DNA from: Patescibacteria group bacterium
Lineage (GTDB): Bacteria > Patescibacteriota > Minisyncoccia > Phycocordibacterales > UBA12445
NCBI GenBank assembly: GCA_003504275.1
Contig: DOAO01000007.1
Span: 75,535-139,534 of the forward strand
Length of the DNA: 64,000 nt
Reading direction: 5' to 3'
Part shown: positions 1 to 64,000 of the stretch, piece by piece
Numbering within the stretch: position 1 is the stretch's first letter
Layout of the letters: each line of letters begins with the position of its first letter
Translations under genes and position numbers: made by a program
The notes under the pieces: model-generated
What the model was told of the DNA's origin: nothing
What the model saw: only the letters and a program-made list of their open reading frames with translations
Database searches by the model: none

Positions 1-453
1 AGACTCCTCAGAAACAAGAGTTTCTATATTTATGGAGATGGAAAACAGGAGAGAGCTTTTTCCTATATAGACGACACAATACCACCAATGATAAGAGCCG
101 CCTTTAGTAAAAAGTGCGAAGGGAAAACTATGAACGTCGGAGGAGAAGAAAATATTTCTTTAAACAAACTAGCAAAGGTGCTTTTGGAGGAATATTTTGG
201 AACAAAGAAAATTCCAAAAGAATTTATTCCCATACATCTTCCCGCAAGACCCCAAGAGGTTAAATACGCTTACTCTAATCACGACTTAGCCGGTAAATTA
301 ATGGGATTTAAGCCCAAGACATCGCTAAGCGAAGGACTCAAAGAAATGATAAAATGGGCGAAAGAAATTGGCCCCCAGGATTTTGTTTATTTGGAGGAGC
401 TCGATTTGGAGAACGATCTTGTGCCAAAGACCTGGAAAAATAAGCTTTTGTAA
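1..453 (+). CDS. NAD-dependent epimerase/dehydratase family protein, C-terminal part (5' end lies outside the window)
   Basis: Frame is open from base 1 with no stop until 451-453. C-terminal region looks like the SDR-type sugar epimerase family (YGDGKQERAFSYIDD...). Confidence 0.55.
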   Translation, partial: RLLRNKSFYIYGDGKQERAFSYIDDTIPPMIRAAFSKKCEGKTMNVGGEENISLNKLAKVLLEEYFGTKKIPKEFIPIHLPARPQEVKYAYSNHDLAGKLMGFKPKTSLSEGLKEMIKWAKEIGPQDFVYLEELDLENDLVPKTWKNKLL

Positions 454-455
454 AA

Positions 456-1121
456 ATGAATATATATAAAAATATAAAACTAGAAAGTTTCAGCTATGAT
501 TCTTATTGGAATGGAAGAGATTTTAATATTAGAAAGAAGCTTTTTGAAAGAGAAGAGATTTTTTCCGATTGGATAAAAGACAAGAGCAAGGTTCTTGACG
601 TTGCTGTCGGTAACTCATATCTCCCTATTTATCTAAAAGAGAAAAAGGGTTGCGATGTTACTGTTTATGATTTGGCGCAGAAGGTTATAGATGAATATAA
701 GAAATACGGAATCAGGGCCGAAGGTAAGAGTATATACGATACAGCTAATGAGAGGGGTGAGGTGTATGACTTTATAGTAATGAGTGAAATATTGGAGCAC
801 TTACCCATGCCGGAAGATGTAATCAAGAAAATGTCGGAACGTGCCGAATATCTTGTAATTTCTGTTCCCAATTCCGCTTTTTATCGTTTTAGAATACAGC
901 TTTTATTCGGTAGATTTTTTAAGCAGTGGATACACCACCCGTCTGAACACCTTCGTTTTTGGTCCCACGTTGATTTCTTAGATTGGCTACGTGCACTAGA
1001 GCTTGAAGTTGTAAAAACAGAGGCTTCCAACGGTCTAGATATTGGCCCCCTAAAACTATTCAAATATTTTCCTAATTTATTCGGACATCAAATGTGCTAT
1101 CTTGTTAAAAATAAAAAATGA
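456..1121 (+). CDS. class I SAM-dependent methyltransferase
   Basis: Motif I-like LDVAVGNSY plus the acidic post-motif signature (VMSEILEHLP) typical of Methyltransf_11/23 proteins. Confidence 0.55.
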   Translation: MNIYKNIKLESFSYDSYWNGRDFNIRKKLFEREEIFSDWIKDKSKVLDVAVGNSYLPIYLKEKKGCDVTVYDLAQKVIDEYKKYGIRAEGKSIYDTANERGEVYDFIVMSEILEHLPMPEDVIKKMSERAEYLVISVPNSAFYRFRIQLLFGRFFKQWIHHPSEHLRFWSHVDFLDWLRALELEVVKTEASNGLDIGPLKLFKYFPNLFGHQMCYLVKNKK

Positions 1122-1762
1122 GCATTTTTAAAAAATATTATAATAGAGATAATGCCGAGTACGGCTCAACCTCTTCCAGAATAAGGAAGATACTTTCATT
1201 TTTTGATGGGATAAAAGGCAAGAAAGTTTTGGATGTCGGTTGTGCGGGAGGGCATCTTGGCACAGAGATAAAAAAACTAGGAAATGAGGTTACCGGAATA
1301 GACATTTCAGATGTTTTGATTAAGGAGGCTGAAAAAGTTTTAGATAAGGCTATCGTCGTAGACGTACAAGAAGAAAATATTCCCTTCAACGAAGGGTATT
1401 TTGATATTGTTATTTTGTCGGAAGTAATAGAGCACCTCTTCTTTCCGGAGATTACTCTTGAAAAAATTAAAAATGTCTTGAAAAAAGACGGAAGGCTCAT
1501 TATTACCACTCCGAACTTACTGGTTTTTTCCAATAGAGTTAGAATATTTTTCGGAAATTTTGAATATACAGAGAAAGGGATTATTATTCCGGAACACATT
1601 CGTTTCTTTACGCATGATTCGCTGATTAAATTTTTAAACAAAAACGGTTTTGAAGTAGTGAGAGAAAATAATATTATTCATCCAAAAATACCAGAATTTT
1701 TGGGCAAGTTATTTCCAAATTTATTCACATACCAGATGGTTATTGAATTTAAATTTAAATAG
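1118..1762 (+). CDS. class I SAM-dependent methyltransferase
   Basis: VLDVGCAGGHLG (GxGxG motif I), D-I-S motif II, ILSEVIEHLFFPE. Overlaps the previous gene by 4 nt (operon). Confidence 0.65.
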   Translation: MSIFKKYYNRDNAEYGSTSSRIRKILSFFDGIKGKKVLDVGCAGGHLGTEIKKLGNEVTGIDISDVLIKEAEKVLDKAIVVDVQEENIPFNEGYFDIVILSEVIEHLFFPEITLEKIKNVLKKDGRLIITTPNLLVFSNRVRIFFGNFEYTEKGIIIPEHIRFFTHDSLIKFLNKNGFEVVRENNIIHPKIPEFLGKLFPNLFTYQMVIEFKFK

Positions 1763-1787
1763 CTATTAAGAATTATAATCTAAGGTA

Positions 1788-2765
1788 ATGTTAAAAATAG
1801 CGGTTATAAATCCTGGTATAGCAGACGGTTTGGCGAGGACCATACTTGATGGGCTCGTTTCTCTTACAAAAAGAGATTCTTCGGTGTCTTTTAAATATGC
1901 CAATACTTTTCCTTACGCCATAGAAGGTCTCGAGGAGAATCAAAGTAAAGACAAAAAAGATTTTATTGATTTTGCAAAAGAGGCTAATCTTATATTTTTT
2001 ATTTGGGCAAAAAGGGATATGGATATCGGTTTGGCAAATGAAATCGGTCTCTGGGATAAAACTATTTTTATAGACGGTTCTGAAATAGGTAAAAACGGAA
2101 GATATAATTTTGAAATTCAGCACAAGATAATAAAGGGAGAGTATTCTGGGAGCGGAAAAATTGACACAGAAATGCTCCATAAATGCCCACTTTATTTTAG
2201 AAGAGAAAAACCCTATAAGGATGGAATTGTTCCTTTTCCGTTTGGAATAGAGAGTCTTTATGTTAAAGATTTTTCTTTAAATACCCCCAAAGATATAGAT
2301 TTCTTTTGTGTTTTTGGACAAGATGAATATCCTTTAATGAGAAGATATTCCAGAGAAATTTTGATTGATTTCTGTAAGAAGAACGGATTTACATGTTTTA
2401 CAGAAAAAACAGATAGAGATAATTTTTATAGAACCCTTGCAAGATCAAAAGTCGGCATTTCTGTTGGTGGGGGAGGATATGACTGCATGCGTTTTTGGGA
2501 GATATTGGGTAATAATTGTCTGATGCTGACCGAAAAAATAGATATTTATGAACCTGATTCAAAAAAGCTTAAATATGATAGGATTTGGCAGTTCAACGAT
2601 CTTTTTGATTTTGAATATCAGTTAGAAAAAATGGGAGAATATTTGAGAAAAGAATACGACCAGTCTAAGTTAAAAGAAGAATATAGAAAGGTAATGTCTG
2701 AGCATTCATCCGAAGCCAGAGTTTTGGAGATTATTGAAAAGGCAAAAGAAATAAAATTATTATAA
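1788..2765 (+). CDS. putative glycosyltransferase (GT-B C-terminal-domain-like)
   Basis: C-terminal region (GISVGGGGYDCMRFWEILGNNCLML) looks like the Glyco_trans_1_2 type fold. Context is a glycosyltransferase operon. Confidence 0.35.
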   Translation: MLKIAVINPGIADGLARTILDGLVSLTKRDSSVSFKYANTFPYAIEGLEENQSKDKKDFIDFAKEANLIFFIWAKRDMDIGLANEIGLWDKTIFIDGSEIGKNGRYNFEIQHKIIKGEYSGSGKIDTEMLHKCPLYFRREKPYKDGIVPFPFGIESLYVKDFSLNTPKDIDFFCVFGQDEYPLMRRYSREILIDFCKKNGFTCFTEKTDRDNFYRTLARSKVGISVGGGGYDCMRFWEILGNNCLMLTEKIDIYEPDSKKLKYDRIWQFNDLFDFEYQLEKMGEYLRKEYDQSKLKEEYRKVMSEHSSEARVLEIIEKAKEIKLL

Positions 2766-2770
2766 TTTCA

Positions 2771-4480
2771 ATGAAGGAAGATAACCTTAAAAATGAATGT
2801 TCTGTTGTAGTCTCATCTTGCGACGCTTTTTCAGATGTTTGGGAGGCATTTTTTACATTATTTTTTAAATATTGGCCTGATTGTCCATTCCCCATTTATC
2901 TTATAAGCGAAACAAAGAAATATCCCGATAACAGGGTAACAACATTAAACATCGGAGAAGATAAAAAATGGGCCACTAACATTAAGAACGCCTTAAAAAG
3001 AGTTAATACTAAAAATATAATTTATTTACAGGAAGATTATTTGCTTGAAAGTAAAGTCAACACAGAAAAAATTATAAATTTGATTAAAATTTTGAGCGAT
3101 AGTGGTGCTGCTTATTTAAAACTCTGTCCATCTCCCGCACCCTATAGAAAGTTCGGCGAATATAAAGATATTGGTGAAATAAAAAAGGGTAGCAATTACA
3201 GCATTTCTTTGCAGGCTGCGATATGGAATAAAAAAATAATGGAGGGTTTGTTGATAGATGGAGAAAGCGGATGGGATATGGAGTTTAAAGGTAGCATTAG
3301 GACCGCGGATATCAAGGAGCCACTTCTTAGCGTTTATAGCAGTGTTTTGAATTATTTTTATGCAACTGCGATAAAGAAAGGGGTATGGTTTTATGATGCA
3401 ATAAAATTATGTGAGAAAGAGGGAATAAAAATAGATAAAACAAAAAGAAGAATTGAAACATTTAATCACTATGTTTTAAGAGTGACAAAATTTTTACACC
3501 TAAAGAATATATTAAAAATTTTCTTATTTAAGGTAAAGAGAAAGATGATTTTAATTAGCAGATTTTCATTCAATTTATATTTATTTTTCAAAAAAAGTAA
3601 ACAAATTAGCGATTTTTATGTAACAAGAAAGACTTTTTTTGAAAATTATGACCTTATAAACAAACAAGATATTTCAAAATTTATAACTCCCCATTGGCAC
3701 GATTTAAATAAAAAATATGAAAATTATCTAAGAATAAAAAACGTACCGGTAAATTTCTTAAGAGACAGGGTAATCGGATACACAATGTTTGTTTCTTCTG
3801 GTGGCGGTGCCATGAAGGCCGAATTAGATTTTTTAGAAAATAAATATTCTAAAGGAGATTTAGGTAAATATTTAGAAGAAGAAGCCGTCGGTTTCCCTAT
3901 AATATTGAGCAGGAAATATCTCTCCTCTCACAATAGTATCCGTCACCTATACCACATAAGTCGCTTTATTTTTAGGACCAATGTGGAAATAAATTCCATA
4001 AAGACGGTTGTTGAGTGGGGAGGAGGATATGGTAATTTTGCTAAAATATTTTTAAGACTTCAGGACAGTCCCCAAAAAACAACTTATGTGATAATAGACA
4101 CCCCACTATTTAGCTGTATTCAGTGGTTATATTTGTCCGTTGTTCTTGGCAAAGATAAGGTTAATTTTGTTAGAAGAGAAAATGATAAGATTGTCTCCGA
4201 AAAGATAAACATCATTCCCCTTGGTTTTGTTGAGAAGGTTAATCTTAAGCCGGATTTATTTGTTTCTACTTGGGCGCTAAGTGAAAGTTCGCCATTCTCT
4301 CAAGATTTTGTTTTAAACAAAAACTTTTTTGGAGCTAAGCATCTTTTGATTGGTTATCAGGAAAGTAACCCATCGCTACCTGATGCGGATAGAATAAATT
4401 TAATCGTTGATGAAAAGAGGAAAGATACAATAAAAGAGATAATAGATTTTATCCCGGGGAATTATTATGTATTTAAATAA
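2771..4480 (+). CDS. hypothetical two-domain protein: N-terminal GT-like domain, C-terminal putative sugar O-methyltransferase-like domain
   Basis: Continuous 569-aa ORF. The N-terminal ~230 aa are W/F-rich and GT-like. A low-complexity AT-rich linker follows. The C-terminus carries VVEWGGGYGNFAKIF (GxGxG SAM-binding-like). Confidence 0.35.
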   Translation: MKEDNLKNECSVVVSSCDAFSDVWEAFFTLFFKYWPDCPFPIYLISETKKYPDNRVTTLNIGEDKKWATNIKNALKRVNTKNIIYLQEDYLLESKVNTEKIINLIKILSDSGAAYLKLCPSPAPYRKFGEYKDIGEIKKGSNYSISLQAAIWNKKIMEGLLIDGESGWDMEFKGSIRTADIKEPLLSVYSSVLNYFYATAIKKGVWFYDAIKLCEKEGIKIDKTKRRIETFNHYVLRVTKFLHLKNILKIFLFKVKRKMILISRFSFNLYLFFKKSKQISDFYVTRKTFFENYDLINKQDISKFITPHWHDLNKKYENYLRIKNVPVNFLRDRVIGYTMFVSSGGGAMKAELDFLENKYSKGDLGKYLEEEAVGFPIILSRKYLSSHNSIRHLYHISRFIFRTNVEINSIKTVVEWGGGYGNFAKIFLRLQDSPQKTTYVIIDTPLFSCIQWLYLSVVLGKDKVNFVRRENDKIVSEKINIIPLGFVEKVNLKPDLFVSTWALSESSPFSQDFVLNKNFFGAKHLLIGYQESNPSLPDADRINLIVDEKRKDTIKEIIDFIPGNYYVFK

Positions 4481-4482
4481 GT

Positions 4483-5196
4483 ATGAAATTAATTAAAGAA
4501 ATAAAAAAATACCTAAGACCAGTTAAGAAATTATTTAGCACAGAGTACAAAAAGACTTATTCTCAAGCAGGAGAGGATATTATTGTTTCGGGCGCGTTAA
4601 AGGCCATGAAGATAGATAATGTTAGATATTTGGACATTGGAGCCCACCATCCTTCTTATTTGAGCAATACATATCTTTTTTATAAAAATGGCGGTAGTGG
4701 GGTTTGTATTGAGCCCGATCCATACTTGTTTAAAAATATACAGAAAAAAAGACCCAAAGATATTTGTCTTAATATTGGGATAGGAGTAAATACAGAGAGT
4801 GAGGCTGACTTTTATATTATGTCGGCAAGGACCTTAAATACTTTTTCAAAAAGTGAAGCTGAAAAAGTAAGTAGGGAAACTAAATATAAAATAGAATCTA
4901 AAATAAAAGTACCATTAAAACCTGTAAATGAGATAATTGGAGAATATTTTGAAACAACTCCCAATTTTATATCTTTAGACGTAGAGGGATTAGATATGGA
5001 AATATTAAAGTCTTTTGATTTTAATAAATACAGACCAGAAGTATTTTGTGTTGAAACAATAACTTTTACCGATGATAACTCGGGGGAGAAGGAGCAGGAT
5101 ATCATTGATTTTATGATACTTAAGGGTTATTTTGTTTTTGCCGATACACATATAAACACAATCTTTGTAGATAAAGATAAATGGATAAAGAAATAA
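4483..5196 (+). CDS. FkbM-family methyltransferase
   Basis: YLDIGAHHPSYLSNTYLFYKNGGSGVCIEPDP is characteristic of the FkbM methyltransferase domain. Confidence 0.55.
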   Translation: MKLIKEIKKYLRPVKKLFSTEYKKTYSQAGEDIIVSGALKAMKIDNVRYLDIGAHHPSYLSNTYLFYKNGGSGVCIEPDPYLFKNIQKKRPKDICLNIGIGVNTESEADFYIMSARTLNTFSKSEAEKVSRETKYKIESKIKVPLKPVNEIIGEYFETTPNFISLDVEGLDMEILKSFDFNKYRPEVFCVETITFTDDNSGEKEQDIIDFMILKGYFVFADTHINTIFVDKDKWIKK

Positions 5197-5855
5197 ATCA
5201 GAGATTTATAAATGTTAAGAATTCAAAGACCTTTAATAGGATTATCCGTCTTTTGGGACTTAATAATAAAAAAGTTTTTGATGTTGGGTGTGGATTCGGG
5301 GAGTATTTAGCTCTTTTTGGCAAGGGCAGTTTTGGTATTACATCTACAGAAGAAGAAGTGTTTGTTGCAAGGGAAAGGGGGCTTGATGTTTTTAAAACGA
5401 ATGCTGAGTTGATAAGCAGAGATAGCATAAAAAATGATTTTGGAGTCATTTGGGCTAATAATCTTTTTGAGCACCTTTTGTCTCCTCACTATTTTTTAAT
5501 GAGATTGAGATCTATTTCTGACAATGGTGCTATTTTGGTTTTAGGCGTTCCCGTTATACCGAAATTTGTTTCACTTCTAAGGTTGTCTCACTTTGGAGGT
5601 TCACTTGCGAGTAATCATATAAATTTTTTTACAAAGGAAACATTAAGACTAACAGTAGAGAGGTCTGGCTGGAGGGTAATAGAAGCGAGACCATATTTAA
5701 GCAAATTTAGAATATTTGATAGTATATTAAGTTTTTTTTCTCCTCATATTTATATTATTGCCAAGAAGGACCCTTTATTTAATTATCCCGAAAAGAAAGT
5801 ATTAGAGTGGGAAGGGGAAAGTTATTACGAAAATATTTTAGGGATGACAAAATAG
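5181..5855 (+). CDS. class I SAM-dependent methyltransferase
   Basis: VFDVGCGFGEYLALFG motif I. Overlaps the upstream gene. Confidence 0.5.
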   Translation: MDKEINQRFINVKNSKTFNRIIRLLGLNNKKVFDVGCGFGEYLALFGKGSFGITSTEEEVFVARERGLDVFKTNAELISRDSIKNDFGVIWANNLFEHLLSPHYFLMRLRSISDNGAILVLGVPVIPKFVSLLRLSHFGGSLASNHINFFTKETLRLTVERSGWRVIEARPYLSKFRIFDSILSFFSPHIYIIAKKDPLFNYPEKKVLEWEGESYYENILGMTK

Positions 5856-5857
5856 AA

Positions 5858-6979
5858 ATGAAAATATTGTATTTAGAAAACATAAGAATGCCGACAGACC
5901 GTGCACACGGTATTCAAATAATGAAGACCTGCGAAGCTCTTTCAAGGCTCGGTGTAGAAGTTGAATTGGTGGTTCCGACAAGAGAAAATAATATCAAAAA
6001 AGACCCCTTTCTTTACTACAAAGTAGAAAATAATTTTACTATCAAAAAAATATATTCGCCCGATCTTGTGAGATTCGGTAAAACTGGAGGAATTGTGCAA
6101 TATATATTTTTTTCTTTTGCCTCTCTTTTTTATGCTTTAAACCAAAAGGCTGACATTTTTTATTCCAGAGATGAATTACCTATTTGGTTTTTGGGCTTCT
6201 TTAATAAAAAAGTTTTTTGGGAAGTTCATAACGGTAAATGGAATTTTCTTGTTTCAAGTCTTATGAAGAGGTGTGCTGGGGTGGTTGCAATATCGGGTGG
6301 CATAAAGAATTTTTTTAAAGATAAAGGTGTTCTTGAGGAAAAAATAATAGTAGCGCCAGATGCAGTAGATATTGATGATTTTTATTTGAATATAAAAAAA
6401 GAGGAAGCGAGAGACAGGGTTAAGCTTCCTAAAAACAAGAAGATTGTTATGTATACGGGACATCTTTTTGAATGGAAGGGAGCTGATACAATCGGCCAGG
6501 TTGCCAAAAATTTTAGCAACGATTATCTTTTCGTTTTTGTTGGCGGAACAGAAAAACATATAGAAGATTTTAAAAAGAGACATCTTTTTGATAATAAAAT
6601 ATTAATGGTTGGTCAGAAGTCTCACGAGGAAATACCTCTTTATCTGAAGAGTGCAGATGTGCTAGTTATTCCCAATAGCGCGAAGGAAGATGTCTCGCGA
6701 TTATATACATCGCCGATGAAGCTTTTTGAGTATATGGCGAGCGGGACCCCAATCATTGCCTCAGACCTGCCTTCCATAAGGGAGATACTGGATGATGACG
6801 GCGCTGTTTTCTTTAAGTCAGATGATTCCGAGAGCCTAACTAAAGCGATTAAAAAAGTCTTTGATAATCAGACCTTGGCTGATAAAATGGCCAGTATCTC
6901 AAGGGAAAATTCCAAGAATTACTCTTGGGACAAAAGAGCTGAAAAAATAAACTCTTTTTTGTTAAAAAATGGAATTTAA
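5858..6979 (+). CDS. glycosyltransferase family 4 (GT-B)
   Basis: C-terminal EX7E-like region PMKLFEYMASGTPIIASDLPSIREIL. Start moved to the ATG at 5858 (MKILYLEN), immediately after the upstream stop, rather than the ORF-track start at 5807, which overlaps the previous gene. Confidence 0.7.
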   Translation: MKILYLENIRMPTDRAHGIQIMKTCEALSRLGVEVELVVPTRENNIKKDPFLYYKVENNFTIKKIYSPDLVRFGKTGGIVQYIFFSFASLFYALNQKADIFYSRDELPIWFLGFFNKKVFWEVHNGKWNFLVSSLMKRCAGVVAISGGIKNFFKDKGVLEEKIIVAPDAVDIDDFYLNIKKEEARDRVKLPKNKKIVMYTGHLFEWKGADTIGQVAKNFSNDYLFVFVGGTEKHIEDFKKRHLFDNKILMVGQKSHEEIPLYLKSADVLVIPNSAKEDVSRLYTSPMKLFEYMASGTPIIASDLPSIREILDDDGAVFFKSDDSESLTKAIKKVFDNQTLADKMASISRENSKNYSWDKRAEKINSFLLKNGI

Positions 6980-7397
6980 AGAAAATATAAATCTAATAAA
7001 CAAGAGGGCTCGTGACCTTTATCAAAATGCCATGTTTATTAAATCTATTTTAGTAGGCTTTGTCGCCCTAGCAGTAGATCTTTCTTTAATATTTATTTTT
7101 ACCGATGTGTTTTTGTGGAATTATTGGATATCTGCAAATATCGCATTCATAATTACTATTTTGGTTAATTTCCTGTTGCAAAAATTTTGGACTTTTGGCG
7201 ATAATGTCGTCCACAGAACGAAGGCTCAACTATTTAAATTTTTTACTCTCTCTTTATTAAATCTTTTTGCAAACAGTATTTTAATGTATGTATTTGTAAG
7301 TTTGTTTGGCATATGGTATTTATTAGCCCAGACGGTTATAACGGCAATACTTTTTTTGTTTAATTTTGTGGTTTATAGATTTTATATATTTGTTTAA
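6969..7397 (+). CDS. GtrA-family membrane protein (polyprenyl-phosphate sugar translocase-like)
   Basis: 142 aa with 4 TM segments. Carries the GtrA signature (NFLLQKFWTF). Confidence 0.6.
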   Translation: MEFKENINLINKRARDLYQNAMFIKSILVGFVALAVDLSLIFIFTDVFLWNYWISANIAFIITILVNFLLQKFWTFGDNVVHRTKAQLFKFFTLSLLNLFANSILMYVFVSLFGIWYLLAQTVITAILFLFNFVVYRFYIFV

Positions 7398-7403
7398 AAT
7401 AAA

Positions 7404-8351
7404 ATGAAAATATCAATTGTTGTTCCTGTGTATAATGAAGCGAAGAGTTTGCCGGAGCTTTTTAATGAGATAAGGGCTATTTTACAAAAAGAAAAAATAG
7501 ACTATGAGATAATCGCAATTAATGACGGCTCTCGGGACAACAGTTGGGATGTTCTCAAAAAACTCGGGAGCGATGACAAGAGAATAAAAGCCCTTAATTT
7601 CAAGTGGAATAATGGTCAGACCGCCGCTATGTCTGCAGGAATAAGAGCATCAACAGGGGATGTTGTGATTCCGATAGATTCAGACCTTGAGAACGATCCT
7701 GCTGATATACCAAAACTTCTAAAGAAAATGGAGGAAGGTTTCACTGTGGTTTCTGGATGGAGAAAGGAAAGATGGAGTGGTTCCGCTTTTAGCAGGAAGA
7801 TTCCGTCGGTTATGGCCAACTGGCTCATTTCAAAAATAACAGGAGTGAAACTCCATGATTATGGTTGTACGCTCAAAGCTTACGATAGGGATATTATTTC
7901 TGAGGTAGAGCTGTATGGGGAGATGCACCGATTTATTCCGGCTTATGCCAAATGGAAGGGTGGGAGAGTGGCAGAAATACCTGTTAACTATAGACCAAGA
8001 AAATATGGCGAAAGCAATTATGGTATTTCAAGAACGTTTAGAGTTCTCTTGGATCTTGTCTTGATAAAATTTCTTGTTAAATATATGAATCGTCCAATGC
8101 ACTTCTTTGGTGGGTTGGGTTTTTTTAGCGTAATTTTAGGATTATTATCCGGAACCTTGGCGTTGGTTTTAAAGTATTCTTATGGAATAAGTTTTATTTC
8201 TACCCCAATGCCGGTCTTAACCACATTCTTTATAATCGTCGGTATTCAGATGGCAGCTATGGGTATATTGGCCGAGATGATAATGCGTACCTACTATGAA
8301 TCTCAAAGTAAAACCCCGTACTCAATAAAAGAGAAGATTAATTTTGATTAA
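7404..8351 (+). CDS. glycosyltransferase family 2 (polyprenyl-phosphate glycosyltransferase, GtrB/DPM-like)
   Basis: MKISIVVPVYNE...INDGSRDNS (GT-A DXD context) and a C-terminal TM pair, as in the dolichol-P-mannose synthase / ArnC / GtrB family. Confidence 0.75.
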   Translation: MKISIVVPVYNEAKSLPELFNEIRAILQKEKIDYEIIAINDGSRDNSWDVLKKLGSDDKRIKALNFKWNNGQTAAMSAGIRASTGDVVIPIDSDLENDPADIPKLLKKMEEGFTVVSGWRKERWSGSAFSRKIPSVMANWLISKITGVKLHDYGCTLKAYDRDIISEVELYGEMHRFIPAYAKWKGGRVAEIPVNYRPRKYGESNYGISRTFRVLLDLVLIKFLVKYMNRPMHFFGGLGFFSVILGLLSGTLALVLKYSYGISFISTPMPVLTTFFIIVGIQMAAMGILAEMIMRTYYESQSKTPYSIKEKINFD

Positions 8352-8376
8352 GTTGCGCTGTCTGCCCCCTGTTCTA

Positions 8377-8515
8377 CTTTGTCATCCGCACGAGTGTTGT
8401 CATCCCAGACTTGATCTGGGATCCACTAGCATTGGTGGTGAAACATGGATCCCAGATCAAGTCTGGGATGACAAAGGTTGTGTGTCATCCTCGCGAATGC
8501 GGGGATCCAGAAAGT
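8377..8515. repeat. nested palindromic intergenic element (MITE/REP-like) carrying GTCATCC...GGGATCCAGAAAG motifs
   Basis: Perfect 26-bp inverted repeat GTCATCCCAGACTTGATCTGGGATCC / GGATCCCAGATCAAGTCTGGGATGAC, each arm itself hairpin-forming. An outer imperfect inverted repeat (TGTCATCCGCACGAG / TCATCCTCGCGAATGCGG) flanks it. Confidence 0.6.
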
Positions 8516-8546
8516 TTTTATTAAAAAATCATAGAATAGTAAGAAC

Positions 8547-10415
8547 ATGTGTGGAATAACCGGATTTATAGGAAAAGGGACAAAAAACGACCTGGAAAAA
8601 ATGGTCGCCTCTATAAAGCACCGTGGTCCTGATGCACAGGGGCATTTTTGGAGCGAAGGCATCGCCCTAGGGCACACAAGGCTCAGTATCATAGACCTTT
8701 CTGAGACCGGCTCTCAGCCTATGTTTGATAATAAGAAAGAGATAGGTATCGTTTTTAATGGAGAAATATATAACTTTCCGGAGCTAAGAAAAGAGCTAGA
8801 GAAAAAGGGTTATGTTTTCATGGGTACTTCCGACACAGAGGCGATAATTTATCTATATAAGGAATTTGGCGAAAAATGTTTTGAAAAGATGAATGGGATG
8901 TTCGCTGTCGCCATATATGATTTCAAAAAAAATAAGCTCGTGCTCGCCAGGGATAGAATGGGAAAGAAACCATTATATTGGGGTATTTTTCAAGAGACTT
9001 TAATTTTTGGTTCCGAACTCAAGTCATTAATTTCCCATCCTCTTTTTAAAAAAGAGATTGATTTAAATTCTGTAAATAAATATCTTCAGTATGATTATGT
9101 TCCGTCACCTCATTCTATTTTTAAAAATGTTTACAAATTAGAACCGGCAAGTTATCTTCTTTTTGAAAAAGGTAAAATAGAGAAAAATAAATTCTGGAGA
9201 GCAGACCTCACTCCTAATAAAATTACCTTCAAGGAAGCGTTAGGGGAGTTTGATAGTAATATGAATAGTAGTGTCGCCTCAAGACTTGTTTCCGATGTGC
9301 CTCTCGGTATTTTTTTGAGCGGGGGATTAGATAGTTCCGCGATAGCTTATTATGCGCAGAAGAATTCCAAAGATAAGATAAAAACTTTTTCAATCGGTTT
9401 TAAGGAGGATAGTTTTGATGAATCCAAATATGCCAGACAGGTTGCAGAGCACTTAGGTACCGAGCATTATGAGAAGATTTTAAGTGCCAAAGATTCTCTT
9501 GATTTGATACCCAAAATAGCTGATATTCTGGATGAGCCCGTTGCTGATGCTTCTATAATACCGACATACTTACTTTCTAAATTTACTAAAGAGAGGGTAA
9601 CTGTCGCACTAGGCGGTGATGGGGGTGACGAACTTTTTGCTGGATATCCGACATTCCAGGCTGATTCAATAGTTGGTCTTTATGAGAGCATCCCCGAATT
9701 TATGAGGAAGGGGATAATTGAAAAGGTAATAAAAAGTATTCCCGCATCAGACAAGAATTTTAGTCTGGGATTCAAGCTTAAAAAATTTATTAGCGGGTTG
9801 GGTGTTAATAAAAAATACTTACACCAAACATGGCTCGGCAGTTTTGGAAAAGAAGAGAGAAAAAATTTATTTAAAAATGAAGCTTGGGAAAAGTTAGTTA
9901 ATGAGAATGAGTTTGAGGATATAGATACATATATGAATGAAGTAAAAGACAGTGACCCGAGGAATAAGATTCTATATTTATATATGCGAACATATCTTAT
10001 GGACCAGGTACTTGTGAAGGTTGACAGGGCTAGTATGGCGAACGCCATGGAGGTCAGAGCACCATTCCTAGATACAAGTATTGTCGAATTCGCCAACTCT
10101 CTGCCTTACATATATAAATATAAGAATTTTCAGACCAAATATATACTTAAGAAGCTTATGGAAGGTAAACTTCCGCAGAATATTATACATAGAAGCAAGA
10201 AAGGTTTCGGTATTCCACTCGGCAAATGGCTCAAAGAGGACTTGAGGGGATTTTGTGATAAAACATTGTCTAAGGATAATTGTGATAAATTCGGCTTGTT
10301 TAATTATGAATTTATTAATAAACTTAAAAACGAGCACTTTTCTGGAGTTAAGGACAATAGGAAGTTGCTCTGGAATTTAATAGTATTATTCCTGTGGAGG
10401 GAAAAGTGGATTTAA
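8547..10415 (+). CDS. asnB: asparagine synthase (glutamine-hydrolysing) family amidotransferase
   Basis: N-terminal MCGITG (Ntn Cys2), SGGLDSS PP-loop, and ~620 aa length. Confidence 0.8.
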   Translation: MCGITGFIGKGTKNDLEKMVASIKHRGPDAQGHFWSEGIALGHTRLSIIDLSETGSQPMFDNKKEIGIVFNGEIYNFPELRKELEKKGYVFMGTSDTEAIIYLYKEFGEKCFEKMNGMFAVAIYDFKKNKLVLARDRMGKKPLYWGIFQETLIFGSELKSLISHPLFKKEIDLNSVNKYLQYDYVPSPHSIFKNVYKLEPASYLLFEKGKIEKNKFWRADLTPNKITFKEALGEFDSNMNSSVASRLVSDVPLGIFLSGGLDSSAIAYYAQKNSKDKIKTFSIGFKEDSFDESKYARQVAEHLGTEHYEKILSAKDSLDLIPKIADILDEPVADASIIPTYLLSKFTKERVTVALGGDGGDELFAGYPTFQADSIVGLYESIPEFMRKGIIEKVIKSIPASDKNFSLGFKLKKFISGLGVNKKYLHQTWLGSFGKEERKNLFKNEAWEKLVNENEFEDIDTYMNEVKDSDPRNKILYLYMRTYLMDQVLVKVDRASMANAMEVRAPFLDTSIVEFANSLPYIYKYKNFQTKYILKKLMEGKLPQNIIHRSKKGFGIPLGKWLKEDLRGFCDKTLSKDNCDKFGLFNYEFINKLKNEHFSGVKDNRKLLWNLIVLFLWREKWI

Positions 10416-10426
10416 TTTTTTAAAAA

Positions 10427-11194
10427 ATGTCATCAAGCGAACGATTCGGATACGAGTGGGATACTTATTCATTTATGGATGAGAATTATGAAAAACAGTT
10501 CTTAAACTGGACTAGTCCTCTACCTAAAAGTTTTTTCAAAGATAAGTTTATTCTAGACGCTGGATGTGGAATGGGAAGGAATAGCTACTGGCCACTTAAA
10601 TGGGGAGCAAAAGAGGTTGTTTCATTTGATCTTGATGAGCGCTCTGTAAACAGGGCGAAAGAAACCTTGAGGGAGTTTAAGAATTCGGAAGTTTTTCTAA
10701 AAAGTATTTATGAAATAGATTGGAAAGATAAGTTTGATGTGGCTTTTAGTATTGGAGTAATACATCACTTGAAAGATCCTAAAAAAGCCCTCCAAAATAT
10801 TGTGAATGCTTTAAAGAAAGATGGCACCTTGCTTATATGGGTATATAGTTTTGAGGGTAATGAATGGATACCAAGGTATATTGATCCAATAAGAAAAAAT
10901 ATTACATCAAAGCTTCCTGTGGGATTGGTTCATTTTTTGAGTTATTTTTGCTCGGTACCGTTATGGACTTTTGTTAAGATTTTTAGAGGACCAACGGGAT
11001 ATTTAAAACAACTCTCAACTTTTGATTTTTGGCATATTCACAGTATTGTTTTTGATCAGCTTATACCAGATGTTGCAAATTATTGGTCAAAGAAAGATAT
11101 TGAAAAATTATTTTCTGGATTAAATATAAAAGATGTTTCTATTAAGATGCCTCCTAATGGGAGCGGTTGGACAATAATAGGATACAAAAAATAA
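10427..11194 (+). CDS. class I SAM-dependent methyltransferase
   Basis: ILDAGCGMGRNSY motif I and VAFSIGVIHHLKDP. Confidence 0.55.
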   Translation: MSSSERFGYEWDTYSFMDENYEKQFLNWTSPLPKSFFKDKFILDAGCGMGRNSYWPLKWGAKEVVSFDLDERSVNRAKETLREFKNSEVFLKSIYEIDWKDKFDVAFSIGVIHHLKDPKKALQNIVNALKKDGTLLIWVYSFEGNEWIPRYIDPIRKNITSKLPVGLVHFLSYFCSVPLWTFVKIFRGPTGYLKQLSTFDFWHIHSIVFDQLIPDVANYWSKKDIEKLFSGLNIKDVSIKMPPNGSGWTIIGYKK

Positions 11195-11198
11195 TTTT

Positions 11199-11777
11199 AT
11201 GACAAAGGAAATTAAAAAATTAAATCTTGGTGCCGGTGAATTTAAAAAGGATGGATATGTAAATGTTGATTGGCAAGATCTTACAAAACCGGATGTAAAG
11301 CACGATCTCAATGTATTACCATATCCATTTGAAAACAATACTTTTGATTTGATTGAGGCTTTTCATGTTCTGGAACACTTAGATAAACCGTTTAGCATCA
11401 TGTCGGAGCTTCATAGGATTTTGAAACCGGGGGCTATTTTGATAATAAAGGTACCTCATTTTAGTAGGGGGTTCACACACGCTGAACATTCACATGGTTT
11501 TGATGTTACTTTCCCGCTATATTTCAATAGGAATTTCACAAAATCTGGTTATTTTGGGACTGATTTTAAATTAAAAAAATTGAAGCTTAGGTGGTCGGCT
11601 TTTATACACCTCATGCCTTCTATGGGTTACGGGAAGATAAGTCTAACATTGGTTAAAATTGTTGATTTTATTTTCTCGTTTCTGGCTAATCTTAGTCCGA
11701 ATTTTTGCAGTAGAATGTGGTGTTTTTGGGTTGGTGGTTTTGAGGAAATAGAATTTGAATTCATAGCACAAAAATAA
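11199..11777 (+). CDS. class I SAM-dependent methyltransferase (Methyltransf_11-like)
   Basis: LNLGAGEFKKDGYVNVD...FHVLEHLDKP...LKPGAILII. Confidence 0.5.
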   Translation: MTKEIKKLNLGAGEFKKDGYVNVDWQDLTKPDVKHDLNVLPYPFENNTFDLIEAFHVLEHLDKPFSIMSELHRILKPGAILIIKVPHFSRGFTHAEHSHGFDVTFPLYFNRNFTKSGYFGTDFKLKKLKLRWSAFIHLMPSMGYGKISLTLVKIVDFIFSFLANLSPNFCSRMWCFWVGGFEEIEFEFIAQK

Positions 11778-11778
11778 A

Positions 11779-12468
11779 ATGTCTATATTTAGGGAATATT
11801 TTAAAAAATGGCCTATTTTTTACTATTTTGTCGGTACTGTTTTTGGCCCTGTTCTACTTGCGGGGTTAAACCCGCGAGGTTTTTTGAAAAAATATAAAAT
11901 AGACGGAAAGGTTCTTAATATTGGTTCTGGTCCAAGAAGAATTGCCTCCGGGGTTATAAATATGGACATAGAAAAATATGAGGGAGTAGATATTGTTGGT
12001 GATGCAACAAATATGCCTTTTGACGATAATACTATTTCTGCTGTGATTTGTGATAACGTCTTAGAACATGTAAAAGATCCACAGAAGGTGGCAGGGGAGA
12101 TAAATAGGGTTTTAAATGTTGGCGGTGTTGCATATATAAGTACTCCTTTTATTTACCCATTCCACTCTTCCCCATACGACTTCACTAGATGGACCAAACA
12201 GGGATTGGAAAAATTATTTAGTGATTTTGATATCGTGGAAATTGGCTCAAGGTCGGGACCGTTTTCTTCGCTAGTGGTTTGCCTATGTTATCTTTTTGCC
12301 ACGATATTTTCTTTTGGAAATAGTACTATTTATTGGTTTTTGGTAGATCTTTTTATGTTTGTCTTCTTTCCTATAAAATTTTTAGATGTAATCTTTAATT
12401 TTTGGCCCAACTCAATAAATATGGCCGCAGTATTGTATGTAGTTGTCAGAAAAAAAGATGGTCAATAA
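11779..12468 (+). CDS. class I SAM-dependent methyltransferase
   Basis: LNIGSGPRRI...ICDNVLEHVKDP...LNVGGVAYI. Confidence 0.5.
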   Translation: MSIFREYFKKWPIFYYFVGTVFGPVLLAGLNPRGFLKKYKIDGKVLNIGSGPRRIASGVINMDIEKYEGVDIVGDATNMPFDDNTISAVICDNVLEHVKDPQKVAGEINRVLNVGGVAYISTPFIYPFHSSPYDFTRWTKQGLEKLFSDFDIVEIGSRSGPFSSLVVCLCYLFATIFSFGNSTIYWFLVDLFMFVFFPIKFLDVIFNFWPNSINMAAVLYVVVRKKDGQ

Positions 12469-14254
12469 ATATTGGGCAAATCTTAAATTTTTTGTTTCTG
12501 AGCACTTAATAGCTATCTTTTTTGCTTTACTTGTCGGAACTTTGTGCTCACTTCCACAGTTTTTAGCTATCTGGTCTCTGGGGGAACAATATAAAGGAAT
12601 TCCTTTTTTGTATAGTGACTCAGAGTTTGTTTATTTGGCTAGAATACAAGAGATATTTGATGGACATTTGTCCGCAAGTTCACATGTTTTTTATGAATAT
12701 AAGGATTCAGTTTCAATAACACCCCCTTCTGGTGAATATTTTTATTTTTTAGGAAGTAAACTATTGGGAATAAGTATTATCGGATTTGTTTATTTGAGTA
12801 AGCTAATTTTTCCCGCCATTCTTTTTCTTCTCATATATTTTCTTGTTTTACTTCTAACAAAGAAAATAGAAAGTGAGTGTGGTCTCGGTCAAAAATTAAC
12901 GGCTATTCTAGCCGGATTAACCTCCACTATAGGGTATGAATTTTTTAATTATCGCACCCTGATACCACTATTGTCGGGTAATACTCAAAATTTAAATTTA
13001 AATATATGGACAAGGCTTATTAATCCCATAACTGGTGCTATTTTATTATTTTTATTCTTTATATTTTTATTAAAAATAATAGAAGGTAAAAGGAAATTGA
13101 TAATACCAGCGGGAATATTACTTTTTTTGATGATTGGCTACATATTCTCCTTCGGAATTTCGCTATTAACTTGTTTGATATTGAGTATTATTTTTGCAGT
13201 AAAAAAGGAATACCGGATATTTAAAGATCTTCTCTCGGTAATTTTATTTTCCACCATCATCTTTGCTGTTTATATTTTTATATCATTAATGACCAACCCC
13301 TATCCGACAGATTCTCTGAGGATGGGATTGTTTTTGACCCATACTGTTTTGTTAAACAAGCTATTGCTTTTAGTCATTTCTTTTTTTGCTGTTTCGTCTC
13401 TTTATTTTGTTAAAAATAAGACCTTTTTTAAAGATGAGAGAAATAATTGGTGGCTATTTCTTTTGTCTGTTGTTTTGGCCTGTTTTATTTCCTACACACA
13501 GCAGGTTGTGACAGGTATGACTGTTTGGCCACAACACCTCGTCCAATATACAATACCGATTTCTATTATAACTGTTTTAGTTTTATTATTTAACTTTTTC
13601 TCTAATAATTGGAGAAAAATATATATCCCTTTTTTAATAATATTAATTTTTTCAAATGTTTTTATGAGTTTAATGAGTCTATTAACATATAAAAATATTT
13701 TAATTGATTTTATTGACGTTCAAAAATATGGAGAAGCTGTTAATTGGATTAAGTTAAATGCCGAAAAGGACTGTGTTATTTTGTCGTCAGATAATAGAAT
13801 GAATCGGATAATACCGGCACTAACCAGATGTAATGTTTATTTATCCGATTGGGTTTTTTCCGGTGTTCCTATGGACAGAGTAAGGCATAATTATTTTTTG
13901 TATCTTAGACTAAAGGGGATTACCCCAGACACCATAGACAGCTATCTTTCTGAAAATAAAGAAGAGGTCTCCAATCTTTTTTTTAGAGACTGGAAAGATT
14001 TGTTTATGGACAATAATGATCCGTGGCTTAATAAAATAAGTAATAAAAAAGAAATAGAAAATTGGAAGGAAGAATTGAATTTAGATTTGGCGTCCGATTT
14101 CAAAAAATTTATGAATAATGACCTTTTAGAACAAATAAAAAAATATAGAATTGACCATGTTATAATAAACGGCGCCGATATTGGCAAATATAAAGAATTA
14201 AAATTGAATTTAATAGAAGAAACAGGTGATTTTAAAATCTATAAATTAAATTAA
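12458..14254 (+). CDS. polytopic membrane protein, putative GT-C-type glycosyltransferase
   Basis: About 12 predicted TM helices followed by a soluble C-terminal domain. Sits in a GtrA/GT2 neighbourhood. Start set at the internal ATG (MVNKYW); the ORF-track start at 12443 overlaps the upstream gene further. Confidence 0.35.
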   Translation: MVNKYWANLKFFVSEHLIAIFFALLVGTLCSLPQFLAIWSLGEQYKGIPFLYSDSEFVYLARIQEIFDGHLSASSHVFYEYKDSVSITPPSGEYFYFLGSKLLGISIIGFVYLSKLIFPAILFLLIYFLVLLLTKKIESECGLGQKLTAILAGLTSTIGYEFFNYRTLIPLLSGNTQNLNLNIWTRLINPITGAILLFLFFIFLLKIIEGKRKLIIPAGILLFLMIGYIFSFGISLLTCLILSIIFAVKKEYRIFKDLLSVILFSTIIFAVYIFISLMTNPYPTDSLRMGLFLTHTVLLNKLLLLVISFFAVSSLYFVKNKTFFKDERNNWWLFLLSVVLACFISYTQQVVTGMTVWPQHLVQYTIPISIITVLVLLFNFFSNNWRKIYIPFLIILIFSNVFMSLMSLLTYKNILIDFIDVQKYGEAVNWIKLNAEKDCVILSSDNRMNRIIPALTRCNVYLSDWVFSGVPMDRVRHNYFLYLRLKGITPDTIDSYLSENKEEVSNLFFRDWKDLFMDNNDPWLNKISNKKEIENWKEELNLDLASDFKKFMNNDLLEQIKKYRIDHVIINGADIGKYKELKLNLIEETGDFKIYKLN

Positions 14255-14262
14255 AATATATA

Positions 14263-15399
14263 ATGAAAATTTTATATATATTGGAAAATATGGATGGCAA
14301 AGATGGGTGGAGTACTTATGGTCTTTCTCTTATTGATGAGGTTATGGCACTTGGGATGGAGGTTCGTATTATTTCTTCAAAAAATTCGAAAAAATCAAAC
14401 GAGAAGTCGTCTTTTTTGTATTTTTTAAAACCACCAAAGGATTATTTGTTAAATATTTTTAATTGTTTCTCAGCCTCCCGAAAGATAAGGGTGGTAATTG
14501 AAGAGTTTAATCCAGACATTATTCATTTCGTAGTTGAACCTTATTCAAACATACTTTTATTTTTGAGAAGGAATAAAAAAGAGAAATATATTTTAACCGT
14601 GCATGGAACTTATTCATATATTCCTGAACTATTTGACAACCCCATTAAAAAAATTGTATCCGCTCTTATCTGTGGGGTTGTTTTTAATAGTATCGATAAA
14701 ATTATTGCAGTAAGCAACTTCACTTCAAATTACCTGAAAAGCAAAGCCCCATACCTAAGGGATAAAATAATTGTAATTAAAAATGGAATAAAAATAAATA
14801 AAAACGCAAGGACAGTGAAACAAGAAGGCGGTGTAAAGAAAATTACCTATATAGGAGCCGTAAAACCAAGAAAGGGTCTCTACGAAGCTGTGGAGGCTCT
14901 GGGTATTTTTAAACAAAACAGCAATACTCCATTTATTTTTAATATAATTGGTTCATACCACGGAGGTGATTCATACTATGAGAAGATTTTAAACAAAATT
15001 AAAATCAATAAGCTTGAAGAAAATATAAAATTTCTCGGCAGGGTGAGTGACGAAGAAAAAAATTCGTTGTTGTCTGATTCCGATCTGTTTATAATGACTT
15101 CAATAAATAATGGAAAGGACTTTGAAGGTTTTGGTTTGGTATACCTAGAAGCAAATAGTTTTGGTGTACCATGTATTGGCCCCAACGATTCTGGTGCCGT
15201 TGATGCTATAATGGAAGGTGTTAGTGGATTTGTAGTTAATCCTCGCAATTCGAGAGAAATTTGCGATAAGGTAGATTTTATAATTAATAAGAAAGCCATA
15301 AAAAGAGAGGATTGCGTCGATTGGGCTAAAAAAAACGATATAAAGAATAGAATATTGGAAACCGTTGAAGTTTATAAAGATATAAATAATAACAACTAA
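14263..15399 (+). CDS. glycosyltransferase family 4 (GT-B)
   Basis: EGFGLVYLEANSFGVPCIGPNDSGAVDAIMEGVSGFVVNP is the EX7E region of GT4 enzymes. Confidence 0.7.
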   Translation: MKILYILENMDGKDGWSTYGLSLIDEVMALGMEVRIISSKNSKKSNEKSSFLYFLKPPKDYLLNIFNCFSASRKIRVVIEEFNPDIIHFVVEPYSNILLFLRRNKKEKYILTVHGTYSYIPELFDNPIKKIVSALICGVVFNSIDKIIAVSNFTSNYLKSKAPYLRDKIIVIKNGIKINKNARTVKQEGGVKKITYIGAVKPRKGLYEAVEALGIFKQNSNTPFIFNIIGSYHGGDSYYEKILNKIKINKLEENIKFLGRVSDEEKNSLLSDSDLFIMTSINNGKDFEGFGLVYLEANSFGVPCIGPNDSGAVDAIMEGVSGFVVNPRNSREICDKVDFIINKKAIKREDCVDWAKKNDIKNRILETVEVYKDINNNN

Positions 15400-15418
15400 G
15401 AATAATTTTTTTCAAAAA

Positions 15419-16558
15419 ATGTCCTTTTTGTGTAAAAAAAAAATTGTGCTGAGTGCTTCATATGGGTTAGGAAACCTGGGAGATGAGGCAATTTGTAAGA
15501 CTTTGATAGAAGATCTTTTTTCTACTGGTTTGGTTAAAAAAATAACTGTTTTGGTTTTTGATAAGGTTGTTTTTATAAATAATCACCCTGAATTGATAGA
15601 AGAAAAAAGGGTTAGTATAAGAGAGTTTTTTGTTGGCCCCAAGGTATTATTATCTATTACAAAAATATATGATTTTTTGTTTTCAATTTATGATTTGGTT
15701 TACTGTGATTTATTTATTTTGGGTGGTGGTGGTTTAATAAGAAATAGAAACGATTGGTTTAGATTTTATATTCAACCATTAAAAATAGTACAATTTTTTC
15801 ATCGAAAAACGGCGATTTTTTCTATTGGAGTTGATGCGGTTGAGAGGGAAGACGTCATCTTAGGGGTTAACAAGATAAAAAGGGTAGATTTTTTCTCTGT
15901 GAGAGACAATGAATCTAAAAATAATTTGCTAGCAATAAATAAGAATTTTTCTGATGAATTTATAAAAGTGATACCTGATCCGGTTTTTCATATGAAAAGT
16001 ATTTATAATCATTCTCCGGAAAATAAAAAGATCGGCTTTAATTTAACTTCGCCGGATCTTCTGAGCCTTGGTGGAAAAGCGTTTGATAAAGGTAAATTTT
16101 TAAATGATCTGTCTGGAATATTTAATGAATTATTTACAAAAGAAAAGTTTGAGCTTGTTTGTTTACCTACAGATACCCAAAAAGATTCTTTGTTTATGAG
16201 CGACTTCATTTCTTCTTTAAATAAAGAAATACACGTTACTTTAATTAAATTAGAAACCCCAGAGCAATTTTTAAAAGAAGTTTCTCGTTGTCGCTGTTTT
16301 ATTGGTATGAGAATGCACTCATTAATAATGTCTTCAATAATAGAAGGTTTGCCGATATTGGGTATAGTTTATGCCAAAAAGGTTGAAAATATGTTTGGGG
16401 AGATCGGTTTTAAAAATATTGTTTCCGCTGATATAATTTCCGGCAGGGATAGTATCATTAAGTTTTTGAGTAGGCCGGAAGACTATGTTTTTGACTTCAA
16501 ATCTACGAAAGATAGTTCTTACGATGGCACAAAGAAGATCCAATTTTTATTAAGATAA
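15419..16558 (+). CDS. polysaccharide pyruvyl transferase family protein
   Basis: N-terminal GYGLGNLGDEAI and GGGGLI motifs typical of PS_pyruv_trans. Confidence 0.5.
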   Translation: MSFLCKKKIVLSASYGLGNLGDEAICKTLIEDLFSTGLVKKITVLVFDKVVFINNHPELIEEKRVSIREFFVGPKVLLSITKIYDFLFSIYDLVYCDLFILGGGGLIRNRNDWFRFYIQPLKIVQFFHRKTAIFSIGVDAVEREDVILGVNKIKRVDFFSVRDNESKNNLLAINKNFSDEFIKVIPDPVFHMKSIYNHSPENKKIGFNLTSPDLLSLGGKAFDKGKFLNDLSGIFNELFTKEKFELVCLPTDTQKDSLFMSDFISSLNKEIHVTLIKLETPEQFLKEVSRCRCFIGMRMHSLIMSSIIEGLPILGIVYAKKVENMFGEIGFKNIVSADIISGRDSIIKFLSRPEDYVFDFKSTKDSSYDGTKKIQFLLR

Positions 16559-16568
16559 TATATAAATT

Positions 16569-18425
16569 ATGTGCGGAATTTTGGGAATCGTGAGTTCAAA
16601 AGATGAGAATATCTCTGAAAGTGTTTTTAGGGAATCTCTTTCTTTGATGAGTCACAGAGGACCAGATGGTATGAATATAAAGAAGAATGTAGGGTGTATT
16701 CTTGGTCATGTTAGATTATCCATAATAGATCTTTCTGATTTAGGGAAACAACCAATGTACTGTGAGTTTAATAATAAAAAACTCATGATTGTTTTTAATG
16801 GAGAAATTTACAATTATTTAGAAATTAGAGACTCGTTACTAAAAGAAGGTTTTGTATTTAAAACAAAAACAGACACAGAGGTTCTTGTTGCCGCTTATTC
16901 TTTGTGGGGAGAAAATTGTTTAGATAGGCTCAACGGAATGTTTTCTTTTGCTATTTGGGATGTTAATAGGAGGGAGTTATTTGCAGCTAGGGACAGAATA
17001 GGAAAAAAACCTTTCTTTTACTATAAACATGGAGATACTCTTGTTTTTTCTTCAGAAATAAAGGCAATAAGAAATATTTTTCCACAAATACAAATGGATC
17101 CGGAAAAATTTTTTCAGTATTTAGTTTTACCAAATAATTATAATTCTGGGCCAATTGAAACATTTTTTAAAAACATCAAACAACTTCCCGCCGGGCATTT
17201 TATAAAATACAAAGAAGGAGGAGATTTTTTAATAAAAAAATGGTGGAGCTTTTCTGATTTATTAAAGAATTCAAAAAACGAACAGTTTTTACCAGGGGAG
17301 TTTAATTCGATTTTTCTCGACACCTTTAATGATGCTGTTAAAATAAGGACCAGGAGTGATGTAAAAATAGGATTAAGTTTAAGTGGTGGGATTGATTCAA
17401 CCTCAATATTGAGCGCACTTTCTAAAATTTATGACGAAAAAGGTGGGGATATATTTACGTTCAGTCTTTGTCACCCCGGAAGCAGTACTGATGAAAGGGG
17501 TCTCGTTCAGGACACAGTAGATTATTTTAAAAATAAAACTGGCACAAAAATTATTCCGTCTTTTTTTGACTTTCCCAAAACCATATCAGAAGAAGATGTA
17601 ATTAAGTTTTGTAAAATTCACGATGAGCCCGTTAGAAGTTTCGATGTTTATAATCAATTCTTTTTAAATAAAAAAGTACATGAATCTGGGATTAAGGTTC
17701 TGTTGAGTGGGCAAGGGGCAGATGAATTTTTTTGGGGGTATCCACGTTATTATAATGTTAAGGCCCTAGACGATCTAAAAAGAATAAAAGTTATTAATTT
17801 TATTAAGGATGTTTCATATATATCCAGTTTTTATAACAAAAAGTTTCATTCTGTGGTTTTGAATACTTTCTCAATGATGTTTCCTAGCTTATATTTTAAT
17901 AAAAGATTGGATTATTTTAGTCATAATTATTTTTTGAATAAAGATTTATTGAAGCCGGAGCTTCTTTTCAATAGATATAATTTTCTTAATCCCACCGATG
18001 CTAACGCCTTTAGGGTGGCAGAATTAGATTACTCTAGTTTGCCATCTCTCCTGAGAGATGAAGATATAAATAGTATGAGTTTTTCAGTTGAGACAAGAGC
18101 CCCCTATTTAGACTATAGAATAATGGAACTAGCAACGAAGATACCAATAGAAGAATGTTTAAAAAATAGCCAGACTAAGTATTTCAATAGATCTATTTTT
18201 TCCGAATTAATACCTAAAAATATCGCGTGGAGGAAAACAAAGTCCGGTTTTTATGAAAAAAGAACAATGAGATATCTTAATAATTTTGAGATGTTTGCAT
18301 TAAAGGAAATAAAGAAATCAGATTTTATTAAAAATTTTATTAGAATAGGAGATGTTGATTTGAACAACTCGGAATTGCTTTGGAAATTGTTTAACGTTGC
18401 CGTGTTAGATATTAAACATGATTAA
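16569..18425 (+). CDS. asnB: asparagine synthase (glutamine-hydrolysing) family amidotransferase, second paralog
   Basis: MCGILG N-terminus and SGGIDST PP-loop. Clearly diverged from the copy at 8547. Confidence 0.75.
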   Translation: MCGILGIVSSKDENISESVFRESLSLMSHRGPDGMNIKKNVGCILGHVRLSIIDLSDLGKQPMYCEFNNKKLMIVFNGEIYNYLEIRDSLLKEGFVFKTKTDTEVLVAAYSLWGENCLDRLNGMFSFAIWDVNRRELFAARDRIGKKPFFYYKHGDTLVFSSEIKAIRNIFPQIQMDPEKFFQYLVLPNNYNSGPIETFFKNIKQLPAGHFIKYKEGGDFLIKKWWSFSDLLKNSKNEQFLPGEFNSIFLDTFNDAVKIRTRSDVKIGLSLSGGIDSTSILSALSKIYDEKGGDIFTFSLCHPGSSTDERGLVQDTVDYFKNKTGTKIIPSFFDFPKTISEEDVIKFCKIHDEPVRSFDVYNQFFLNKKVHESGIKVLLSGQGADEFFWGYPRYYNVKALDDLKRIKVINFIKDVSYISSFYNKKFHSVVLNTFSMMFPSLYFNKRLDYFSHNYFLNKDLLKPELLFNRYNFLNPTDANAFRVAELDYSSLPSLLRDEDINSMSFSVETRAPYLDYRIMELATKIPIEECLKNSQTKYFNRSIFSELIPKNIAWRKTKSGFYEKRTMRYLNNFEMFALKEIKKSDFIKNFIRIGDVDLNNSELLWKLFNVAVLDIKHD

Positions 18426-19359
18426 AATTAGAGAAAATTGTCCCGTTTGTAGGAGTAGCGAAATCTCAGACATAAGGAGCAGGTACGATTTTACACTTTC
18501 TTTTTGTAAAAAGTGCGATTTTATGTTTGTTAAAGAAATATTTAATTATGATGATTTTTACAATTCTAAATATTTCCGTAATTATGCTAATTCAGAGGCC
18601 TTATTTGATAAGAACAAAGATTCTATAGAGGGGGAGTGTAGTTATGAAAAAAATAAAGACACTCACAAGATTAGCTATGAAGGTGGCTTTCGCGCGTTGA
18701 AAAAATCTATTGACCCACGTGGCGCTACTTATCTAGATATCGGGTGTGCCGAGGGTTATGGGGTTGAGTTGGCTAAAAATTTTGGGGCTATTCCATATGG
18801 GCTAGACGTTTCTAAGGATGCCGTTGAAAAATGTAGGGAAAGTGGTTTAGGGGACATGTTTGTAGGAGAGCTATCAAGTTGCCGATTTTCTAATATAAAA
18901 ATGGCGACCATGATAGATGTTCTGGAACATATGCAAGACCCTGTTTCTAACTTAAGGGCACTTAATAGAATAATGGAAACTGGAGGTTTTGTTTTTGTTA
19001 AGAATAATTTATTTTCCCTAGACTTGTTTATGAATGACAATGATTATTTTTTAAGAAATTTCGAACCACCCTACCACTGTAGTTATTTTTCCGAGAGTAA
19101 GATGGTAGAGATCTTTAATGATAATGGATTTAAATTAGTATACAGAAGACCCAATTTTGTGCTTCATGTTTTTCAAATTTACGGATATCTTAAGGGGCTT
19201 TTTAATCGGAAACACAGGGATCTTTACATGGAAAATAAAAAGAAGAGATTACCGGGATTAATGGCCAAAAAAATTAGCAAAGGAGGTTTTTGGGGTAGAA
19301 AGATGGAGGAGTTTTTCCCGTCGGGCTTTGTCTTTAAAAAGATAAAAAATATTAGTTAA
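18418..19359 (+). CDS. class I SAM-dependent methyltransferase with N-terminal Zn-ribbon
   Basis: CPVC...CKKC zinc ribbon. YLDIGCAEGYG motif I. IDVLEHMQDP. Confidence 0.55.
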   Translation: MIKIRENCPVCRSSEISDIRSRYDFTLSFCKKCDFMFVKEIFNYDDFYNSKYFRNYANSEALFDKNKDSIEGECSYEKNKDTHKISYEGGFRALKKSIDPRGATYLDIGCAEGYGVELAKNFGAIPYGLDVSKDAVEKCRESGLGDMFVGELSSCRFSNIKMATMIDVLEHMQDPVSNLRALNRIMETGGFVFVKNNLFSLDLFMNDNDYFLRNFEPPYHCSYFSESKMVEIFNDNGFKLVYRRPNFVLHVFQIYGYLKGLFNRKHRDLYMENKKKRLPGLMAKKISKGGFWGRKMEEFFPSGFVFKKIKNIS

Positions 19360-19368
19360 ATCTACTGT

Positions 19369-20748
19369 ATGAAAAAAACAATATTTATAACCAGTTTTCA
19401 CAGTATAATCTCAAAAAATATTTTTAATTCTGATGTTTTAAAGATATTGTCTGAAGATAAGAATATAAATATTGTTATTTTTGTTCCCTCCCATAAAAAA
19501 GAATTATTTGAAAAATATTACAAGAGAGATAATATAATCTTTGAGGGGATAAATCTTGAACCCTTAATTAACTCCAAGATAAACACCTTTTTTTCAAGAA
19601 TATCTTTTTTGCTTATGGATTCTCACTATCTTTGGTATAAAAAGGCGGAAAGGTTGGAGACTGCAAAAAACTTGAGGGGATATTTAAAATATTATTATGA
19701 AATTGTTTTTACAAAAATACTCAGCGGACACCGATTTGTAAATAACTTTTATAGGTTTTTTGATTACCTATTTACACCAAAGAATTTTTTCAAAAAATAT
19801 TTTGATGCATATAATCCTAACATGGTTTTTGTAACAGATCTTTTTGATAAGACTGATTCCGCCTTCTTAAGAGAAGCTAAATCTAACAAGGTTTTTTCAA
19901 TAGGAATGGTTAGATCTTGGGATAATTGCTGGAGTAAGGGGCTGATGAGAGTTTTGCCTGACAAATTTATTGTGAATAATGAAGTGATCAAAGATGAGAT
20001 CGTTTCAATGCACAATGCAGATAAAAAAAATATATTTGTTGGCGGGTTGCCACAATTTGATAAATTTTTATCTATGGACTTGGGCTCAAGAAAAGATTTT
20101 TTTGAAAAGTTGAAAATAAGGGAAGATAGAAGATTATTAATGTTTTCCCCATTAGGATATTCTTTATCGGACGTTGATTGGGAGATACTGCAGATTTTTA
20201 AAGATGCAATTAAAAATGGTGACCTACCTGAAAATATTCAATTTTTAATCAGAATGCATCCTGGCAGACCGTTGCCACTTAAGGATTTCACCCCAGACGA
20301 TCATTTTTATTTTGATAAACCAGGAATCGGAGAAGGAAAGGACGTGGAATTTCGACCAGACGACGTTGAGCATTTAGCCAAATCACTTTATTTTTCAGAG
20401 ATAATAATATGGGTAGCAACGACCCTGGGCTTAGATGCAGCTGTCTTTAATAAACCACAAATAGTTGTTAATTTTGATGGCTGGGAAAAACGCGAATATA
20501 TCAATAGTGTACGTAGATATCATAATGAGAACCATATGAGAAAAATGATAGACTGCGGAGGTGTAAAAGAGGTTTTAGACAGAGAATCTCTTATTGAGGC
20601 TATAAATAAATATTTAAACAATCCTTCTCTTGATCAGACCGGTAGAGACGCAATGGTAAAACAACAGCTCTATAAAATAGACGGTAGGTCAGGAGAGAGA
20701 ATAGCCAATTTTATTTTGAGTGAATTAGAAAAAATAGACAAAAAATAA
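19369..20748 (+). CDS. hypothetical GT-B-like protein (possible CDP-glycerol/capsule-type glycosyl- or glycerophosphotransferase)
   Basis: C-terminal IIIWVATTLGLDAAVFNKPQIVVNF resembles the Glyphos_transf / capsule biosynthesis family. Weak. Confidence 0.3.
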   Translation: MKKTIFITSFHSIISKNIFNSDVLKILSEDKNINIVIFVPSHKKELFEKYYKRDNIIFEGINLEPLINSKINTFFSRISFLLMDSHYLWYKKAERLETAKNLRGYLKYYYEIVFTKILSGHRFVNNFYRFFDYLFTPKNFFKKYFDAYNPNMVFVTDLFDKTDSAFLREAKSNKVFSIGMVRSWDNCWSKGLMRVLPDKFIVNNEVIKDEIVSMHNADKKNIFVGGLPQFDKFLSMDLGSRKDFFEKLKIREDRRLLMFSPLGYSLSDVDWEILQIFKDAIKNGDLPENIQFLIRMHPGRPLPLKDFTPDDHFYFDKPGIGEGKDVEFRPDDVEHLAKSLYFSEIIIWVATTLGLDAAVFNKPQIVVNFDGWEKREYINSVRRYHNENHMRKMIDCGGVKEVLDRESLIEAINKYLNNPSLDQTGRDAMVKQQLYKIDGRSGERIANFILSELEKIDKK

Positions 20749-20751
20749 ATT

Positions 20752-21468
20752 TTATTTTTTATTACTCTCGAGAAGCTTCATTTTTTGTTCCGCAATAAAC
20801 CAGTCCTCTTCCGTATTTATATCTACGTTGTATTTGTCGTCCATTGTGAATAGTTCAACTTTTTCTCCATATAAATTAGGAACATCTTCATATAGATTTT
20901 TGGGTCTCAGTAGATAAATAATATCGTTTCTTGAGTAGCATTCTGGTAAATCTTGGCTTCTTGTTATTATTTTCTTAAGTGGTTCTCCTGTAAATAAGGT
21001 AACTTTGTCGTCTTTATCTTTTTTTAATATCCAATAGGGATTATTGTTTGCTGTTGCCCTAATAACAGAGACCACTGAATCTGGTTTTTTGTCCTCAAAT
21101 ATTTTTATTGCTTCATCTATCTGTTCCGTCGTTCTGGTTGGATTTGTGGGTTGTAGTAGTGCTATTAAGTCGGGTTGGTAATTTTGATTTTGCTTCAACC
21201 ATTCATATGCGTGTTTGAGGACAGGTTCTATTCCCATTTTGTCTCCTGATAGTTCCTCTGGTCTAATGAAAGGAACTTCGGCTCCATATTCTCTTGCTAT
21301 GTCTGCAATTTTAACGTCGTCGGTTGAGACGATAACTCTATCTAATTTGCTCTTAATGGCACTCTCTATAGACCATGCAATAAGTGGCTTATTTAATAAA
21401 ATCTTTTCATTTTTATGAGGAATTCTTCTTGAGCCACCCCTTGCTGGTATTACAGCTAATATTTTCAT
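20752..21468 (-). CDS. neuA: acylneuraminate (nonulosonic acid) cytidylyltransferase, CMP-NulO synthetase
   Basis: MKILAVIPARGGSRRIPHKN is the CMP-NeuAc / CMP-Pse / CMP-Leg synthetase N-terminus. Confidence 0.75.
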   Translation of the reverse strand: MKILAVIPARGGSRRIPHKNEKILLNKPLIAWSIESAIKSKLDRVIVSTDDVKIADIAREYGAEVPFIRPEELSGDKMGIEPVLKHAYEWLKQNQNYQPDLIALLQPTNPTRTTEQIDEAIKIFEDKKPDSVVSVIRATANNNPYWILKKDKDDKVTLFTGEPLKKIITRSQDLPECYSRNDIIYLLRPKNLYEDVPNLYGEKVELFTMDDKYNVDINTEEDWFIAEQKMKLLESNKK

Positions 21469-21509
21469 ATTTTTTATGATATATTAAATCATTATTATCT
21501 TCAAACTAT

Positions 21510-22451
21510 ATGGAAATCAAATATTGGAAAATAGAGGACGGCATTAGAAAGGAAATAGAGGATCATTACAGAACCAGACTTGCTCTTTCTCTGAAGGAAC
21601 AAAGTGCAATAGAGATTGTTAAAGAGATAACTTTTGATAATGTCGCCCCAAATTTAAATGTGAAGGAGGTTGATAGTCTTATTTCTTTTGTTAACAAAAA
21701 TTTTTTAGAAGAGAAATTGGAAGGTGTCGGGCTAGAGGTCGGCGCAGGATGCGGATTTTTCAGCGCTGTTTTTGCTAAAGAAGCTACTGTAAAAAAGGTT
21801 TATGCCCTAGAGATAGTGGAGAATATTGTAAAAGAACTGATGCCTAAGGTCGTTGAATCTGTCGCGGGTAAAAATAGTAATAAAGTTGTTGGATGTGTGG
21901 GGGAGTTTAATAATATAGAATTACCTAATAATTCTGTTGATTTTGTATTCGATTTTTATTCACTACACCATTCTAATAATCTGGAAAAAACTTTTAGAGA
22001 ATTATTTAGGGTTTTAAAACCAGGGGGTTTTGTTTTGTGTTTTGACAAAGCCAGGAGCAATTCACTTAGCAGGGAACAATTAGACGGCCTTTTAGATAAG
22101 GAATATCCACGCGAAGCAAAAATTAACATGGGTATAGATCCTTCCGCTATTCATACACGAAGAATGAACGGAGAATATGAGTATAGGCTTAAAGATTGGG
22201 AAAAGGCTTTTTTGGATTCAGGTTTTAATAATTTTTATCACTATCATTTGGCTAGAATGGGCTCGGGCGGTGTTTTTTCTCGGATATACAAAAAGATGAT
22301 TTCAATTTTTCCTATAAAGTTACAAATATTTATAAATAACCTTTTATTGAGAAATAAGAAGGTTAATAATTTAGATGTTTCTAATGTTATCTACACTCGC
22401 TTAGTAGATAATATGCCAAAAGAAATTTCGCTGATGATGGTTTATAAATAA
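21510..22451 (+). CDS. class I SAM-dependent methyltransferase
   Basis: GLEVGAGCGFFS motif I and LKPGGFVLCFD. Confidence 0.55.
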   Translation: MEIKYWKIEDGIRKEIEDHYRTRLALSLKEQSAIEIVKEITFDNVAPNLNVKEVDSLISFVNKNFLEEKLEGVGLEVGAGCGFFSAVFAKEATVKKVYALEIVENIVKELMPKVVESVAGKNSNKVVGCVGEFNNIELPNNSVDFVFDFYSLHHSNNLEKTFRELFRVLKPGGFVLCFDKARSNSLSREQLDGLLDKEYPREAKINMGIDPSAIHTRRMNGEYEYRLKDWEKAFLDSGFNNFYHYHLARMGSGGVFSRIYKKMISIFPIKLQIFINNLLLRNKKVNNLDVSNVIYTRLVDNMPKEISLMMVYK

Positions 22452-22476
22452 AAAAAGACCACAATTTCTTGTGGTC
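22450..22476 (-). terminator. rho-independent terminator for the minus-strand radical SAM gene
   Basis: Hairpin GACCACAA-TTTC-TTGTGGTC. On the minus strand it is followed by a T6 run. Confidence 0.55.
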
Positions 22477-22483
22477 CTGTCTG

Positions 22484-24139
22484 CTACATATTTAGAATAT
22501 CTTCTATTCTCCCATTGTCTATTTTTTTTCTTGCCTCCAGAAAAATTTCGTTAGACATTTCGCTGAAGTTAAGTGGTTCTCCATTCTTGTCCAATAATAC
22601 TTTTGTTGCATCATCCAGTTCAAGAACATAATTTTGAAGCTTGTCGTCGAAAATCAGCTCTCTTTTATTGCTGAATTTTATTTCAAAATGCTTGTTAAGA
22701 ATCTTTGTGACATGGGGGTCGCTAAACATCCTTGTTCCAGGATAAGCCGTCGCAGTAAACATCTTTTTATTAATTGAGCCAACTGCAATTTTATGAGACT
22801 CTGTGCCTGGAGTTAATTCTTTAGAGACATTTTCTATCTGCCACAGTATGAAAGAAACACTCTTCTTTAAGTCATTAAGTGTTTCTCCTGGGTAACCCAT
22901 TATCCAAGTGCAGTTTGAATGTATTCCGTAAATTAGGCAGTTGTTTATTCCCTCAATCATTGTTCTTGGGAATTCAAAATCATAACCAGGTATTTTAATC
23001 ATACCTTTTTTGAGTATAAATCCACCCTTCCCCATTTTCTCTAGTATTTTTTTACTCGCACTTTCTGCGCCAAAACCTATATAAATGCACCCAGAGTCAG
23101 CCATATCCTTAAGTCTTTCGTCGGCCTCATCTATTCTTGTGTGCGTTCCCCAGCGAAGTTCAATTTCTTTGAATAATAGGGGTAGCAATTTTAATCTTTT
23201 TGTATCAACGGCAAAATTGTCGTCAGGATACCCAAGAAAATCTATTGCATATTTATCCTTAAGTATTTTTGCCTCCTGAAAAAGATTTTCAGCGCTTCTC
23301 ATTCTGTAATTTCTCTCCCCCTGAGAACCACGATAACAAAAAGCACAGTTGTATGGACAACCTCGGCTACTGACCGTAGTAAGACTTTTTTTCATTGTAA
23401 ATGGTGTAGCAGAACTATTATTCGCTGACCCACCCCAAACTGGAGTGTCAATGTACCAATCAAGGAGTCTATTACCAAAAACATCTACTTCAAGTAAATC
23501 TAGCGCAGGAAGGGGTAAAGAATTAAGGTCTTTGGGTCTGCTACCGGGGTATAAGAAGCGATGCCTACCATTAATTTTACCAAAATAGAAAGGAGAATTA
23601 AGGTTACGATCAAAATTATTAAACGCCCCATTTTTCTTGAGATCCAAAATCTCTTTAGCGATTACCAGGATAATATCGTCTCCCTCTGAGTGCCCGATAG
23701 CATCAATGTCATTTATCCAATTAAAGAGTTCGCCACGGATTTCGGTTGCAAGTCCTCCTCCAGAAATCATAAATGATTGTGGACTCGTTTTTCTACAAAT
23801 ATTGGCCACAATTTTTTGCCATCTTAGCGTTGTAATCATTCCAGAGAGGGCGATAATGTCTGGTTCGCCAAATTTATTGAAATGGCTTTCCAGGAGAAAT
23901 TTCACCTCATTCTCTGTGAGGTGTCTTCCCAAAGAAGCTCTTTTGGCTTCCGATAATTCATCAATTATACGATAGGCGTTAAGATCAACAATAGAAACAT
24001 CCGCTCCGTGGCTTCTAAGTCTGGATGCGAGTAATAGTGGTCCTTGTGGTGGTACATTTGGCCTAGCCATCTCCCTTAATGGCATATTAATGAAAACAAC
24101 ATTCAAACCTCTTAGTTCAGAAAATTCTTTTATGATCAT
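22484..24139 (-). CDS. B12-binding domain-containing radical SAM protein
   Basis: N-terminal cobalamin-binding Rossmann-like region. Radical SAM CxxxCxxC = CPYNCAFC. Confidence 0.7.
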   Translation of the reverse strand: MIIKEFSELRGLNVVFINMPLREMARPNVPPQGPLLLASRLRSHGADVSIVDLNAYRIIDELSEAKRASLGRHLTENEVKFLLESHFNKFGEPDIIALSGMITTLRWQKIVANICRKTSPQSFMISGGGLATEIRGELFNWINDIDAIGHSEGDDIILVIAKEILDLKKNGAFNNFDRNLNSPFYFGKINGRHRFLYPGSRPKDLNSLPLPALDLLEVDVFGNRLLDWYIDTPVWGGSANNSSATPFTMKKSLTTVSSRGCPYNCAFCYRGSQGERNYRMRSAENLFQEAKILKDKYAIDFLGYPDDNFAVDTKRLKLLPLLFKEIELRWGTHTRIDEADERLKDMADSGCIYIGFGAESASKKILEKMGKGGFILKKGMIKIPGYDFEFPRTMIEGINNCLIYGIHSNCTWIMGYPGETLNDLKKSVSFILWQIENVSKELTPGTESHKIAVGSINKKMFTATAYPGTRMFSDPHVTKILNKHFEIKFSNKRELIFDDKLQNYVLELDDATKVLLDKNGEPLNFSEMSNEIFLEARKKIDNGRIEDILNM

Positions 24140-24320
24140 ATTACCCCTCCTCTTCTTTATTTTAAGTTTTCAAAGTTCAGACTATTTTAAATTATAAAAG
24201 CACATAAATGGTATTTTTACAATAGCAACATAACAATTAAGATAGAAGATTATTCAATAATCGTGTTTAGATAATAGATGTGCCCAGTTTTTCTTATCTT
24301 ATGCCGAATAATAATTAAAA

Positions 24321-24342
24321 GCCGACTCTTGTGAGAGTCGGC
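24321..24342. terminator. hairpin terminator downstream of the small radical SAM gene
   Basis: GCCGACTCT-TGTGA-GAGTCGGC with A/T runs on both sides. Confidence 0.5.
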
Positions 24343-24350
24343 AAAATTTT

Positions 24351-25154
24351 TTATGTGGAAGTGGGTACGCCCCAGAATTCACATTTAGCGCAAAGGGGAA
24401 TTCCTGCTCTTTTTCCTTGCTTATGGAGTTCGAGCCACTCAAGTCTCTGTTTACCATTCCATATCTCGGCTAGGGTATTTTCATTTACATTGCCTATGAC
24501 TCCGAGATGGTTTGGGTCGAATCTGACACAGATTGAGACATCTCCTGTAATACTGATGCAAAGATGGCTAAGAAAGTCGAGACATATTCCTATTTCCGGT
24601 ATTGTGGGATTTTTTTTCTGATACTTGAAACTTCCCATTGGATGATGTAGAACCCTCTTTACCATAAGAAGTCCAAGGTGTTCATACCCCTTAGGATCAA
24701 TTTCCCCGATGAGACGAAGGTTCGTAAACGGTTTTCTATTTCCTTTTATTTTTACGAATTCTTCGATTATTTTGAGCTGTTCTTCTGCTTCGGTGTCCCC
24801 TTCAAATATTGAAATAGACATCGTATCGAGGTTGTCAATTATCTCGTCGGCTTTTTTGATGAGCAGTTTTCCGTTGGTTGTAATGCTTTTAATTTGTCTT
24901 GTAAATAATTTTAAGGCGTCGCCAAATCTGGGATAGAGTAGACCTTCTCCGTCTTTGTGAAATTGAACCACAATGTTTGAAGGAAGTTGCTCTGCTATTT
25001 TACGCAGTATTTCAAAGTCGGCGTCACCATATTTAAGCGTAAGTTCCGGAAAATCCTTTTCTACTTTTCTTCTGCCACACATCCAACATTTTTTGTTGCA
25101 CCTATTTGTGAGCTCAACATTGACGCAGTTAAGACCAAAAAGCCCTTTTTCCAT
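24351..25154 (-). CDS. radical SAM protein with C-terminal Cys-rich (SPASM/twitch-like) region
   Basis: CNKKCWMC (CX3CX2C) near the N-terminus. C-terminal CxxxxxxC...CAKCEFWG. Confidence 0.65.
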   Translation of the reverse strand: MEKGLFGLNCVNVELTNRCNKKCWMCGRRKVEKDFPELTLKYGDADFEILRKIAEQLPSNIVVQFHKDGEGLLYPRFGDALKLFTRQIKSITTNGKLLIKKADEIIDNLDTMSISIFEGDTEAEEQLKIIEEFVKIKGNRKPFTNLRLIGEIDPKGYEHLGLLMVKRVLHHPMGSFKYQKKNPTIPEIGICLDFLSHLCISITGDVSICVRFDPNHLGVIGNVNENTLAEIWNGKQRLEWLELHKQGKRAGIPLCAKCEFWGVPTST

Positions 25155-25161
25155 ATTTATT

Positions 25162-25170
25162 CCCCCCCCC
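25162..25170. repeat. homopolymeric tract C9 on plus (G9 on minus) forming the RBS of the radical SAM gene
   Basis: On the minus strand: AAGGGGGGGGGAATAAATATG. Nine G ending 7 nt before the start codon, in a very AT-rich genome. Confidence 0.6.
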
Positions 25171-25323
25171 TTATTTTCAAAGTCCTAAGTTGACAAAAGA
25201 TTAACATCTTATTAATTATTTGTCAAAAAATAAAAATGATTTTCGTTGACGCTACTTTATTAATGTGATATCTTCATTCTTAGGTCTTGGAACTTTTACA
25301 ATAAAAAAGAAGGGGGAGATATT

Positions 25324-26187
25324 ATGGCTATTAAGATTGGAAACAGGCTTGTGGGCCTCGGTCACCCGTGTTTCATTATCGGAGAAATAGGCATCAATCA
25401 CAATGGTGATGTTGCTGTCGCCAAAAGGCTTATCGAGGTTGCTAAGAATGCTGGATGTGACGCAGTTAAGTTCCAGAAAAGAACAATTGATATCGTCTAC
25501 CGGCCCGAAGAACTGGCTATGCCAAGGGAAAATCTTTTTGGTAAAACGAATGGCGATCTCAAGCGCGGACTCGAATTCGGTCAGAAAGAATATGAAGAGA
25601 TTGATCGTTATTGTAAGGAAATCGGCATCATATGGTTCGCTTCTCCGTGGGACGAGGACAGTGTTGATTTTCTCGAACAGTTTAATCCGCCCTGCTATAA
25701 AGTAGCTTCCGCTAGTTTGACTGATAGCGGTCTTTTGTCTCATATTAAGACGAAAGGAAGGCCGATTATCTTATCGACAGGCATGAGCACAATGAAGGAA
25801 ATCGAGTACGCATTCAAGGTTCTGGGAAAGGAAAATTTAATAATTCTTCACACCGTTTCCACCTATCCTTCAGAAAATGACGAGTGCAATCTCGCTGTTA
25901 TGGGAACTCTCAAGAACAAATTTAAAGATGTTCCTATTGGATATAGCGGACACGAGAGGGGTATTGTAATTTCTGTAGCGGCTGTTGCACTCGGTGCTTG
26001 TGTTATAGAGAGACATATTACCCTTGATCGCGCAATGTGGGGTTCTGATCAGGCGGCGAGTATTGAGCCAAAAGGTCTCGAACTTTTGGTCCGCGATATT
26101 CGTATGGTCGAGACAGCTATTGGAAGTCCCGAGAAAAAAGTTTACGAAAAAGAGATAGCGATAAAGAAGAAACTCCGCAGAAAATAA
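25324..26187 (+). CDS. neuB: N-acetylneuraminate synthase family (NeuB/PseI/LegI-like nonulosonic acid synthase), short form without obvious SAF domain
   Basis: FIIGEIGINHNGDVAVAKRLIEVAKNAGCDAVKFQKRT is the NeuB N-terminus. 287 aa. Strong SD GGGGGAG upstream. Confidence 0.75.
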   Translation: MAIKIGNRLVGLGHPCFIIGEIGINHNGDVAVAKRLIEVAKNAGCDAVKFQKRTIDIVYRPEELAMPRENLFGKTNGDLKRGLEFGQKEYEEIDRYCKEIGIIWFASPWDEDSVDFLEQFNPPCYKVASASLTDSGLLSHIKTKGRPIILSTGMSTMKEIEYAFKVLGKENLIILHTVSTYPSENDECNLAVMGTLKNKFKDVPIGYSGHERGIVISVAAVALGACVIERHITLDRAMWGSDQAASIEPKGLELLVRDIRMVETAIGSPEKKVYEKEIAIKKKLRRK

Positions 26188-26206
26188 ACAAAAAAGTTTT
26201 TACTTA

Positions 26207-26236
26207 AAAGGGCGAACAAATGTTCGCCCTTTATTT
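26207..26236. terminator. bidirectional rho-independent terminator between convergent neuB and the flippase gene
   Basis: AAAGGGCGAACA-AATG-TTCGCCCTTT followed by TATTTTTTAAATTTTT. Confidence 0.6.
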
Positions 26237-26237
26237 T

Positions 26238-27488
26238 TTAAATTTTTCTAAGTGTATAGAAATTAAGAATAAGATTTATAAAACCGTTTAATATTTCTGC
26301 GGCTACTGCTCCGGCTAATCCCCAGATGGGTAGTAGTATCAGTTTGAGAATTAATAATATAGTAGGATTAATAACAGATAAAAAATAATTTATTTTTTTT
26401 CCACCATGAGCTGTAATTGCAATACTCAGTGGTTTTTTGGAATAAGTTAGCAGAGTAAGGGCTAAGAACTGTGAATATATTATAGCCTCATTATATTGAG
26501 GAAAGAATATATTATAAAAATAAGGTATCAATAAAATATAAAGAACAGTAGGAATTATCATTAGCAGGGTGATTTTTAGAGACTTGATTGGAAGCGTCTT
26601 TTTTAAATCCTCAATACTTCTGGATGCTATTTTGGGAATAAGCAGGGAGTTTGATGTTTTTAGCATTGATGCAACTTGATCTACCGGGGCGGAGGCGAAG
26701 GCATAGATAGCCAGTGGTGTGGCTCCCAGGTAATGGAAAACAAGGATTTTGTCTATATTACTGCTTATCATCCCTAATATACCCATTAAGCTGAGGTGTT
26801 TTCCATATTTTATTGCCCCTTTTTCAACATCATGATTTGGTTTATATTTGCTGACGGTAACGAAATAGTAAAAGGTTACCATTATTGCATTTGATAAAAA
26901 ATAAGACCCGACAACATAGACGGGACTGCCAGTTAGCAAGATGGTGACAATCATTACAGCATTTGTGAACAAGCCGGAAGTTACACCATACGTTGTGGAG
27001 GTTTTGAATTCTTTTTTTCCCGTTAGAAATGCTCCATAAAGACTAAGGTTTGTCGTTATTGGCGACAATAGAGCGGGAAAGAGAAGGGAGATACCTAGGG
27101 TATAGTTTTGATTTAAAAAATAATAGGCAGAGATAGCTAACGATATTGATGTGGGAATGAAGCTCCACTTAAAACCTGTTTTAATCGCGGCATACATAGT
27201 ACCTTCAAACCCTCGGGAAACTGATTGGGCTACAATAGTTCCAAGTCCTGTCAGATAGAAGGCACTCGTTATTCCCGCTAAAGACATAATATATTTGTAG
27301 CTTCCATATGAATCTTTTGGGAAGTAGTTTGCAAAAACGAGAGACATTATGAATGTCCCAATCATAGATACACCAAAACCGGAACCAAGCCAAAAACCGC
27401 CCTTAGCGAAATAGACCAGGTCGGTTTTTAAATATCTTCCACCTAGTTTAAGCCATTCAAATACCTTTATCTTTATTTTTTTCAGCAT
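26238..27488 (-). CDS. oligosaccharide flippase (Wzx/MOP superfamily polysaccharide biosynthesis protein)
   Basis: 416 aa, ~12 TM helices, general MOP flippase architecture. Confidence 0.6.
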   Translation of the reverse strand: MLKKIKIKVFEWLKLGGRYLKTDLVYFAKGGFWLGSGFGVSMIGTFIMSLVFANYFPKDSYGSYKYIMSLAGITSAFYLTGLGTIVAQSVSRGFEGTMYAAIKTGFKWSFIPTSISLAISAYYFLNQNYTLGISLLFPALLSPITTNLSLYGAFLTGKKEFKTSTTYGVTSGLFTNAVMIVTILLTGSPVYVVGSYFLSNAIMVTFYYFVTVSKYKPNHDVEKGAIKYGKHLSLMGILGMISSNIDKILVFHYLGATPLAIYAFASAPVDQVASMLKTSNSLLIPKIASRSIEDLKKTLPIKSLKITLLMIIPTVLYILLIPYFYNIFFPQYNEAIIYSQFLALTLLTYSKKPLSIAITAHGGKKINYFLSVINPTILLILKLILLPIWGLAGAVAAEILNGFINLILNFYTLRKI

Positions 27489-27606
27489 CTTAACAATTTT
27501 AGACTATTTGTCGTCCTTTTGATAGAGTTACCGTTATTGAAACTATTGTTTGTGTTATTTGGTTACAAATACACCCTATTAAATAAAATTTAAAATTAAA
27601 TAATAT

Positions 27607-27864
27607 ATGTACTGCTATGTCTATGTTTTGAGGTCTGATAAGGATGGTAAAATGTATACTGGTTATACAAATAATTTAAAATTTAGATTTGATAGTCACA
27701 ATAAGGGTCTAGTGTTCTCAACAAAAAACAGAAAACCTTTTAAATTGATATATTTTGAGGGGTGCTTAAATCAACAAGATGCGACTAGGCGTGAAAAATA
27801 TTTGAAGACTATTTATGGAAAGAGGTTTATTAAAAGCAGGATCAAATCTTATTTAATAGGGTAA
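27607..27864 (+). CDS. GIY-YIG nuclease domain protein
   Basis: CYVYVLRSDKDGKMYTGYTNNLKFRFDSHN carries the GIY...YTG core. 85 aa. Confidence 0.55.
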   Translation: MYCYVYVLRSDKDGKMYTGYTNNLKFRFDSHNKGLVFSTKNRKPFKLIYFEGCLNQQDATRREKYLKTIYGKRFIKSRIKSYLIG

Positions 27865-27927
27865 ATGAAAAATAAATACAAGATAGGGGTGGCGGGGGTT
27901 GGGATGGTGGGTGTTCAGGTGAGATAA
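27865..27927 (+). pseudogene. duplicated 5' fragment (20 codons) of the downstream UDP-glucose dehydrogenase-like gene
   Basis: MKNKYKIGVAGVGMVGVQVR* matches the start of the 28959 gene (KKGQYKIGVAGVGMVGVQAERW). A 37-nt stretch is identical (27883-27919 = 28992-29028). Confidence 0.6.
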
Positions 27928-27952
27928 ACGGAAAGATGGTAAGATTAAAAAA

Positions 27953-28966
27953 ATGAAAAAGGAAAATAAAAATATTGATGAAAAATTAGATAGAGGAGAG
28001 ATAGCAATTTATCAAAATAAGGACAAGGGTGTTATCGTGGAGGCTAATCTTAAGGAGGATACTATTTGGCTTACACAAGCTCAAATAACAGACATTTTCG
28101 GAGTAGACAGAAGCGTCATAACTAAGCATATTCGTAATATATTTAAAGACGGGGAGCTAGAAGAAAAAAGCAATGTGCAAAAAATGCACATTGCTAATTC
28201 TGATAAATTGGTTAATTTTTATAACTTAGACATGATTCTCTCTGTTGGTTATAGGGTTAATTCTAAACAGGCAACACAGTTTAGGGTTTGGGCGACAAAG
28301 ACTCTCAAGGAACATATCATTAAGGGATACACGTTAAACAGTAAAAGATTGGAGGAGTTGAAGGGAAAGCAGTTAAACGAATTTGAACAAGCGATTGGCC
28401 TAATAAAAAAAACCATAGACACAAAGATTCTTTCTGGAGGAGAAGAGAGTGGTCTTTTGAAGGTCATTACCGAATACGCTAATTCCTGGTTACTCTTACA
28501 GAGATATGATGAAGATGGACTGACTCTACCAAGGAAGGTAAAAAAGCCTACTTTTTCTCTTAAATATGATTTTGCGCAATTGGCTATTTTTGATTTGAAG
28601 AGAGATTTAATGAAGAAGGGAAACGCAAGTGAGCTTTTTGGTACCGAAAGGTCAAGTCTTCAGGGTATAATAGGAAATATCTACCAAACTTTTGGTGGTT
28701 CTGAATTGTATTCAAGTATAGAAGAGAAAGCGGCTCATCTTCTTTACTTTGTTATCAAGGACCATCCTTTTGCTGACGGAAATAAACGTATAGGCTCTTT
28801 TTTGTTTATTGTTTTTCTTGCACAGAATAAACATCTTTTTAGAAAGAATGGGGATAAAAAAATAAATGACAACGCTCTTGTTGCGGTTGCTTTGCTTGTA
28901 GCCGAAAGTGAGCCTTCACACAAAGATACTTTAATAAAATTGATAACAAATTTAATTAGTGATTAA
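27953..28966 (+). CDS. RhuM-family (virulence RhuM) / Fic-DOC fusion protein
   Basis: N-terminal RhuM-like region (IWLTQAQITDIFGVDRSVITKHIRNIF...SVGYRVNSKQATQFRVWATKTL). C-terminal Fic motif HPFADGNKRIGS (HxFx[DE]GNKR). Confidence 0.65.
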   Translation: MKKENKNIDEKLDRGEIAIYQNKDKGVIVEANLKEDTIWLTQAQITDIFGVDRSVITKHIRNIFKDGELEEKSNVQKMHIANSDKLVNFYNLDMILSVGYRVNSKQATQFRVWATKTLKEHIIKGYTLNSKRLEELKGKQLNEFEQAIGLIKKTIDTKILSGGEESGLLKVITEYANSWLLLQRYDEDGLTLPRKVKKPTFSLKYDFAQLAIFDLKRDLMKKGNASELFGTERSSLQGIIGNIYQTFGGSELYSSIEEKAAHLLYFVIKDHPFADGNKRIGSFLFIVFLAQNKHLFRKNGDKKINDNALVAVALLVAESEPSHKDTLIKLITNLISD

Positions 28967-29834
28967 AGCCATGAAAAAGGGGCAATACAAAATAGGGGTG
29001 GCGGGGGTTGGGATGGTGGGTGTTCAGGCAGAAAGATGGTTCAAGTCAAAGGGATTTGAAGTTTTTGCTTATGATAAATTCAAAAATATTGGAAAAGAGG
29101 AAGATCTGCAGAAAGCCGATTTGATATTTTTGTGTTTACCTACTCCCCATAAGGATAAGGTTAATACGGGGGTGGATATTTCAGTATTTTTTGATTTTTT
29201 GAAGAAGTTTAAAGAACCAAAGATATTTGTAATCAAGTCCACCGTTCCGCCCGGAGCGACCGAGGCAATACAAAAGAAATTTCCCAAACACAAATTCTTA
29301 CATAGTCCGGAGTTTTTGACCGAAGCCACCGCTTGGAAAGATTTTTCAAAACCTGTATTTCAGCTTCTTGGATATACAGAAAAAAGTAAAGATGTGGCTC
29401 AGAATGTTTTAGATATTCTTCCAAGGTCTAAAAAAACAAATTTATTAATGAAGTCTTCTGAGACAGAGGTATTCAAATTTGCACGAAATGCATTCTTTGC
29501 TGTTAAGGTTGTTTTTGCTAATCAGATATATGATATTTGTAAATCTTTTGGCGGTGATTACGATATTATAAAAAATTTAATGCTTTCCGATCCTTGGATA
29601 GGAGGACATCATTTGGAGGTGATTCATAAAGGGTATAGGGGGTTTGGAGGTAAGTGTCTTCCAAAAGATCTCAAGACTTTCATAAAGGTATTTAAAACCA
29701 AAAAATTAAAGCCAGAATTATTTGAAGCGACCGATAGAATCAATGATGGTCTTATAAAAAAACAAAAACTCACAAAAACCTTGAATAAATATTGGTTGGG
29801 AAATTACAACGAGCCCGATTTAGTAAAATTTTAA
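28959..29834 (+). CDS. UDP-glucose/GDP-mannose dehydrogenase family protein, short form (N-terminal NAD-binding and central domains only)
   Basis: N-terminal KIGVAGVGMVGV Rossmann motif. GFGGKCLPKDL catalytic Cys region near the C-terminus. Ends ~100 aa earlier than canonical ~430-aa enzymes. Confidence 0.5.
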   Translation: MIKAMKKGQYKIGVAGVGMVGVQAERWFKSKGFEVFAYDKFKNIGKEEDLQKADLIFLCLPTPHKDKVNTGVDISVFFDFLKKFKEPKIFVIKSTVPPGATEAIQKKFPKHKFLHSPEFLTEATAWKDFSKPVFQLLGYTEKSKDVAQNVLDILPRSKKTNLLMKSSETEVFKFARNAFFAVKVVFANQIYDICKSFGGDYDIIKNLMLSDPWIGGHHLEVIHKGYRGFGGKCLPKDLKTFIKVFKTKKLKPELFEATDRINDGLIKKQKLTKTLNKYWLGNYNEPDLVKF

Positions 29835-29895
29835 ATTATAATAATGTTTTACTATGTCTACGTGGGCAGGTTAAGGATTAAGAATAATTATCCCG

Positions 29896-29989
29896 ATTGT
29901 CATTCCCGCAGATAGAAAATTTAGAAAGAGGCTCAACCTCCTAAAAAAGAGGTTGAGCCTCTAATTTTCTATCTGCGGGAATGACGATG
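29896..29989. repeat. nested palindromic MITE/REP-like element (outer inverted repeat GTCATTCCCGCAGATAGAAAATT, inner 13-bp-stem hairpin GAGGCTCAACCTC...GAGGTTGAGCCTC)
   Basis: Perfect 23-bp outer inverted repeats at 29899-29921 and 29964-29986 enclose a conserved inner hairpin. The same inner hairpin recurs at ~32925-32960. Confidence 0.65.
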
Positions 29990-30111
29990 CAATAAAAATA
30001 GACCACATTATATTTTTTAGAAAACATTTAATTTTGTCTCTAATAATGCTATATTACTTTAGATAAAAAGAGTTTCTTTTTTGAGTTAAATTAAAAATTA
30101 AAAACAAGAGA

Positions 30112-32304
30112 ATGAGTAATATAAGCACAGAAAAGCTTCTTAAAAACGCAATTATCGGCGGATTATTTTTAATTCCTTTTTTGCCTTTCATTGTGTCCGG
30201 TTCATTGTTCTTTCCGTTTATAACAGGGAAGAATTTTGCATTTCGTATAATTATAGAAATAGTTTTTGCTCTTTGGCTTGCTCTTATTATTTTTGATAGA
30301 AATTATTTACCAAAGAAGAGTGATATTATTATCTCAGTTCTTTCTTTTGTTGGAATAATTGCACTAGCTGATTTTTTGGGAGTAAATTCATTCAAGAGCT
30401 TCTGGTCAAATTACGAAAGAATGGAGGGACTGGTTTCCTTGTTACACGTTCTGGCATATTTCATTCTTCTTGTTTCTGTTTTTAATGAAAAAATTTGGAA
30501 ATATTTTTTTAATACGATACTTGTTTCCGGAATAGGCCTCTACGCAGTAGGGACTCTTCAGCTTATGGGAAAGGTGGCGATACATCAGAGTGGTACCAGA
30601 TTAGATGCTACTTTTGGAAACTCGTCATACTTTGCTGTTTATATGCTTTTTCTAGCATTCTTGGGCGCTCTATTTTTCTTTAGAAATAAGATTGAAAATA
30701 ATTTTTATTCTTGGTTTTATGGTTTTGTTTCCCTCTTCGCTGTATTTATGTTGGCGCAGACAGCTACTAGAGGTACTGCTATCGGCCTTGTAATGGGTGT
30801 TATTGTTTCATCTGCTATTCTCGTGTGGCAGGGAGATGAGACGCAAAAAAAGATAGCTAAATATATTATTGGTGGAATAGCGGGGGTTATTCTTCTTTTC
30901 TTTTTTGTTAAAGAAATTCCTGCAATAAAAAGTCACCCTATCTTAGGGCGATTTGCTGAACTCTCTGTTACAAGCATAATGAACCAACCTAGATATATGG
31001 TTTGGAATATGGCATATCAGGGTTTTAAGGAAAGACCTATTCTTGGATGGGGTCAGGAGAATTTTAATGTTGTTTTCAACAAAAATTATGAGCCGAAAAT
31101 GTATTCTCAAGAACCTTGGTTTGATAGGGCGCATAATGTTTTCTTCGATTGGTTGATTGCGGGTGGGATTTTAGGATTGTTGTCTTATCTCTCTATATTT
31201 TTCTTTTCAATTCGTGCTATTTGGAATAACAAGAAGACAAAAAAACTGTCTCTCCTGGATAGATCTATTCTCACAGGTCTTCTTACTGGATACTTTATTC
31301 ATAATTTTTTCGTTTTCGATAATCTTTTGAGCTACGTGATGTTCTTTGCGGTTATTGCATATATATGTCACGAATCAGGTGGAATAGCTGTAAAGAGCAA
31401 GGAGAAACCAGTATCCCTTATTAAAGATGAGCTTTGGGTTTATGTAGCGGTTTCAGTCATTATTGTGTCTGTTTCAATGTGTTTGTATTTTGTAAACATT
31501 AAACCGATAATGGCCTCTAGGACTTTAATCAAGGCTCTATCCTCAAGGACCATTAATGAAACTTCTGATTATTTCAAAAAAGCTATTTCATACAACACAT
31601 TTGGCACCACAGAATCAAGGGAGCAATTAGTACAAAGATCAATGTCTATTTCTAGGTCCAGCGAAATAGATGCAACAACAAAACAATCTTTCTTTTTACT
31701 TGCGAGAGAAGAGATGAATAAGCAGATAGAGCTTTTCCCGTCAGATGCAAGGTATAGAGTTTTTCAGGGGGCATTATATTCAACCTATGGATTTCTTGAT
31801 GACGCCATAAGGGAGTTTGTGTCTGCTAACGAGCTCTCTCCCAGAAAACAAAATATTATGTTTGAGCTAGTTTCTGCTCTATTGAATAAGGGAGATTATG
31901 CTAACGCGCTTGTTATTGCGGAAAAAACTTTCAGATTAGAAGAAACTTATATTGATGCCAGGAAAATTTATGCGGTAACCCTTATTTATAATAAGGAGTT
32001 TAATAAGGCAGAAGAATTACTCGCTGAAGTTTATGGAGAAGGGGTGATTGTTGTAGATGACCGTATAATAAATGCCTATGCTGCAACAAAACAATACAAG
32101 AAGATAATTGAGATATGGAAAAAGAGAATTGAGTCAGAACCAACAAATGCTCAGTATCATGTATATCTGTCTGCTAGTTATTTGGCTGATGGTCAGAGAA
32201 CTAATTCAATCTCTGAACTTAGAAAAGCAGTGGAGCTCAATCCTCCATTTGCGCCTCAGGCTGAAATATATATAAAGGAAATAAAGGCCGGTAGGAATCC
32301 TTAA
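30112..32304 (+). CDS. O-antigen ligase (Wzy_C)-like polytopic membrane protein with C-terminal TPR repeats
   Basis: Multi-TM N-terminal region with a loop (ATRGTAIGLVMGVI) typical of O-antigen ligase-like proteins. C-terminal ~250 aa are TPR-like. Confidence 0.55.
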   Translation: MSNISTEKLLKNAIIGGLFLIPFLPFIVSGSLFFPFITGKNFAFRIIIEIVFALWLALIIFDRNYLPKKSDIIISVLSFVGIIALADFLGVNSFKSFWSNYERMEGLVSLLHVLAYFILLVSVFNEKIWKYFFNTILVSGIGLYAVGTLQLMGKVAIHQSGTRLDATFGNSSYFAVYMLFLAFLGALFFFRNKIENNFYSWFYGFVSLFAVFMLAQTATRGTAIGLVMGVIVSSAILVWQGDETQKKIAKYIIGGIAGVILLFFFVKEIPAIKSHPILGRFAELSVTSIMNQPRYMVWNMAYQGFKERPILGWGQENFNVVFNKNYEPKMYSQEPWFDRAHNVFFDWLIAGGILGLLSYLSIFFFSIRAIWNNKKTKKLSLLDRSILTGLLTGYFIHNFFVFDNLLSYVMFFAVIAYICHESGGIAVKSKEKPVSLIKDELWVYVAVSVIIVSVSMCLYFVNIKPIMASRTLIKALSSRTINETSDYFKKAISYNTFGTTESREQLVQRSMSISRSSEIDATTKQSFFLLAREEMNKQIELFPSDARYRVFQGALYSTYGFLDDAIREFVSANELSPRKQNIMFELVSALLNKGDYANALVIAEKTFRLEETYIDARKIYAVTLIYNKEFNKAEELLAEVYGEGVIVVDDRIINAYAATKQYKKIIEIWKKRIESEPTNAQYHVYLSASYLADGQRTNSISELRKAVELNPPFAPQAEIYIKEIKAGRNP

Positions 32305-32404
32305 AAAATATTTGCTGTAAATAAGCTGTTTTGGTAATATATAGGAGTGAGCGTTGTTCAATAATAATTATTTTATTTGAACTGCACTTCATTAAGCAAG
32401 TACA

Positions 32405-32441
32405 AGCGCAAAACCCCCGAAAGGGGGTTTTGCGTTTTTTT
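32405..32441 (+). terminator. rho-independent terminator
   Basis: GCAAAACCCCC-GAAA-GGGGGTTTTGC followed by T8. Confidence 0.7.
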
Positions 32442-32769
32442 TGTGGAATTGATAAAATTATAGGTAGATCTTTTGTTTAGTTAAGGTTGGCGGAACGCTC
32501 ACATCTTTTGTACTTGTGGAGTTTGTTTCCGCCAACTTTAAGTAGATGAAAACTTGTCCGCCAAAATTTTTATATAATAAATAAAATTGTGCGGTAATAT
32601 TTTAAATAGGTATTAATTTATTTTATCGTTGAAATTGATTGTATAAAAATTTAGGAGGATGAATTTTAAAAAAAAACGAGAGCAATCTCGTTTTTTTCTT
32701 GCCCCGTTAGAAGTTCTCCATTCGGATTAATGCGATTCCCGTCAGAATGACAGTCTCGTCGGGTCAGCA

Positions 32770-32995
32770 TCCACTCGCCACCGTCTTTGCGAGACCGAAG
32801 GTCGTGGCAATCCAGAAAGTATTATGAACAATCTGGATTGCTTCAAGCTTCGCTTTCGCAAAGACGATAAGAAATATTTTTTGTAAATTATTTTTCGCTG
32901 TCTTTGCGAGATTTAAAAATTTTAGAAGCTCAACCTCCTAAAAAAGAGGTTGAGCTTCTTTTTAAAAAATTTTTAAATCTCGAAATGACGACAAG
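32770..32995. repeat. two adjacent nested palindromic elements of the same family as 29896-29989 and 8377-8515
   Basis: Inverted repeat GTCTTTGCGA...TCGCAAAGAC enclosing GCAATCCAGA...TCTGGATTGC. Then inverted repeat CGAGATTTAAAAATTTT enclosing the AGCTCAACCTCCTAAAAAAGAGGTTGAGCT hairpin. Confidence 0.55.
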
Positions 32996-33162
32996 AAATA
33001 TTTTTTATTTTATTTTTTTAAAGTTATCCACATATTTTTTATTTTTTTTATTACAAAAAATTTTTTTATGTGAGATAATTAAATTATTAGAGCAACATCA
33101 TCACAAGAATTTTTATTTAAAAAGGTCGGATGTTGTCTCCAAGCAAAAAAAAGAAAAATAAA

Positions 33163-33249
33163 ATGGCAGCAAAAAAGAAAGCAAAGAAAGTAGTAAAGAA
33201 AGCAGTAAAGAAAGTTGCAAAGAAGAAAGTTGCAAAGAAGAAGAAATAG
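33163..33249 (+). CDS. candidate small ORF encoding a 28-aa Lys/Ala/Val-rich basic peptide (MAAKKKAKKVVKKAVKKVAKKKVAKKKK)
   Basis: ATG-initiated ORF immediately followed by a strong terminator. Below the 60-aa ORF-track cutoff. No clear SD, so tentative. Confidence 0.3.
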   Translation: MAAKKKAKKVVKKAVKKVAKKKVAKKKK

Positions 33250-33258
33250 TTTTTAACA

Positions 33259-33295
33259 AAAAGAAAACCCTCCTAATCGGAGGGTTTTCTTTTTG
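33259..33295 (+). terminator. rho-independent terminator
   Basis: AAAACCCTCC-TAATC-GGAGGGTTTT followed by CTTTTTG. Confidence 0.65.
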
Positions 33296-33405
33296 TTTAA
33301 TTTCACAATTTGCAAATTATATTCCGGCCTAGATTTTTTCTGTTATTTTGCTCTCAAATGAGCTAGTATAATTAAATAGCTTTTATTTATCCTAAACACT
33401 AAATC

Positions 33406-35904
33406 ATGTATATATTAGATAAAATATTTGGAAGCAGAAACGACAAGGAAATAAAGAATATGGGGCCCATTGTAGAAAAAGTGGCCTCTTTTGGCGATTC
33501 CTTAAAAACACTTTCCGACGAGCAACTTTCTTTAAAAACAAAAGATTTTAGGGAGAGGATTGCTAAGGGGGAAACCTTAAACGATATTTTGCCCGAAGCT
33601 TTTGCTGTAGTGAGAGAGGTTTCAACAAGATTGTTAAATCAGAGACATTACGATGTTCAGATAATGGGTGGTATTGTTTTGCATGAAGGTAAAATTGCAG
33701 AAATGAGAACGGGAGAAGGAAAGACACTCGTCGCAACCTTACCTGCTTATCTGAATGCACTTGCGGGACACGTTCATGTCGTAACAGTAAATGATTATCT
33801 TGCGAGAAGAGACTCTGTGTGGATGGGACAGATATATTCTTTTTTGGGACTTTCTGTTTCTGTTATAAATCACGAGTCTTCTTATTTGTATGATCCAAAA
33901 CATAGTGAGGCGGACAAAGAAAGAGATGAGCTCGGGTCTTTTAAAATTGTTTATGAATTTTTGAGACCGTGTACAAGAAGAGAAGCATACTTGGCTGATA
34001 TTGTTTATGGAACAAATCACGAATTTGGTTTTGATTATTTGCGTGACAATATTGCATACGAGGAAAGAAACATAGTTCAGAGCTTTGGTGATTTTTCTGA
34101 AAAGTCTGCCTATAATTTTGCAATCATAGATGAGGTTGACTCTATTTTGATAGATGAATCAAGAACGCCTCTTATTATTTCTGCCCCGGCTGGTGAATCA
34201 GAAGACCTTTATGCAACTTTTGCAAAGATAGCATCATCCATGAATGAAGTTGAAGATTATGCAATAGACGAAAAGCTTAAGGCAATAACTTTAACAGATG
34301 CAGGTATTACAAAAGCGGAAAAAGCTCTTGGTGTTTCAAATATATATACAGAAGGAGGTGTAAAATTTGTACACCACCTAGAATCAGCTGTTAAGGCGAA
34401 GGCTTTGTTTACGCTGGATAAGGACTATGTCGTTAAGAATGGCGAAGTCATAATCGTTGACGAATTTACAGGAAGACTTCAGCCTGGGAGGCGCTGGTCT
34501 GACGGTCTCCATCAAGCAATAGAGGCGAAAGAGGGTGCACGTGTGCAAAAGGAATCAAAGACGATGGCCACCATCACTATTCAGAATTATTTTAGAATGT
34601 ATCAGAAATTATCCGGAATGACCGGAACAGCGCTTACTTCCGCTGAGGAATTTTTGAGTGTATATAATTTAGACACGATAGCAATTCCTCCAAATAAAAT
34701 AAGTAAAAGAAAAGATGTTGACGACCTCGTTTTTCAAAGTGAAGAGGGCAAGATAAAAGCGATTACTGCTAAAATAAAAGAGCTAAACAAGAAGGGTCAG
34801 CCTGTACTTGTTGGTACTGTTTCTATAGAGAAAAATGAAGTGCTTTCTAAATATTTAGAAAGAGAGGGTATTAAGCATAGTGTTCTTAACGCCAAGAATC
34901 ATGAGAAAGAAGGAGAAATTGTTGCCGAGGCCGGTAAAAAGGGTAGTGTCGTTATCGCAACCAACATGGCTGGAAGAGGTGTTGATATCAAGCTTGGTGG
35001 TCCAATGGCTAATAAGGAAGAAATGGAAGAGATCAGGGGGCTTGGAGGGCTATTTGTACTTGGTACAGAAAGGCACGATGCCAGAAGAATTGATAATCAA
35101 TTAAGGGGAAGAAGCGGAAGACAGGGTGATGAAGGGGAAACTCAATTTTTTGTTTCTCTGGAGGATCCTTTGATAAGAATCTTCGCTTCAGACATGGTAA
35201 AGAATATGATGGGTAGGCTTGGTATACCAGAAGATGAAGCTATACAAAATAGGCTTGTTACAAGATCTATAGAAAGCGCACAGACAAAGATTGAGGGGAT
35301 AAATTTTGACTCTAGAAAACATCTTCTTGAATATGACGATGTTATGAATATTCAAAGGAAGACTGTTTATGAAAAGAGGAGAAAAATACTTTTGGGTGAT
35401 AAAGAATATTTAGAATCATTCTTGAATGAAATATCAGCGGGAGATGAAGATGTCGCTAATTTTGTTAAAAAATTAAAGGAAGAATTAGGTGAGGATAATT
35501 TCTTTGCGTCATTAAAAATACTGTCACTTCAGGTTGTGGATATGATTTGGACCGATCATTTGGAGATGATGGATCACATGAGGTCTAGCGTCAGGTTGCG
35601 TGCTTATGGACAGAGAGACCCTTTGGTTGAATACAAGAAAGAGGGAATAAAGCTATTTAGAGAAATAGAAGACACCATAGCAGATAGTATAGTGAAACTT
35701 CTGCCTACGTTGCGGGGTAATAATGTAATGATGTCGTCTGACGGCGCTGAGTTAAAAGAAGTGCATGACTCCGCTAGTCTTGTTGGGAATTCCGAAGACG
35801 AGGATCATGCCAAAATGGAATCTGAAAAAGAGGTCGTCGGTAGAAACGAACCATGTCCTTGCGGGAGCGGAAAAAAGTACAAGAAGTGCTGTGGGAATAA
35901 ATAG
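33406..35904 (+). CDS. secA: preprotein translocase subunit SecA
   Basis: DEAD-like motor motifs (MRTGEGKT, DEVDSILIDE). C-terminal Zn-finger CPCGSGKKYKKCCG. 832 aa. Confidence 0.9.
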   Translation: MYILDKIFGSRNDKEIKNMGPIVEKVASFGDSLKTLSDEQLSLKTKDFRERIAKGETLNDILPEAFAVVREVSTRLLNQRHYDVQIMGGIVLHEGKIAEMRTGEGKTLVATLPAYLNALAGHVHVVTVNDYLARRDSVWMGQIYSFLGLSVSVINHESSYLYDPKHSEADKERDELGSFKIVYEFLRPCTRREAYLADIVYGTNHEFGFDYLRDNIAYEERNIVQSFGDFSEKSAYNFAIIDEVDSILIDESRTPLIISAPAGESEDLYATFAKIASSMNEVEDYAIDEKLKAITLTDAGITKAEKALGVSNIYTEGGVKFVHHLESAVKAKALFTLDKDYVVKNGEVIIVDEFTGRLQPGRRWSDGLHQAIEAKEGARVQKESKTMATITIQNYFRMYQKLSGMTGTALTSAEEFLSVYNLDTIAIPPNKISKRKDVDDLVFQSEEGKIKAITAKIKELNKKGQPVLVGTVSIEKNEVLSKYLEREGIKHSVLNAKNHEKEGEIVAEAGKKGSVVIATNMAGRGVDIKLGGPMANKEEMEEIRGLGGLFVLGTERHDARRIDNQLRGRSGRQGDEGETQFFVSLEDPLIRIFASDMVKNMMGRLGIPEDEAIQNRLVTRSIESAQTKIEGINFDSRKHLLEYDDVMNIQRKTVYEKRRKILLGDKEYLESFLNEISAGDEDVANFVKKLKEELGEDNFFASLKILSLQVVDMIWTDHLEMMDHMRSSVRLRAYGQRDPLVEYKKEGIKLFREIEDTIADSIVKLLPTLRGNNVMMSSDGAELKEVHDSASLVGNSEDEDHAKMESEKEVVGRNEPCPCGSGKKYKKCCGNK

Positions 35905-35908
35905 AAAC

Positions 35909-36124
35909 ATGTTAAATATAAAATTGGGAAAATACGAGCATTATAAAGGAAAGCTCTATGAAGTGGTTGGAGTCGCCCGACATAGTGAGACTTTAGAGAG
36001 CATGGTTGTTTATAGACACTTGTCTGATGATGGTGGATTATGGGTTCGTCCAGCGAAAATGTTTGAGGAAATGATCAATATTGATGGTGATGTTGTGCCT
36101 CGTTTTAAATATATAGAAGAATAA
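35909..36124 (+). CDS. DUF1653-like small protein
   Basis: YEHYKGKLYEVVGVARHSETLESMVVYR. Start set at the ATG just after the secA stop rather than the overlapping ORF-track start at 35765. Confidence 0.45.
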   Translation: MLNIKLGKYEHYKGKLYEVVGVARHSETLESMVVYRHLSDDGGLWVRPAKMFEEMINIDGDVVPRFKYIEE

Positions 36125-36128
36125 GTTT

Positions 36129-36560
36129 ATGGAACATGTGGCGATAATGAAAAGATCTTGGAAGCACATAGAAAAAATCTTGAGTGGCGAGAAGAATATT
36201 GAATCGCGCTGGTATTCAATGAAATGTAGACCGTGGAATTTAATAAAAAAGGGAGAAAAGATTTATTTTAAAGATTCTGGTGGTGTAATTAGGATAAAAG
36301 CAGAGGTCAATAAAGTCTTACAGTTTGACGGTCTTGTTTCGAAAGAAGTGCAAGAAATATTAAATAAATACGGAAAAGATATCGGAATACAAAAAGATCA
36401 GAGTAAAGAATTTTTTGAAAGATTTAAAAATAAAAAATATTGCATACTTGTGTTTTTGAATAATATTACAGAAATTAAACCTTTTGATATAAATAAAACC
36501 GGATTTGGGATGATGTCAGCATGGATAACAGTAGACAGTATTTCAAAAATTAAAAAATAA
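36129..36560 (+). CDS. hypothetical protein, possible ASCH/PUA-like domain
   Basis: Small beta-rich protein with an ASCH-like N-terminus. Weak. Confidence 0.3.
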   Translation: MEHVAIMKRSWKHIEKILSGEKNIESRWYSMKCRPWNLIKKGEKIYFKDSGGVIRIKAEVNKVLQFDGLVSKEVQEILNKYGKDIGIQKDQSKEFFERFKNKKYCILVFLNNITEIKPFDINKTGFGMMSAWITVDSISKIKK

Positions 36561-36566
36561 TTTTTT

Positions 36567-37469
36567 ATGAAAAATAAAAAAGTAAAAGTTGTGGTCACCG
36601 GCGGTGCTGGATTCATCGGTTCAAATTTAGTTGACGCACTTATTTCTGAGGATTTTAATGTTCATGTTATTGATAATCTGTCTGGTGGCAAAAAAGAGAA
36701 TGTTAACAAAAAAGCCAAGTTACACATTGCCGACATAACGGATCTAAAACAGATAAAACCTATATTCAAAAAGGCTGAATATGTATTTCATTTGGCCGCT
36801 TTACCCAGGGTGCAATATTCCATAGAACATCCTAAGGAGACAAATGAAGCCAATGTTAATGGAACATTGAATGTGCTCATTGCGTCTAAGGGTGCAGGGG
36901 TTAAAAAAGTTGTCTATTCTGCTTCAAGTTCGGCTTATGGAGATCAAAAAATAATGCCACTTAAAGAAGATATGAAGGCAAGTCCAAAGAGTCCTTACGG
37001 CCTCCAGAAACATATAGGAGAATTATATTGTAAGATTTTTAGTGATGTTTATAGTTTGCCGACCGTTTCTTTAAGGTATTTTAATGTTTATGGACCAAGA
37101 CAAAGTTCAGAAGGCGCTTATGCTTTGGTCATCGCCAAGTTTTTAAAACAAAAAGCAGAAGGGAAGATGATGACAATTACGGGTAGCGGGAAACAAACCA
37201 GAGATTTTACACATGTGAGCGATGTCGTTCGTGCAAATATTCTTGCCATGAAAAGTAATAAGGTTGGAAAAGGGGAGGTTGTAAATATTGGATGTGGAAA
37301 TAATCAGTCTATAAATAAGATTGCGAAATTAATTGGAGGAGAGGTTGCGTATATTCCAGCAAGACTTGAGCCGAAAGACACACTAGCCGATAATTCATTG
37401 GCAAAAAAATTACTCAGTTGGGTGCCAAAGGTAAAGATAGAGGAGGGGGTAGCGTGGCTGAAAGAATAA
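36567..37469 (+). CDS. NAD-dependent epimerase/dehydratase (UDP-sugar 4-epimerase-like)
   Basis: VVVTGGAGFIGSNLVDAL Rossmann motif. YxxxK region SPYGLQKHIGE. Confidence 0.75.
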   Translation: MKNKKVKVVVTGGAGFIGSNLVDALISEDFNVHVIDNLSGGKKENVNKKAKLHIADITDLKQIKPIFKKAEYVFHLAALPRVQYSIEHPKETNEANVNGTLNVLIASKGAGVKKVVYSASSSAYGDQKIMPLKEDMKASPKSPYGLQKHIGELYCKIFSDVYSLPTVSLRYFNVYGPRQSSEGAYALVIAKFLKQKAEGKMMTITGSGKQTRDFTHVSDVVRANILAMKSNKVGKGEVVNIGCGNNQSINKIAKLIGGEVAYIPARLEPKDTLADNSLAKKLLSWVPKVKIEEGVAWLKE

Positions 37470-37479
37470 ATATCTAAAA

Positions 37480-37941
37480 ATGGCTACGATACATAGATTT
37501 GAGGATTTGATTTGTTGGAAGAAAGCTCGTGAGCTTACGAAGGAGATATATAAAGCTTTTAAGGATAGTAAAGATCGTGGGCTGAAGGACCAGATTGAAC
37601 GTGCGGCGGTTTCTGTAATGAGCAATATTGCAGAGGGTTTTGAAAGAGGCACTAAACAAGAGTTTCTGAATTATCTTTTTATCGCAAAAGGTTCGGCAGG
37701 AGAAGTAAGATCACAGCTTTATATAGCACTTGATGTTGGTTATTTAAATATTGAAACATTTAAATATTTAAATTCTCTGGCAACGGAAAATTCACGTCTC
37801 ATCCAGAGTTTTACCGAGAAGGTAAGGGGTGGTTCACGTGCGGGAACGCAATTTAAGAAACTAGACAAAAAGGACCCTTTAGAAGAAATTATAAAAGAGA
37901 AGTCCCCAGAGCTTTACGAAAAATTTTACGGAAAAAATTAA
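37480..37941 (+). CDS. four-helix-bundle protein (23S rRNA intervening-sequence-type protein family)
   Basis: MATIHRFEDLICWKKARELTKEIY...SNIAEGFERGTKQEFLNYLFIAKGSAGEVRSQLYIA fits this family. Confidence 0.55.
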   Translation: MATIHRFEDLICWKKARELTKEIYKAFKDSKDRGLKDQIERAAVSVMSNIAEGFERGTKQEFLNYLFIAKGSAGEVRSQLYIALDVGYLNIETFKYLNSLATENSRLIQSFTEKVRGGSRAGTQFKKLDKKDPLEEIIKEKSPELYEKFYGKN

Positions 37942-38158
37942 TAAATTTATAGACGTCCAGCAGGATTAGGTCATATATAATTTTTCTGACGATTAGCAGG
38001 ATTAGGCCACGAGTTACTAATTCGCTTCGCTCATAAGTACTCTCGGCCCCGCCTCAGCTCCCATTCTTGCAGAATGGGTCCCGCTTCCGGCTTTCAAATC
38101 CTGCTGTGGCGCTACAAAACAAAAAACACCCAAATGCTTTCGCATTTGAGGTGTTTGT

Positions 38159-38327
38159 TTTGTGCGCCCAGCAGGATCTTTTCTCTACGAGAACAGTATA
38201 GGTTTCCCATTTTTTCGGATTAAAATCCTCAAAAATAAGGGAGAACCTTTTCAAATCCTGACGCAAGGTAAGCAGTTACCTTGCTTGGGCGCAAGAGAAA
38301 AAACAGGCTAAAGCCTGTTTTTTGTTG
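38159..38327 (-). ncRNA. candidate structured element downstream of tRNA-Lys (trailer element copy 1)
   Basis: Closed by a stem that copies the tRNA-Lys acceptor/3' end (18-nt direct repeat 38159-38177 = 38325-38342). Internal hairpins show compensatory changes relative to copy 2. A hairpin plus T-run terminator separates it from the tRNA. Confidence 0.4.
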
Positions 38328-38400
38328 TGCGCCCAGCAGGATTTGAACCTGCGACCCTCCGCTTAAGAGGCGGTTGCTCTACCAACTGAGCTATGGGCGC
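38328..38400 (-). tRNA. tRNA-Lys (anticodon CTT)
   Basis: Cloverleaf: acceptor GCGCCCA/TGGGCGC, anticodon loop CTCTTAA, T-loop TTCAAAT. No encoded CCA. Confidence 0.85.
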
Positions 38401-38442
38401 TTGATTTGCTGATTTAAAATAACACTTTTAATCTTTTTTTTC

Positions 38443-38609
38443 AATGTGCCCGAGGTGAATCTTCCTCTACGAGGACTGTATAGCTTTCCCATTTATTCAG
38501 AGCAAAGCTCTTCATAAATAAGGGAGAAGCTTTTCGACTCCCTCACGCAGACCAAGCAGTTGGTCTGCTTCGGCATAAAATCAAAACCAAAAGATGGTTT
38601 ATGATTTTG
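38443..38609 (-). ncRNA. candidate structured element downstream of tRNA-Leu (trailer element copy 2)
   Basis: Same architecture as 38159-38327, with a conserved core ...TTCTCCCTTATTT...AAATGGGAAAG/CCTATAC...CTCGTAGAG... . Hairpins vary by paired substitutions (GCAAGGTAA/TTACCTTGC vs GCAGACCAA/TTGGTCTGC; GGATT/AATCC vs AGAGC/GCTCT). Confidence 0.4.
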
Positions 38610-38693
38610 TGCCCAGAGAGGGAGTCGAACCCTCAATCCCTTGCGGGCGACAGATTTTAAGTCTGTAGCGTATACCAATTCCGCCATCTGGGC
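38610..38693 (-). tRNA. tRNA-Leu (anticodon TAA)
   Basis: Acceptor GCCCAGA/TCTGGGC, anticodon loop CTTAAAA, long variable arm, T-loop TTCGACT. Confidence 0.85.
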
Positions 38694-38717
38694 ATTAGAC
38701 CCTTTTTTAGGATCTTG

Positions 38718-38789
38718 AGGCCTGGGGGAGAATCGAACTCCCGCATAACGGTTTTGCAGACCGTCGCTTTACCACTTAGCAACCAGGCC
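38718..38789 (-). tRNA. tRNA-Cys (anticodon GCA)
   Basis: Acceptor GGCCTGG/CCAGGCC, anticodon loop CTGCAAA, T-loop TTCGATT, U73 discriminator. Confidence 0.85.
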
Positions 38790-38794
38790 AATAT

Positions 38795-39145
38795 TTATTT
38801 ATATGCTTGATCAGCTCTGTTCGCTTGGCTTAAAAGCTCATCAATTCTTTGTCTGTGTTTCTCTCCTTTGTCTAATTCAAAATCGAAGAATGGGATAAAT
38901 TTCATATTCCAGTCTTTCTTTACATAGTCACGAAAATCACTTCGTTGTCTCTTTAGGAATTCCAGAGCTCTTTCTTCCCCGCTATCCGGAAGAACCGTAA
39001 AAAGGACCTTGGCCTCCTTCATATCAGGAGAAAGGTCAATGCTCGTTATTGTTATTATCGATTTCTTATTAGAAACTCTCTCCACGAAATCCGCGGCAAG
39101 TTTCATTAAAAGGGATGATATTTTTTCGTTTCGTCTTCCTTGCAT
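38795..39145 (-). CDS. rbfA: ribosome-binding factor A
   Basis: 116 aa with RbfA-like N-terminal sequence. Sits just downstream of infB. Confidence 0.75.
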   Translation of the reverse strand: MQGRRNEKISSLLMKLAADFVERVSNKKSIITITSIDLSPDMKEAKVLFTVLPDSGEERALEFLKRQRSDFRDYVKKDWNMKFIPFFDFELDKGEKHRQRIDELLSQANRADQAYK

Positions 39146-39288
39146 TTTACCCAGTTAAATAAAATTGACTGATAATCCGTCTTGCACCTGTTTTTAACAT
39201 TTTATCCTGATAATGTCTATCTTTCCGAGATAAGCCCAGCCAATTTTAATTTTCTTTTTTAAAAATTATTTAACCGGGTGAATTGCCT

Positions 39289-40791
39289 TTAAATCGTTTC
39301 TAAGTCAAAGGCCTCAATGATATCGCTCTCTGCAATTGTTATTTTTGAATCGATTGTGACACCGAATTGCTTTCCTTCAACAACCTCTCTCGCTTTCATT
39401 TTATTCTCTTGAAGCTCGTTTATTTCTCCTCTTCCTATCTCATTTTTCTGTCTTATTATCTTTACTTCCTTGCCTACGATAATAGATCCGGAAAGTACAG
39501 TACCTCCTACAACCTGCTTGTCTTTTTGTCTACTAAATACCCTAAGTATTCGGGCTTGTCCTAGGGTTTTCTCAACTTCCTCCTTCGGCATTCTTCTTTT
39601 TATTTCTTCCTCTATTGTATCGTTGATCTTATAAATAATATCAAAGGTCATTGGTTTTATGCCAAGTTTTTCGCCAAGCTCCATGACGTCTCTATCTGCT
39701 TTAACATTAAAACCAATCACGAGAGGCTTATCTTTGTTTCCTGCAGAGCTGACATCATTCTCTGTGATATTTCCAACCCCACAAGATATTATTCTTATCT
39801 TCACATCGTCGTTCTCCAATTTTCTAAGTTCCTTTTCAATTGCCTCAACTGAGCCTTGAAAGTCGGCTTTAAGTATTACCGGTAATACTAATTTTACATT
39901 TTCATAATTTTCTTCAGCTCTTCTTGCGCAGATAGGCGCTTGAGTCTCTGCTATTTTCTCGGCCTCTTTTTTGTTTTTTGTTGATATGAAATTTGAACCA
40001 ACAGCAGGAAGCTTACTGAATCCTGTTATTTTAACAGGGGATGAGGCGATAGCTTCCGCTATTTTTTTTCCTGCGAAATTTTCAAGGCTTCGGAGGGGTG
40101 TTACATTTCCGTCAATTATTATAAAATCTCCAACATTTAAAGTTCCATCTTTGATTATAAGTGTAGCGACACCACCTTTCTTTGGATCGAGATTTGATTC
40201 AAAGACAAATCCTTCTCCAGGTTTACTATCGTCTTTTTTAAATTCACCCATTTCAGCCATCAAGAGTAATACATCCAAGAGATCAGAAACCCCGTCTCCT
40301 GTTTTTGCAGACACGGGAACATTTGGAACATCTCCTCCATAACCTTCAAGGAATACTCCATTTGATGCCAAGTCTAATTTAGTTTTCTCAATGTCGGAAT
40401 TTGGTTTATCTATTTTATTTATTGCTACTACATAAGGAGTTCCTGAGTCCTGTATTGTTTTGATTGCTTCTATTGTTTGAACATTAACACCATCGTCAGC
40501 TGCGACAACAAGAATTATTACATCTGCAATTTGTGCTCCTCTACCCCTCATTTTGGAAAAAGCAGCATGACCAGGTGTGTCTATAAAAGTAATTCTTTTT
40601 GCCTCGCCACTCGGCATTTCGTGCATGACTTCATATGCGCTCGTGTGTTGAGTTATTCCTCCAGCCTCTTTTTCTACCGTATTGGCCTTTCTTATGTAAT
40701 CAAGAAGGGTAGATTTACCATGATCAATATGACCCATCACCGTGATGATTGGAGGTCTCTCTGTTTCAGTTTTTTGGGTCTTGTTAGTCAT
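39289..40791 (-). CDS. infB: translation initiation factor IF-2 (short form lacking N-terminal extension)
   Basis: G1 GHIDHGKST, G3 DTPGH, G4 NKID. 500 aa. Confidence 0.85.
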   Translation of the reverse strand: MTNKTQKTETERPPIITVMGHIDHGKSTLLDYIRKANTVEKEAGGITQHTSAYEVMHEMPSGEAKRITFIDTPGHAAFSKMRGRGAQIADVIILVVAADDGVNVQTIEAIKTIQDSGTPYVVAINKIDKPNSDIEKTKLDLASNGVFLEGYGGDVPNVPVSAKTGDGVSDLLDVLLLMAEMGEFKKDDSKPGEGFVFESNLDPKKGGVATLIIKDGTLNVGDFIIIDGNVTPLRSLENFAGKKIAEAIASSPVKITGFSKLPAVGSNFISTKNKKEAEKIAETQAPICARRAEENYENVKLVLPVILKADFQGSVEAIEKELRKLENDDVKIRIISCGVGNITENDVSSAGNKDKPLVIGFNVKADRDVMELGEKLGIKPMTFDIIYKINDTIEEEIKRRMPKEEVEKTLGQARILRVFSRQKDKQVVGGTVLSGSIIVGKEVKIIRQKNEIGRGEINELQENKMKAREVVEGKQFGVTIDSKITIAESDIIEAFDLETI

Positions 40792-40828
40792 GATTTATCT
40801 GTTTAATTTTTTAATAAAAAACTTTTTA

Positions 40829-41290
40829 TTATTCTCGATTTTCCCAGGATATTCTCATTGCTTCTTTTTCTTCGCCGGAAAGTTCGTAATCTGATTTTAA
40901 TTTTTTTATCGGCTTAGCAAATACACTTACTTTATCTCTGGCATAGAGACTAGATAATACAACCCCATCTCCGTGATCATCTAAAAAGGCTGAGGCAAAG
41001 CTCTGGTTGCCACCAGCATCTCCAAAAGGATTAAATCTTATAGTTCCTGCGGTTTGTATATTTCTCCTTATTTTAGTTTTTATCGCCTGTATTTCTTTTT
41101 CTATTTCTTTTTTGGAGTCAGTTAATTTTTCGATATCATTAAGGGCAGATACAATCGTACCTTCGACATCTTTTACATTATTACCTCGCAAGAGGCGTCG
41201 TATTCTAATTTCTAGTCTAATGGCTAAAATTAGAAGTATCGCAACTAGTGCGATAAGCGCATAGGTTATATATGGTGAATTGATGTTCAT
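40829..41290 (-). CDS. DUF4446-family protein (N-terminal membrane anchor)
   Basis: N-terminal TM. Conserved IRFNPFGDAGGNQSFASAFLDDHGDGVVLSSLYARD. Confidence 0.5.
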   Translation of the reverse strand: MNINSPYITYALIALVAILLILAIRLEIRIRRLLRGNNVKDVEGTIVSALNDIEKLTDSKKEIEKEIQAIKTKIRRNIQTAGTIRFNPFGDAGGNQSFASAFLDDHGDGVVLSSLYARDKVSVFAKPIKKLKSDYELSGEEKEAMRISWENRE

Positions 41291-41486
41291 GGTGTGGGAC
41301 CTGACAGTAATCTAAACACTAGATTAAAAATAAAAAACTGTTTGTCGGTCACGATCTTAAAATTTTGGCTGCAAATTACGAATTTCTCGTCGGCTGCCTT
41401 ATCTAAATTCGTTATTTTCGCTCAAAATTTAAAAATCCTGACTCAATATTAGATTTCTAACAGGTCTCGCTATTCTACCTTTTTTT

Positions 41487-42710
41487 TTGCTATTTTGCAA
41501 AAAATTCAGTATTATGGCGCTCGTGATAAAGAAAACGAAGAAAATCGGAAAAAGAATATTTTTGGATCATGCCTCAACCACCCCTGTTCTCGGTGAGGTT
41601 TTGGGTGCTATGAAAAAATTCTGGTCATCTGAATATGGTAATCCGGGCTCCATACATTCTTTTGGTATCAATGCGAGTAAGGCAATTGAAGAATCTAGGA
41701 AAAATATTGCGATGGTTTTGGGCGCCAAGTCTTCAGAAATTATTTTTACAAGCGGTGGTACAGAATCAAACAACCTCGCGATACTTGGTGTTGCTAATTT
41801 ATTTAAAAAAAATAGCAACGGAGCGAAACTTCACATAATAACTACACAGATAGAGCATCACGCAGTTCTCTATCCTTTTAAGTATTTGGAAAACTCAGGA
41901 TTTGAAGTTACTTATTTACCTGTATCTGAAAAAGGAATTGTTTCGGTGGAAGAAGTAAAAAAAGCGATAAAAGAAAATACTGTTTTGATTTCAATAATTT
42001 ATGCCAATAATGAGGTTGGAACCATTCAGCCTATTAGAGAGATTGGTAATCTTATAAAAAAGGTAAGAGCCGACCGACCTTATCCAGTATTTCACACAGA
42101 CGCATGTCAGGCTCCATGTTTTTTGAATTTACAGGTTTCTAATTTGGGAGTGGACTTGATGACGATAAGCGGATCAAAATTATATGGTCCTAAAGGTTCG
42201 GGATTTTTGTATGTTAAAAATAATACACCGATAGAGCCGACAACCTTTGGAGGAGGACAGGAGTCCGGCTTACGTTCTGGAACCCAAGCCGTGCCTCTTA
42301 TTGTAGGATTGGCTAAGGCATTGAAGATAGCCGAAGATAAAAAGAAAAAAGAAAGCGATAGGCTGATTTCACTGAGAGATTATTTTATTCGTTTGGTTCT
42401 AAAAAAAATAGCAGGAACAAAATTAAATGGCGATATGAAATTAAGATTACCAAATAACGCCAATATTTATTTTCCGGGAATTTCAGGCGAACAGCTTGTT
42501 ATTGAATTGGATGTGAAAGGCATAGCTGTTTCTACGGGAAGCGCTTGTAGTAGTAGGGAAGAAGCTCCATCTCATGTGCTTTTGGCAATTTATAATGATA
42601 AAAAGAGAGCGGATGGCTCTATTAGATTTACTTTTGGACGAGATACCACCAAAAAGGATGTTGACCAAACGATAAAAACTTTGGATTCTATAATTAAAAG
42701 AATAAGGTAG
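41487..42710 (+). CDS. cysteine desulfurase (aminotransferase class V, IscS/NifS family)
   Basis: RIFLDHASTTP, SGGTESNN, SGSKLYGPKG (PLP Lys), and the active-site loop SACSS. The true start may be the internal ATG at 41514 (MALVIKK). Confidence 0.8.
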   Translation: MLFCKKFSIMALVIKKTKKIGKRIFLDHASTTPVLGEVLGAMKKFWSSEYGNPGSIHSFGINASKAIEESRKNIAMVLGAKSSEIIFTSGGTESNNLAILGVANLFKKNSNGAKLHIITTQIEHHAVLYPFKYLENSGFEVTYLPVSEKGIVSVEEVKKAIKENTVLISIIYANNEVGTIQPIREIGNLIKKVRADRPYPVFHTDACQAPCFLNLQVSNLGVDLMTISGSKLYGPKGSGFLYVKNNTPIEPTTFGGGQESGLRSGTQAVPLIVGLAKALKIAEDKKKKESDRLISLRDYFIRLVLKKIAGTKLNGDMKLRLPNNANIYFPGISGEQLVIELDVKGIAVSTGSACSSREEAPSHVLLAIYNDKKRADGSIRFTFGRDTTKKDVDQTIKTLDSIIKRIR

Positions 42711-42757
42711 AAAAATTTTCTTTTACTTTTTATTTTTGTCGTGTAGAATAAAGGTAA

Positions 42758-43660
42758 ATGGAAGAGCTCAACAAGACACAAATAATTCTTTTGGCAATAT
42801 TTATCACTTTGGTTACTTCGGTAGCGACGGGTGTTATTGTTGTTACTCTAATGGATCAGGCACCACCCGGGGTTACTCAGACAGTAAATAGAGTTGTTGA
42901 AAGAACCATTGAAAGAGTTATTTCTCCCGGAAAAGTAGAAAAAACTGAAGTTAAACAAATTGTGAGGGAGGACGATACAATTGTTTCTTCTGTGAAGACT
43001 GTAAGACAATCTCTTGTAAAAGTTGTCAGACAGGGTGCTTCAAGCGATGTTGCTTTTAGTAATCCGGACTTACAAGTATCTTCTATTTCTGGGTCAATAG
43101 AAAGCTCCAGTTTGGCTTCTGGTTATTTGGCAGTAGGAGAGGACGTTAGCAGGGTGGGCTTTATTGTTTCTGGGGATGGATTAATTATGACAAGCAATGA
43201 AGTTCTGGGGGGAAGCGGTTCCGCCTATTACGCTATTTTAGGTGATTCAAAATATAATCTTAAGTTTATAAAGAGTAATGATTATAATGGAATTGCGCTT
43301 TTCTCAATGGAGCAAGCTCCTAAGGGATTAGTCCCAATAGATGCTTTGTCTATAGATCAAGTATCTTTAGGACAGACAGTAATAACGCTTGGATTTGATT
43401 CAGGATTGAATACTTTAACAATGGGTTATATTTCCGGTCTTAAGGTTGGTAACGCATCTTCAACACCTATAATTAAGACGAGTATTAGACCAACAGAAAA
43501 TTGGAGCGGTAGACCAATTATAGATATAAATGGATTTTTGATTGGAATGTATGGTTCGGATAATGACGTCGTACCTTATGTAGTTGTAAAGAATTTAATT
43601 GATTCTTCCAACCCAAAAACAGGCGGAAATAACGCTACCTCAACAAAAACTTCTCAATAA
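42758..43660 (+). CDS. membrane-anchored trypsin-like serine protease (HtrA/S1C-like, no obvious PDZ)
   Basis: N-terminal TM. Asp IALFSM region. NWSGRPIIDINGFLIGMY resembles the GNSGGPL catalytic Ser context. Confidence 0.5.
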   Translation: MEELNKTQIILLAIFITLVTSVATGVIVVTLMDQAPPGVTQTVNRVVERTIERVISPGKVEKTEVKQIVREDDTIVSSVKTVRQSLVKVVRQGASSDVAFSNPDLQVSSISGSIESSSLASGYLAVGEDVSRVGFIVSGDGLIMTSNEVLGGSGSAYYAILGDSKYNLKFIKSNDYNGIALFSMEQAPKGLVPIDALSIDQVSLGQTVITLGFDSGLNTLTMGYISGLKVGNASSTPIIKTSIRPTENWSGRPIIDINGFLIGMYGSDNDVVPYVVVKNLIDSSNPKTGGNNATSTKTSQ

Positions 43661-43775
43661 CAGAAATAAAGGAGTAAAAGTCAAAAATGGTTTTTTAACT
43701 TTCTTTTGAATTTTTAGTTGTTATTTTACATTTTGAGATTTGCATTTTGCATTTATTCACGTACCCCTCTTTTGT

Positions 43776-43804
43776 TTGACAAGACGCTATTGGTCTATTA
43801 GTAT
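43776..43804 (+). promoter_or_regulatory. sigma70-like promoter upstream of clpB
   Basis: TTGACA, 17-nt spacer, TAGTAT, about 27 nt upstream of the ATG. Confidence 0.45.
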
Positions 43805-43830
43805 AACCGACATAATAATAAGACAAATTT

Positions 43831-46500
43831 ATGATCCCATTTAACAATTTAACTTCAAAAGCGCGTGAAGCCATAAGAAAAGCCCACGAGTTGGTAATAG
43901 AAAGAGGACAAAATCAGGTAAACCCGATACATCTTTTGGTGTCTCTTTTGATACAGGAAGACAGCTTGATTCTTTCTATCTTAGATAAGATGGAAGTAGA
44001 TACAAACTTACTCATGGATCAGCTTCTTGAGTCTGTGGAAGGAGCGGAGAGCCAGAACGTTCTTTCACCTTCATATCAAATATATTTGACCGCTGAACTT
44101 GTAAAAATATTAGATGGTTCAGCCAAGATGGCTGCAGTACTCAAGGACGACTTTATTTCAACAGAACACTTATTTTTATCAATGCTCGAAGAAGCAAACT
44201 CGGCTAGGGAAATTTTAAATAGATTTAAAATAAACAAAGAAGAGGTGCTAAAAATTCTTCAAGATATAAGGAAGGGAAAAATTTCTGATGTTGGCGGAAA
44301 GAAAAAGCCAAAAGCCCTGGAGAAGTTTACGAGAAACCTTACGAGATTAGCCAAAGAAGACAAACTGGATCCTGTTATTGGTAGAGATGAAGAAATCAGG
44401 AGGATAATGCAGATATTAACAAGAAGAACAAAGAATAACCCTGTTCTTGTTGGAGAAGCAGGTACCGGAAAAACTGCGGTTGCAGAAGGTCTTGCTATCA
44501 GAATTGCCAAGGGCGATGTGCCGGAAACTTTGAAAGATAAAGAAATAGTTTCTCTTGATCTCGGTTCTCTTATTGCCGGAACAAAATTCAGAGGAGAATT
44601 TGAGGAGAGATTAAAAGCTATTTTGAAAGATATAGAGAAGTCGGCAGGAACGGTTATTCTTTTTATAGATGAGATCCACACAATAGTGGGCGCTGGTGCC
44701 GCTGAGGGTTCTCTTGATGTTTCAAATATGTTAAAACCCGCTCTTGCAAGGGGAGAGCTTAGGGCTATCGGTGCAACTACTCTTAATGAATACCAGAAGC
44801 ACATAGAAAAAGACCCCGCTCTTGCTAGAAGATTCCAGCCTGTTCATGTGGGTGAGCCAAGTATTGAAGATGGTATCGCAATATTACGTGGTCTTAAGGA
44901 TAGATACGCTATTCATCATGGAATAAAAATAACTGACTCCGCTATTGTAGCTGCAGTTAATTTGAGCAGTAGATATATTGCTGATAGGTTTTTGCCGGAC
45001 AAGGCGATAGACCTCATAGATGAGGCGTCTTCATCTTTACGTTTACAATTGGAAGATAAGCCGATAGTAATTCAGGATACAGATAAAAAAATAATGAGAC
45101 TGGAAGTTGAAAAAGAGGCTCTTAAGAAAGAGGACATTTCAAAAGATGTTCAGGCAAAAGCTAGATTAAAGAAAATAGATAAAGAAATCGCCGACCTAAG
45201 AGAGAAAATATCAGAAGTTGATATGCGCTGGAAGAATGAGAAGAAATTAATAGCTGAGACAAGAACGATTAAAAAAGAGTTGGATATTTTGAGACTTGAA
45301 GCTGAGGCCGCCGAGATGAGATCGGATCTTTCTCTTGCCGCAGAAATAAGATACGGAAAAATACCAACCAAAGAGAAGTCGTTAGCTTCTCTTGAAACAA
45401 AACTCTCCAAACTTCAGCCAAGAAGATTACTCAGAGAAGAAGTCACAGAAGAGGATATCGCAAATGTTGTGTCCAAGTGGACTGGCATCCCAGTATTTAG
45501 AATGCTTGAGGAAGAGGCTGATAAATTGAGAAGAATGGAAGATGAGCTCAAGAAAAGAGTTGTTGGACAGGATGAAGCCATCAGAAAGATATCAGAATCT
45601 ATTAGACGATCAAGAGCTGGTGTTTCTGACCCAGACAGACCAATTGGTTCATTTATGTTCCTCGGTCCATCAGGTGTAGGAAAGACAGAACTTGCAAAAA
45701 CATTATCTCAGTTCTTATTTAATGACGAGAAGGCGATAATCAGAATAGATATGTCCGAATTTATGGAGAAACATTCAGTTTCAAAATTGATCGGTTCTCC
45801 TCCGGGATATGTCGGATATGACGAAGCCGGGAAGCTTACTGAGATGGTAAAACATCGCCCATATTCCATCGTGCTCTTTGATGAGATAGAAAAAGCTCAT
45901 CCGGAGGTGTTCAATATTCTTCTTCAGGTTTTGGATAATGGACGATTGACCGATTCAAAAGGAAGGACTGTTAACTTTAAGAACACTGTTATTATCATGA
46001 CCTCAAATGTCGGTTCCGAATTTGTGAATAAAATGGAGACGATTGGATTTGGTAACGGCAAGAATGAAAAGTCCGAATATAACTTGATGAAAGAAAAGAT
46101 AATGGAAAGACTCAAGGATAATTTCAGACCGGAATTTTTGAATAGACTGGACGAGGTAATCATATTCGATACTTTAAGTAAGGATGTTATTAAGACGATT
46201 GTTGGCGTTCAGCTTGAGGTTGTTAAAAAGAGACTTGAAGACAGGGGAGTAAAACTAGAAGTTACACCTGACGTCTTTGATATACTCGCGACCGAAGGAT
46301 ATGATCCTCAGTATGGTGCAAGGCCGATGAAGAGACTTATTCAGACAAAGATATTAAATAGAGTCGCTGAGTATTTAATATCAAAGAGTTTGAGTCCTAA
46401 GTCGGTGGTAGTTGTCAGTGTTAAAAATAATGATATAATGGTCGGCATCAAAGAAACGTCATCTGAGAAGGTGACTGCTGGGAAGAAAAGTAAGAAGTAG
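43831..46500 (+). CDS. clpB: ATP-dependent chaperone ClpB
   Basis: Clp N-domain, two AAA+ modules (GEAGTGKT; GPSGVGKTE), a long middle coiled-coil between them. 889 aa. Confidence 0.9.
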
Positions 46501-46539
46501 TTGAAAATTGAATAAAGGCAGTGGAAACACTGCCTCAAT

Positions 46540-46622
46540 GCGCAGGTGGTAGAGTGGTCAATTACAACAGACTGTAAATCTGTCGGCTTCGGCCTACGAA
46601 GGTTCGAATCCTTCCCTGCGCA
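46540..46622 (+). tRNA. tRNA-Tyr (anticodon GTA)
   Basis: Acceptor GCGCAGG/CCTGCGC, anticodon loop CTGTAAA, long variable arm, T-loop TTCGAAT. Confidence 0.8.
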
Positions 46623-46628
46623 TAACGA

Positions 46629-46655
46629 AAAAGTTCCCGAAAGGGGACTTTTTAG
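46629..46655 (+). terminator. rho-independent terminator after tRNA-Tyr
   Basis: AAGTTCCC-GAAA-GGGGACTT followed by TTTTT. Confidence 0.7.
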
Positions 46656-46890
46656 TTTGCGCAGGAGAAAGCCATTATCCATGGCTTTCGTGAAGGATTC
46701 GAAGCCTGATTGAGTATTTTTTCTAGTTCAGAGAACGAAGAAAAAATCCAATCAGGTTACTGGTCGTGTAACGACCGAAACTCCTTCCCTGATTTTTTAA
46801 CTGCTTCATTCGCGTAAGGATTCGAAAAGCTCCTCTCATAATTTTTAGGATTTTTTAATCCGAAAAAATGGGAAAGCTATATCTGTGTAT
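46656..46890 (+). ncRNA. candidate structured element downstream of tRNA-Tyr (trailer element copy 3), with partial tRNA-Tyr copies
   Basis: Begins GCGCAGG (the tRNA-Tyr 5' acceptor copy). Contains T-arm-like fragments GAAGGATTCGAA and CTCCTTCCCTG. Core GATTCGAAAAGCTCCTCTCATAATTTTTAGGATTTTTTAATCCGAAAAAATGGGAAAGCTATA is near-identical to copies 1 and 2. Confidence 0.4.
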
Positions 46891-46951
46891 AATAATAATT
46901 AATTTGATATAATTATTGTGCATTATATTTTATCAGTAGGTTAATAATAAA

Positions 46952-49900
46952 ATGAAGAAATTTATTGTAGTAATCATCTTGCTCTGTATGAGCGTGGTTT
47001 TTATAAAAAACATCTCTGCTTCTGGTCCAACTTATTTACCTGGGAATATTCTTATAAATGAATTCATGACAAGCACGGACGTCGGAGTTTCACAGTGGTA
47101 TGAATTAATAAATACAACAGAGGATAATATTAATTTGACCGAATGGGTGTTAAGTTCGGCTGTTAATGGTGAAATCAACATTGCGACGATACTCGACGAT
47201 GACACAATACCCGCTTACGGCATTGTGGTAATAGATACAGCTTACAATCCCGCAGATGATTTCGGCGATGTCCTTCAATTAAAAGATCCTACCGCTCAGG
47301 TGATTCACGCGGTTTCTTATGGCGATCAACCGGAGCCAGCTGAGCCAAACCATACAGACGCTCCGACCGTTGGAAGTACGGTTGCTTTAATTTCTGGTGT
47401 ATGGGGTTCTGCCCCTATGCCTACCAAGGGTTGGTTTAATGATGCAATAGATTGGACTTGCGAACAAATCAATGGAATAGATTCACCGGAAGTTCCTCCG
47501 ACACTGTCTTCTGTCGCGACATGCCTTTCTTCTGAAATGAGTCTTGAGACAAATTTGGGAGAAGGGTCGCCGATAAATCCCTCTGCTTTTTCAAGCTTAT
47601 ACTTCAGGATACCTGGTATGGGGATGATAACTTTCAATGACAATCTTAATCTTTCCGATCAAAATACTGTGACGGTTATACGGTCTCTTGCAGACAAACT
47701 TATGATGAGTACGGCTGGAACGGTAGGATTAAATCCTGATGCGTGTGATCCAATGTCTGGCCCTTGTATTGTTCCTGCGCCATCAGTCTTTAAGAACGTT
47801 AACGCAACTGTGGAATTTTATGGAGTAAATGCTCTAGGATTTTATAATGTTCCACCTATTTTGGTTAAGGATGATGAGGGGGTTATAATTCCATCAGATG
47901 ATCCAAGTTACCCCACAATTACTAATCTTTCATATGATGGGGGCCAAAATGATGGAACCGTATATTTGACTACAAACCATTTCACACAGTTTACTCTGGA
48001 TAATAGTGTTTATGTAGACGATGATTTTAGCGGAGATGGATCTGAAGCTAATCCTTTCGCAACGATAGCAGAGGGTGTTGCTAATGTTCCTGAGGGAGGT
48101 ATTGTTCATGTTGCAGCAGGTTCTTATGATGGAAATATTTTAATAGACAGATCGATGACTATTCAGGGGGTGAGTAGTACGACAATTACAGTTACGGCCC
48201 CCCTTGCTTCTCACGGGTTTGATGTAAGTGCGGACAATGTAACAATATCAGGGTTCACAATAACCGGCGCGACGGGTGGTGGGGGAGGGGGAAAGGCCGG
48301 TATAAATATAAATTCTGGCGTAGATAATCTAACGATATCCGATAATATCATAGCAGGGAACATGTATGGAATAAAAACAAAGGGAGCTATCACTGCCCTT
48401 AATGTGCAAAATAATTCCATTAACAATAATTCGTATTATGGTATCTATATTATTAAGGTGGTTGGTGATTTAACGGTTGTTGCCGACTGGACACTACAAA
48501 ATAACTCCTTCGAAAATGATTCTTATAATATTTACAGAGAAGGAACGACTGGTACCTTGAATGCTGAAAATAATTATTGGGGCTGGGACAATAGAGCCTA
48601 TGTGAAAAATTCCATCTACTATGTTAGCAATAATGGAGGTGTGGATTTTGTTCCTTTCTATACTGATGAGGAAAGAACCACCCTATCTGATCTTTATTTC
48701 ACATTTGATGTTGGGGCGGATGAAATGCATACCTACTTTTCGATTCAGGATGCTATTAATGAGGCTGATTGTGAAGCATCGACTACAGGAACAAGTAATA
48801 TAATTACGGTAGGTCCAGGATATTATTCAGAGACAATAAGTATGACAAAATCTGTAGACTTAAGGGGACCTAATTCAAATATCAATCCTATAACGGATGA
48901 GCGCGCTGATGAGGCGATACTGGATGGAGTATTGCCATTAATTCAGATGACTACCAATGGGGTGGCTAACGTAACAATAAACGGATTTAAATTGGTTGGT
49001 GCCACTGATGTGGCCGTTGCTGGAGCCATATACTCCAATAAATTAAATGCACACAACATCACGATTCGCGACAACATTTTTTCTGGTAGTCAGGGGCGAT
49101 CGATCTTTACATCACAAGGAGAAGAGGGGGTGTATCGAAACAATTGGCTTATAACTGAAAATGTTTTTGAGAATGTGGGAAGTGTAGAAGGAGATCCTTT
49201 TCAGGCGGCCATGATGATTCAGAGTATCGAGGGCAGTTCAATAACGAACAATCAGATTGATAACACTTCTTATGGGGGGATTCAATTGGGTCACTCCTCC
49301 TCTACTATTATATCTGGGAATAGTGTATCTAACGTACCACGATCGGGTATTCAGGTCGCCTACAGCACAGGGATTACTGTCACAGGGAACACTATTACGA
49401 ACGCTGGTAATGGCGAAGAAATGGTGGATGTTCGAGGGTTTGGGGTTCATACCGACGACACGACTGAGAATGGAGGCATTACATTTTATAATTATGATCA
49501 GCCAAATATTACCGTCACCAACAATACAATCAGCGGGTCTTACAATGGCATCGCAATCCGCAGTGTGGGTACTTCGGAGTTGGGAAATTTGGGAGAGGAT
49601 ATCCTTATTAACGAGAACAGTATAACGGGTAGTCTTAATTTTGCGGTGGAAAATCTTGCTCCCTCCGGACAGCTTAGCGCTGAGCATAATTACTGGGGAA
49701 GCTCCCTTCCTGATTTTGGAACGATAATGTCTGGTAGTGTTGATTATAATCCTTGGTGGACGACTGCTTCCGGTCCAGATGTTGTTTCCTCTTCTAACAA
49801 AGATATTTCTAGTTTTTCTATTTCCAGTCAAGTGGGTACTACTACGATAAATCAAACTACACATACTGTCTCGATGGTTGTTCCTTTTGGTACAGACGTT

Positions 49901-51121
49901 ACTGCTTTTTCGCCCACAATAACTCACACTGGTTTATTTATTAGTCCATCAGGTGGAACAGCGCAGGACTTTACGACACCACAAACATATACTGTTACCG
50001 CAATTGATTCTTCAACCCAAGAATATACTGTTTCCGTGGAGATTTTGTCTGATACTCAAACAGCTCCAAATGATTCAGGAAGCGCTACTGCCAGTTCCAC
50101 AAAACCTCAAGTTGTAATTAAAAATCCGACACAGGAGGTAAGTGTCTCAATAGAAAGCGGAACAATCGAGCCATCTATTGATGTGAGTGCATTTATCACT
50201 GATGGGGTTGGAGATATACCAAAAATTACTATTACATCTGCCAATGCGGGAAATGCTGTTATCTCAATTCCGCCTACGACAATTACAAGTGCGAGTACTA
50301 CATGGAATGGAATTCTTGCCGCGCCTACAGTAACCTCTGTTACTTTGCCGGAAACCTCAGGAGAAACAAAGACATTAAGTACTGCAATCGAAGTCGGATT
50401 TTCGGGAGTCAAATTGTCTTTTGATAAAGGAGTTAGGATTTTATTACCAAGTCAAGCTGGTAAAAGAGTGGGATATATTAGGACTGGAATAGAATTTACT
50501 GAGATAACCGCCACATGTTCTTCTGATTCTCAATCGGCTGGAGATGCTCTTGTTGCAGATGGTGATTGTAAAATCGATGTTGGCAGTGATTTAGTTATCT
50601 GGACGAAGCATTTTACAAGTTTTGCGTCTTATACTCAGACGACAAATACAACAACACCTTCTTCGGGTGGAGGTGGTATTGCAGGAAGTGGACCTACGGC
50701 AGTCGGTTACGTGGTGACTTATCCCCCTAGTCTGGTTCAATTAGCGCCTAAACAAATGTCAGAAATGACAATAGAAGAATTGAAGGCTGAGATATATAGA
50801 CTGACAGTATTGCTTCAAAGTCTCCGTACTCAAATAGAGCCACTAATCATTCGTCCATATGGTTTCGCTGTAAATTTAGCATTCGGTTCAAAGAATGAGG
50901 ATGTGAGAAATTTGCAAAAAGTTTTAAACAGCGATCTGGACACTGCGGTTGCACTCTCTGGGGCAGGATCAAGCGGGAATGAAACAAATTTTTTTGGAAC
51001 AGCTACAAGGGTGGCGGTGTTGAAATTTCAAAAGAAGTACGGTATTGCGCAGACTGGATTTGTAGGGCCCTTGACCAGGGCAAAATTACAGGAACTGTTC
51101 GGAACACATATAAATAACTAG
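46952..51121 (+). CDS. large secreted surface protein: signal peptide, lamin-tail-like domain, parallel beta-helix repeats, C-terminal putative peptidoglycan-binding domain
   Basis: N-terminal signal peptide MKKFIVVIILLCMSVVFIKNISA. LTD-like ILINEFMTS...WYELINTTEDNINLTEWVL. Many right-handed beta-helix (PbH1-like) repeats. C-terminal PG_binding-like region GTATRVAVLKFQKKYGIAQTGFVGPLTRAKL. Confidence 0.6.
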   Translation: MKKFIVVIILLCMSVVFIKNISASGPTYLPGNILINEFMTSTDVGVSQWYELINTTEDNINLTEWVLSSAVNGEINIATILDDDTIPAYGIVVIDTAYNPADDFGDVLQLKDPTAQVIHAVSYGDQPEPAEPNHTDAPTVGSTVALISGVWGSAPMPTKGWFNDAIDWTCEQINGIDSPEVPPTLSSVATCLSSEMSLETNLGEGSPINPSAFSSLYFRIPGMGMITFNDNLNLSDQNTVTVIRSLADKLMMSTAGTVGLNPDACDPMSGPCIVPAPSVFKNVNATVEFYGVNALGFYNVPPILVKDDEGVIIPSDDPSYPTITNLSYDGGQNDGTVYLTTNHFTQFTLDNSVYVDDDFSGDGSEANPFATIAEGVANVPEGGIVHVAAGSYDGNILIDRSMTIQGVSSTTITVTAPLASHGFDVSADNVTISGFTITGATGGGGGGKAGININSGVDNLTISDNIIAGNMYGIKTKGAITALNVQNNSINNNSYYGIYIIKVVGDLTVVADWTLQNNSFENDSYNIYREGTTGTLNAENNYWGWDNRAYVKNSIYYVSNNGGVDFVPFYTDEERTTLSDLYFTFDVGADEMHTYFSIQDAINEADCEASTTGTSNIITVGPGYYSETISMTKSVDLRGPNSNINPITDERADEAILDGVLPLIQMTTNGVANVTINGFKLVGATDVAVAGAIYSNKLNAHNITIRDNIFSGSQGRSIFTSQGEEGVYRNNWLITENVFENVGSVEGDPFQAAMMIQSIEGSSITNNQIDNTSYGGIQLGHSSSTIISGNSVSNVPRSGIQVAYSTGITVTGNTITNAGNGEEMVDVRGFGVHTDDTTENGGITFYNYDQPNITVTNNTISGSYNGIAIRSVGTSELGNLGEDILINENSITGSLNFAVENLAPSGQLSAEHNYWGSSLPDFGTIMSGSVDYNPWWTTASGPDVVSSSNKDISSFSISSQVGTTTINQTTHTVSMVVPFGTDVTAFSPTITHTGLFISPSGGTAQDFTTPQTYTVTAIDSSTQEYTVSVEILSDTQTAPNDSGSATASSTKPQVVIKNPTQEVSVSIESGTIEPSIDVSAFITDGVGDIPKITITSANAGNAVISIPPTTITSASTTWNGILAAPTVTSVTLPETSGETKTLSTAIEVGFSGVKLSFDKGVRILLPSQAGKRVGYIRTGIEFTEITATCSSDSQSAGDALVADGDCKIDVGSDLVIWTKHFTSFASYTQTTNTTTPSSGGGGIAGSGPTAVGYVVTYPPSLVQLAPKQMSEMTIEELKAEIYRLTVLLQSLRTQIEPLIIRPYGFAVNLAFGSKNEDVRNLQKVLNSDLDTAVALSGAGSSGNETNFFGTATRVAVLKFQKKYGIAQTGFVGPLTRAKLQELFGTHINN

Positions 51122-51343
51122 ATAAATAACCCCTTCTCAGGATTCCGCTCCGTCATACCTGGAGTTTCCCTTACTGGCATAAGGAGTCCTTGTGGATATA
51201 TGTGACTGTATGGAATGGACTAAGGTCATACACCCAATCCCCGCCCTCCTAAGTAGATAAATTGGGTAATTGGAGGAGGGAGTTTATGGTGGAGTTTTGA
51301 TTATTAATAAAATAATACCACTTTCCAGACAGGAGTATTTTAT

Positions 51344-51372
51344 TTGACTCTTTGTTATTATGAGTGTATATT
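51344..51372 (+). promoter_or_regulatory. sigma70-like promoter upstream of def
   Basis: TTGACT, 17-nt spacer, TATATT. Confidence 0.45.
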
Positions 51373-51423
51373 CATAATATTATATAGGCGGGTTTTGAGA
51401 TATTTTTAAACAAAATAGTAAAA

Positions 51424-51954
51424 ATGGTAGAGATAATTCAAAAGGATGATAAAATTCTACGAGAAATTTCGAAAGAAGTTTCTGTCTCTGAAATAACAAA
51501 ACCGGAAATACAAAAAATTATTTCCGATATGAATTCCGCACTGGATTCTCAGTATGATGGAGTTGCAATAGCTGCACCTCAGATTGGTGTGTCTCTTCGA
51601 ATTTTTATAATACCTAAAAGAGTTTTTGAAAACAGAGATTTTATTAAACAAATAGGTTCCATAGATAATCTGAAAGAAGAAATTAAGCAAAATCTGGTTT
51701 TTATTAACCCTGTTATTAAGAAGTTATCTAAGGATAAAAAATTAATGGAAGAGGGTTGTCTGTCTGTTCGTCCCATATTTGGTAACGTTAGAAGAGCCAC
51801 CAGGGCTACTGTAGAAGCTTATAATGAAAAAGGTGAAAAATTTATAATGGAAGGAACCGGTTTATTGGCTCACATATTTCAACATGAGGTTGACCATTTA
51901 GAAGGAATACTTTTTACAGATAAAGCAAAAAATCTTCGCGAGATTAAAATATAG
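51424..51954 (+). CDS. def: peptide deformylase
   Basis: GVAIAAPQIG, EGCLSV, and QHEVDHLEG (HExxH). Confidence 0.85.
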   Translation: MVEIIQKDDKILREISKEVSVSEITKPEIQKIISDMNSALDSQYDGVAIAAPQIGVSLRIFIIPKRVFENRDFIKQIGSIDNLKEEIKQNLVFINPVIKKLSKDKKLMEEGCLSVRPIFGNVRRATRATVEAYNEKGEKFIMEGTGLLAHIFQHEVDHLEGILFTDKAKNLREIKI

Positions 51955-51998
51955 TTTTTTGGTTTTTTAAATAACAAATTATTAATAAAAATTGAATT

Positions 51999-52304
51999 AT
52001 GCCAAGACCTCAACGTTGTTTGTGCCAAGGTATAAAATTTAGACCAAATGTAGTTTATTTCAAGCCCCAAGGTGTTCCGATACAAGATCTTGAGGTTGTA
52101 GAACTATCGATGGAAGAAATTGAATCTTATCGCTTACGCCATATAGATGACTTAGATCAAAAGGAATCTGCTGAAAGAATGCATACGTCTCAAAGTACTT
52201 ATCAGAGAATACTTAATTCAGCATATAAAAAAATTGCCGATTTTTTGATAAATGGCAAAGCAATTAAGGTTGTTGAGCACGAACAATTTGTTATTAGAAG
52301 TTAA
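51999..52304 (+). CDS. DUF134 (UPF0251) family predicted DNA-binding protein
   Basis: MPRPQRCLCQGIKFRPNVVYFKPQGVP N-terminus. C-terminal HTH-like region. Confidence 0.6.
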   Translation: MPRPQRCLCQGIKFRPNVVYFKPQGVPIQDLEVVELSMEEIESYRLRHIDDLDQKESAERMHTSQSTYQRILNSAYKKIADFLINGKAIKVVEHEQFVIRS

Positions 52305-52321
52305 AAATAAATAAATATAAC

Positions 52322-53065
52322 ATGACACTACTTTATATATTATTGGCCACACTTTCCATAACATTCTGCGTTTTTGTGGCTGTCGGTTTTTTGTATATAA
52401 AAAAAGAGATTTTACCAAAGATATTGTTGACACTAGTTTCTCTTTCTGCTGGTGCTTTGATGGGGGGCGCATTTTTGCACCTTTTACCGGAATCAGTTTC
52501 TTCAGGTGTTGGGTTTGATACTGCTGGGTTGATTGTTTTATTATCGTTTATTTTTTTTCTTTTAGTAGAAAAATTTCTTCATTGGCATCATTGTCACAAG
52601 GCAAATTGTGATATCCATGGCAGTATTGGTCGCATCAATCTCTTGGGAGACTCTATCCATAATTTTATTGATGGTCTTGTGATAGCCGCTTCTTTTTTGG
52701 TTGATTTCAATACAGGAATAGCAACATCATTGGCAATAGCACTACACGAGATACCTCAAGAAATTGGGGATTTTGGTGTTCTTTTGTATGCAGGATATAA
52801 CAGAAAAAGGGCGCTAATCTTTAATTACCTAGTCGCAACGACAGTGGTATTGGGAGGTTTGGCGGGTTACTTCTTTAATTTTATGATTGAGGGTGTAATG
52901 CCTTACTTATTGCCATTTGCAGCCGGAGGATTTATTTATATTGCAGCCTCCGACCTTATACCTGAAGTACGAAAAGAAACAAGTGTAAGTAAGTTTATGC
53001 TTCACCTCAGTGTTTTTGTTATAGGTATTATTTTCATGTTTTTAATAAAATTTATTCACGAATAA
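52322..53065 (+). CDS. ZIP-family divalent metal transporter (ZupT-like)
   Basis: HNFIDGLVIAASF and HEIPQEIGDFGVLL metal-binding motifs. 8 TM helices. Confidence 0.7.
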   Translation: MTLLYILLATLSITFCVFVAVGFLYIKKEILPKILLTLVSLSAGALMGGAFLHLLPESVSSGVGFDTAGLIVLLSFIFFLLVEKFLHWHHCHKANCDIHGSIGRINLLGDSIHNFIDGLVIAASFLVDFNTGIATSLAIALHEIPQEIGDFGVLLYAGYNRKRALIFNYLVATTVVLGGLAGYFFNFMIEGVMPYLLPFAAGGFIYIAASDLIPEVRKETSVSKFMLHLSVFVIGIIFMFLIKFIHE

Positions 53066-53076
53066 TTTTTAAATTT

Positions 53077-53346
53077 ATGAAAGTATTAAAATTTGGAGCA
53101 GTTTGGTGTTCTGGTTGTCTTGTAATGAGACCAAGGTGGAAGGAAATAGAAGAGGAAAATAAATGGATGAAAAATGAATATTATGATTTCGACAAAGATA
53201 AGGAGATGGTAGAAAAATACAAAATAGATCAAAATTTACCCACTTTTGTTTTTCTGGATAAAAATAATAATGAGATAATGCGTTTGAGCGGGGAGCCATC
53301 AAAGGAAGAGTTACTTAAGTTGATTGAAGTGCACAAAGACAAATAA
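53077..53346 (+). CDS. thioredoxin-fold protein
   Basis: WCSGC active site. 89 aa. Confidence 0.6.
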   Translation: MKVLKFGAVWCSGCLVMRPRWKEIEEENKWMKNEYYDFDKDKEMVEKYKIDQNLPTFVFLDKNNNEIMRLSGEPSKEELLKLIEVHKDK

Positions 53347-53355
53347 CCAAAATAT

Positions 53356-54561
53356 ATGTTTAAAAAAATTATTTTCTCAATCTTTTTATTTTCTCTGTTT
53401 TTGATACCAGGGTATATTTTTGCTCAAGAAAATAAAAATATTGTTAATGTTTATTTCTTTTGGGGCAACGGTTGTCCCCATTGTGCTAATGAGAAGCCGT
53501 TTTTGGATAAAATTGAAAAAGAAAATGAATATGTTCATATTAATAGGTACGAGGTTTGGGAAAATAAAGAAAACCTTGATTTACTTATTAATATTGGTAA
53601 AGAGCTGGGGGTAAATGTTTCAGGGGTTCCTTTGACGCTGGTTGGGGATGAATCTTTTGTTGGATATGCTGAAGGGTATACATCTAAACAAATAGAAGAC
53701 AGAATTGCTTATTGTTCCACTAATAAATGCAAAGATTCCGTTGCATCTCTTGCTGGACTAGAAACATCAAACGGAGATGGTGAGGTACTAGCTTCTTTTA
53801 CAAAGAAGGAAATTCCAGAAAGCATTAACTTACCAATAGTAGGAAATATAAATATTAAAAACTTTTCCCTGCCTCTTCTTACGGTTATTTTGGGTGGTTT
53901 GGATGGTTTTAATCCCTGTGCAATGTGGACACTTCTCTTTCTGATAAGTCTTCTTTTGGGAATGGAGAATAAGAAAAGAATGTGGATATTGGGCAGTGCT
54001 TTCATAATAAGTTCAGCCCTCGTGTATTTTATGTTCATGGTGGCATGGTTAAATTTACTTTTATTTCTTGGATTTATTGTTTGGGTAAGAATTTCCGTGG
54101 GTTCTTTGGCTTTAATTGGTGGGGGTTACAATATAAGAGAGTATTTTATGAGTCAAACCGCAGGATGTAAAATTACTGGATCAGAAAAAAGGCAGGCTGT
54201 TTTTGAAAAATTAAAAAAAATTACACAAGAAAATAGCTTTTGGTTGGCACTTGTTGGTATCGTTATCCTTGCTTTTGCTGTTAATTTGGTAGAGTTGATT
54301 TGTTCCGCCGGATTACCGGCTGTTTATGCTCAAGTTCTTGCGCTTAGCGAACTCTCTTCCTTGCAATACTATTTATACATTTCCTTGTATATATTTGTTT
54401 TTATGTTAGACGATTTGGTTGTCTTTTTCATTGCCATGTACACACTGGAGATGGTTGGAATTACAACTAAATATACAAAATGGTCTCATTTAATAGGCGG
54501 GTTATTGATGGTAATAATAGGCTTCCTGCTTATTTTAAGGCCAGATTTGTTAATGTTCTAA
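53356..54561 (+). CDS. thioredoxin-like domain fused to CcdA/DsbD-type transmembrane disulfide-reductant domain
   Basis: N-terminal signal peptide and WGNGCPHC. C-terminal multi-TM region with a conserved Cys in a helix (GLDGFNPCAMWTL), as in the DsbD/CcdA family. Confidence 0.6.
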   Translation: MFKKIIFSIFLFSLFLIPGYIFAQENKNIVNVYFFWGNGCPHCANEKPFLDKIEKENEYVHINRYEVWENKENLDLLINIGKELGVNVSGVPLTLVGDESFVGYAEGYTSKQIEDRIAYCSTNKCKDSVASLAGLETSNGDGEVLASFTKKEIPESINLPIVGNINIKNFSLPLLTVILGGLDGFNPCAMWTLLFLISLLLGMENKKRMWILGSAFIISSALVYFMFMVAWLNLLLFLGFIVWVRISVGSLALIGGGYNIREYFMSQTAGCKITGSEKRQAVFEKLKKITQENSFWLALVGIVILAFAVNLVELICSAGLPAVYAQVLALSELSSLQYYLYISLYIFVFMLDDLVVFFIAMYTLEMVGITTKYTKWSHLIGGLLMVIIGFLLILRPDLLMF

Positions 54562-54604
54562 AAATAAGTAATCATGTATCTAAGGAATAATTTTTTATTT
54601 TAAA

Positions 54605-55666
54605 ATGATTATTAAAAAACTACTCATTATTTTATTTTTAATTCCATTTTTTGTTATTGCCGAAAGCCCTGAAATTTTTAAAGGTGAGGTGTTGGATATT
54701 ACGTTTGAGGAAGATACTATAATTCCGGAAATAAATTTAGAAACTTTTGTTCAGGATCTAAAAATAAAGATTATTGAAGATAACAATAAAGAGAAGATTA
54801 TAGACGTAAAGAATGACTACATAAGGCTTAAGAAGGGGGATAGGGTTTTTGTAGAAAACACTGGAAACGGTACAAAGGAAGAGGGCAGTTTTATCATAAA
54901 AGAAAAAGATAGAACTGGTCCTCTTTTTTATTTTCTAATAATATTTGTTTCCTCAATAATTTTTTTTGGTGGAATGCAAGGTGTTAGATCTGTGTTCAGT
55001 TTGTTTTTAAGCTTTGTTGCAATTGGTTATATCCTTATTCCCGCAATAATGAGCGGTTACTCACCAGTATTAATAAGTAGTGCGGTTGCAACAGCAATAT
55101 TATTTATTGCTATATATTTTACACATGGTTTCAATAGAGAATCCACCTCGGCCTTTTTAGGAACGGTAATCTCCGTAATCGTTACTGGTTTTTTATCTTA
55201 TGTTGGAGTAAAAATGGCTCAATTTACAGGAATGGGAACAGAAGAGGCTTTTATCCTTAGTTTACATGGAGGTGTAAGTATCGATTTTTCGGGTCTACTT
55301 TTGGGAGGTATTATAATTGGAACCTTGGGTGTTTTGGATGATGTTGCTGTAACGCAATCTATTGTCGTAAGGGAAATTTATAAACTACAAAAAGATATGA
55401 AATTTTCCGATGTCTATAAACGTGCGTTGTCTGTTGGAAAGGAGCATGTTGGAGCAATGGTTAACACTCTGGCCTTGGCTTACACGGGAGCGTCTTTGCC
55501 TCTTATTCTTATTTTTTACAAAAGCGAATATCCCGTGTCTCTTATTTTGAGTCAGGAGATATTTTCCGTTGAAATAATGAGGACTGTGGTTGGAAGTATT
55601 GGGTTGATTTTTTCAGTTCCATTAACCACAGCTTTTGCTGTTTATCTTTTAAGGAGTAAAATTTAA
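54605..55666 (+). CDS. YibE/F-family membrane protein
   Basis: N-terminal signal/soluble domain followed by ~8 TM helices. YibE/F-like GMQGVRSVFSLFLSF. Confidence 0.5.
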   Translation: MIIKKLLIILFLIPFFVIAESPEIFKGEVLDITFEEDTIIPEINLETFVQDLKIKIIEDNNKEKIIDVKNDYIRLKKGDRVFVENTGNGTKEEGSFIIKEKDRTGPLFYFLIIFVSSIIFFGGMQGVRSVFSLFLSFVAIGYILIPAIMSGYSPVLISSAVATAILFIAIYFTHGFNRESTSAFLGTVISVIVTGFLSYVGVKMAQFTGMGTEEAFILSLHGGVSIDFSGLLLGGIIIGTLGVLDDVAVTQSIVVREIYKLQKDMKFSDVYKRALSVGKEHVGAMVNTLALAYTGASLPLILIFYKSEYPVSLILSQEIFSVEIMRTVVGSIGLIFSVPLTTAFAVYLLRSKI

Positions 55667-55670
55667 ATAT

Positions 55671-56099
55671 ATGAAAAAATATCTTTTAATTGGAACTTTT
55701 TTAACAGTAGGATTATTTGTCTATAATTTTTATTCTCCAGGTGTCTGTCTTGGAGGAGAGTGTGAAGTAATTTCAAATATAGAGCAGACTGCTAGTTTGT
55801 CTAATCCTGAAATTATTCAAAAACAGCTAAATATTGGCCAATTTGTTCTAATTGATGTAAGGGAGGACGAAGAGTGGGACACTGGACACATTTTGGGAGC
55901 AAAACATATACCCTTAAGTAGTTTAAATGAAGAAACCACAAGAAATATTCCTAAAGATAAAATAGTTTATCTTTATTGTCGTTCAGGTAAGAGAGCTAAA
56001 AACGCTGAGACCATAATGAATGATTTGGGTTTTGAAAAAGCTAAGGGTATTGGTGGAATTGTGGAATGGCAAGAAAACGGAGGTGTATTGGTTCAATAG
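55671..56099 (+). CDS. rhodanese-like sulfurtransferase domain protein
   Basis: LIDVREDEEWDTGHI...YCRSGKRA, with the active-site Cys in CRSG. Confidence 0.65.
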   Translation: MKKYLLIGTFLTVGLFVYNFYSPGVCLGGECEVISNIEQTASLSNPEIIQKQLNIGQFVLIDVREDEEWDTGHILGAKHIPLSSLNEETTRNIPKDKIVYLYCRSGKRAKNAETIMNDLGFEKAKGIGGIVEWQENGGVLVQ

Positions 56100-56130
56100 A
56101 AGTATGCGTCTTTATTATTAATATATAAAA

Positions 56131-56838
56131 ATGAATAAAAAGAATTTATTAGTGGTATCGTTATTTTTTGTTTTATTCTTGATTCTTAGTTTTAATTTAA
56201 ATCAGAAAAAAAATACAAATTCAAATAATTTAAACAATAAATACGAAGAATATGTAGTTGATTCCGGAGATATGATAAAAGAAAAAGACCTCTCCGTGTC
56301 TATATTAGATTTAAATATTACAGCAGAAGAGAAGGCCGGTCTCATTCTTATGAGGGAAGAGGAGAAATTGGCCAGAGATGTATATCGTCACCTTGGGGAA
56401 AAGTGGGGAATGAATATTTTCTTTAATATAGCAGATAGCGAACAAACACATACTAATGCTATTAAGGTACTGCTTGAACGTTATGGCGTAGAGGATCCTG
56501 TTAAAGACGATATTTCGGGTAAATTTACTTCTTTGGAAATGTCCAAATTGTACGAAGAATTAATACAAAAAGGAGAAAAGTCTATTGTCGATGCGATTAT
56601 GGTGGGTGCCATTATAGAGGATCTTGATATAAAGGATTTGGAGGTTCTTTTGGGACAAACGACAAAAGAGGATATTGTTTTAACTTATAAAAACCTTCAA
56701 AAAGGTTCTAGAAACCATCTTCGTGCTTATTCAAAAAATTTAGATCGTCAAGGAATTACATATGCTCCGCAATACATATCTGAGGAAATATACAAACAAA
56801 TAATTTCTTCTGAACAAGAGAGGGGAACAGTAAAATAA
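56131..56838 (+). CDS. DUF2202 ferritin-like domain protein
   Basis: LILMREEEKLARDVYRHLGEKWGMNIFFNIADSEQTHTNAIKVLLERYG. Confidence 0.55.
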   Translation: MNKKNLLVVSLFFVLFLILSFNLNQKKNTNSNNLNNKYEEYVVDSGDMIKEKDLSVSILDLNITAEEKAGLILMREEEKLARDVYRHLGEKWGMNIFFNIADSEQTHTNAIKVLLERYGVEDPVKDDISGKFTSLEMSKLYEELIQKGEKSIVDAIMVGAIIEDLDIKDLEVLLGQTTKEDIVLTYKNLQKGSRNHLRAYSKNLDRQGITYAPQYISEEIYKQIISSEQERGTVK

Positions 56839-56857
56839 CCCGTCATTCACAAATAAA

Positions 56858-56890
56858 ATACCGGTATAAACGCCGGTATTTTTGTTTTTG
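56858..56890 (+). terminator. rho-independent terminator
   Basis: ATACCGG-TATAAACG-CCGGTAT followed by TTTTGTTTTTG. Confidence 0.65.
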
Positions 56891-56919
56891 TTGACAAAAA
56901 ACAGTTATGGGTATATATT
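56891..56919 (+). promoter_or_regulatory. sigma70-like promoter for the DUF5320 gene
   Basis: TTGACA, exactly 17-nt spacer, TATATT, about 40 nt upstream of the ATG at 56959. Confidence 0.55.
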
Positions 56920-56958
56920 CATAATAATAGTCGTATTTATTATTTAATTTTTAAAAAA

Positions 56959-57153
56959 ATGCCAAGATTAGATGGAACAGGCCCAATGGGCCAGGGGCGT
57001 GGTATGGGTCGTGGGCAGGGGGGGGTTGGGAGAGGACGTCGGGGTTTTTCTCAGAACCAAGTTAGAAAACTTGATGGAACAGGCCCAATGGGTCAGGGAC
57101 CAAGAACTGGCAGAGGGTTGGGAAATTGTCCCGCTTCTGATAAAAGGGTTTAG
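56959..57153 (+). CDS. DUF5320-family small Gly-rich protein
   Basis: MPRLDGTGPMGQGRGMGRGQGG...LDGTGPMGQGPRTGRGLGNCPAS with an internal repeat and a C-terminal Cys. Confidence 0.55.
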   Translation: MPRLDGTGPMGQGRGMGRGQGGVGRGRRGFSQNQVRKLDGTGPMGQGPRTGRGLGNCPASDKRV

Positions 57154-57259
57154 GTTTTTAAAAACCTAATTATTACGTTATTGTTGTCAAAATTAAGAAT
57201 ATATTGTAAAAGTTATTTTCTTTGTATTTTTTATTTGCGTTATTTATTTTTATTTTTTA

Positions 57260-57385
57260 TAATAACATTGAGGTTGATGGTTTGACAGGTTGTGTCGTGA
57301 GGCATAACCACTCGGTTGCAACAGACCGATAGAACCGTTTTACCTTGTCGAGAAGTTCCGGGTCAAACCGGGGCTTTTTGATTTG
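57260..57385 (+). promoter_or_regulatory. structured 5' leader with intrinsic terminator/attenuator upstream of the P-type ATPase (candidate riboswitch)
   Basis: GC-richer structured stretch inside an AT-rich intergenic region. Ends in hairpin AAGTTCCGG-GTCAAA-CCGGGGCTT plus TTTGATTTG, about 45 nt before the start codon. Confidence 0.4.
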
Positions 57386-57428
57386 TGGTTAATTTTGGAA
57401 AATTTGAAAATATTAGTAGAATTGTCTT

Positions 57429-60083
57429 ATGAATAAAATAGATAAAGATACGATTAAAAATCCATTTTGGGCAATGTCGGCGGAAGATTCTGTCGCAATA
57501 TTAAGATCTTCTTATTTGGGTGTTTCAAATCAAGAGGTCTCTGAAAGAAAAAAGATTTTTGGGAAAAATAAAATAATATCCCAAAAGCAATTTGTTGTCT
57601 TGAAACTATTTCTAAGACAATTTGAGAGCCCATTGATTTACATATTGGTACTGGCGGGAATTGTAACCTTATTATTGGGTGATTTTAGTGATGCCATATT
57701 TATATTTACAGCTGTTTTTATAAATGTGTCTCTCGGTTTTTATCAGGAGAATAAAGCAGAAAAAGCCCTGGAGAGTTTGGCTAATTATTTAGAAATAAAG
57801 ACTAGGGTTATAAGGGAAGGAAAGATAAAGGAAATAAATATAGAAGAACTCGTTCCTGGGGACATAATAAATTTTTCTAGTGGAGATAGTATTCCTGCAG
57901 ATTGTAGAATCATTCAATCAAATAATCTTTTGATAGATGAGGCAATATTAACAGGCGAATCTCTTCCTGTGGAAAAAGGAGTAAGGACGGTTGGATTAAG
58001 GGTTGGTTTGGGAGACAAAAAATCGATGGTTTTTTCAGGCACCTCTGTTGTTGAAGGGCTTGGTTCCGCTGTTGTCGTCTCAACGGGTAAAGATACTGAG
58101 CTTGGTCTAATAGCATCACTTATGGCTAGTATAAAAGACGAAGTCACACCTTTGCAAAAGAACATAAATTCTTTCGCAAATAAACTTACTATAATGGTTT
58201 TACTCCTGTCTTTTATGGTTTTTGTTTTGGGATTATTTTATGAATATTCTATTTTGGAAATGTTCACGATGTCGGTTGCCATTGCGGTGGCTGCTGTTCC
58301 CGAAGGTCTCGCTATATCATTGACGGTTATTTTGGCTGTTGGAGTAGAGAGATTGGCAAAGAAAAAGGGTGTTGTAAGGAGGCTTTCATCTTCAGAGACA
58401 CTTGGAGATACTTCCGTTATTCTTACGGACAAAACAGGAACATTAACCATGGCCAAAATGAATCTAGTTAGAGTAGAGGTTCCATATCTGGAAAATCAAA
58501 ACAATCTCTTGGATTATCAGAAGGAAATATTGAAGTTTGCAATACTTTGCACGGATGCTCGTGTTGAAAATCCAGAAGCACCAATTTCTGAATGGAGAGT
58601 AATAGGTAAGTCGCTAGATTCGGCCCTAATAATTGGCGCAGCAAAAAATTTTGAATTAAAAGAGTTTGATATAAGAAAAAGAGCATCTGTAATAGATAGA
58701 TTACCTTTTAATTCTTCAAATAAATTTTCAGCAGTTAAGATTAGAGAGGGAGAAATAGAGTCTACTCTTATGATTGGCGCCCCAGAGGTTGTTTTAAAAA
58801 TGTGCCACAATTTTTACTGGAATGGAAAAAATGCTATTTCAGACAAAGAGAGATCTGATCTTTTGAAAGAGGTTCACAAGAATGCGGGAGATGGATACAG
58901 AATAATTTCCGTTGCATTTTCTGAAAAAAATAAAAATACACAGCTCAAAGATATTAAAAAAATAGACGGATTTTATTATTTGGGAAACCTTTTATTAAAG
59001 GATCCAATTAGAAAAGAAGTTGGTCAGGCTATAAAGGAAATACAAAAAGAAGGAATTAGAACGATTATTGTGACCGGTGACCATACTGGTACTGCAAAAT
59101 CTGTGGCTCGAGAAATAGGCATGGATATAGATGAAAATTCTGTTATTGAACAACATGAACTGGATTTGTTAAGTGACGAAGAATTGCAGGCAAAGCTATC
59201 TTCGGTAAGAATTTTTTCTAGAATCAATCCAGAGTCTAAGGTTAGAATCGCAAGATTATTTCAAAACAATGGCCACGTCGTTGCTATGACTGGTGATGGT
59301 GTGAATGACGCGCCTGCCCTAAAACAAGCCGATGTGGGAATAGCAATTGGTTCTGGTTCTGGTGTGGCGCGTGAATCTTCTGATCTGGTTCTTCTGGATG
59401 ATAGTTTCCACACCATAGTTTCCGCCATAGATGAAGGAAGAAGAATTCTTCAGAATATAAGAAAGGTTTTGGTTTTTTGTTTAACTTCTCTATTTGACGA
59501 ACTTATTCTCGTTGGTGGTTCTATTATTCTTAATATACCTATTCCTTTAAATGCACTGCAGATACTTTGGGTAAATTTTATTGCAGACAGTTTTCCGGCC
59601 GTTTCCCTTTCTTATGAAGATGAAAAAAATAAAGAAGAAATAATAAGAAGGAAAATAAGCAGAGAATCTGTCTTTGATAAGGAGGTAAAATTCTTGGTAT
59701 GGGTAATTGGAATCCTCACAAGTATACTTTTATTTTCTTTGCACGTAATAATGTTAAAACTCGGCATAGAAGAGGGTCTTGTTAGAACATTTATTTTTGC
59801 GTCATTTGGAATTTATACACTCATGCTTATTTTTTCTATTAGAAGTCTGGATAAGAATATTTGGGAATATAACCCATTTTCCAATTGGTTAACAAATCTT
59901 AGTTCCGCTGTTGGTTTATTGTTAATGTTTGTTGCTATTTATTTTCCTCCCGCACAAGCGCTTCTAGATACCGTGTCACTCCCTGAGCCCTGGATTCTTT
60001 CTGTTTTTGGTGTCGGCTTTTCTTGTATAGTGATGGTTGAGGTTGGAAAATTTATATTTATAAGAAAAAAAATGGTGCGTTAA
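57429..60083 (+). CDS. cation-transporting P-type ATPase (type II, Ca2+/Mg2+-like)
   Basis: DKTGTLT phosphorylation motif, TGDGVNDAPAL hinge, TGES. 884 aa, 10 TM helices. Confidence 0.85.
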   Translation: MNKIDKDTIKNPFWAMSAEDSVAILRSSYLGVSNQEVSERKKIFGKNKIISQKQFVVLKLFLRQFESPLIYILVLAGIVTLLLGDFSDAIFIFTAVFINVSLGFYQENKAEKALESLANYLEIKTRVIREGKIKEINIEELVPGDIINFSSGDSIPADCRIIQSNNLLIDEAILTGESLPVEKGVRTVGLRVGLGDKKSMVFSGTSVVEGLGSAVVVSTGKDTELGLIASLMASIKDEVTPLQKNINSFANKLTIMVLLLSFMVFVLGLFYEYSILEMFTMSVAIAVAAVPEGLAISLTVILAVGVERLAKKKGVVRRLSSSETLGDTSVILTDKTGTLTMAKMNLVRVEVPYLENQNNLLDYQKEILKFAILCTDARVENPEAPISEWRVIGKSLDSALIIGAAKNFELKEFDIRKRASVIDRLPFNSSNKFSAVKIREGEIESTLMIGAPEVVLKMCHNFYWNGKNAISDKERSDLLKEVHKNAGDGYRIISVAFSEKNKNTQLKDIKKIDGFYYLGNLLLKDPIRKEVGQAIKEIQKEGIRTIIVTGDHTGTAKSVAREIGMDIDENSVIEQHELDLLSDEELQAKLSSVRIFSRINPESKVRIARLFQNNGHVVAMTGDGVNDAPALKQADVGIAIGSGSGVARESSDLVLLDDSFHTIVSAIDEGRRILQNIRKVLVFCLTSLFDELILVGGSIILNIPIPLNALQILWVNFIADSFPAVSLSYEDEKNKEEIIRRKISRESVFDKEVKFLVWVIGILTSILLFSLHVIMLKLGIEEGLVRTFIFASFGIYTLMLIFSIRSLDKNIWEYNPFSNWLTNLSSAVGLLLMFVAIYFPPAQALLDTVSLPEPWILSVFGVGFSCIVMVEVGKFIFIRKKMVR

Positions 60084-60118
60084 AAACTTTTATTTTTTGA
60101 TTCTGCTATAATTAACCT

Positions 60119-60991
60119 ATGAAAAAATATTTAATATTTGCAGTAGTGTTTTTTTTATTTGTTTTTATTAATCACAGCTTAGCTGTCGAAATACCTCCTA
60201 TTAAGCCCGGCAAGGTCACTCCTATTAAATGGGATAATACCCGGGAAATGATAGATTTGGTCAACGCCTGTCCGATTCAGGATATTGATCCTGCAGAGCC
60301 AAAACCGACCGTTTCAAATATGAAAGGAAGATTTAAGATTATTCGAGCTGATGGTAGCGAACAATATTACTACAACAGACACGGAGAAGCAAATGCTCCA
60401 GTAGAACTTAAGGATGGCGATCAAATAAAGACGTCTGACGGTTCTTCTTCAATAAATTTATCAGACGGAAGTAGCTGGATACTTGGTGAGAACACTACCG
60501 TTAAATACAGAAATAATGAAACCCTCACAAAAATATCGTTATTGGTTGGTAAATTAAGAATATTAAGACCGTCTGTCTTTTTACATGGTTTAAAGAAAAA
60601 AGTCGCTGCAAAACTTGAACCAAAAATGAGAGTAACTTCAGCTTGTGTAAGGGGAACTGATTTTGTGATGGAGCAGACTGAGGACGAAAATACATCAAAA
60701 TATTATCTACATGAGGGAACATTAGACATCGCTACATTGCAGGGCGAGATTAAGCATTTACAATCTGGAGATATTGCTGTGGTGGATTTCGATGGTCAGG
60801 TTGTTCTCACGAAATTAGATGATAATGAATGGAATGAATTAGTGAAAAATCTCGCTCCTCTCGGTGCCATAAATCCACCAGCACAGGAAGGAGAGACTAC
60901 CACTAAACAATCTTCGTCGAAATGGATTGTCTTGGTTACTGTTTTATTGATAATTGGCGGATATTATATTTATAAAAAGAAGTTTAGATAA
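60119..60991 (+). CDS. secreted FecR-domain-like protein with C-terminal TM anchor
   Basis: Signal peptide, FecR-like beta region (INLSDGSSWILGENTTVKY...GKLRIL), C-terminal hydrophobic helix. Confidence 0.4.
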   Translation: MKKYLIFAVVFFLFVFINHSLAVEIPPIKPGKVTPIKWDNTREMIDLVNACPIQDIDPAEPKPTVSNMKGRFKIIRADGSEQYYYNRHGEANAPVELKDGDQIKTSDGSSSINLSDGSSWILGENTTVKYRNNETLTKISLLVGKLRILRPSVFLHGLKKKVAAKLEPKMRVTSACVRGTDFVMEQTEDENTSKYYLHEGTLDIATLQGEIKHLQSGDIAVVDFDGQVVLTKLDDNEWNELVKNLAPLGAINPPAQEGETTTKQSSSKWIVLVTVLLIIGGYYIYKKKFR

Positions 60992-61003
60992 TTTTACTAC
61001 AAG

Positions 61004-61041
61004 AAAAAATCCCCTCAACCAATCGGCAAGAGGGGATTTTT
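61004..61041. terminator. bidirectional rho-independent terminator between convergent genes
   Basis: A-run, TCCCCTC, 13-nt loop, GAGGGGA, T-run. Confidence 0.6.
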
Positions 61042-61043
61042 AG

Positions 61044-61376
61044 TTAAACTTTTCCAAATCTATACAGGATGCCGTCGTAGACATTTCTAAACCAGTTTTT
61101 TAGTCCCTCTATTGTATAGTCTAGCGTGTTGTTTATCTTTGTTGTGATACCAGATAGATAATCAAATATCTTACTAAATCCCGTTGGAACATCGTATTTT
61201 ATATCTGACGTCGGCTTCTGAGCCTTTTCATAAGAATTGCCTCGATCAGGACAAGGTATCTCTAGGGTGTCTATACAGACTGGCTCGGGAATGACATATT
61301 CTTGAGCGAAAGCGATCGGTGCAACTAATAATGACGCCACTATTAATCCGCAAATTATTATTTTATTTTTTTTCAT
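61044..61376 (-). CDS. small secreted hypothetical protein
   Basis: Signal peptide MKKNKIIICGLIVASLLVAPIAFA. 110 aa. Confidence 0.4.
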   Translation of the reverse strand: MKKNKIIICGLIVASLLVAPIAFAQEYVIPEPVCIDTLEIPCPDRGNSYEKAQKPTSDIKYDVPTGFSKIFDYLSGITTKINNTLDYTIEGLKNWFRNVYDGILYRFGKV

Positions 61377-61466
61377 ACTTTTATTTTACCACTCAATATG
61401 TTTAATCGCAAAGTTTCTTCTCAATAATTCATTGCGCCTCATTCTTTATTACATTAAGATTAATAG

Positions 61467-62387
61467 ATGGAAATTCAAACATATTTATTTATTGCATTTG
61501 CTTTTATAATTACCATTTTTCTCGTTGCTGATCTTGGATACTTTAACAGACGTGCACACAAGGTGGATATGAAGTCGGCGCTTTTGCAGTCTATCTTTTG
61601 GGTGGCGGTTTCTCTCGCTTTTGCAGTTTTAATCCTTATATATATGGGGGAGGATTTAGCTCTTCAGTTTTTGAGTGCATATGTCACAGAAAAGATGCTT
61701 TCTGTAGACAATCTATTTGTTATTCTTTTAATTTTTAATTTCTTTAAGTTAGATGAGAAATATCATCATCGCGCACTGTTTTGGGGTATTTTGGGTGCAA
61801 TAGTTTTTCGAGGAATATTTATTACTGCTGGTTCGCTCATCGTCAGCCAATTTCACTGGGTATTGTATATTTTTGGAGTGATACTTATTTATACAGGCTT
61901 TAAATTGTTTGAAGAAAAAAAGGAAGAGCATATCAATTTTCACGAAAACAAAGTTTTAAAGTTTGCTCATAAATATCTGTCTTTTACGAACAGTCCCCAT
62001 GAAGGTAAATTTATGCTTCGCGAGAATGGCAAGTGGCATTTTACCCTACTCTTCATGATAGTGCTTCTTGTAGAAACCACAGATATAGTTTTCGCAGTTG
62101 ATTCTATCCCGGCCGCGTTCGCAATTACTCAGAATCCTTTTATACTTTATACTTCAAATATTTTTGCGGTAATGGGTCTTCGAGCACTCTTCTTCCTTAT
62201 TGAGAATGTTATGCACAGGTTTCATCATTTACAGAAGGGGCTATCCTTAATCCTTATTTTTATCGGCGGTAAAATGTTTGCCGGAATTTTTCATATTGAG
62301 ATATCGTCTTTTGTATCATTTGCCATTGTGATGTCCGCTCTTGTTTTATCTCTGGTTCTCTCCATATATTTTCCAAAGAAAATATAA
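61467..62387 (+). CDS. TerC-family integral membrane protein
   Basis: VDNLFVILLIF and DSIPAAFAITQNPFILYTSNIFAVMGLRALFF repeats of the TerC/Alx family. Confidence 0.7.
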   Translation: MEIQTYLFIAFAFIITIFLVADLGYFNRRAHKVDMKSALLQSIFWVAVSLAFAVLILIYMGEDLALQFLSAYVTEKMLSVDNLFVILLIFNFFKLDEKYHHRALFWGILGAIVFRGIFITAGSLIVSQFHWVLYIFGVILIYTGFKLFEEKKEEHINFHENKVLKFAHKYLSFTNSPHEGKFMLRENGKWHFTLLFMIVLLVETTDIVFAVDSIPAAFAITQNPFILYTSNIFAVMGLRALFFLIENVMHRFHHLQKGLSLILIFIGGKMFAGIFHIEISSFVSFAIVMSALVLSLVLSIYFPKKI

Positions 62388-62460
62388 AAGCATAAAATCA
62401 CTGTTGATAACTATCACGTTTTAATGTGTTATAATTCTAGAGTTAGTTAATAAAATTTTT

Positions 62461-63261
62461 ATGCACCAACAACTTGTAGATTTTATAGAAGAATATCTTC
62501 GAAAAGGCTCGACAAAAGAAGAGATTCACTCGGCTCTTTTAAGGGTGGGTGGATGGACACAGAAAGAAGTAGATGATGTTTTTTTAATTGTCGAAAGAAA
62601 TAATTCATCCTTACCCCAAGATGTTCCAGTTAAGCCAATACCTACAATACCAGCCGTCTCTTCAAATATTGATATCAAACCGACAGTACCAACAAATTCT
62701 CCCGTGACACCACAGAAGCCAATTATTCCGCCATATTCTAGGCCTGTTATAAACAAGCCACCAATGATTGGATTTCAGACATCTTCTCCCTCCTCTGCGC
62801 CTAAGCCACAATTGGAATTTAAGACAACTCCCGCGTTACCACCAAGGCCTTTAATGGATATCAAGGAGCCCTCTTCGCAATTCAAGCCAGTCAAGCCACA
62901 AATGCAGATTTACCCCATGCCAACTCAATCTCCTGTGTCTGCGAATAATACACTTCGGATTGTCTTAATAACTATTTCTATTTTTTCCTTATTCATTGCT
63001 GGAGGAGTGTTTGTATATTTTTACTACTTTGCTCCTGTGATAAATGAAAAAATACCGGTTCAAAATATTGCTACAACAACTGAAACCGAGAGGAATGTTA
63101 TTTTGCCTCCAGACAATGCCGTTCCAGAAGGGGCTGATTTACTTATTCTGCCCCCGGAGATTATTCAGGATATAAAAAACGATGTTTCTTCTACAACGTT
63201 AGAAGTGCCCATAGTTCCTCCTACGCAGTCTTCGTCTTCAGTCCCTTTTGTTAACGATTAA
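62461..63261 (+). CDS. hypothetical Pro-rich membrane-anchored protein
   Basis: N-terminal soluble domain, Pro/Thr-rich low-complexity linker, single TM helix. Confidence 0.35.
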   Translation: MHQQLVDFIEEYLRKGSTKEEIHSALLRVGGWTQKEVDDVFLIVERNNSSLPQDVPVKPIPTIPAVSSNIDIKPTVPTNSPVTPQKPIIPPYSRPVINKPPMIGFQTSSPSSAPKPQLEFKTTPALPPRPLMDIKEPSSQFKPVKPQMQIYPMPTQSPVSANNTLRIVLITISIFSLFIAGGVFVYFYYFAPVINEKIPVQNIATTTETERNVILPPDNAVPEGADLLILPPEIIQDIKNDVSSTTLEVPIVPPTQSSSSVPFVND

Positions 63262-63479
63262 TAACGTTTATAAAAAAAGACTAAGAAAAATATCTCTTAG
63301 TCTTTTTTATTGCCCAAAAATCAAAAAGACCTAGATAAATCTAGGACTCTTTGATGAGGTAAGATGGTTCTATCGATCTGTTGCAAACGAGTGGCTTATA
63401 CCTTGCGATAAAACCTATCAAACCATCAACCTCATTTACAAGTATAAAAAAAAGATAAAAATGGGTCAAGGATCCACCT

Positions 63480-63675
63480 GTGGATAACTTTTGCACCCTC
63501 GTCACCGTCATTGCGAGACGAGGCGCATTGCCCAGTAGTGAGCTCTGCTCTACTACCTTGGGTCCTAGCCGAGTCGTGGCAATCCCCGTCGACCAATCCA
63601 GGAATCCATTCCCGTTTCCGTCATTGCGAAGGCTTTAGCCTGTGGCAATCCAGACTGAGTTTTTTATGATATTAT
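63480..63675. repeat. cluster of GTCATTGCGAG / GTGGCAATCCAGA palindromic repeat motifs (same family as 8377, 29896, 32770)
   Basis: GTCATTGCGAGACGAGG...GTCGTGGCAATCC...CCGTCATTGCGAAGGCTTTAGCCTGTGGCAATCCAGACTGAG followed by a T-run. Confidence 0.5.
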
Positions 63676-63744
63676 AATTGTGCGTAGGGTTTTTCATTTT
63701 AAATAACTCCTACCAACTAATATTTACTTTATATTTTTTATTTT

Positions 63745-64000
63745 ATGGATACACCAAGAAATGGAACATTGGATTTCGGGGGAACAAAAGCCACAGTAGG
63801 CGAGCCTGCCCGAACCGACGGCAGTCGGGGCGGGGGATTTTATCTTTTCTTTGATACAGAAACGACAGGGCTACCAAAAGATTGGAAAGCACCTGTTACT
63901 AATTTGGATAATTGGCCACGTCTCGTTCAGATAGCCTGGATGTTGTATGACAAAGACGGCGGTAAGATAAGTGAGGCGTCATATGTTGTTAAGCCGGAGG
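63745..64000 (+). CDS. DnaQ-like 3'-5' exonuclease (DEDD family) domain protein, N-terminal part (3' end lies outside the window)
   Basis: FDTETTG Exo I motif. ORF runs off the window end. Confidence 0.55.
   Translation, partial: MDTPRNGTLDFGGTKATVGEPARTDGSRGGGFYLFFDTETTGLPKDWKAPVTNLDNWPRLVQIAWMLYDKDGGKISEASYVVKPE

Follow-up and report, generated by a model that had tools for sequence, protein, structure and literature searches.

What does a bacterium of the Candidate Phyla Radiation (CPR), a group with tiny genomes and few recognisable regulators, keep in 1101 nt between two neighboring genes? The gap in question lies at 32305-33405 of the 64,000-nt stretch of DNA analysed here (the window), between a Wzy_C/TPR gene ending at 32304 and secA starting at 33406, both assigned by Pfam. 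A preliminary description had called it a very long intergenic region and a noncoding island that may host small RNAs or serve as a landing pad for palindromic elements. The first claim held, as this is the longest of the 54 inter-ORF gaps in the window (1101 nt vs a median of 31.5 nt), and all features listed in that description are present at or near the positions it gave. A scan of the island yielded 4 terminator-like sites vs 1.0 +/- 1.1 in shuffles, and the folding z-scores of the island elements range from -5 to -8; gap length, terminator-like site count and folding z-scores are all beyond chance.

We compared the island with about 170 related loci, and this comparison divides it into modules. 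Its length, which the preliminary description had proposed to compare, varies among relatives from 457 to 1101 nt. The possibility that repeat insertions account for the full length failed, as about 300 of the 1101 nt are due to them. The Rfam scan proposed there gave no family match in the island: Rfam 15 at the gathering threshold returned only four tRNA matches for the whole window, none of them within the island, and at E <= 10 the island showed only far-sub-threshold hairpin-type matches (miRNA and leader models). Rfam searches of the relatives L014 and L002 likewise gave no real match, and neither Pfam nor NCBIfam matched anything in the island. In our reading the island would hold three small transcription units, unannotated and older than this genome, in a compact cluster that palindromic-repeat insertions of ~300 nt would have enlarged. 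Conservation, covariation, synteny and complementarity of the units are shown; transcription, pairing, regulatory outcome, translation, peptide function and DnaA binding are inferred, and for the three-unit reading as a whole we see the balance tipping modestly in its favor. There is no RNA-seq, TSS or proteomic evidence, and all transcripts as well as the peptide are predictions from sequence alone.

A lineage-specific repeat block

The block at 32703-33004 (~300 nt, no strand assigned) has a GC content of 51-54% compared to about 35% for the window. It contains a GC-rich unit (32703-32830), which with an inverted half (32832-32866) forms the palindrome 32782-32866 (element A, 35-nt arms, 83% complementary), and a second palindrome at 32885-33004 (element B, 39-nt arms, 82% complementary) with an inner 16-bp terminator-like hairpin at 32924-32959. 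Two nested palindromic elements had been described at 32770-32995, which held in part: the elements are adjacent and not mutually nested, and only the second has a nested hairpin. The family signature is GTCWTTGCGAG...GGCAATCC, with the consensus given also as GTCWTTGCGAG...GYGGCAATCCAGA. Related copies are located at 8397-8474, 29896-29988 (with the same inner hairpin) and 63507-63655, so that the window holds five copies including the island pair, all between ORFs; outside the window, copies were found in L052 and L084. The island block is absent from L085 and different in L084, with 32703-32830 alignable to L084 and missing in L085, and the Logan contig L082 breaks inside element B. Elements A and B have the common right end ...GACGAyAAGAAATATTTTTT, for which a duplicated target or a shared terminus are both possible; no clear target-site duplication was identified. 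The block thus consists of multi-copy intergenic imperfect palindromes whose presence or absence differs between relatives, in the manner of REP or MITE elements, and for 32703-33004 the landing-pad suggestion is supported.

Using the generally known features of REP/BIME, Correia, RUP and ERIC elements for comparison, the island repeats resemble REP/BIME and MITE-like (Correia, RUP, ERIC) families in being short (80-120 nt), imperfectly palindromic, multi-copy, strictly intergenic and variably present, with one subtype carrying a terminator-like hairpin. They differ in their distinct consensus, and neither an associated transposase (none was sought) nor a clear target-site duplication was identified for them. 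A search of the full-text literature for GTCATTGCGAG gave only unrelated primer matches and no publication for the motif. An 85-aa ORF with a TTG start (32904-33161) was rejected as a gene: it has no Pfam match, is A/T-rich and spans repeat, promoter and leader.

Predicted RNA units B and A and their complementary sites

The first unit, RNA B, is a predicted sRNA of ~95-100 nt on the plus strand (32347-32445). Its putative promoter (32312-32340, plus strand) starts 8 nt past the Wzy_C stop codon and comprises a -35 element TTGCTG (32312-32317), a 17-nt spacer and an extended -10 TGgTAATAT (32332-32340). It was not listed by a simple promoter scan and was read directly from the sequence, and its function is inferred. 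In the window the -10 ends 6 nt before GUGAGCG; the pattern TTGCnn-17-TAnTnT is kept 6-7 nt ahead of GTGAGCG in the three closer relatives L084, L085 and L086, and more distant loci have TTGACT-17-TATACT 6-9 nt ahead of GTGAG. The transcript would begin with GUGAGCG as part of seed 1 (GUGAGCGUU, 32347-32355) at the extreme 5' end, followed by hairpin P1 (32356-32382, GUUCAA/UUGAAC), by seed 2 between the hairpins (GCAAGUACAAGC, 32396-32407) and by a rho-independent terminator called by the scan, with 15 pairs, 8 of them G-C, in the stem (32404-32437) and a U-run to 32445. The strong terminator previously placed at 32405-32441 therefore held and is reassigned as the end of RNA B; possibly it doubles as terminator of the Wzy gene. 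The fold has a z-score of -6.7, and seed 1 is partly paired within it.

RNA B is 87-89% identical to its counterparts in the three closer relatives, compared to 69-72% for the adjacent Wzy gene, and P1 shows a compensatory change in L085 (GUCCAA/UUGGAC). Counterparts of the same architecture are located 5' of RNA A in L002, L005, L009, L010, L011, L046, L059, L062, L070 and L074. At least 14 loci have, upstream of RNA A, an RNA B unit with a consensus-like promoter 6-9 nt before GUGAG and a terminator behind it, and in every lineage RNA B closes with a strong hairpin followed by 5-8 U. In Nomurabacteria-like loci no RNA B was found within 10 kb of RNA A; these loci keep RNA A and carry a tRNA gene in the place expected for RNA B. 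Among metagenome loci RNA B is detectable upstream in only ~40%. Judged by its sequence signals only, RNA B meets the criterion for an sRNA, i.e. its own promoter and a rho-independent terminator around a non-coding transcript of 50-300 nt.

The second unit, RNA A, is a predicted plus-strand transcript of ~235 nt (32465-32700), with an inferred start near 32465 behind the extended -10 TGaTAAAAT (32450-32458, plus strand). The three closer relatives have TGnTAAAAT or TGnTAGAAT at the equivalent place, other lineages TGnTACAAT, TATAAT or TATACT 7-10 nt ahead of the RNA A hairpin. Hairpin 1 (32468-32555) carries the apical module CGCUCACA...UGUGGAG, with site 1 (AACGCUCAC, 32494-32502) on the apical 5' strand and site 2 (UUUUGUACUUGU, 32506-32517) in the apical loop. 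A 13/13 inverted repeat had been described at 32484-32539; it held, forms the core of RNA A (32484-32496 with 32527-32539) and extends to 25-nt arms (32471-32495 and 32527-32551). In hairpin 2 (arms 32549-32582 and 32634-32667) CCGCC pairs with GGAGG, and the unit ends in an A/T-flanked terminator hairpin with U-run at 32670-32697, confirming a second terminator-like hairpin reported near 32678-32705. The same GGAGG had been listed as abutting the ATG of a doubtful 23-codon ORF. The sequence is present, and the gene reading failed: the ORF (32659-32730, plus strand) has zero spacing from GGAGG (32654-32658) to ATG (32659), crosses the terminator and is not conserved in the three closer relatives. 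The GGAGG is the 3' arm of the conserved hairpin 2, and the ORF is not a gene.

Hairpin 1 is 94-95% identical to the three closer relatives, while secA reaches 75-78%. The same fold with unrelated stem sequences was found in 13 of 13 lineages tested (z = -5.4 to -8.4), around a near-invariant apical module (G/A)YA-CUC-AC...UUG-GAG, and 12 of 33 pairs show a compensatory (double) change in the Nomurabacteria-like set plus L011. The plus strand folds with -34.6 kcal/mol vs -20.1 kcal/mol for the minus strand, an advantage due to G-U pairs. L086 retains both hairpin 2 and the terminator, with a CCCACC/GGCGGG covariation that was read by eye. RNA A is thus a conserved structured RNA whose structure is kept through compensatory changes across lineages, with no R-scape-type significance test behind the covariation. 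The CM R1, built from Nomurabacteria-like RNA A, has its best match in the window copy (29.5 bits, E = 3.4e-5) and scores a generic palindrome at 8396-8476 nearly as high (28.2 bits). Since unrelated palindromes also score, it is not a clean discriminator, and homology of the window copy rests on the core letters, synteny and the closer relatives. SRP RNA, 6S RNA, tmRNA and RNase P RNA were rejected as identities of RNA A or RNA B, as there are no Rfam matches; their known length and motifs do not fit either unit.

Two sites of RNA A have complements in RNA B, and both sites covary between lineages. For helix 1 we found exact complements of 9-12 nt about 150-300 nt upstream, with flanks that vary in step with the RNA A site (CGUGAGUGC, UAGUGAGUGC, GAGUGAGUA, GUGUGAGUG, AAUGUGAGCGUU); in an independent metagenome sample a complement of >=8 nt is present upstream in 12 of 31 loci and downstream in none of the 31 (p = 2e-4). 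For helix 2 the cognate loop-to-upstream duplexes average -11.7 kcal/mol vs -7.3 +/- 2.1 kcal/mol for non-cognate ones, and in 10 of 13 loci the cognate duplex ranks above all others. The metagenome set gives p <= 0.05 for 7 of 31 loci, with a borderline overall result (p = 0.054). Within the window, perfect sites for both seeds exist in RNA A only. The two helices have parallel order, so that one continuous duplex is impossible. The distance from B to A varies from about 100 to 300 nt and is taken up by unrelated filler. Seed complementarity is maintained by covariation, more weakly for helix 2 in the larger set; the pairing itself is inferred.

Many Paceibacteria-like loci contain RNA A and RNA B units. 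In six genome loci RNA A precedes murB by 6-96 nt, and in metagenome loci the first ORF downstream of it encodes MurB (15), HPF (11) or SecA (10). The murB start is located 20-43 nt past UUGGAGGUCACC in 11 of the 15 metagenome MurB loci, and several lineages have no terminator between RNA A and murB. Both murB and hpf are absent from the window. Among 22 loci the upstream genes, named by eye from the N-terminus without a family search, are MurB-like in 7 and Ddl-like in 4. Island blocks recur with covariation at loci whose SecA is only 50-60% identical, and an independent metagenome scan recovers the non-repeat blocks again.

Because RNA A is found just upstream of murB, hpf or secA elsewhere, we read the pair as riboregulator and target. 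RNA B would be an sRNA of ~100 nt exposing its 5' end (GUGAGCGUU) and its inter-hairpin segment (CAAGUACAA) as seeds, for which the apical 5' strand (AACGCUCAC) and the apical loop (UUGUACUUG) of RNA A are the exact complements. It would dock on the loop of RNA A and then invade the apical stem, freeing the conserved UUGGAG strand and leaving the RNA A hairpin remodelled or destabilised. In relatives the pair would act as riboregulator and cis target on a cluster of cell-wall, ribosome-hibernation and secretion genes. In this genome RNA A is uncoupled from murB and ends in its own terminator, and would thus be a free partner or decoy of RNA B. As part of the whole cluster reading we lean towards this assignment, with expression, pairing and outcome inferred. 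The earlier small-RNA suggestion is supported on comparative evidence, in the form of two units with conserved promoter, covarying structure and terminator, and without expression data.

A small basic reading frame behind a DnaA box

The third unit (33022-33300) is located on the plus strand and begins with a DnaA box, AGTTATCCACA at 33022-33032, which includes a perfect TTATCCACA at 33024-33032, 41 nt upstream of the -10. Only two perfect DnaA boxes exist in the 64 kb, this one among them; if up to one mismatch is allowed, the window has 30 boxes vs 19 +/- 4 expected, and these are not clustered in the island. The 11-mer AGTTATCCACA is present in 23 of 83 loci compared. Near the microprotein gene it is on the strand of the ORF, also in the inverted unit of L011, and in 17 loci it lies 40-41 nt from GATAAT. 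The fixed promoter-proximal position of the box is shown; DnaA binding and DnaA-dependent transcription are inferred. The promoter (33050-33079; ATTACA, 18 nt, TGaGATAAT) was listed by the promoter scan, and its -10 is conserved in relatives as TGnGnGATAAT.

A leader hairpin follows at 33090-33139, composed of GAGCAACAUC (33090-33099), a 24-nt loop with GGUCG (33124-33128) at its end and GAUGUUGUCUC (33129-33139). In every leader examined GGUCG (AGUCG once) is found 0-5 nt ahead of the 3' arm. The 13 distinct leader stems are 97.4% paired (43.5% in shuffles) and score 1.42 for covariation vs 0.26 (0/500 shuffles), in an alignment that was built by hand with arms picked because they pair. The leader of L085 has a loop insertion of ~190 nt, yet the stem GAGGGGCAUC/GAUGUGCCUC and GGUCG are retained. 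As a descriptor, 'stem plus GGTCG' has a background of about 0.07 matches per kb and is informative in context only.

The ORF itself (33163-33249) encodes MAAKKKAKKVVKKAVKKVAKKKVAKKKK, a 28-aa peptide of the MAAKKKAKK... type, or 39 codons if read from an in-frame upstream ATG at 33130. Homologous ORFs of 15-52 aa (MAAKKKAKK...KKRA-stop) occupy the equivalent slot in at least 26 loci, and the full layout of box, promoter, GGUCG hairpin, ORF and terminator recurs in 26 loci. The ORF shows three-base periodicity, with T almost confined to the third position of codons. The 'RA-stop' ending of the family is preserved through synonymous changes (CGA/CGC and GCA/GCT); the window peptide ends in KKKK, not KKRA. 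There is no Shine-Dalgarno sequence before the ATG, the peptide is of low complexity, and composition alone keeps the A/G-rich stretch free of stops in all three frames. No gene was called at the ORF on L081; with 87 nt it falls below Prodigal's minimum gene length of 90 nt. The exact sequences of seven family members are absent from a collection of 15 billion proteins, five peptide variants had no match in Pfam and NCBIfam at E <= 10, a PDB sequence search with the microprotein at E <= 10 gave no match, and a homology search with the 52-aa member from L011 gave no significant one. The conserved reading frame and codon-position pattern make a protein-coding small ORF likely, with the caveat of low complexity and with translation inferred. 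The small basic ORF with its terminator, already present in the preliminary description, thus held, as a conserved gene and not as a doubtful extra, and the label 'noncoding' is probably wrong for 33163-33249.

The rho-independent terminator at 33252-33300 has 22-nt arms (33252-33273 and 33279-33300, 95% complementary) with the core AAAACCCUCC uaauc GGAGGGUUUU. It was not listed by the automatic terminator scan; all relatives examined have a terminator 3' of the ORF. In L011 the entire unit is inverted en bloc; it is missing at this position in L086 and L002, and in L031-L049 hpf lies between it and secA. The secA promoter and 5' UTR occupy 33340-33405 (plus strand), with a -10 TATAAT at 33367-33372. 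The sequence GAGCTAnTATAnT...ATAGCTTTT in this region is conserved in the three closer relatives, and more distant ones have a TGCTAATAT-type -10 about 8 nt ahead of the secA ATG. As this conserved -10 lies 3' of the microprotein terminator, secA has its own promoter. We propose that the third unit would produce a 28-aa polylysine/alanine peptide from a promoter with a DnaA box at fixed distance and through a covarying leader presenting GGUCG. The microprotein would be a tiny nucleic-acid-binding protein, associated with the ribosome or the nucleoid, and its control would be via DnaA and the leader, possibly autogenous.

Rival readings and known systems

A referee may ask whether B and A are two RNAs at all. 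Transcription from the RNA B promoter could instead yield a single structured molecule of about 210-350 nt, which would serve the murB-hpf-secA cluster as a large leader or riboswitch-like element. The hairpin 32404-32441 would then be structural or a read-through attenuator, and the complementarities would form intramolecular pseudoknots. The units are indeed adjacent on the same strand and always in the order B then A, the parallel helix order equals the crossing order of a pseudoknot, and the terminator between RNA A and murB is missing in several lineages. Against it stand the strong hairpin and 5-8 U that end RNA B in every lineage, the conserved extended -10 of RNA A itself, the variable B-to-A spacing with unrelated filler, and the Nomurabacteria-like loci, where RNA A is kept with a tRNA gene in place of RNA B; we consider a single RNA unlikely. 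We find it harder still to see the island as a mostly non-functional, recombination-tolerant spacer swollen by mobile palindromic repeats, whose hairpins would be ordinary terminators of the flanking genes and chance inverted repeats. The ~300 nt of lineage-specific repeat material, the variable island length and the absence of Rfam, Pfam and NCBIfam matches speak for such a spacer. The conservation data contradict it: the non-repeat blocks are more conserved than secA, they recur with covariation where SecA has diverged to 50-60% identity, and the metagenome scan found them independently. Equally improbable is that hairpins and DnaA box act as DNA, contributing to a replication origin, a site that titrates DnaA or a recombination site. 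The perfect box adjoins a stretch of 13-16% GC (32950-33099), and the region contains long palindromes. An oriC was rejected, however, since the island has no more than one perfect box and the GC skew stays steadily positive to its left and right; moreover RNA A folds far better on the plus strand owing to G-U pairs, promoter and terminator signals surround each unit in one orientation, and the fixed 40-41-nt box-to--10 distance is as for a promoter-proximal operator.

The lysine-rich ORF could also yield no functional protein and either belong to an RNA element or encode a leader peptide, in which stalling at poly-lysine or at KKRA-UAG termination controls terminator read-through into secA or hpf, like SecM or an attenuator. 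Arrest peptides with RAPP-like C-terminal sequences, encoded upstream of protein-localisation genes, have been described (PMC12992588). The likeness lies in the position of the small ORF, which in most loci immediately precedes secA or hpf-secA, and in its conserved C-terminal ending of R-A and stop. KKRA and UAG are kept down to the nucleotides, and the terminator follows 10-60 nt past the stop codon. This distance is not conserved, however, nor is peptide length (15 to 52 aa), and the window peptide ends in KKKK. The export criterion for a SecM-type arrest peptide failed, as there is no signal peptide, membrane segment or other hydrophobic stretch and the residues are K, R, A, V, T, G, S and P only. 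SecM-type coupling with the sec gene was likewise rejected: the unit has its own terminator, 3' of which secA keeps its own -10 and promoter, it is inverted relative to secA in L011, and hpf separates it from secA in L031-L049. The codon-position pattern fits selection on the amino-acid sequence, and we regard this alternative, RNA element or leader peptide, as unlikely.

Returning to the preferred reading of riboregulator, target and microprotein, several known systems invite comparison. DsrA, RprA and ArcZ open the inhibitory hairpin of the rpoS leader ('anti-antisense' activation). Like them, RNA B has its own (predicted) promoter, a single-stranded seed and a rho-independent terminator, and complements one strand of a long leader hairpin, which in relatives precedes murB, hpf or secA. 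Unlike them, its gene stands in tandem directly upstream of the target, its two seeds are separate and follow parallel order, the freed UUGGAG... strand is 20-43 nt from the murB start and too distant for a normal Shine-Dalgarno sequence, Hfq or ProQ dependence cannot be assumed in a CPR host, and in the window the target RNA A is predicted to be a terminated transcript of its own. CopA-CopT and RNAI-RNAII are antisense kissing complexes of plasmid copy control, which share the proposed sequence of loop contact first and stem strand invasion afterwards. RNA A and RNA B both have GUGAG-like and CUCAC-like strands in their own hairpins, which makes a four-strand exchange conceivable. They differ in not lying on opposite strands of one locus, in a complementarity of about 9 + 9-12 nt instead of full length, and in being chromosomal and conserved across a phylum-level group. 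A T-box leader recognises tRNA via two short helices in parallel order, also with a leader and a small trans RNA as partners; here there is no tRNA, T-box sequence or Rfam match, and RNA B uses its 5' end, not its 3' end.

The raiA motif RNA (RF03072; PMC10861870) is independently transcribed, structured and typically located upstream of raiA/hpf, with secA a common neighbor, and RNA A and RNA B occupy an equivalent hpf/secA neighborhood. RF03072 has no match in the window even at E <= 10. It lies between comFC and raiA in Bacillota and Actinomycetota, whereas murB or ddl, a Wzy-type gene in the window's group and other genes elsewhere are upstream of RNA A/B; comFC was not found among the 22 loci with upstream genes judged by eye. 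RNA A is moreover a simple long hairpin with a partner sRNA. The very small basic ribosomal proteins bL36, bS22, Thx and eukaryotic eL41 have autoregulated leaders. The microprotein resembles them with its 15-52 aa of almost only K, R and A, its conserved structured 5' leader and a ribosome hibernation factor gene as neighbor. It differs in that its sequence resembles none of theirs and has no match in Pfam, NCBIfam or PDB; a DnaA-box promoter is unusual for ribosomal-protein genes, and the association of the microprotein with the ribosome is only inferred. One limited full-text search found no described sRNA regulation in CPR, and nothing pertinent on ribosome microproteins was found in the literature.

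The three conserved units are invisible to standard annotation, with an ORF below the usual gene-caller minimum and RNAs without an Rfam family, and at least two of them experience stronger purifying selection than secA does. The long gaps of streamlined genomes are a good hunting ground for such genes. RNA B and RNA A offer a directly testable RNA-RNA interaction with natural compensatory variants available, and the genomic association of the pair suggests murB, hpf and secA as genes under its control. Several standard proteins are known to be missing from CPR ribosomes; the DnaA-box promoter and GGUCG leader make the microprotein a candidate for a missing ribosomal or nucleoid component. A bolder reading would see here an undescribed riboregulatory pair, widespread in Paceibacteria (CPR), in which an sRNA seeding from its 5' end would use two covarying helices to remodel the leader hairpin of an ancestral murB-microprotein-hpf-secA cluster, together with a ribosome- or nucleoid-associated microprotein under DnaA control. 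Taken as one joint claim, we think it clearly more likely to be wrong than right. If true, it would link replication status, cell-wall synthesis, ribosome hibernation and secretion in these bacteria.

Setting of the island and its palindromic repeats

Of the 54 inter-ORF gaps in the window, which is 90% coding and has a median gap of 31.5 nt, none is longer than the island between the Wzy gene and secA (32305-33405, 1101 nt); the second-longest gap contains three tRNA genes. Pfam assigns Wzy_C plus TPR to the gene on one side and SecA to the gene on the other. The Wzy-type protein (30112-32304) has the same sequence as UT05_C0002G0053 of 'Parcubacteria group bacterium GW2011_GWF2_38_76', a 162-kb ENA scaffold carries the same SecA as the window, and the host genome belongs to the Parcubacteria/Paceibacteria (CPR). 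Among species representatives the best SecA matches were Vogelbacteria and Taylorbacteria MAGs (65-68%). The following sets were used for comparison: 80 SecA loci, one per species; three closer relatives found via the Wzy protein, which keep the order Wzy, island, secA with islands of 974 nt (L084), 795 nt (L085) and 457 nt (L086); and 80 loci kept from 112 metagenome stretches matching the core of RNA A, a predicted small RNA described below. Rfam gave no match in the island at gathering thresholds and nothing above noise at E ≤ 10. Elsewhere in the window, the third-longest gap (56839-57428) measures 590 nt, a gene for a 23S_rRNA_IVP-family protein (37480-37941) is found on the far side of secA, and upstream of the island a GIY-YIG gene and a RhuM/Fic-domain gene (27607-28966) have polysaccharide genes on either side, which suggests an insertion of mobile or defence type in this glycan cluster.

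The preliminary description had listed terminators, an inverted repeat, a GGAGG-ATG ORF, palindromes and a small basic ORF in the island, and had read it as a possible host of small RNAs or a possible landing pad for palindromic elements. Each listed feature is present at or near its proposed place, and this reading is supported. Both palindromes, within 32703-33004, belong to one family with the ends GTCWTTGCGAG...GYGGCAATCCAGA (also given as GTCWTTGCGAG...GGCAATCC), and the G+C content reaches 51-54% at 32700-32850 vs about 35% overall. L084 has a diverged unit that can be aligned with 32703-32830, while L085 has nothing there; together with the family membership this assigns about 300 nt of the island to insertions. 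That repeat insertions explain the length, the alternative raised beforehand, thus holds for only about 300 of the 1101 nt, and the remaining 800 nt or so consist of conserved units and the secA promoter. A break in the Logan assembly falls within the second palindrome, element B (32885-33004).

Further copies of the family lie at 8397-8474, 29896-29988 and 63507-63655, all of them intergenic. The copy at 29896-29988, between a UDP-glucose dehydrogenase-like gene and the Wzy gene, has the inner hairpin AGAGGCTCAACCTCC-AAAAAA-GAGGTTGAGCCTCT in common with element B, and this subtype probably carries a bidirectional terminator-like hairpin. The copy at 8397-8474 is a perfect palindrome with 29-nt arms (TTGTCATCCCAGACTTGATCTGGGATCCA...), apparently of the same repeat superfamily. 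At 63507-63655 two direct GTCATTGCGAG...GTGGCAATCC units adjoin the window's only perfect DnaA box outside the island (AAGTTATCCACAGG, minus strand, 63479-63487), in a 483-nt gap (63262-63744) after the ORF 62461-63261; the GC skew drops to about 0 over the final 4 kb. In a Harrisonbacteria MAG (L052) a GTCATTGCGAG...CTCGCAATGAC palindromic unit (10502-10576) lies inside the tblastn secA region (10001-12547), possibly as an in-frame insertion into the coding gene.

The predicted small RNAs A and B

In Nomurabacteria-like relatives we found an element of about 90 nt upstream of the microprotein unit, a short lysine-rich ORF with its own signals. The element is >90% conserved between species and folds into a single long interrupted hairpin (z = -7.6) with compensatory change in 12 of 33 pairs. 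The 13/13 inverted repeat of the preliminary description is present and constitutes the core of the same element, RNA A (about 32465-32700), as judged by architecture and by the common apical letters CGC(A)CUCAC...UGU(U)GGAG-UUUG; the basal stems are wholly different. A covariance model that did not include the window sequence gave its best window match at 32468-32555 (29.5 bits, E = 3.4e-5), a score that is weak alone because the same model gives 28 bits to the unrelated palindrome at 8397-8474, which it matches as a long hairpin only. The model and a core-plus-fold descriptor yielded further members in L002, L005, L009, L010, L011, L046, L059, L062, L070 and L074, all with the module (G/A)YA-CUC-AC...UUG-GAG and the same fold on unrelated stems. 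In L009 (8200-8260, GAGCACAACGACGTAGTTTGGAGTCAACC) and L070 (about 2860-2900, GGACGCGTACTCACCAGCGG) partial tandem duplicates of the apical region accompany the full copy.

The window RNA A folds at -34.6 kcal/mol on the plus strand vs -20.1 kcal/mol on the minus strand, and upstream of its hairpin lies a conserved extended -10 element (TGnTAAAAT), whose promoter role is read from sequence. Both in the window and in L086 the first hairpin is followed by a second long one, with arms CCGCC/GGAGG and CCCACC/GGCGGG, respectively, an arm mismatch at the same position, and a homologous terminator. The GGAGG-ATG mini-ORF and the 'third half-site' are thereby both accounted for as hairpin arms.

Between the stop codon of the Wzy gene and the 'strong terminator', conservation in a four-way comparison is 87-89%, vs 69-72% for the Wzy gene and 75-78% for secA. 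This stretch contains the predicted RNA B (about 32347-32445), a unit made up of a conserved -35/-10 pair, located 6-7 nt upstream of GUGAGCG, a hairpin in which L085 shows one compensatory change, and a terminator. More distant lineages carry equivalent units directly upstream of RNA A (TTGACT-17-TATACT, GUGAG start, hairpin, terminator), and the relative L086/L087 (6705-7161) keeps RNA B and RNA A, including the second hairpin and terminator, with no DnaA box or microprotein unit between its Wzy gene and secA.

The 5' end of RNA B is exactly complementary to the apical 5' strand of RNA A (helix 1; in the window GUGAGCGUU with AACGCUCAC), and the flanks of this helix co-vary among L002 (CGUGAGUGC), L062 (UAGUGAGUGC), L070 (GAGUGAGUA), L074 (UAGUGAGUA), L059 (GUGUGAGUG) and L085 (AAUGUGAGCGUU). 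A second RNA B segment is complementary to the variable apical loop of RNA A (helix 2; in the window GCAAGUACAAGC with UUUUGUACUUGU), the cognate duplexes averaging -11.7 vs -7.3 ± 2.1 kcal/mol for non-cognate ones and ranking first in 10 of 13 loci. Perfect sites for both pairing segments occur in RNA A alone throughout the 64-kb window. In an independent test set of 31 dereplicated AT-rich metagenome loci, a helix-1 complement of ≥8 nt was found upstream in 12 and downstream in none (p = 2e-4), and helix 2 reached p ≤ 0.05 in 7 of the 31 (overall upstream vs downstream p = 0.054); an RNA B partner is therefore common, not universal. No RNA B was found within 10 kb of RNA A in the Nomurabacteria-like loci, where a tRNA gene takes its place. 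L006, L014 and L018 have tRNA genes directly before RNA A, in L014 in the slot of RNA B; a 16S rRNA gene is also located upstream, complete in L007 and L014, whereas L006 and L018 have only a truncated 3' end of it where the contig stops.

RNA A precedes murB by 6-96 nt in six genome loci, hpf in L062, and secA by 17 nt in L059. The first downstream ORF of ≥60 aa in the metagenome loci encodes MurB (15), HPF (11), SecA (10) or a uL3-like protein (4), and in 11 of the 15 MurB loci murB starts 20-43 nt past UUGGAGGUCACC, i.e. at the hairpin foot. From these neighbours the ancestral order appears to be RNA B, RNA A, murB, microprotein, hpf, secA. Neither murB nor hpf was found in the window, where RNA A has a terminator of its own at its end. 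The uL3-like N-terminus (MAFILGKKLKMSQIWKDD...), identified by eye in L088, L094, L113 and L137, is unlike the murB, hpf or secA neighbours.

The putative microprotein unit upstream of secA

When the island was compared with the SecA loci by BLAST, the sole matching part, in about 20 loci, was the lysine-rich ORF (33163-33249, plus strand; unit 33022-33300). Extraction of small basic ORFs gave a family MAAKKKAKK...KKRA* of 15-52 aa, positioned 70-260 nt upstream of secA in closer lineages; in more distant ones an hpf/raiA-like gene comes between the ORF and secA. Protein coding is indicated by the codon pattern, with A/G at position 1, A/C at position 2 and T nearly restricted to position 3, and by the 'RA-stop' ending, which is preserved through synonymous CGA/CGC and GCA/GCT changes. 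Gene callers usually apply a minimum of 90 nt, which would explain why the 87-nt ORF is unannotated; no gene is called at this position in L081, and in L085 a 37-aa version is annotated from an upstream in-frame ATG. None of seven family members was found in a 15-billion-protein collection, the family has no match in Pfam, NCBIfam or PDB, and a homology search with a 52-aa member was negative.

The unit begins with a DnaA box (AGTTATCCACA), a perfect match to the consensus and one of two in 64 kb, for which DnaA binding is not shown. It shares the strand of the ORF, also in the inverted unit of L011, and in 17 loci its distance to a TGnGnGATAAT -10 element is 40-41 nt. Next comes a 5' leader hairpin, whose stems vary by lineage and whose loop always has GGUCG at its end, 0-5 nt from the 3' arm; L085 retains both despite an insertion of about 190 nt within the loop (8530-8730). 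In a hand-built alignment 13 distinct stems are 97.4% paired vs 43.5% when shuffled, with a covariation score of 1.42 vs 0.26 that 0 of 500 shuffles reach. Because the arms were picked for pairing, the covariation is informative and the pairing percentage is not.

Alternative readings and proposed function

Two other readings can be set aside. Helices 1 and 2 might be the relic of a simple inverted duplication; they run in parallel order, they are not such a relic, and one continuous duplex is impossible. The microprotein unit might be a SecM-like leader of secA; the ORF has a terminator behind it everywhere, with a separate -10 element for secA downstream, so the unit is autonomous and this reading was rejected.

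The closest analogues of the RNA B/RNA A pair are sRNA-leader pairs of the DsrA-rpoS type, kissing antisense pairs and the two-site T-box-tRNA contact, and the raiA-motif RNA is the nearest known system by position; no family match to any of these exists. We regard the island as a real observation, with undescribed families of known kinds in an unusual arrangement.

The functions proposed here are inferred. RNA B would dock on the RNA A loop through its second pairing segment; its 5' end would then invade the CUCAC/GGAG stem, which would free the invariant UUGGAG strand and weaken the hairpin. At loci with murB, hpf or secA directly adjoining RNA A, such pairing would alter access to the start region or the fate of the transcript, and in the window genome the two RNAs would titrate each other. 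The microprotein may most simply be a polycationic nucleic-acid binder, whose synthesis DnaA would tune via the box and whose leader, by analogy with ribosomal-protein leaders, may be controlled by a factor recognising the GGUCG hairpin, possibly the peptide itself.

Follow-up and report, generated by a model that had tools for sequence, protein, structure and literature searches.

tRNA-tail-matched structured elements downstream of tRNA genes in Patescibacteria

Integrative elements that use tRNA genes as targets, such as P4-like prophages and islands, insert at the 3' end of the tRNA and leave it intact, are bounded by direct repeats, and can form tandem repeats through repeated events. These features recur behind tRNA-Lys in a Patescibacteria group bacterium (the window analysed here is the whole stretch of 64,000 nucleotides from contig DOAO01000007.1). 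Unlike those elements, the units found here measure 110-190 nt, contain neither integrase nor cargo, carry the tRNA end once more in inverted orientation, have a folded, covarying core, and use one scaffold behind at least 14 types of tRNA. A comparable likeness exists with the primer-binding site of retroviruses and LTR retrotransposons, a complement of about 18-19 nt of a tRNA 3' end that spans acceptor strand, T-stem strand and some of the T-loop, lies just past a direct repeat and has a sequence that follows the tRNA used. Here, however, the complement of CCA is missing, no reverse transcriptase was found in the window, a hairpin interrupts the complement in type-A elements, and the matching tRNA gene is adjacent. 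Integron attC sites and the attP hairpin of the CTX phage also place two inverted copies of a target around a variable structured region, rebuild a double-stranded target by folding, and occur in arrays. In our elements, by contrast, the arms differ with each tRNA, a fixed protein site is not evident and no IntI or Xer context was seen, while the core shows far stronger conservation and looks more like RNA, having G.U and tandem G.A pairs and a GUA triloop.

Other parallels are with RNAs. The tRNA-like domain of tmRNA, mascRNA, YrlA, viral tRNA-like structures and the 3'ETS-leuZ of E. coli all stack an acceptor-like helix on a T-stem-like helix and are encoded in or after a tRNA transcription unit, but the elements described here have a large three-way junction instead of a T-loop, a helix that copies the neighbouring tRNA, and a closing helix that is often incomplete. 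As in the EBS of group II introns, the bridge RNA of IS110 and the right-end RNA of TnpB, a conserved scaffold bears short segments that vary with the flanking target, although in our case no protein gene is associated, the matched segments form pairs among themselves, neither size nor fold is related, and Rfam gives no match. Finally, MITE, REP and BIME sequences are likewise small, non-coding, multi-copy, palindromic and intergenic, and lie near terminators. A MITE would show constant terminal inverted repeats with a short target-site duplication, whereas here the terminal inverted repeats vary, being copied from the adjacent tRNA, and the elements lie strictly after tRNA 3' ends and have a complex covarying interior.

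The interval between the four-helix-bundle gene and tRNA-Lys

The preliminary description of this locus had reported at least four partial copies of the tRNA-Lys 3' end near 37950-38180, and all four pieces are indeed in the sequence. AGCAGGATTAGG occurs at 37959-37970 and 37995-38006, within a 33-nt direct repeat (D3). At 38093-38114 stands TTCAAATCCTGCTGTGGCGCTA, whose 14 nt at 38093-38106 repeat tRNA-Lys 38334-38347 exactly but in inverted orientation (inverted repeat I2), and an 18-nt stretch (38160-38177) exactly repeats 38325-38342. Exact matches of 14 and 18 nt inside about 900 nt are far beyond chance. In a wider control on 96 tRNAs of related contigs, 51 have 10 nt or more of their own tail repeated in inverted orientation within 220 nt downstream, versus 3 of 96 on the upstream side. 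The gap itself had been put at 230 bp; measured from the end of the gene's stop codon (37941) to the 3' end of tRNA-Lys (38328) it is 386 nt, so the span first flagged omits most of X2 (38179-38292) and the hairpin at 38294-38326. The apparent tRNA-Lys fragments make up the arms of two structured elements in tandem, X2, with a type-A core, and X3, with a type-B core (Table 1).

Table 1. Positions of the elements, their parts and the neighbouring genes in the window.
Feature	Position	Strand	Basis or remark
Four-helix-bundle gene, 23S rRNA IVS protein family	37480-37941	+	PF05635, E 1.9e-34
X3, whole element	37952-38112	-	core type B, matched to tRNA-Lys
X3 second (outer) 3' arm copy, CCTAATCCTGCTGGACGTC	37952-37970	-	direct repeat D3
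X3 first 3' arm copy, CCTAATCCTGCTAATCGTC, pairs with X3 5' arm	37988-38006	-	fold; type-B consensus P3 helix
X3 core, type B, three-way junction, …CGGAAGCGGG…GGGAGCTGAGGCGGGG…GAGTACTTA…TTAGTAACTCG…	38007-38092	-	alignment A3, 10 copies
X3 5' arm, GCGCCACAGCAGGATTTGAA	38093-38112	-	inverted repeat I2, 14 nt exact
Hairpin h2 separating X3 from X2; resembles a terminator in either direction	38115-38160	.	terminator-like site 38129-38150
X2, whole element	38163-38292	-	core type A, matched to tRNA-Lys
X2 3' arm, GATCCTGCTGGGCGCAC, direct copy of tRNA-Lys 3' end including discriminator base and trailer	38162-38178	-	18-nt exact repeat
X2 core, type A	38179-38249	-	fold z-score -6.3; covariance-model score 101.8 bits
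X2 5' arm, T part, CAGGATTTGAA, reverse complement of tRNA-Lys T-loop and T-stem 3' strand	38250-38260	-	inverted repeat I10; family statistics
X2 P2 hairpin, CAAGGUAA-CUGC-UUACCUUG, between the two halves of the 5' arm	38264-38283	-	covariation, conserved CUGC loop
X2 5' arm, acceptor part, GCGCCCA	38286-38292	-	complements tRNA-Lys acceptor 3' strand and X2's own 3' arm
Hairpin h1, terminator-like, AAAAAACAGGC-TTTA-GCCTGTTTTTT, between tRNA-Lys and X2	38294-38326	.	inverted repeat I1; fold
tRNA-Lys (CTT), matched by X2 and X3	38328-38400	-	ARAGORN; Rfam tRNA 73.7 bits
Promoter-like site of tRNA-Lys, TTGAAA-17-TATTTT, TG before -10	38416-38444	-
X1, type A, matched to tRNA-Leu	38447-38574	-	covariance model 114 bits; fold z-score -5.2; inverted repeat I9; filled versus empty site
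tRNA-Leu (TAA), matched by X1	38610-38693	-
tRNA-Tyr (GTA), matched by X4 and X5	46539-46623	+
X4, third core variant, matched to tRNA-Tyr	46659-46791	+	same architecture; fold z-score -6.1; GUA triloop
X5, truncated type A, TAAGGATTCGAA at 46815-46826	46800-46885	+	covariance-model match 46808-46924, 52.3 bits

Apart from one extra base, the X3 5' arm reverse-complements the final ~19 nt of tRNA-Lys, spanning the T-loop and the 3' strands of T-stem and acceptor, and its orthologue in L006 is an exact 19-nt reverse complement. Judged by its sequence, the outer 3' arm copy of X3 derives from the T-stem and acceptor 3' strand of the same tRNA and has decayed. The core of X2 is made of a GAA junction, P4 (UUCUCCCUUAUUU…AAAUGGGAAA, with an apical hairpin and tandem G.A pairs), a UAC junction, and P5 with a GUA triloop. 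The acceptor part of its 5' arm forms an extended hairpin with the tRNA end (-29.8 kcal/mol, z-score -6.9). A hairpin nearly identical to h2 stands ahead of type-B elements in L077 and L006, and the promoter-like site of tRNA-Lys is also kept in L008, at its empty site. One hairpin is placed before X2 in the window and after X2 in L004; deducing the insertion order at tRNA-Lys from hairpin positions was tried and abandoned, as no simple model fits the window and L004 together.

Three more elements lie in the window. At tRNA-Leu, a hairpin (about 38576-38608) separates the tRNA from X1, which has the T part of its 5' arm, GAGGGAGTCGAA, at 38533-38544 and its P2 at 38548-38567. At tRNA-Tyr, the 5' arm of X4, GAAGGATTCGAA, occupies 46692-46703, and the truncated X5 follows.

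Fold, distribution and tRNA matching of the family

Read on the tRNA strand, a unit of about 110-170 nt consists of a hairpin that is usually terminator-like, a 5' arm, a three-way-junction core, and a 3' arm that copies the tRNA 3' end. It starts after the discriminator base of the tRNA gene or after the preceding unit. The 5' arm corresponds, as reverse complement, to the tRNA's final ~19 nt, covering T-loop, T-stem and acceptor 3' strand, and in type A it is cut in two by the P2 hairpin. Our collection comprises about 80 copies of type A and 10 of type B, all of them in named Patescibacteria genomes (MAGs) or unassigned metagenome contigs, behind tRNAs of at least 14 amino-acid types; since copies were gathered by a core-pattern search, the conservation of the core is partly built in. 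All nine genome matches and most of the real metagenome matches lie 50-140 nt downstream of a tRNA on the same strand.

The element fold is under selection on the tRNA-sense strand. In the alignment of 51 type-A cores (A2), 17 of 25 pairs have double compensatory changes, and G.U cells outnumber A.C cells by 28 to 10, which favours the tRNA-sense strand as the one that folds. All nine pairs of P2 covary over 35 copies, and its CUGC loop is conserved. The ten aligned type-B copies (A3), from Lys, Tyr, Trp, Arg and Leu tRNAs, yield 28 pairs, 17 with double compensatory changes, and conserve one G.U pair. A 7-bp acceptor-like helix on a T-stem-like helix with a discriminator end can be drawn for X2, X1, L011, L013 and others. 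Only about 40-60% of copies have this tRNA-like closing helix in full. Of 38 copies, 16 match at 7 of 7 positions in the acceptor part of the 5' arm, and 16 have a perfect 3' 12-mer of their own. Two other readings of conserved parts were rejected. A short ORF or Shine-Dalgarno role for the conserved AAGGGAGAA / AUGGGAAAC disagrees with stems that covary while start codon and frame are not conserved, and the UGA…GAA loop, which might be taken as hammerhead-like, is a symmetric tandem G.A internal loop in a misfitting junction order. Self-cleaving ribozymes (hammerhead, twister, pistol, hatchet, HDV-like) had no Rfam match, and the lengths and sequences of the junction strands are unlike the hammerhead order. 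When 37400-39000 was scanned against Rfam with E up to 10, tRNAs alone passed and other matches were far under gathering scores. We found no promoter belonging to the element itself and, upstream of orphan copies, no further RNA gene. The family appears to be undescribed: our literature search found no family with this architecture, and the nearest paper concerns group I introns in the tRNA anticodon loop (PMC13011429).

The arms are specific to the tRNA that they follow. The exact inverted tail copy has a median of 12 nt for the own tRNA versus 5 nt for other tRNAs. Exact complements of the tRNA 3' end are 12-20 nt long, without the complement of CCA, while the direct 3'-end copy has a median of 11.5 nt and extends up to 22 nt in the 26-nt tail examined, or to 26 nt when the trailer is included (L011). 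In 36 of 43 copies the anti-T-loop is the reverse complement of the own T-loop (permutation mean 12.1, maximum 23), and the T-stem part matches the own tRNA in 32 of 43 (permutation mean 2.3). In L061 and L081, whose tRNA T-stem contains a G.U pair, the arm complements the 3' strand, and at orthologous loci the arm tracks T-loop changes in tRNA-Leu and tRNA-Lys. Perfect pairing of the 5' arm is found with the upstream tRNA in 27 of 43 copies, as opposed to 8 of 43 with the element's own 3' arm; together with the often incomplete closing helix, this better fit to the tRNA weakens the idea that the helix serves RNA processing. A long, near-perfect palindrome runs from the tRNA end over trailer and hairpin into the 5' arm at several loci.

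Gain, loss and protein neighbours

Comparing the locus between related genomes had been proposed as a check on the preliminary description, and it bore fruit: the locus is not invariant, and element sets differ between relatives. Four related genomes differ in the elements that they carry at the same four tRNAs. At tRNA-Leu, the site filled by X1 in the window and in L004 (~165 nt) is empty in L008. Around tRNA-Tyr, close relatives have a type C with a truncated A, two type B, one type A, or a type-B copy 465 nt away. Near-identical tandem units are found in L085, and arrays in L062 and L077. The elements are discrete insertions or deletions and form arrays. One and the same scaffold (hairpin, P2 and core) occurs at different tRNAs, changed only in the tRNA-matching segments, as in contig L085, where Ser-linked and Gly-linked units have hairpin, P2 and core in common. 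For 26 cores the nearest neighbour belongs to another tRNA type, and for 4 to the same type. This pattern could also arise without transposition, from old copies at each tRNA whose scaffolds were homogenised by gene conversion.

We looked for proteins that could serve these elements. Pfam domains in the 48 ORFs scanned in the window include no integrase or recombinase, transposase, reverse transcriptase or Cas/TnpB-like gene. In the two related loci checked that have a gene between tRNA and element (L063 and L034), an integrase-sized ORF is absent; from their translations, read without a domain search, the intervening genes resemble a NUDIX hydrolase and a PurN-like formyltransferase. In phage, plasmid and viral collections, only the tRNA-Lys part found matches and nothing of the element did. 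The four-helix-bundle family had been said to fit a mobile-DNA hotspot at this locus. A link between the gene and the elements was rejected, as the gene is missing from the syntenic L006 and L008 while elements are still there. In about 609 kb of element-bearing loci, PF05635 homologues occur only in L004/L005 (syntenic), in L043, about 4 kb from the elements, and in L058, as a short fragment about 2.6 kb off. Its position beside the elements looks like a coincidence, that of a neighbour outside the element family. A DGR/Avd system with PF05635 neighbour was also considered and discarded, with no reverse transcriptase in the window and the gene unlinked to elements at other loci. No conserved downstream gene or other functional link to the elements was seen.

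Origin and upkeep of the matched arms

On balance we lean towards reading the flagged region as two tandem members of a new family of tRNA-tail-matched, non-autonomous structured elements which are gained and lost. More tentatively, we infer jointly that recombination adds the units, that low read-through takes them into a tRNA-like fold, and that gene conversion maintains the 5' arm. Units would be added through recombination in the shared tRNA 3'-end segment, an event that would leave the tRNA intact and shift the older 3' end downstream; older ends pushed downstream by successive additions would then produce the pile-up at tRNA-Lys. The tRNA promoter would give low-level read-through of the element, and the transcript would fold as a tRNA-like acceptor/T helix bearing the core. 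Gene conversion between the arms of the palindrome formed by tRNA, hairpin and arm could keep the 5' arm matched. Against this explanation, a terminator-like hairpin usually stands between tRNA and element, no insertion enzyme was identified, and simple copying or fold-back models leave unexplained how P2 stays in place when three separate segments (the 3' arm and both parts of the 5' arm, acceptor and T) are re-matched to a new tRNA. Fold-back or snap-back synthesis was rejected as a complete account of how the 5' arm arose, since P2 interrupts it. A bolder and rather doubtful possibility is a new class of self-spreading structured RNA or DNA with programmable arms, the 5' arm acting as a guide or primer-binding site that would be re-templated from the chosen tRNA on moving. 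If so, one scaffold could home to any tRNA tail without a protein gene of its own.

The same facts have been weighed against other explanations. The elements could be old, vertically inherited and immobile, host-useful companion RNA genes of tRNA operons, with RNase P, RNase Z and the CCA-adding enzyme predicted to excise and finish the RNA via the tRNA-like helix; gene conversion within the genome would account for the likeness of scaffolds, and deletions between direct repeats for the absences. We consider this unlikely, although X1 and its orthologue in L004 keep their fold by compensatory changes in P2 and P5 where RbfA is only 70% identical, three independent hairpins covary strongly, the CUGC, GUA and tandem G.A loop motifs are conserved, the type-A order (acceptor strand, 1-2 nt, P2, 2-3 nt, T-stem strand) is a tRNA-like topology, and a Cys-linked copy in L006 lacks a preceding terminator. 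At one tRNA, tRNA-Tyr, the core type varies between close relatives; moreover, many copies have decayed arms or are truncated, like X5, near-identical tandem units exist, and neither the terminator-like hairpin usual ahead of the element nor the lack of a conserved downstream gene or other functional link is what a companion RNA would suggest. Distinctly improbable is a role of the 5' arm as guide or primer-binding site, in which the element's RNA would pair with the final ~19 nt of the tRNA or with the tRNA gene and would either take the tRNA as a primer or guide an RNA-directed recombinase or transposase encoded elsewhere, with the target re-setting the arms. Retroviral primer-binding sites are re-copied from the primer in every cycle, and the arm behaves similarly in several respects: it complements the tRNA 3' strand rather than copying the 5' strand, fits the tRNA better than the element's own 3' arm, and tracks T-loop changes of orthologues even where pairing within the element breaks. 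Units within one genome differ only in tRNA-matching segments, and L011 has the order direct repeat, tRNA-end complement, body, direct repeat. However, the arm is without a CCA complement and is interrupted by P2, viral contigs gave no match, and the window has no reverse transcriptase, recombinase or Cas/TnpB-like gene. Nor were group II introns reported in a survey of 95 complete Patescibacteria genomes (PMC13011429), which also speaks against this reading.

The preliminary description had explained the pile-up by repeated site-specific integration and excision at the tRNA gene. Repeated addition of DNA at the tRNA 3' end is borne out by units that are each bounded by direct repeats of the tRNA end and whose content varies among related genomes, and attP of tRNA-targeting elements is known to carry a copy of the tRNA 3' end. 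What does not survive is the attribution to attL/attR scars of integrase-bearing islands or prophages at tRNA-Lys, with the conserved parts as arm-type sites of attP, which is largely refuted and very improbable. Between the repeats lies a conserved, covarying, folded element that recurs behind the tRNAs of at least 14 amino-acid types. Covariation of its stems (17 of 25, 17 of 28 and 9 of 9 pairs) indicates a folded strand and not protein sites on double-stranded DNA, all of the more than 80 units of 110-190 nt are without cargo, and an extra inverted copy of the tRNA end is foreign to att sites. No integrase was found in the window or in the gaps checked, and beyond the tRNA itself nothing matched in phage, plasmid or viral collections. 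Hardly credible, in turn, is the notion that there is no element and that the repeats are by-products of template switching (quasi-palindrome correction) that lengthens terminator hairpins next to tRNA genes. Such switching is well established as a source of mutations in palindromes, and the near-perfect long palindromes at several loci would suit it, but the conserved and covarying P2, P4 and P5, the direct 3' copy, and cores common to several genomes and tRNA types are left unexplained. As a complete explanation it is contradicted; its remaining role may be in the upkeep of the 5' arm.

If the elements are real RNAs, Patescibacteria hold a widespread, undescribed family of structured RNAs tied to tRNA genes, and for genomes as tiny as theirs it is costly to keep some 150 nt behind many tRNAs. 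If the elements are mobile, the targeting of tRNA tails by a constant scaffold with changing target-matching parts would bear on RNA-guided recombination, retroelement priming and tRNA mimicry. In genome annotation, the tRNA-fragment repeats that they make are easily taken for prophage att sites. The elements also break assemblies, as in one contig that stops within X2.

Structured elements behind tRNA genes

The repeats between the four-helix-bundle gene and tRNA-Lys were accurately recognised in the preliminary description: direct reading of the sequence locates all the tRNA-Lys 3'-end fragments, namely the twofold AGCAGGATTAGG, the inverted TTCAAATCCTGCTGTGGCGCTA and the 18-nt exact repeat. 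The gap that holds them measures 386 nt instead of the 230 claimed, and the flagged span omits the remainder of X2, the element closest to the tRNA. Read on the minus strand, that of the tRNA, the order is tRNA-Lys, hairpin h1, X2, hairpin h2 and X3. These elements belong to a multi-copy family of structured elements sited after tRNA 3' ends, with further members in the window behind tRNA-Leu (X1) and tRNA-Tyr (X4 and X5).

Coordinates of the features (window positions unless a locus is named)
Feature	Position	Strand	Remarks
Four-helix-bundle gene	37480-37941	plus	PF05635, E 1.9e-34
X3	37952-38112	minus	type-B core, same arm logic as other elements
AGCAGGATTAGG	37959-37970 and 37995-38006		direct copies
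TTCAAATCCTGCTGTGGCGCTA	38093-38114		inverted; 14 nt complement 38334-38347 exactly
h2	38115-38160		between X2 and X3
18-nt repeat	38160-38177 and 38325-38342		identical
X2	38163-38292	minus	type-A core
h1	38294-38326		between tRNA-Lys and X2
tRNA-Lys(CTT)	38328-38400	minus	
tRNA-Lys promoter-like site	38416-38444	minus	TTGAAA-17-TATTTT, just after X1
X1	38447-38574		homologous to X2; arms of tRNA-Leu sequence (GAGGGAGTCGAA)
X4 and X5	46659-46885	plus	arms of tRNA-Tyr sequence (GAAGGATTCGAA)
Surface protein gene	46952-51121		1389 aa
Chimeric copies	L060 4117-4239; L020 1444-1565		
Mini tRNA-Cys-like hairpin	L006 10339-10382; L008 10379-10423		about 44 nt
tRNA-Lys promoter-like site at the L008 empty site	10670-10720		conserved with the window

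X2 begins with GCGCCCA, the sequence of the acceptor 5' strand, followed by hairpin P2, by CAGGATTTGAA, which is the complement of the T-loop and the T-stem 3' strand, and by a core of about 70 nt, and it closes with GATCCTGCTGGGCGCAC, the 3' end of tRNA-Lys itself. X1, X2 and X4 have a common fold (z-scores of -5 to -6) made of a closing helix, P2, an extended T-stem-like helix (P3) and a three-way junction with stems P4 and P5, from which the core of X3 differs. X4 carries a third core variant with a GUA triloop, and X5, a truncated type-A copy, extends into the AT-rich promoter region of the surface protein gene. No match to the elements was found in Rfam. Promoter prediction returned none for any element, and the hairpins that precede them look like two-way terminators. 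The promoter-like site of tRNA-Lys is also found at the empty site of the related locus L008 and is partly kept in L004 (-35 TTGAAA retained, -10 TACTTT). Since tRNA-Lys has its own such site after X1, we assign X1 to the tRNA-Leu unit, and from these signals tRNA-Leu with X1 and tRNA-Lys appear to be separate transcription units.

Element arms and the adjoining tRNA

The arms of the elements are built from the tail of the adjoining tRNA. The comparison used 44 non-identical tRNA-element pairs from 12 amino-acid types; Trp, with a type-B copy in L018, and Phe lie outside this set, and over all copies the types number 14 or more. The inverted stretch that exactly matches an element's own tRNA tail is 12 nt long at the median, corresponding to T-stem (5) and T-loop (7), versus 5 for tRNAs of other types. 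Of 43 cases, 36 have an anti-T-loop that reverse-complements the T-loop of the own tRNA (permutation mean 12.1, maximum 23), and the T-stem part is matched in 32 of 43 (permutation mean 2.3). At L061 and L081, with a G.U pair in the tRNA T-stem, the arm complements the 3' strand and does not copy the 5' strand. Among orthologues the arm tracks changes in the T-loop: for tRNA-Leu the T-loop/arm pair is TTCGACT/AGTCGAA in the window and TTCGATT/AATCGAA in L004, and for tRNA-Lys we found TTCAAAT/ATTTGAA, TTCGAAT/ATTCGAA and TTCGATT/AATCGAA. The 5' arm is a perfect complement of the upstream tRNA in 27 of 43 copies versus 8 of 43 for the element's own 3' arm, and about 40% of copies retain both arms in full. 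Two copies are chimeric: in L060 the 5' arm fits the upstream tRNA-Arg and the 3' arm (GATTCCCTCC…) looks derived from another tRNA, and in L020 the upstream tRNA-Arg is unmatched by the 5' arm.

The cores covary extensively. Double compensatory changes affect 17 of the 25 consensus pairs of the type-A core, in which a GAA junction, a GUA triloop and tandem G.A pairs are invariant; P2 covaries in all nine pairs and conserves a CUGC loop, and type B covaries in 17 of 28 pairs, including a G.U pair that 9 of 10 copies retain. The excess of G.U over A.C in type-A core cells (28 versus 10) favours the tRNA-sense strand. By these patterns the elements are a folded strand, with features typical of RNA, a single-stranded DNA fold being also possible. 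UGUA or GUAC recurs in type-A loops of the alignment (P5, the P4 tip and an extra hairpin of some copies; for example CUGUAAG, AUGUACUCAU and GCGUACUCGC), and this may be a protein-binding signal. The P5 loop CUGUAAG resembles the tRNA-Tyr anticodon loop and includes the UGU motif, which is recognised by tRNA-guanine transglycosylase.

Distribution, gain and loss

The type-A core pattern matched nine species-representative genomes, in all nine downstream of a same-strand tRNA; six of the records bear the label of a Patescibacteria-group lineage (among them Paceibacterota, Candidatus Saccharibacteria and Yonathbacteria), one is labelled Minisyncoccia and one is given only as 'bacterium'. A looser pattern matched 70 metagenome contigs, about eight of them by chance in coding-looking sequence; the remainder lie mostly behind a tRNA, and others at a contig edge or beside decayed-looking tRNA 3' remnants, as judged from the copies examined (L022, L063, L035). 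A covariance model trained on 51 copies gives X1, X2 and X5 scores of 114, 102 and 52 bits and finds further copies in the same contigs. Searches of viral contigs, phage records and plasmid records yielded no element copies, and a literature search found no description of such elements.

Elements are gained and lost between relatives, and they form arrays. The window itself belongs to a Paceibacterota-like scaffold from a metagenome. Syntenic loci, located via RbfA homologues (65-74% identity), share four tRNAs with it (Cys, Leu, Lys and Tyr) and differ in their element sets. L004 has elements at all four, with two of type B at Tyr. L006 also has them at all four, with another core at Leu, a type-B copy immediately behind tRNA-Lys and a type-A copy at Tyr. 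In L008, Cys and Leu have no element, Lys is followed by one, and a type-B copy lies about 465 nt from Tyr. Alignment shows the L008 site empty between tRNA-Leu and the tRNA-Lys promoter, where the window and L004 have about 165 extra nt with the repeated tRNA end at the borders. Two tandem units behind tRNA-Ser in L085, a single 14-kb contig, are about 97% identical, and L062 and L077 hold mixed arrays of type A, type B and fragments. Element repeats probably break short-read assemblies: L002, the same sequence assembled independently from a different sample, stops within the X2 core at a stretch shared with X1 (window 38196), and L011 has a run of N immediately after a repeated unit. Immediately upstream of the true tRNA-Cys, L006 and L008 have a mini tRNA-Cys-like hairpin (acceptor 5' strand, D-arm start, GC hairpin, acceptor 3' strand), absent from the window.

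Scaffolds are common to different tRNA types. The nearest neighbour of a core belongs to a different type in 26 cases and to the same type in four, with identities up to 0.93-0.96. For L013/L060 and L015/L061, the two closest pairs examined, the high-identity block extends from the anti-T-loop as far as the T-loop-derived GAWTCC, and in other pairs it reaches into P2. In L085, Ser- and Gly-linked units have hairpin, P2 and core framework in common, and their differences are confined to the three tRNA-matching segments.

Known systems, possible mechanism and neighbouring genes

The elements share with tRNA-end integrative elements the direct repeats and an intact tRNA, with retroviral primer-binding sites the complement of about 19 nt of the tRNA 3' end, and they partially resemble folded recombination sites (attC, the CTX attP hairpin). 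Each of these three kinds has at least one defining property that the elements lack. The elements also partially resemble tRNA-like RNAs, with a closing helix that is often incomplete. Their reading as classic attL/attR scars, proposed from the direct repeats, fails on the covariation of the stems, the lack of any recombinase or cargo and the additional inverted copy of the tRNA end. No integrase, transposase or reverse-transcriptase domain was detected in the 48 ORFs scanned in the window, whose genes are mostly for cell-envelope glycosylation and methyltransferases, together with housekeeping ones.

Recombination within the repeated tRNA end could add units, which would account for the tRNA-Lys pile-up as two successive units; read-through would yield an element RNA with a tRNA-like closing helix, and gene conversion inside the palindrome could maintain the match of the 5' arm to the tRNA. 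These steps leave unaccounted for the re-matching of three separate segments to a new tRNA with P2 kept. The sharing of scaffolds could reflect either movement of the elements or homogenisation of old copies, and we consider it rather doubtful that a truly new, target-templated homing mechanism is at work.

In about 609 kb of element-bearing loci, four-helix-bundle homologues occur only in the syntenic L004/L005, in L043 (about 4 kb from the elements) and, as a short fragment at about 2.6 kb, in L058. The window and L004 (11144-11605) versions of the protein share 89% identity, versus 70% for the neighbouring RbfA, and its gene is missing from L006 and L008, which suggests recent transfer or unusually strong constraint. 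Positions 1-32300 are probably a variable surface-glycan locus: this large island contains genes for methyltransferases and glycosyltransferases, two that are asparagine-synthase-like, radical SAM/SPASM genes, NeuB, a Wzy-like ligase and a RhuM/Fic gene (27953-28966). With just 500 aa, the IF-2 homologue (39289-40791, minus strand) is without the long N-terminal region usually present in bacterial IF-2, which fits a reduced genome.

Follow-up and report, generated by a model that had tools for sequence, protein, structure and literature searches.

What kind of element stands behind the tRNA genes of this locus? An earlier note on the window, by which we mean the whole 64,000-nucleotide stretch of Patescibacteria DNA analysed here, had described structured units with a common core after tRNA-Leu and tRNA-Lys and had proposed either a tRNA-linked noncoding RNA or an att-site module of a mobile element. 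Both units are present with the quoted core, and the window holds three occurrences of the core motifs, each adjoining a tRNA (chance expectation for GGATTYGAAAAGSTYCTC, 0.43). The Leu and Lys arrays are made up of the following features, where O stands for the 3'-end segment of a tRNA, O' for its inverted copy, and H, P3 and P4 for hairpins.

38789-38717, minus strand: tRNA-Cys (ARAGORN, Rfam tRNA).
38609-38693, minus strand: tRNA-Leu(taa), whose last ~20 nt are the O copied by the downstream unit (ARAGORN, Rfam tRNA).
38576-38608, minus strand: AT-rich palindromic spacer hairpin between tRNA-Leu and its unit, one long palindrome together with the tRNA 3' end and O'.
38445-38575, minus strand: Leu unit, type A (covariance model 138 bits, E = 2e-33; RNA fold z = -5.3).
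38575-38569, minus strand: 5' arm of the Leu unit, degenerate and acceptor-like.
38568-38547, minus strand: hairpin H of the Leu unit.
38544-38536, minus strand: arm T5ext of the Leu unit, GAGGGAGTC, the exact reverse complement of tRNA-Leu GACTCCCTC (9/9).
38535-38463, minus strand: GAAAAG, P3, CTATAC and P4 of the Leu unit.
38460-38445, minus strand: degenerate copy of the tRNA-Leu 3' end in the Leu unit.
38416-38444, minus strand: promoter-like site for tRNA-Lys (TTGAAA, 17 nt, TG-TATTTT), directly after the Leu unit.
38327-38400, minus strand: tRNA-Lys(ctt), the O donor of the Lys array (ARAGORN, Rfam tRNA).
38293-38326, minus strand: palindromic terminator-like spacer (A-tract, CAGGC/GCCTG hairpin, T-tract).
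38163-38292, minus strand: Lys unit, type A (covariance model 134 bits; RNA fold z = -6.2).
38292-38286, minus strand: A5 of the Lys unit, GCGCCCA.
38284-38263, minus strand: hairpin H of the Lys unit.
38260-38253, minus strand: T5ext of the Lys unit, CAGGATTT.
38252-38247, 38246-38201 and 38200-38194, minus strand: GAAAAG, P3 and TATACTG of the Lys unit.
38193-38181, minus strand: P4 of the Lys unit, TTCTC-GTA-GAGAA.
38177-38163, minus strand: O copy of the Lys unit, ATCCTGCTGGGCGCA, which with CAA at 38162-38160 makes an exact 18-nt repeat of 38342-38325.
38117-38159, minus strand: second palindromic terminator, separating the Lys type A unit from type B, terminator-like on both strands.
37995-38113, minus strand: type B unit with a clamp of the same kind (AGCGCCA, then CAGCAGGATTTGAA ... 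TAATCCTGCT).
37957-37968, minus strand: a further incomplete copy, TAATCCTGCTGG, of the 3' strand of the tRNA-Lys T-arm, closing the array.

The units had been put at ~170 nt; the structured unit itself measures ~130 nt, and ~165 nt is reached only when the preceding spacer hairpin is counted. Its closing stem had been said to copy the acceptor and 3' end of its own tRNA, which is right for the 3' arm but not for the 5' arm, the reverse complement of tRNA positions ~54-73. The Lys copy is exact, as claimed (TTGTGCGCCCAGCAGGAT at 38160-38177 and 38325-38342), whereas the Leu unit carries merely a degenerate one. The compensatory differences reported between the two units reappear, GCAAGGTAA/TTACCTTGC versus GCAGACCAA/TTGGTCTGC in H and GGATT/AATCC versus AGAGC/GCTCT at the tip of P3, each within a predicted helix, along with a G-C versus C-G exchange in a P3 base pair. 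The fold z-scores listed above were obtained against shuffled sequences. Pairing in the Lys spacer is continuous with that between the tRNA-Lys 3' end and O' (DNA fold of 38349-38251, -36.4 kcal/mol, z = -10.7), and the Leu spacer region folds to a similar degree (38631-38534, -33.9 kcal/mol, z = -10.4). No promoter-like site was found 5' of the Leu unit or the Lys unit.

The insert of the type B unit differs from the type A core, is conserved and structured (GCCGGAAGCGGGACCCATTCTGCAAGAATGGGAGCTGAGGCGGGGCCGAG...CTCGTGGCC), and recurs behind other tRNAs at L115, L121, L126 and L137. At the end of the array, the TAATCCTGCTGG copy lies ~15 nt from the stop codon of a convergent four-helix-bundle gene, a member of the 23S-IVS family, to which Avd proteins also belong. 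A retron or DGR RNA was considered for this reason, but we noticed no reverse transcriptase near this gene.

The third copy of the earlier note (46656-46890) proved to be a composite, comprising one complete divergent member and one truncated copy of the core, in an array behind tRNA-Tyr:

46539-46623, plus strand: tRNA-Tyr(gta), the O donor of the Tyr array (ARAGORN, Rfam tRNA).
46624-46658, plus strand: terminator-like palindromic spacer 3' of tRNA-Tyr.
46659-46791, plus strand: Tyr unit, divergent, type C (covariance model 59 bits, E = 3e-13; fold).
46792-46881, plus strand: truncated type A copy (H remnant, GGATTCGAAAAG, P3), which stops at CTATA.

The Tyr unit consists of A5 (GCGCAGG), H (46667-46689), GAAGGATTCGAA, a different long P3, TTACTG, P4 (GGTCG-TGTAA-CGACC) and CTCCTTCCCTG, its 3' acceptor strand being truncated. 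The truncated type A copy has neither P4 nor a tRNA-end copy; a promoter-like site and a gene for a 1389-aa surface protein come next on its 3' side.

The core of a unit is a three-way junction of GAAAAG, the long hairpin P3, CUAUACUG and P4, the last a 5-bp stem with a GUA triloop, and it is accompanied by the 9-bp side hairpin H. The helix that closes the unit is tied to the upstream tRNA on both strands. Its 3' strand is O, a repeat of the T-loop-to-discriminator segment, and its 5' strand is O', the reverse complement of O, which lies 30-50 nt away and is not a copy of the tRNA's 5' acceptor strand. This 5' arm runs past the T-stem into the tRNA-specific T-loop bases 57-60 and always ends in ...TCGAA. 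Arms match their tRNA at a mean of 8.2 of 9 positions (perfectly in 19 of 31). The complementarity of O' to the 3' end of the tRNA itself exceeds that to the copy inside the unit in 21 cases and falls below it in none. The resulting clamp helix has 7 + 9 bp with a side branch, 16 bp in total; it has the core in place of a T-loop and a single 9-bp hairpin in place of the D and anticodon arms. The discriminator and 1-3 trailer bases are often paired within it. Of 39 units, 12 have a weak or missing acceptor-like stem and 9 a weak or missing inner clamp. Exact O repeats of 10-24 nt are found in most copies, and identity between O and the tRNA end reaches into the trailer and even through entire spacers (L116, 24 nt; L119; L139; L107). 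Identity that reaches into non-functional trailer in this way is a signature of DNA duplication or recombination.

Several familiar explanations could be set aside. Tools that model tRNAs (ARAGORN, Rfam RF00005) called only the four true tRNAs and left the units unmatched even at E <= 10. A tRNA pseudogene arisen by duplication was rejected, since the sequence of the 5' arm derives from the 3' strand by reverse complementation, reaches bases 57-60 and turns G.U into Watson-Crick pairs. No ribozyme, riboswitch or T-box model matched, and inspection by eye showed no likeness to the hammerhead, twister or pistol cores. A guide RNA (TnpB/IscB omega RNA or IS110 bridge RNA) was considered for the 16-20-nt tRNA-identical segment after the scaffold and rejected, because the segment is tied up in pairing with its own complement and the units have no linked nuclease or recombinase gene.

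The conserved hairpin module 3' of tRNA genes in this Patescibacteria genome is undescribed. The earlier note could place it in no known RNA family, and Rfam 15 (4227 models) likewise gave no family match, either for the window at the gathering threshold or for 37800-38900 at E <= 10, where there were just weak chance matches to miRNA or plastid models. Full-text literature searches found no description of these elements; the closest paper concerns group I introns in Patescibacteria tRNA genes and does not mention them (PMC13011429). In all, ~60 copies were found, in Patescibacteria only (Saccharibacteria, Taylorbacteria, Vogelbacteria, Paceibacterota); our first genome-wide pattern was too loose, with ~98 of 114 matches due to chance in coding DNA of unrelated phyla, and these were filtered out. 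The tRNA-linked copies are all on the tRNA strand, 3-45 nt 3' of the tRNA, and the carrier tRNAs span at least 12 amino-acid identities. At the examined Patescibacteria loci, 36 of 52 tRNAs are followed by a family member, each time on the same strand, as the proposed tRNA linkage would have it; 7 of the 52 are without any unit, and a given isoacceptor has a unit in some lineages and none in others.

Unit loci are syntenic among lineages whose IF-2 is only 43-48% identical, and the ~45-nt core is near-invariant over classes with IF-2 below 50% identity. Genomes carry several copies (at least three within the 64-kb window), which are no closer to each other than to copies from different classes; there is therefore no sign of recent bursts. 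The two units of one genome (L101, L107) have a lineage-specific compensated P3 variant in common. The genes adjoining units are mostly housekeeping genes. Searches of IMG/VR gave 0 matches to the type A core and chance matches only to the type B pattern, and neither core had a copy (0) among INPHARED phages or PLSDB plasmids.

That selection acts on structure rather than sequence, as had been argued from two copies, is borne out by 39, with both-sided changes at 23 of 34 pairs and a covariation score of 0.507, versus 0.149 for shuffled alignments (0/500) and 0.06-0.11 for slid controls. The pattern is one of conserved junction nucleotides and variable helices, and for 32 of the 39 units the more stable fold is that of the sense rather than the antisense strand. 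Stems are almost purely Watson-Crick: G.U accounts for 6 of 546 pairs in H and P4, compared with 33 of 648 in the acceptor and T stems of tRNAs at the same loci (Fisher p = 6e-5). A lowered G.U frequency could also come from allele swapping by gene conversion. Where the tRNA stem itself has a G.U pair, the arm carries the Watson-Crick complement of O in 10 reliable cases and copies the tRNA base in 3, a count that alone is not significant (p = 0.09). The tRNA end, spacer and O' together form one long near-perfect palindrome (joint fold z = -10 to -18), which at L132 comprises 41 uninterrupted bp plus the H branch and a further 12 bp. This pairing far exceeds what a terminator requires.

Tandem arrays follow the grammar O, S, X, O, S, X, O, S, in which S is the spacer plus O' (and H) and X is a core, and cores A, B and C are interchangeable in identical sockets. 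Core order varies among relatives (C then A in the window, A then C at L026). Cores, built of hairpins, always start directly 3' of ...TTCGA(A), and terminal half-units break exactly after TTCGA. Units sometimes bracket accessory genes: at L115 they flank a 2.7-kb AAA_21 island, where O recurs as an exact 18-nt repeat at a distance of 3 kb from the tRNA, and at L029 units and O-like repeats stand between small accessory ORFs (PEMT/ICMT, GNAT). An IS30-like transposase adjoins one array (L139). A ~3-kb insertion splitting the Leu unit of L015 was considered and rejected, as that unit has extra hairpins only and the 3 kb hold Mur-ligase and FemAB-like genes.

Among 31 tRNA-to-unit spacers, 24 resemble bidirectional terminators. 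The L019 unit lies between two tRNAs that adjoin each other in relatives and ends 16 nt before the second; neither a promoter nor a terminator was found between it and that tRNA, and this copy is almost certainly transcribed. An integrase domain (PF00589) is present in just 2 of 146 ORFs near units, both apparently XerC/D-like and 2.5-8 kb away. None was found next to any of the ~60 copies, within the L115 and L029 islands or in the list of protein families for the window; neighbouring ORFs showed neither TnpA nor TnpB, and no dif-like sequence was recognised. No empty socket (O' abutting O without a core) was found, and insertion of a core into a pre-existing palindrome or T-loop was rejected, with no TCGA-centred palindrome with arms of at least 8 in 42 sequences.

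We tentatively favour, at a probability somewhat short of even, the reading that the units are DNA-level fold-back modules anchored on tRNA 3' ends and rearranged by recombination within tRNA-end copies. It is supported by the 5' arm, which repeats the tRNA 3' strand in inverted form, by the near-absence of G.U and the length of the palindrome, by the trailer identity, the array grammar and the cargo, and by the lack of a promoter-like site before the window units together with the bidirectional-terminator-like look of 24 of 31 spacers. A module would comprise a spacer hairpin, the inverted copy O' (often interrupted by H), a core X and the direct copy O. In single-stranded or extruded DNA, O' would anneal to the O on either side, spanning the spacer to reach the end of the tRNA itself or the core to reach the O of the unit, and either pairing would rebuild a duplex replica of the tRNA gene 3' end, capped by the conserved structure. 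This folded form could then be the substrate of a recombinase encoded elsewhere in the genome, and strand exchange in O copies would insert, duplicate, shuffle or precisely delete modules, occasionally together with gene cargo, without ever damaging the tRNA. We infer that DNA is the folded species, that the recombinase acts in trans and that the crossover falls inside O, which would place module boundaries directly after ...TTCGA.

Several observations speak against a DNA-level module. No recombinase is linked to the units, the two integrase-domain ORFs being kilobases away; no free or extrachromosomal form was found in IMG/VR, phages or plasmids; and there is no empty socket. Ancient syntenic loci and a near-invariant core are what would be expected of a housekeeping RNA. 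The sense strand is the more stable one in most units, and the L019 copy is almost certainly transcribed. The 10-versus-3 count by itself falls short of significance, and for the scarcity of G.U gene conversion offers another route. RNA readings are the main rivals and, taken jointly, a real if doubtful possibility. One of them, a trans-acting noncoding RNA on a tRNA-derived scaffold, we regard as unlikely, though not markedly so. Such an RNA would be read through from the tRNA promoter, would consist of an acceptor-like stem, H, an extended T-stem and the P3/P4 three-way junction, would be cut out by enzymes recognising the tRNA-like clamp, and would bind a protein or ligand through its core. 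Covariation with conserved junctions and variable helices is the classic pattern of a functional RNA, and the noncoding RNA option of the earlier note gains from the co-orientation of all tRNA-linked copies, from deep synteny and from at least one copy, inside the L019 tRNA operon, that is almost certainly co-transcribed, with mostly housekeeping genes as neighbours. The common P3 variant of the L101 and L107 units also suggests co-evolution with a trans factor. The option loses from the near-absence of G.U, the lack of a promoter-like site and the palindromic terminator-like hairpin ahead of 24 of 31 copies. The clamp, moreover, is a poor tRNA mimic (T-loop replaced, 16 bp instead of 12 bp, discriminator and trailer often paired, some stems weak or missing), and pairing alone needs neither identity with the neighbouring tRNA nor Watson-Crick arms opposite a G.U of the tRNA. 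Nor would it explain the arrays, the truncated copies or the bracketing of cargo by units. Distinctly less probable is a cis-acting tRNA 3' trailer at the RNA level, be it an insulator or processing element (a bidirectional terminator plus exonuclease block) or a switch in which O' pairs alternatively with the tRNA 3' half, the arrays being secondary products of unequal crossing-over between tRNA ends. The fixed position 3-45 nt after the tRNA, the better fit of O' to the tRNA's own 3' end (21 better, 0 worse), the bidirectional-terminator-like spacers between convergent genes and the conservation at syntenic tRNA loci, which fits a role in tRNA gene expression, are all consistent with it. Many tRNAs are nevertheless unit-free (7 of 52) and isoacceptor carriage differs by lineage, termination or insulation calls for neither a 45-nt core kept invariant across the phylum nor several alternatives to it, tRNA folding would face competition from O' for the tRNA 3' half, and the depletion of G.U applies here too.

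Two further readings place the units among DNA elements of known kinds. In one, the units are palindromic repeats that serve only their own spread, comparable to REP, MITE or Rickettsia palindromic elements; a transposase or errors in fold-back replication would propagate them, and they would have neither a dedicated site-specific system nor a role for the host. This would account for several palindromic, hairpin-rich, non-coding copies per genome, for truncated and rearranged copies and for the IS30-like transposase beside the L139 array. Compensatory changes can occur in selfish DNA, as in Rickettsia palindromic elements. We nonetheless think this reading improbable: the arms are locus-specific copies of the neighbouring tRNA rather than fixed terminal repeats, there is no pattern of target-site duplication and no sign of recent bursts, and conservation is phylum-wide at syntenic loci. 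Least credible, and in our view very improbable, are decaying attL/attR scars of classical integrase-borne elements (prophages, integrative islands) once present in these tRNA genes. Direct tRNA 3'-end repeats are the hallmark of such integrations, and tandem accretion of repeats and the 3-kb L115 island between exact repeats would follow from them. The idea that the units are remnants of an integrase-borne element is not supported, however: integrase domains are found in 2 of 146 ORFs and beside none of the ~60 copies, searches of viral and plasmid collections found no true copy, and the loci are ancient and syntenic. Segments between repeats are mostly just ~165 nt, an inverted arm is foreign to classical att sites, and scars would not retain a covarying structure and an invariant core where IF-2 is 43-48% identical.

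Whichever reading holds, this is a large and ancient family under strong constraint that current annotation misses. Its units adjoin a large share of the sampled tRNA genes, and the phylum concerned, whose genomes are very small, accounts for a large part of bacterial diversity. The design is unusual: arms are rewritten for each tRNA, as a strict Watson-Crick complement and a copy of its last ~20 bases, around an invariant core, with no counterpart in Rfam or in full-text literature searches. The covariance model lets annotators mark these regions and helps to avoid mis-called tRNA fragments or att sites. If the units are an RNA, they would form a new abundant tRNA-coupled class with a natural 'tRNA scaffold'; if they are a recombination site, they would show how reduced, DNA-scavenging bacteria can gain and shuffle genes safely at essential single-copy tRNA genes. 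A bolder extension of the fold-back DNA reading, which we regard as unlikely, though not markedly so, is an integron-like Patescibacteria system. In it, single-stranded DNA folded back into replicas of the 3' ends of tRNA genes would provide the sites, the palindromic T-loop TTCGAA would be the core site and the phylum-wide hairpin core a protein-recognition module. With a host recombinase encoded elsewhere, small cassettes, now and then with genes for defence or surface proteins, could be inserted, shuffled and deleted 3' of almost any tRNA gene, which would never be inactivated. If true, bacteria reliant on DNA uptake would turn out to have a site-specific recombination platform of a new class.

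Among known systems, the mechanism proposed here has its analogues in the attC sites of integrons and in the attP of CTX phage, which also folds back. Like the units, attC sites, including those of CALINs, are imperfect palindromes that act as folded single strands under structural selection with compensatory changes, stand one per cassette in arrays whose cassettes are gained, lost and reordered, have a fixed strand and orientation and need no adjoining recombinase; the covariation and the palindrome (z = -10 to -18) point to the same kind of selection on single-strand folding. The units differ in that the base of the stem is variable (a tRNA copy ending in TTCGAA) and the centre conserved, the reverse of attC, and in having no RYYYAAC/GTTRRRY boxes; their arrays are anchored on a tRNA gene instead of attI, most 'cassettes' are 70-100 nt and non-coding, and no IntI-type integrase is adjacent. 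In the fold-back attP of CTX, in IMEX and in Acinetobacter pdif, two inverted copies of the host target, tens of nt apart, anneal as single-stranded DNA into a mimic of the site. A host recombinase acts in trans, and in pdif arrays sites alternate in orientation between small modules. The units have such a pair of inverted target copies in O' and O, but the mimicked target is a tRNA 3' end that differs for each tRNA and not dif, and they are ancient chromosomal residents with no phage or plasmid genes.

In tRNA-targeting islands (Prochlorococcus tycheposons, CIMEs of streptococcal ICEs), tRNA 3'-end direct repeats likewise delimit segments after an intact tRNA, with degenerate members and occasional accessory or defence cargo. 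Those islands are kilobases long, are defined by tyrosine or serine recombinase genes and have no inverted tRNA-end arm or covarying core, whereas the units have the direct repeats of classical att sites but neither an internal integrase nor a free attP form. REP/BIME elements (RAYT), Rickettsia palindromic elements and MITEs are also short, multi-copy, hairpin-forming and non-coding, often lie at gene 3' ends, may double as terminators and have reported compensatory substitutions. They are species- or genus-restricted with fixed ends and no coupling to tRNAs; in the units, ends are not fixed and similarity is not confined to close relatives, the arms being reprogrammed for each tRNA around a core common to classes of the phylum. 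Non-autonomous elements of the IS200/IS605 type (PATEs) have subterminal hairpins and insert 3' of a fixed 4-5-nt target, without TIR or TSD; in the units, the hairpin-built core always starts directly after ...TTCGA(A), no empty target was found and no TnpA/TnpB was seen nearby. Finally, tRNA-like or tRNA-linked RNAs (viral TLS, mascRNA, herpesvirus TMER, YrlA, synthetic tRNA scaffolds) resemble the units in holding a foreign domain on a stem identical to the acceptor/T-arm minihelix and in adjoining or being fused to a tRNA transcription unit. A tRNA mimic processed by RNase P/Z and the CCA enzyme would have a 12-bp minihelix with an elbow and an unpaired discriminator and 3' tail; the units have no intact T-loop/elbow, D arm or anticodon arm, often pair the discriminator and are missed by tRNA and Rfam models, and their arms follow the 3' strand by strict Watson-Crick rules.

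Four tRNA genes were detected in the window by both ARAGORN and Rfam. On the minus strand, 3' of tRNA-Leu and of tRNA-Lys, the gene is followed by a short palindromic hairpin and then by a hairpin module of about 130 nt, here called the unit.

38789-38717, minus strand: tRNA-Cys (ARAGORN, Rfam)
38693-38609, minus strand: tRNA-Leu(taa) (ARAGORN, Rfam)
38575-38445, minus strand: Leu unit (from sequence)
38400-38327, minus strand: tRNA-Lys(ctt) (ARAGORN, Rfam)
38292-38163, minus strand: Lys unit (from sequence)
37995-38113, minus strand: type B unit, a conserved structured module with the motif ...GGGAGCTGAGGCGGGGCCGAGAGTACTTA...TAGTAACTCGTGGCC
46539-46623, plus strand: tRNA-Tyr(gta) (ARAGORN, Rfam)

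The Leu and Lys units share the junction GAAAAG, a long core hairpin (P3) whose basal half is nearly identical, the junction CTATAC(T/A)G, a 5-bp core hairpin (P4) with a GTA triloop and, upstream of the core, a 9-bp side hairpin (H) with a CTGC loop. Both fold far better than shuffled sequence (z = -6.2 for the Lys unit and -5.3 for the Leu unit), and within the 64 kb the core motifs are confined to the tRNA-linked places. The three hairpin differences that an earlier note had described between the two copies are genuine paired substitutions, as judged by alignment and predicted folds, and the 18-nt direct repeat it had reported with the tRNA-Lys end is exact.

The most distinctive trait of the unit is a tRNA-specific clamp, an inverted and a direct copy of the last ~20 nt of the tRNA, combined with a core that is invariant across the phylum. 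With O denoting the tRNA segment from T-loop to discriminator (about positions 54-73), O' its reverse complement and X the core, the unit runs O', X, O. The 3' arm repeats O, often with 10-24 nt of exact tRNA identity that sometimes continues into the trailer and spacer, while the 5' arm is O', ending without exception in ...TCGAA, the palindromic T-loop sequence. H usually splits O' where the acceptor part meets the T-stem part; in some subtypes, O' is continuous. The tRNA-specific loop bases 57-60 are mirrored in O' (TTCAAAT in tRNA-Lys becomes ATTTGAA, and TTCGACT in tRNA-Leu becomes AGTCGAA), and the 9 nt 5' of GAAAAG match the tRNA at a mean of 8.2/9 positions, perfectly in 19 of 31 cases. 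At sites of G.U pairs in tRNA stems, 10 reliable cases have in the 5' arm the base that pairs Watson-Crick with the 3' strand, and 3 have the base of the tRNA's own 5' strand; the clamp therefore repeats the tRNA 3' strand in inverted form and was not copied from both strands. The tRNA-unit spacer is a palindrome too, and in consequence the tRNA end, the spacer and O' make up a single long hairpin from which H branches off (-36.4 kcal/mol, z = -10.7 for window Lys; -33.9 kcal/mol, z = -10.4 for window Leu; 41 continuous bp plus 12 bp, z = -18, at another locus, L132), and O' is thus able to pair with O on either side. At the unit ends of L029 (70-95 and 960-985) and at L015 5765-5790 we also observed a recurrent 14-nt insertion, AAGCGTACTC(G/A)CGG, within the copy of the T-arm 3' strand, at a position where many other units have merely an extra AC (GAA-AC-TCC); this might be either a footprint or a mini-module.

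Searches with a gapped core pattern yielded 16 true copies from GTDB genomes, every one in Patescibacteria (Saccharibacteria, Taylorbacteria, Vogelbacteria, Paceibacterota and further Patescibacteria MAGs), and 27 additional copies in metagenome contigs. The same pattern returned no copies from IMG/VR, and phage and plasmid collections gave no match. A covariance model, R1, built from 39 copies scored the Leu unit at 138 bits and the Lys unit at 134 bits and, at 59 bits, identified the first Tyr unit (46659-46791) as a divergent member; in 41 loci it gave 56 hits with E below about 3e-4 and 60 at E <= 0.01. In a census biased by the loci having been found via the element itself, a member lay 3-45 nt 3' of 36 of the 52 tRNAs with enough downstream sequence, and tRNA-linked members were on the strand of their tRNA in every case. 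Among the tRNAs without a member, seven had other O', X, O subtypes, two stood directly before another tRNA and seven had nothing. The tRNAs involved are Leu, Lys, Tyr, Glu, Ser, Arg, Pro, Trp, Asn, Ile, Gly, Thr and Cys.

Selection on structure rather than sequence, as proposed in the earlier note, is borne out by a covariation score of 0.507 compared to 0.149 in shuffles (0/500 as high) and 0.06-0.11 with slid partners. In the same alignment, A2, 94.4% of cells are paired (74.8% in shuffles), and 23 of 34 pairs show changes on both sides. All pairs covary in P4 (5/5) and H (9/9), and one pair in the P3 base, which is otherwise invariant, switches cleanly from G-C (n = 24) to C-G (n = 15) between sequences. 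Because a change 56 nt away on the same strand is compensatory only if that strand folds on itself, the selected object is a folded single strand, RNA or DNA. In predicted folds, the inner clamp is closed in 30 of 39 and the acceptor-like part in 27 of 39. Two units of one Saccharibacteria MAG (L101 5053-5193 and L107 106-246) share a compensated P3 variant, UUCCGAU.../...AUCGGAA replacing UUUUUGA.../...GAAAAAA, for which concerted evolution is one possible cause and co-evolution with a trans-acting factor another.

Units also occur in tandem, in arrays that read tRNA(O), S, X, O, S, X, O, S, with S standing for spacer plus O' (and H). The Lys array holds a type A core, then a conserved type B core and two further partial O copies. 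Type B has the tRNA-end clamp of type A but lacks H; it occurs also at L115 (4060-4215), L121, L126 and L137, has no Rfam match, and in viral contigs its pattern matched by chance only, without a true copy. In the Tyr array, type C comes before a truncated type A, and the related L026 has A, C and a half-unit. At L119, the block of O, spacer and O' plus H is duplicated exactly, flanking one core on both sides, and the second duplicate stops directly after GGATTCGA. A unit separates tRNA-Cys from tRNA-Leu at L019, a pair that is adjacent in the window and L015.

Gene cargo lies within the arrays of two loci, L115 and L029. At L115, the array behind tRNA-Asn opens with a type A unit, the arms of which match another tRNA-Asn allele, and 3' of it a 2.7-kb island (1500-3960) between unit arrays carries genes for an AAA_21 (AbiEii-like) ATPase and for two small unknown proteins, with no integrase; the type B unit 3' of the island ends in 18 nt that reproduce the tRNA-Asn end of L115 exactly. 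At L029, type A units lie between small accessory genes (PEMT/ICMT methyltransferase, GNAT acetyltransferase, unknown ORF), which are also separated by type D, a T-arm-like repeat of ~45 nt (...GGTTCCAACATCGTCCCA...) with an acceptor-3'-like tail after it. Type D lies 3' of small accessory ORFs, with spacer and unit next in 4 of 6 instances, and its three occurrences at L029 resemble a cassette array.

L029 685-730, 1435-1480 and 2008-2045: type D repeat
L111 3432-3446: type D repeat
L134 2581-2595: type D repeat
L115 ~3975-4010: type D repeat

The gene of a four-helix-bundle protein (PF05635, the 23S rRNA intervening-sequence family, E = 2e-34; window 37480-37941, plus strand) stops about 15 nt short of the last partial tRNA-Lys-end copy, and it may be array cargo; the family includes DGR Avd proteins, and no reverse transcriptase was noticed nearby. 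Genes for giant surface proteins, each with a peptidoglycan-binding domain at its C-terminus, directly adjoin arrays at two unrelated loci, the window (46952-51121, plus strand, 1389 aa) and L111 (3-3395, plus strand). The 300-nt intergenic region 3' of the window gene (51122-51423) includes stretches that are GC-richer and apparently self-complementary, e.g. CCCGCCCTCC...GGAGGAGGGAG, and has no Rfam match. An IS30-like transposase (HTH_38 + rve) lies directly 3' of the tRNA-Tyr array of L139 (1626-2627, minus strand). Window 1-30000 holds a long same-strand cluster with eight SAM methyltransferase ORFs, glycosyltransferases, two asparagine synthase-like genes, radical SAM genes and NeuB, probably a surface-glycan locus.

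The order IF-2, RbfA, tRNA-Cys, tRNA-Leu, unit is common to the window, L019 and L015 (IF-2 identity to the window's, 48% and 43%), and the order ClpB, tRNA-Tyr, units to the window, L026 and L139 (ClpB identity, 67%); in orthologous units every stem differs and the core is kept. Most neighbouring genes have housekeeping roles, among them those for Mur ligases, ClpB, RuvA and EF-Tu domain proteins. The units have long been resident in the chromosome and are not the result of an integrase-borne element's recent insertion. That they are remnants of classical integrase-borne elements, the att-site option of the earlier note, is very improbable given these ancient syntenic loci and an integrase domain in only 2 of 146 neighbouring ORFs, both XerC/D-like in appearance and 2.5-8 kb from units. 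A purely selfish palindromic repeat is improbable as well.

Our tentative preference is for a DNA-level fold-back module, attC-like or CTX-attP-like, that is rearranged by recombination within the tRNA-end copies by a recombinase acting in trans. The covarying stems are almost wholly Watson-Crick, with G.U in 6 of 546 H and P4 pairs compared to 33 of 648 in tRNA stems of the same loci (p = 6e-5), and the arms strictly complement the tRNA 3' strand. The palindrome through the spacer much exceeds the needs of a terminator, 24 of 31 spacers resemble bidirectional terminators, no promoter-like site was found 5' of the window units, and the tRNA-end identity extends to the non-functional trailer. 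The clamp is a poor tRNA mimic, a 16-bp helix without T-loop and often with a paired discriminator, and arrays, interchangeable cores, truncated copies and cargo also count for DNA. Against it, we found no linked recombinase among the 146 neighbouring ORFs, no extrachromosomal form in IMG/VR, phage or plasmid collections, and no empty site. The fixed orientation, deep conservation, and variable helices with conserved junctions speak for RNA, as does the greater stability of the sense strand in 32 of 39 units (mean -53.4 vs -50.3 kcal/mol, p = 3e-5). The L019 unit, moreover, ends 16 nt 5' of tRNA-Leu with no promoter or terminator detected and should therefore belong to a Cys-Leu precursor. On balance, we regard a trans-acting ncRNA on a tRNA-derived scaffold as doubtful and a cis-acting element of the tRNA trailer as unlikely; the DNA module remains our working reading.

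[quoted passage not shown] By their defining tests, the family is neither a tRNA nor a member of any Rfam family, and it is not a classical att site, an integron attC or a REP/MITE family; several of these classes it resembles in part.
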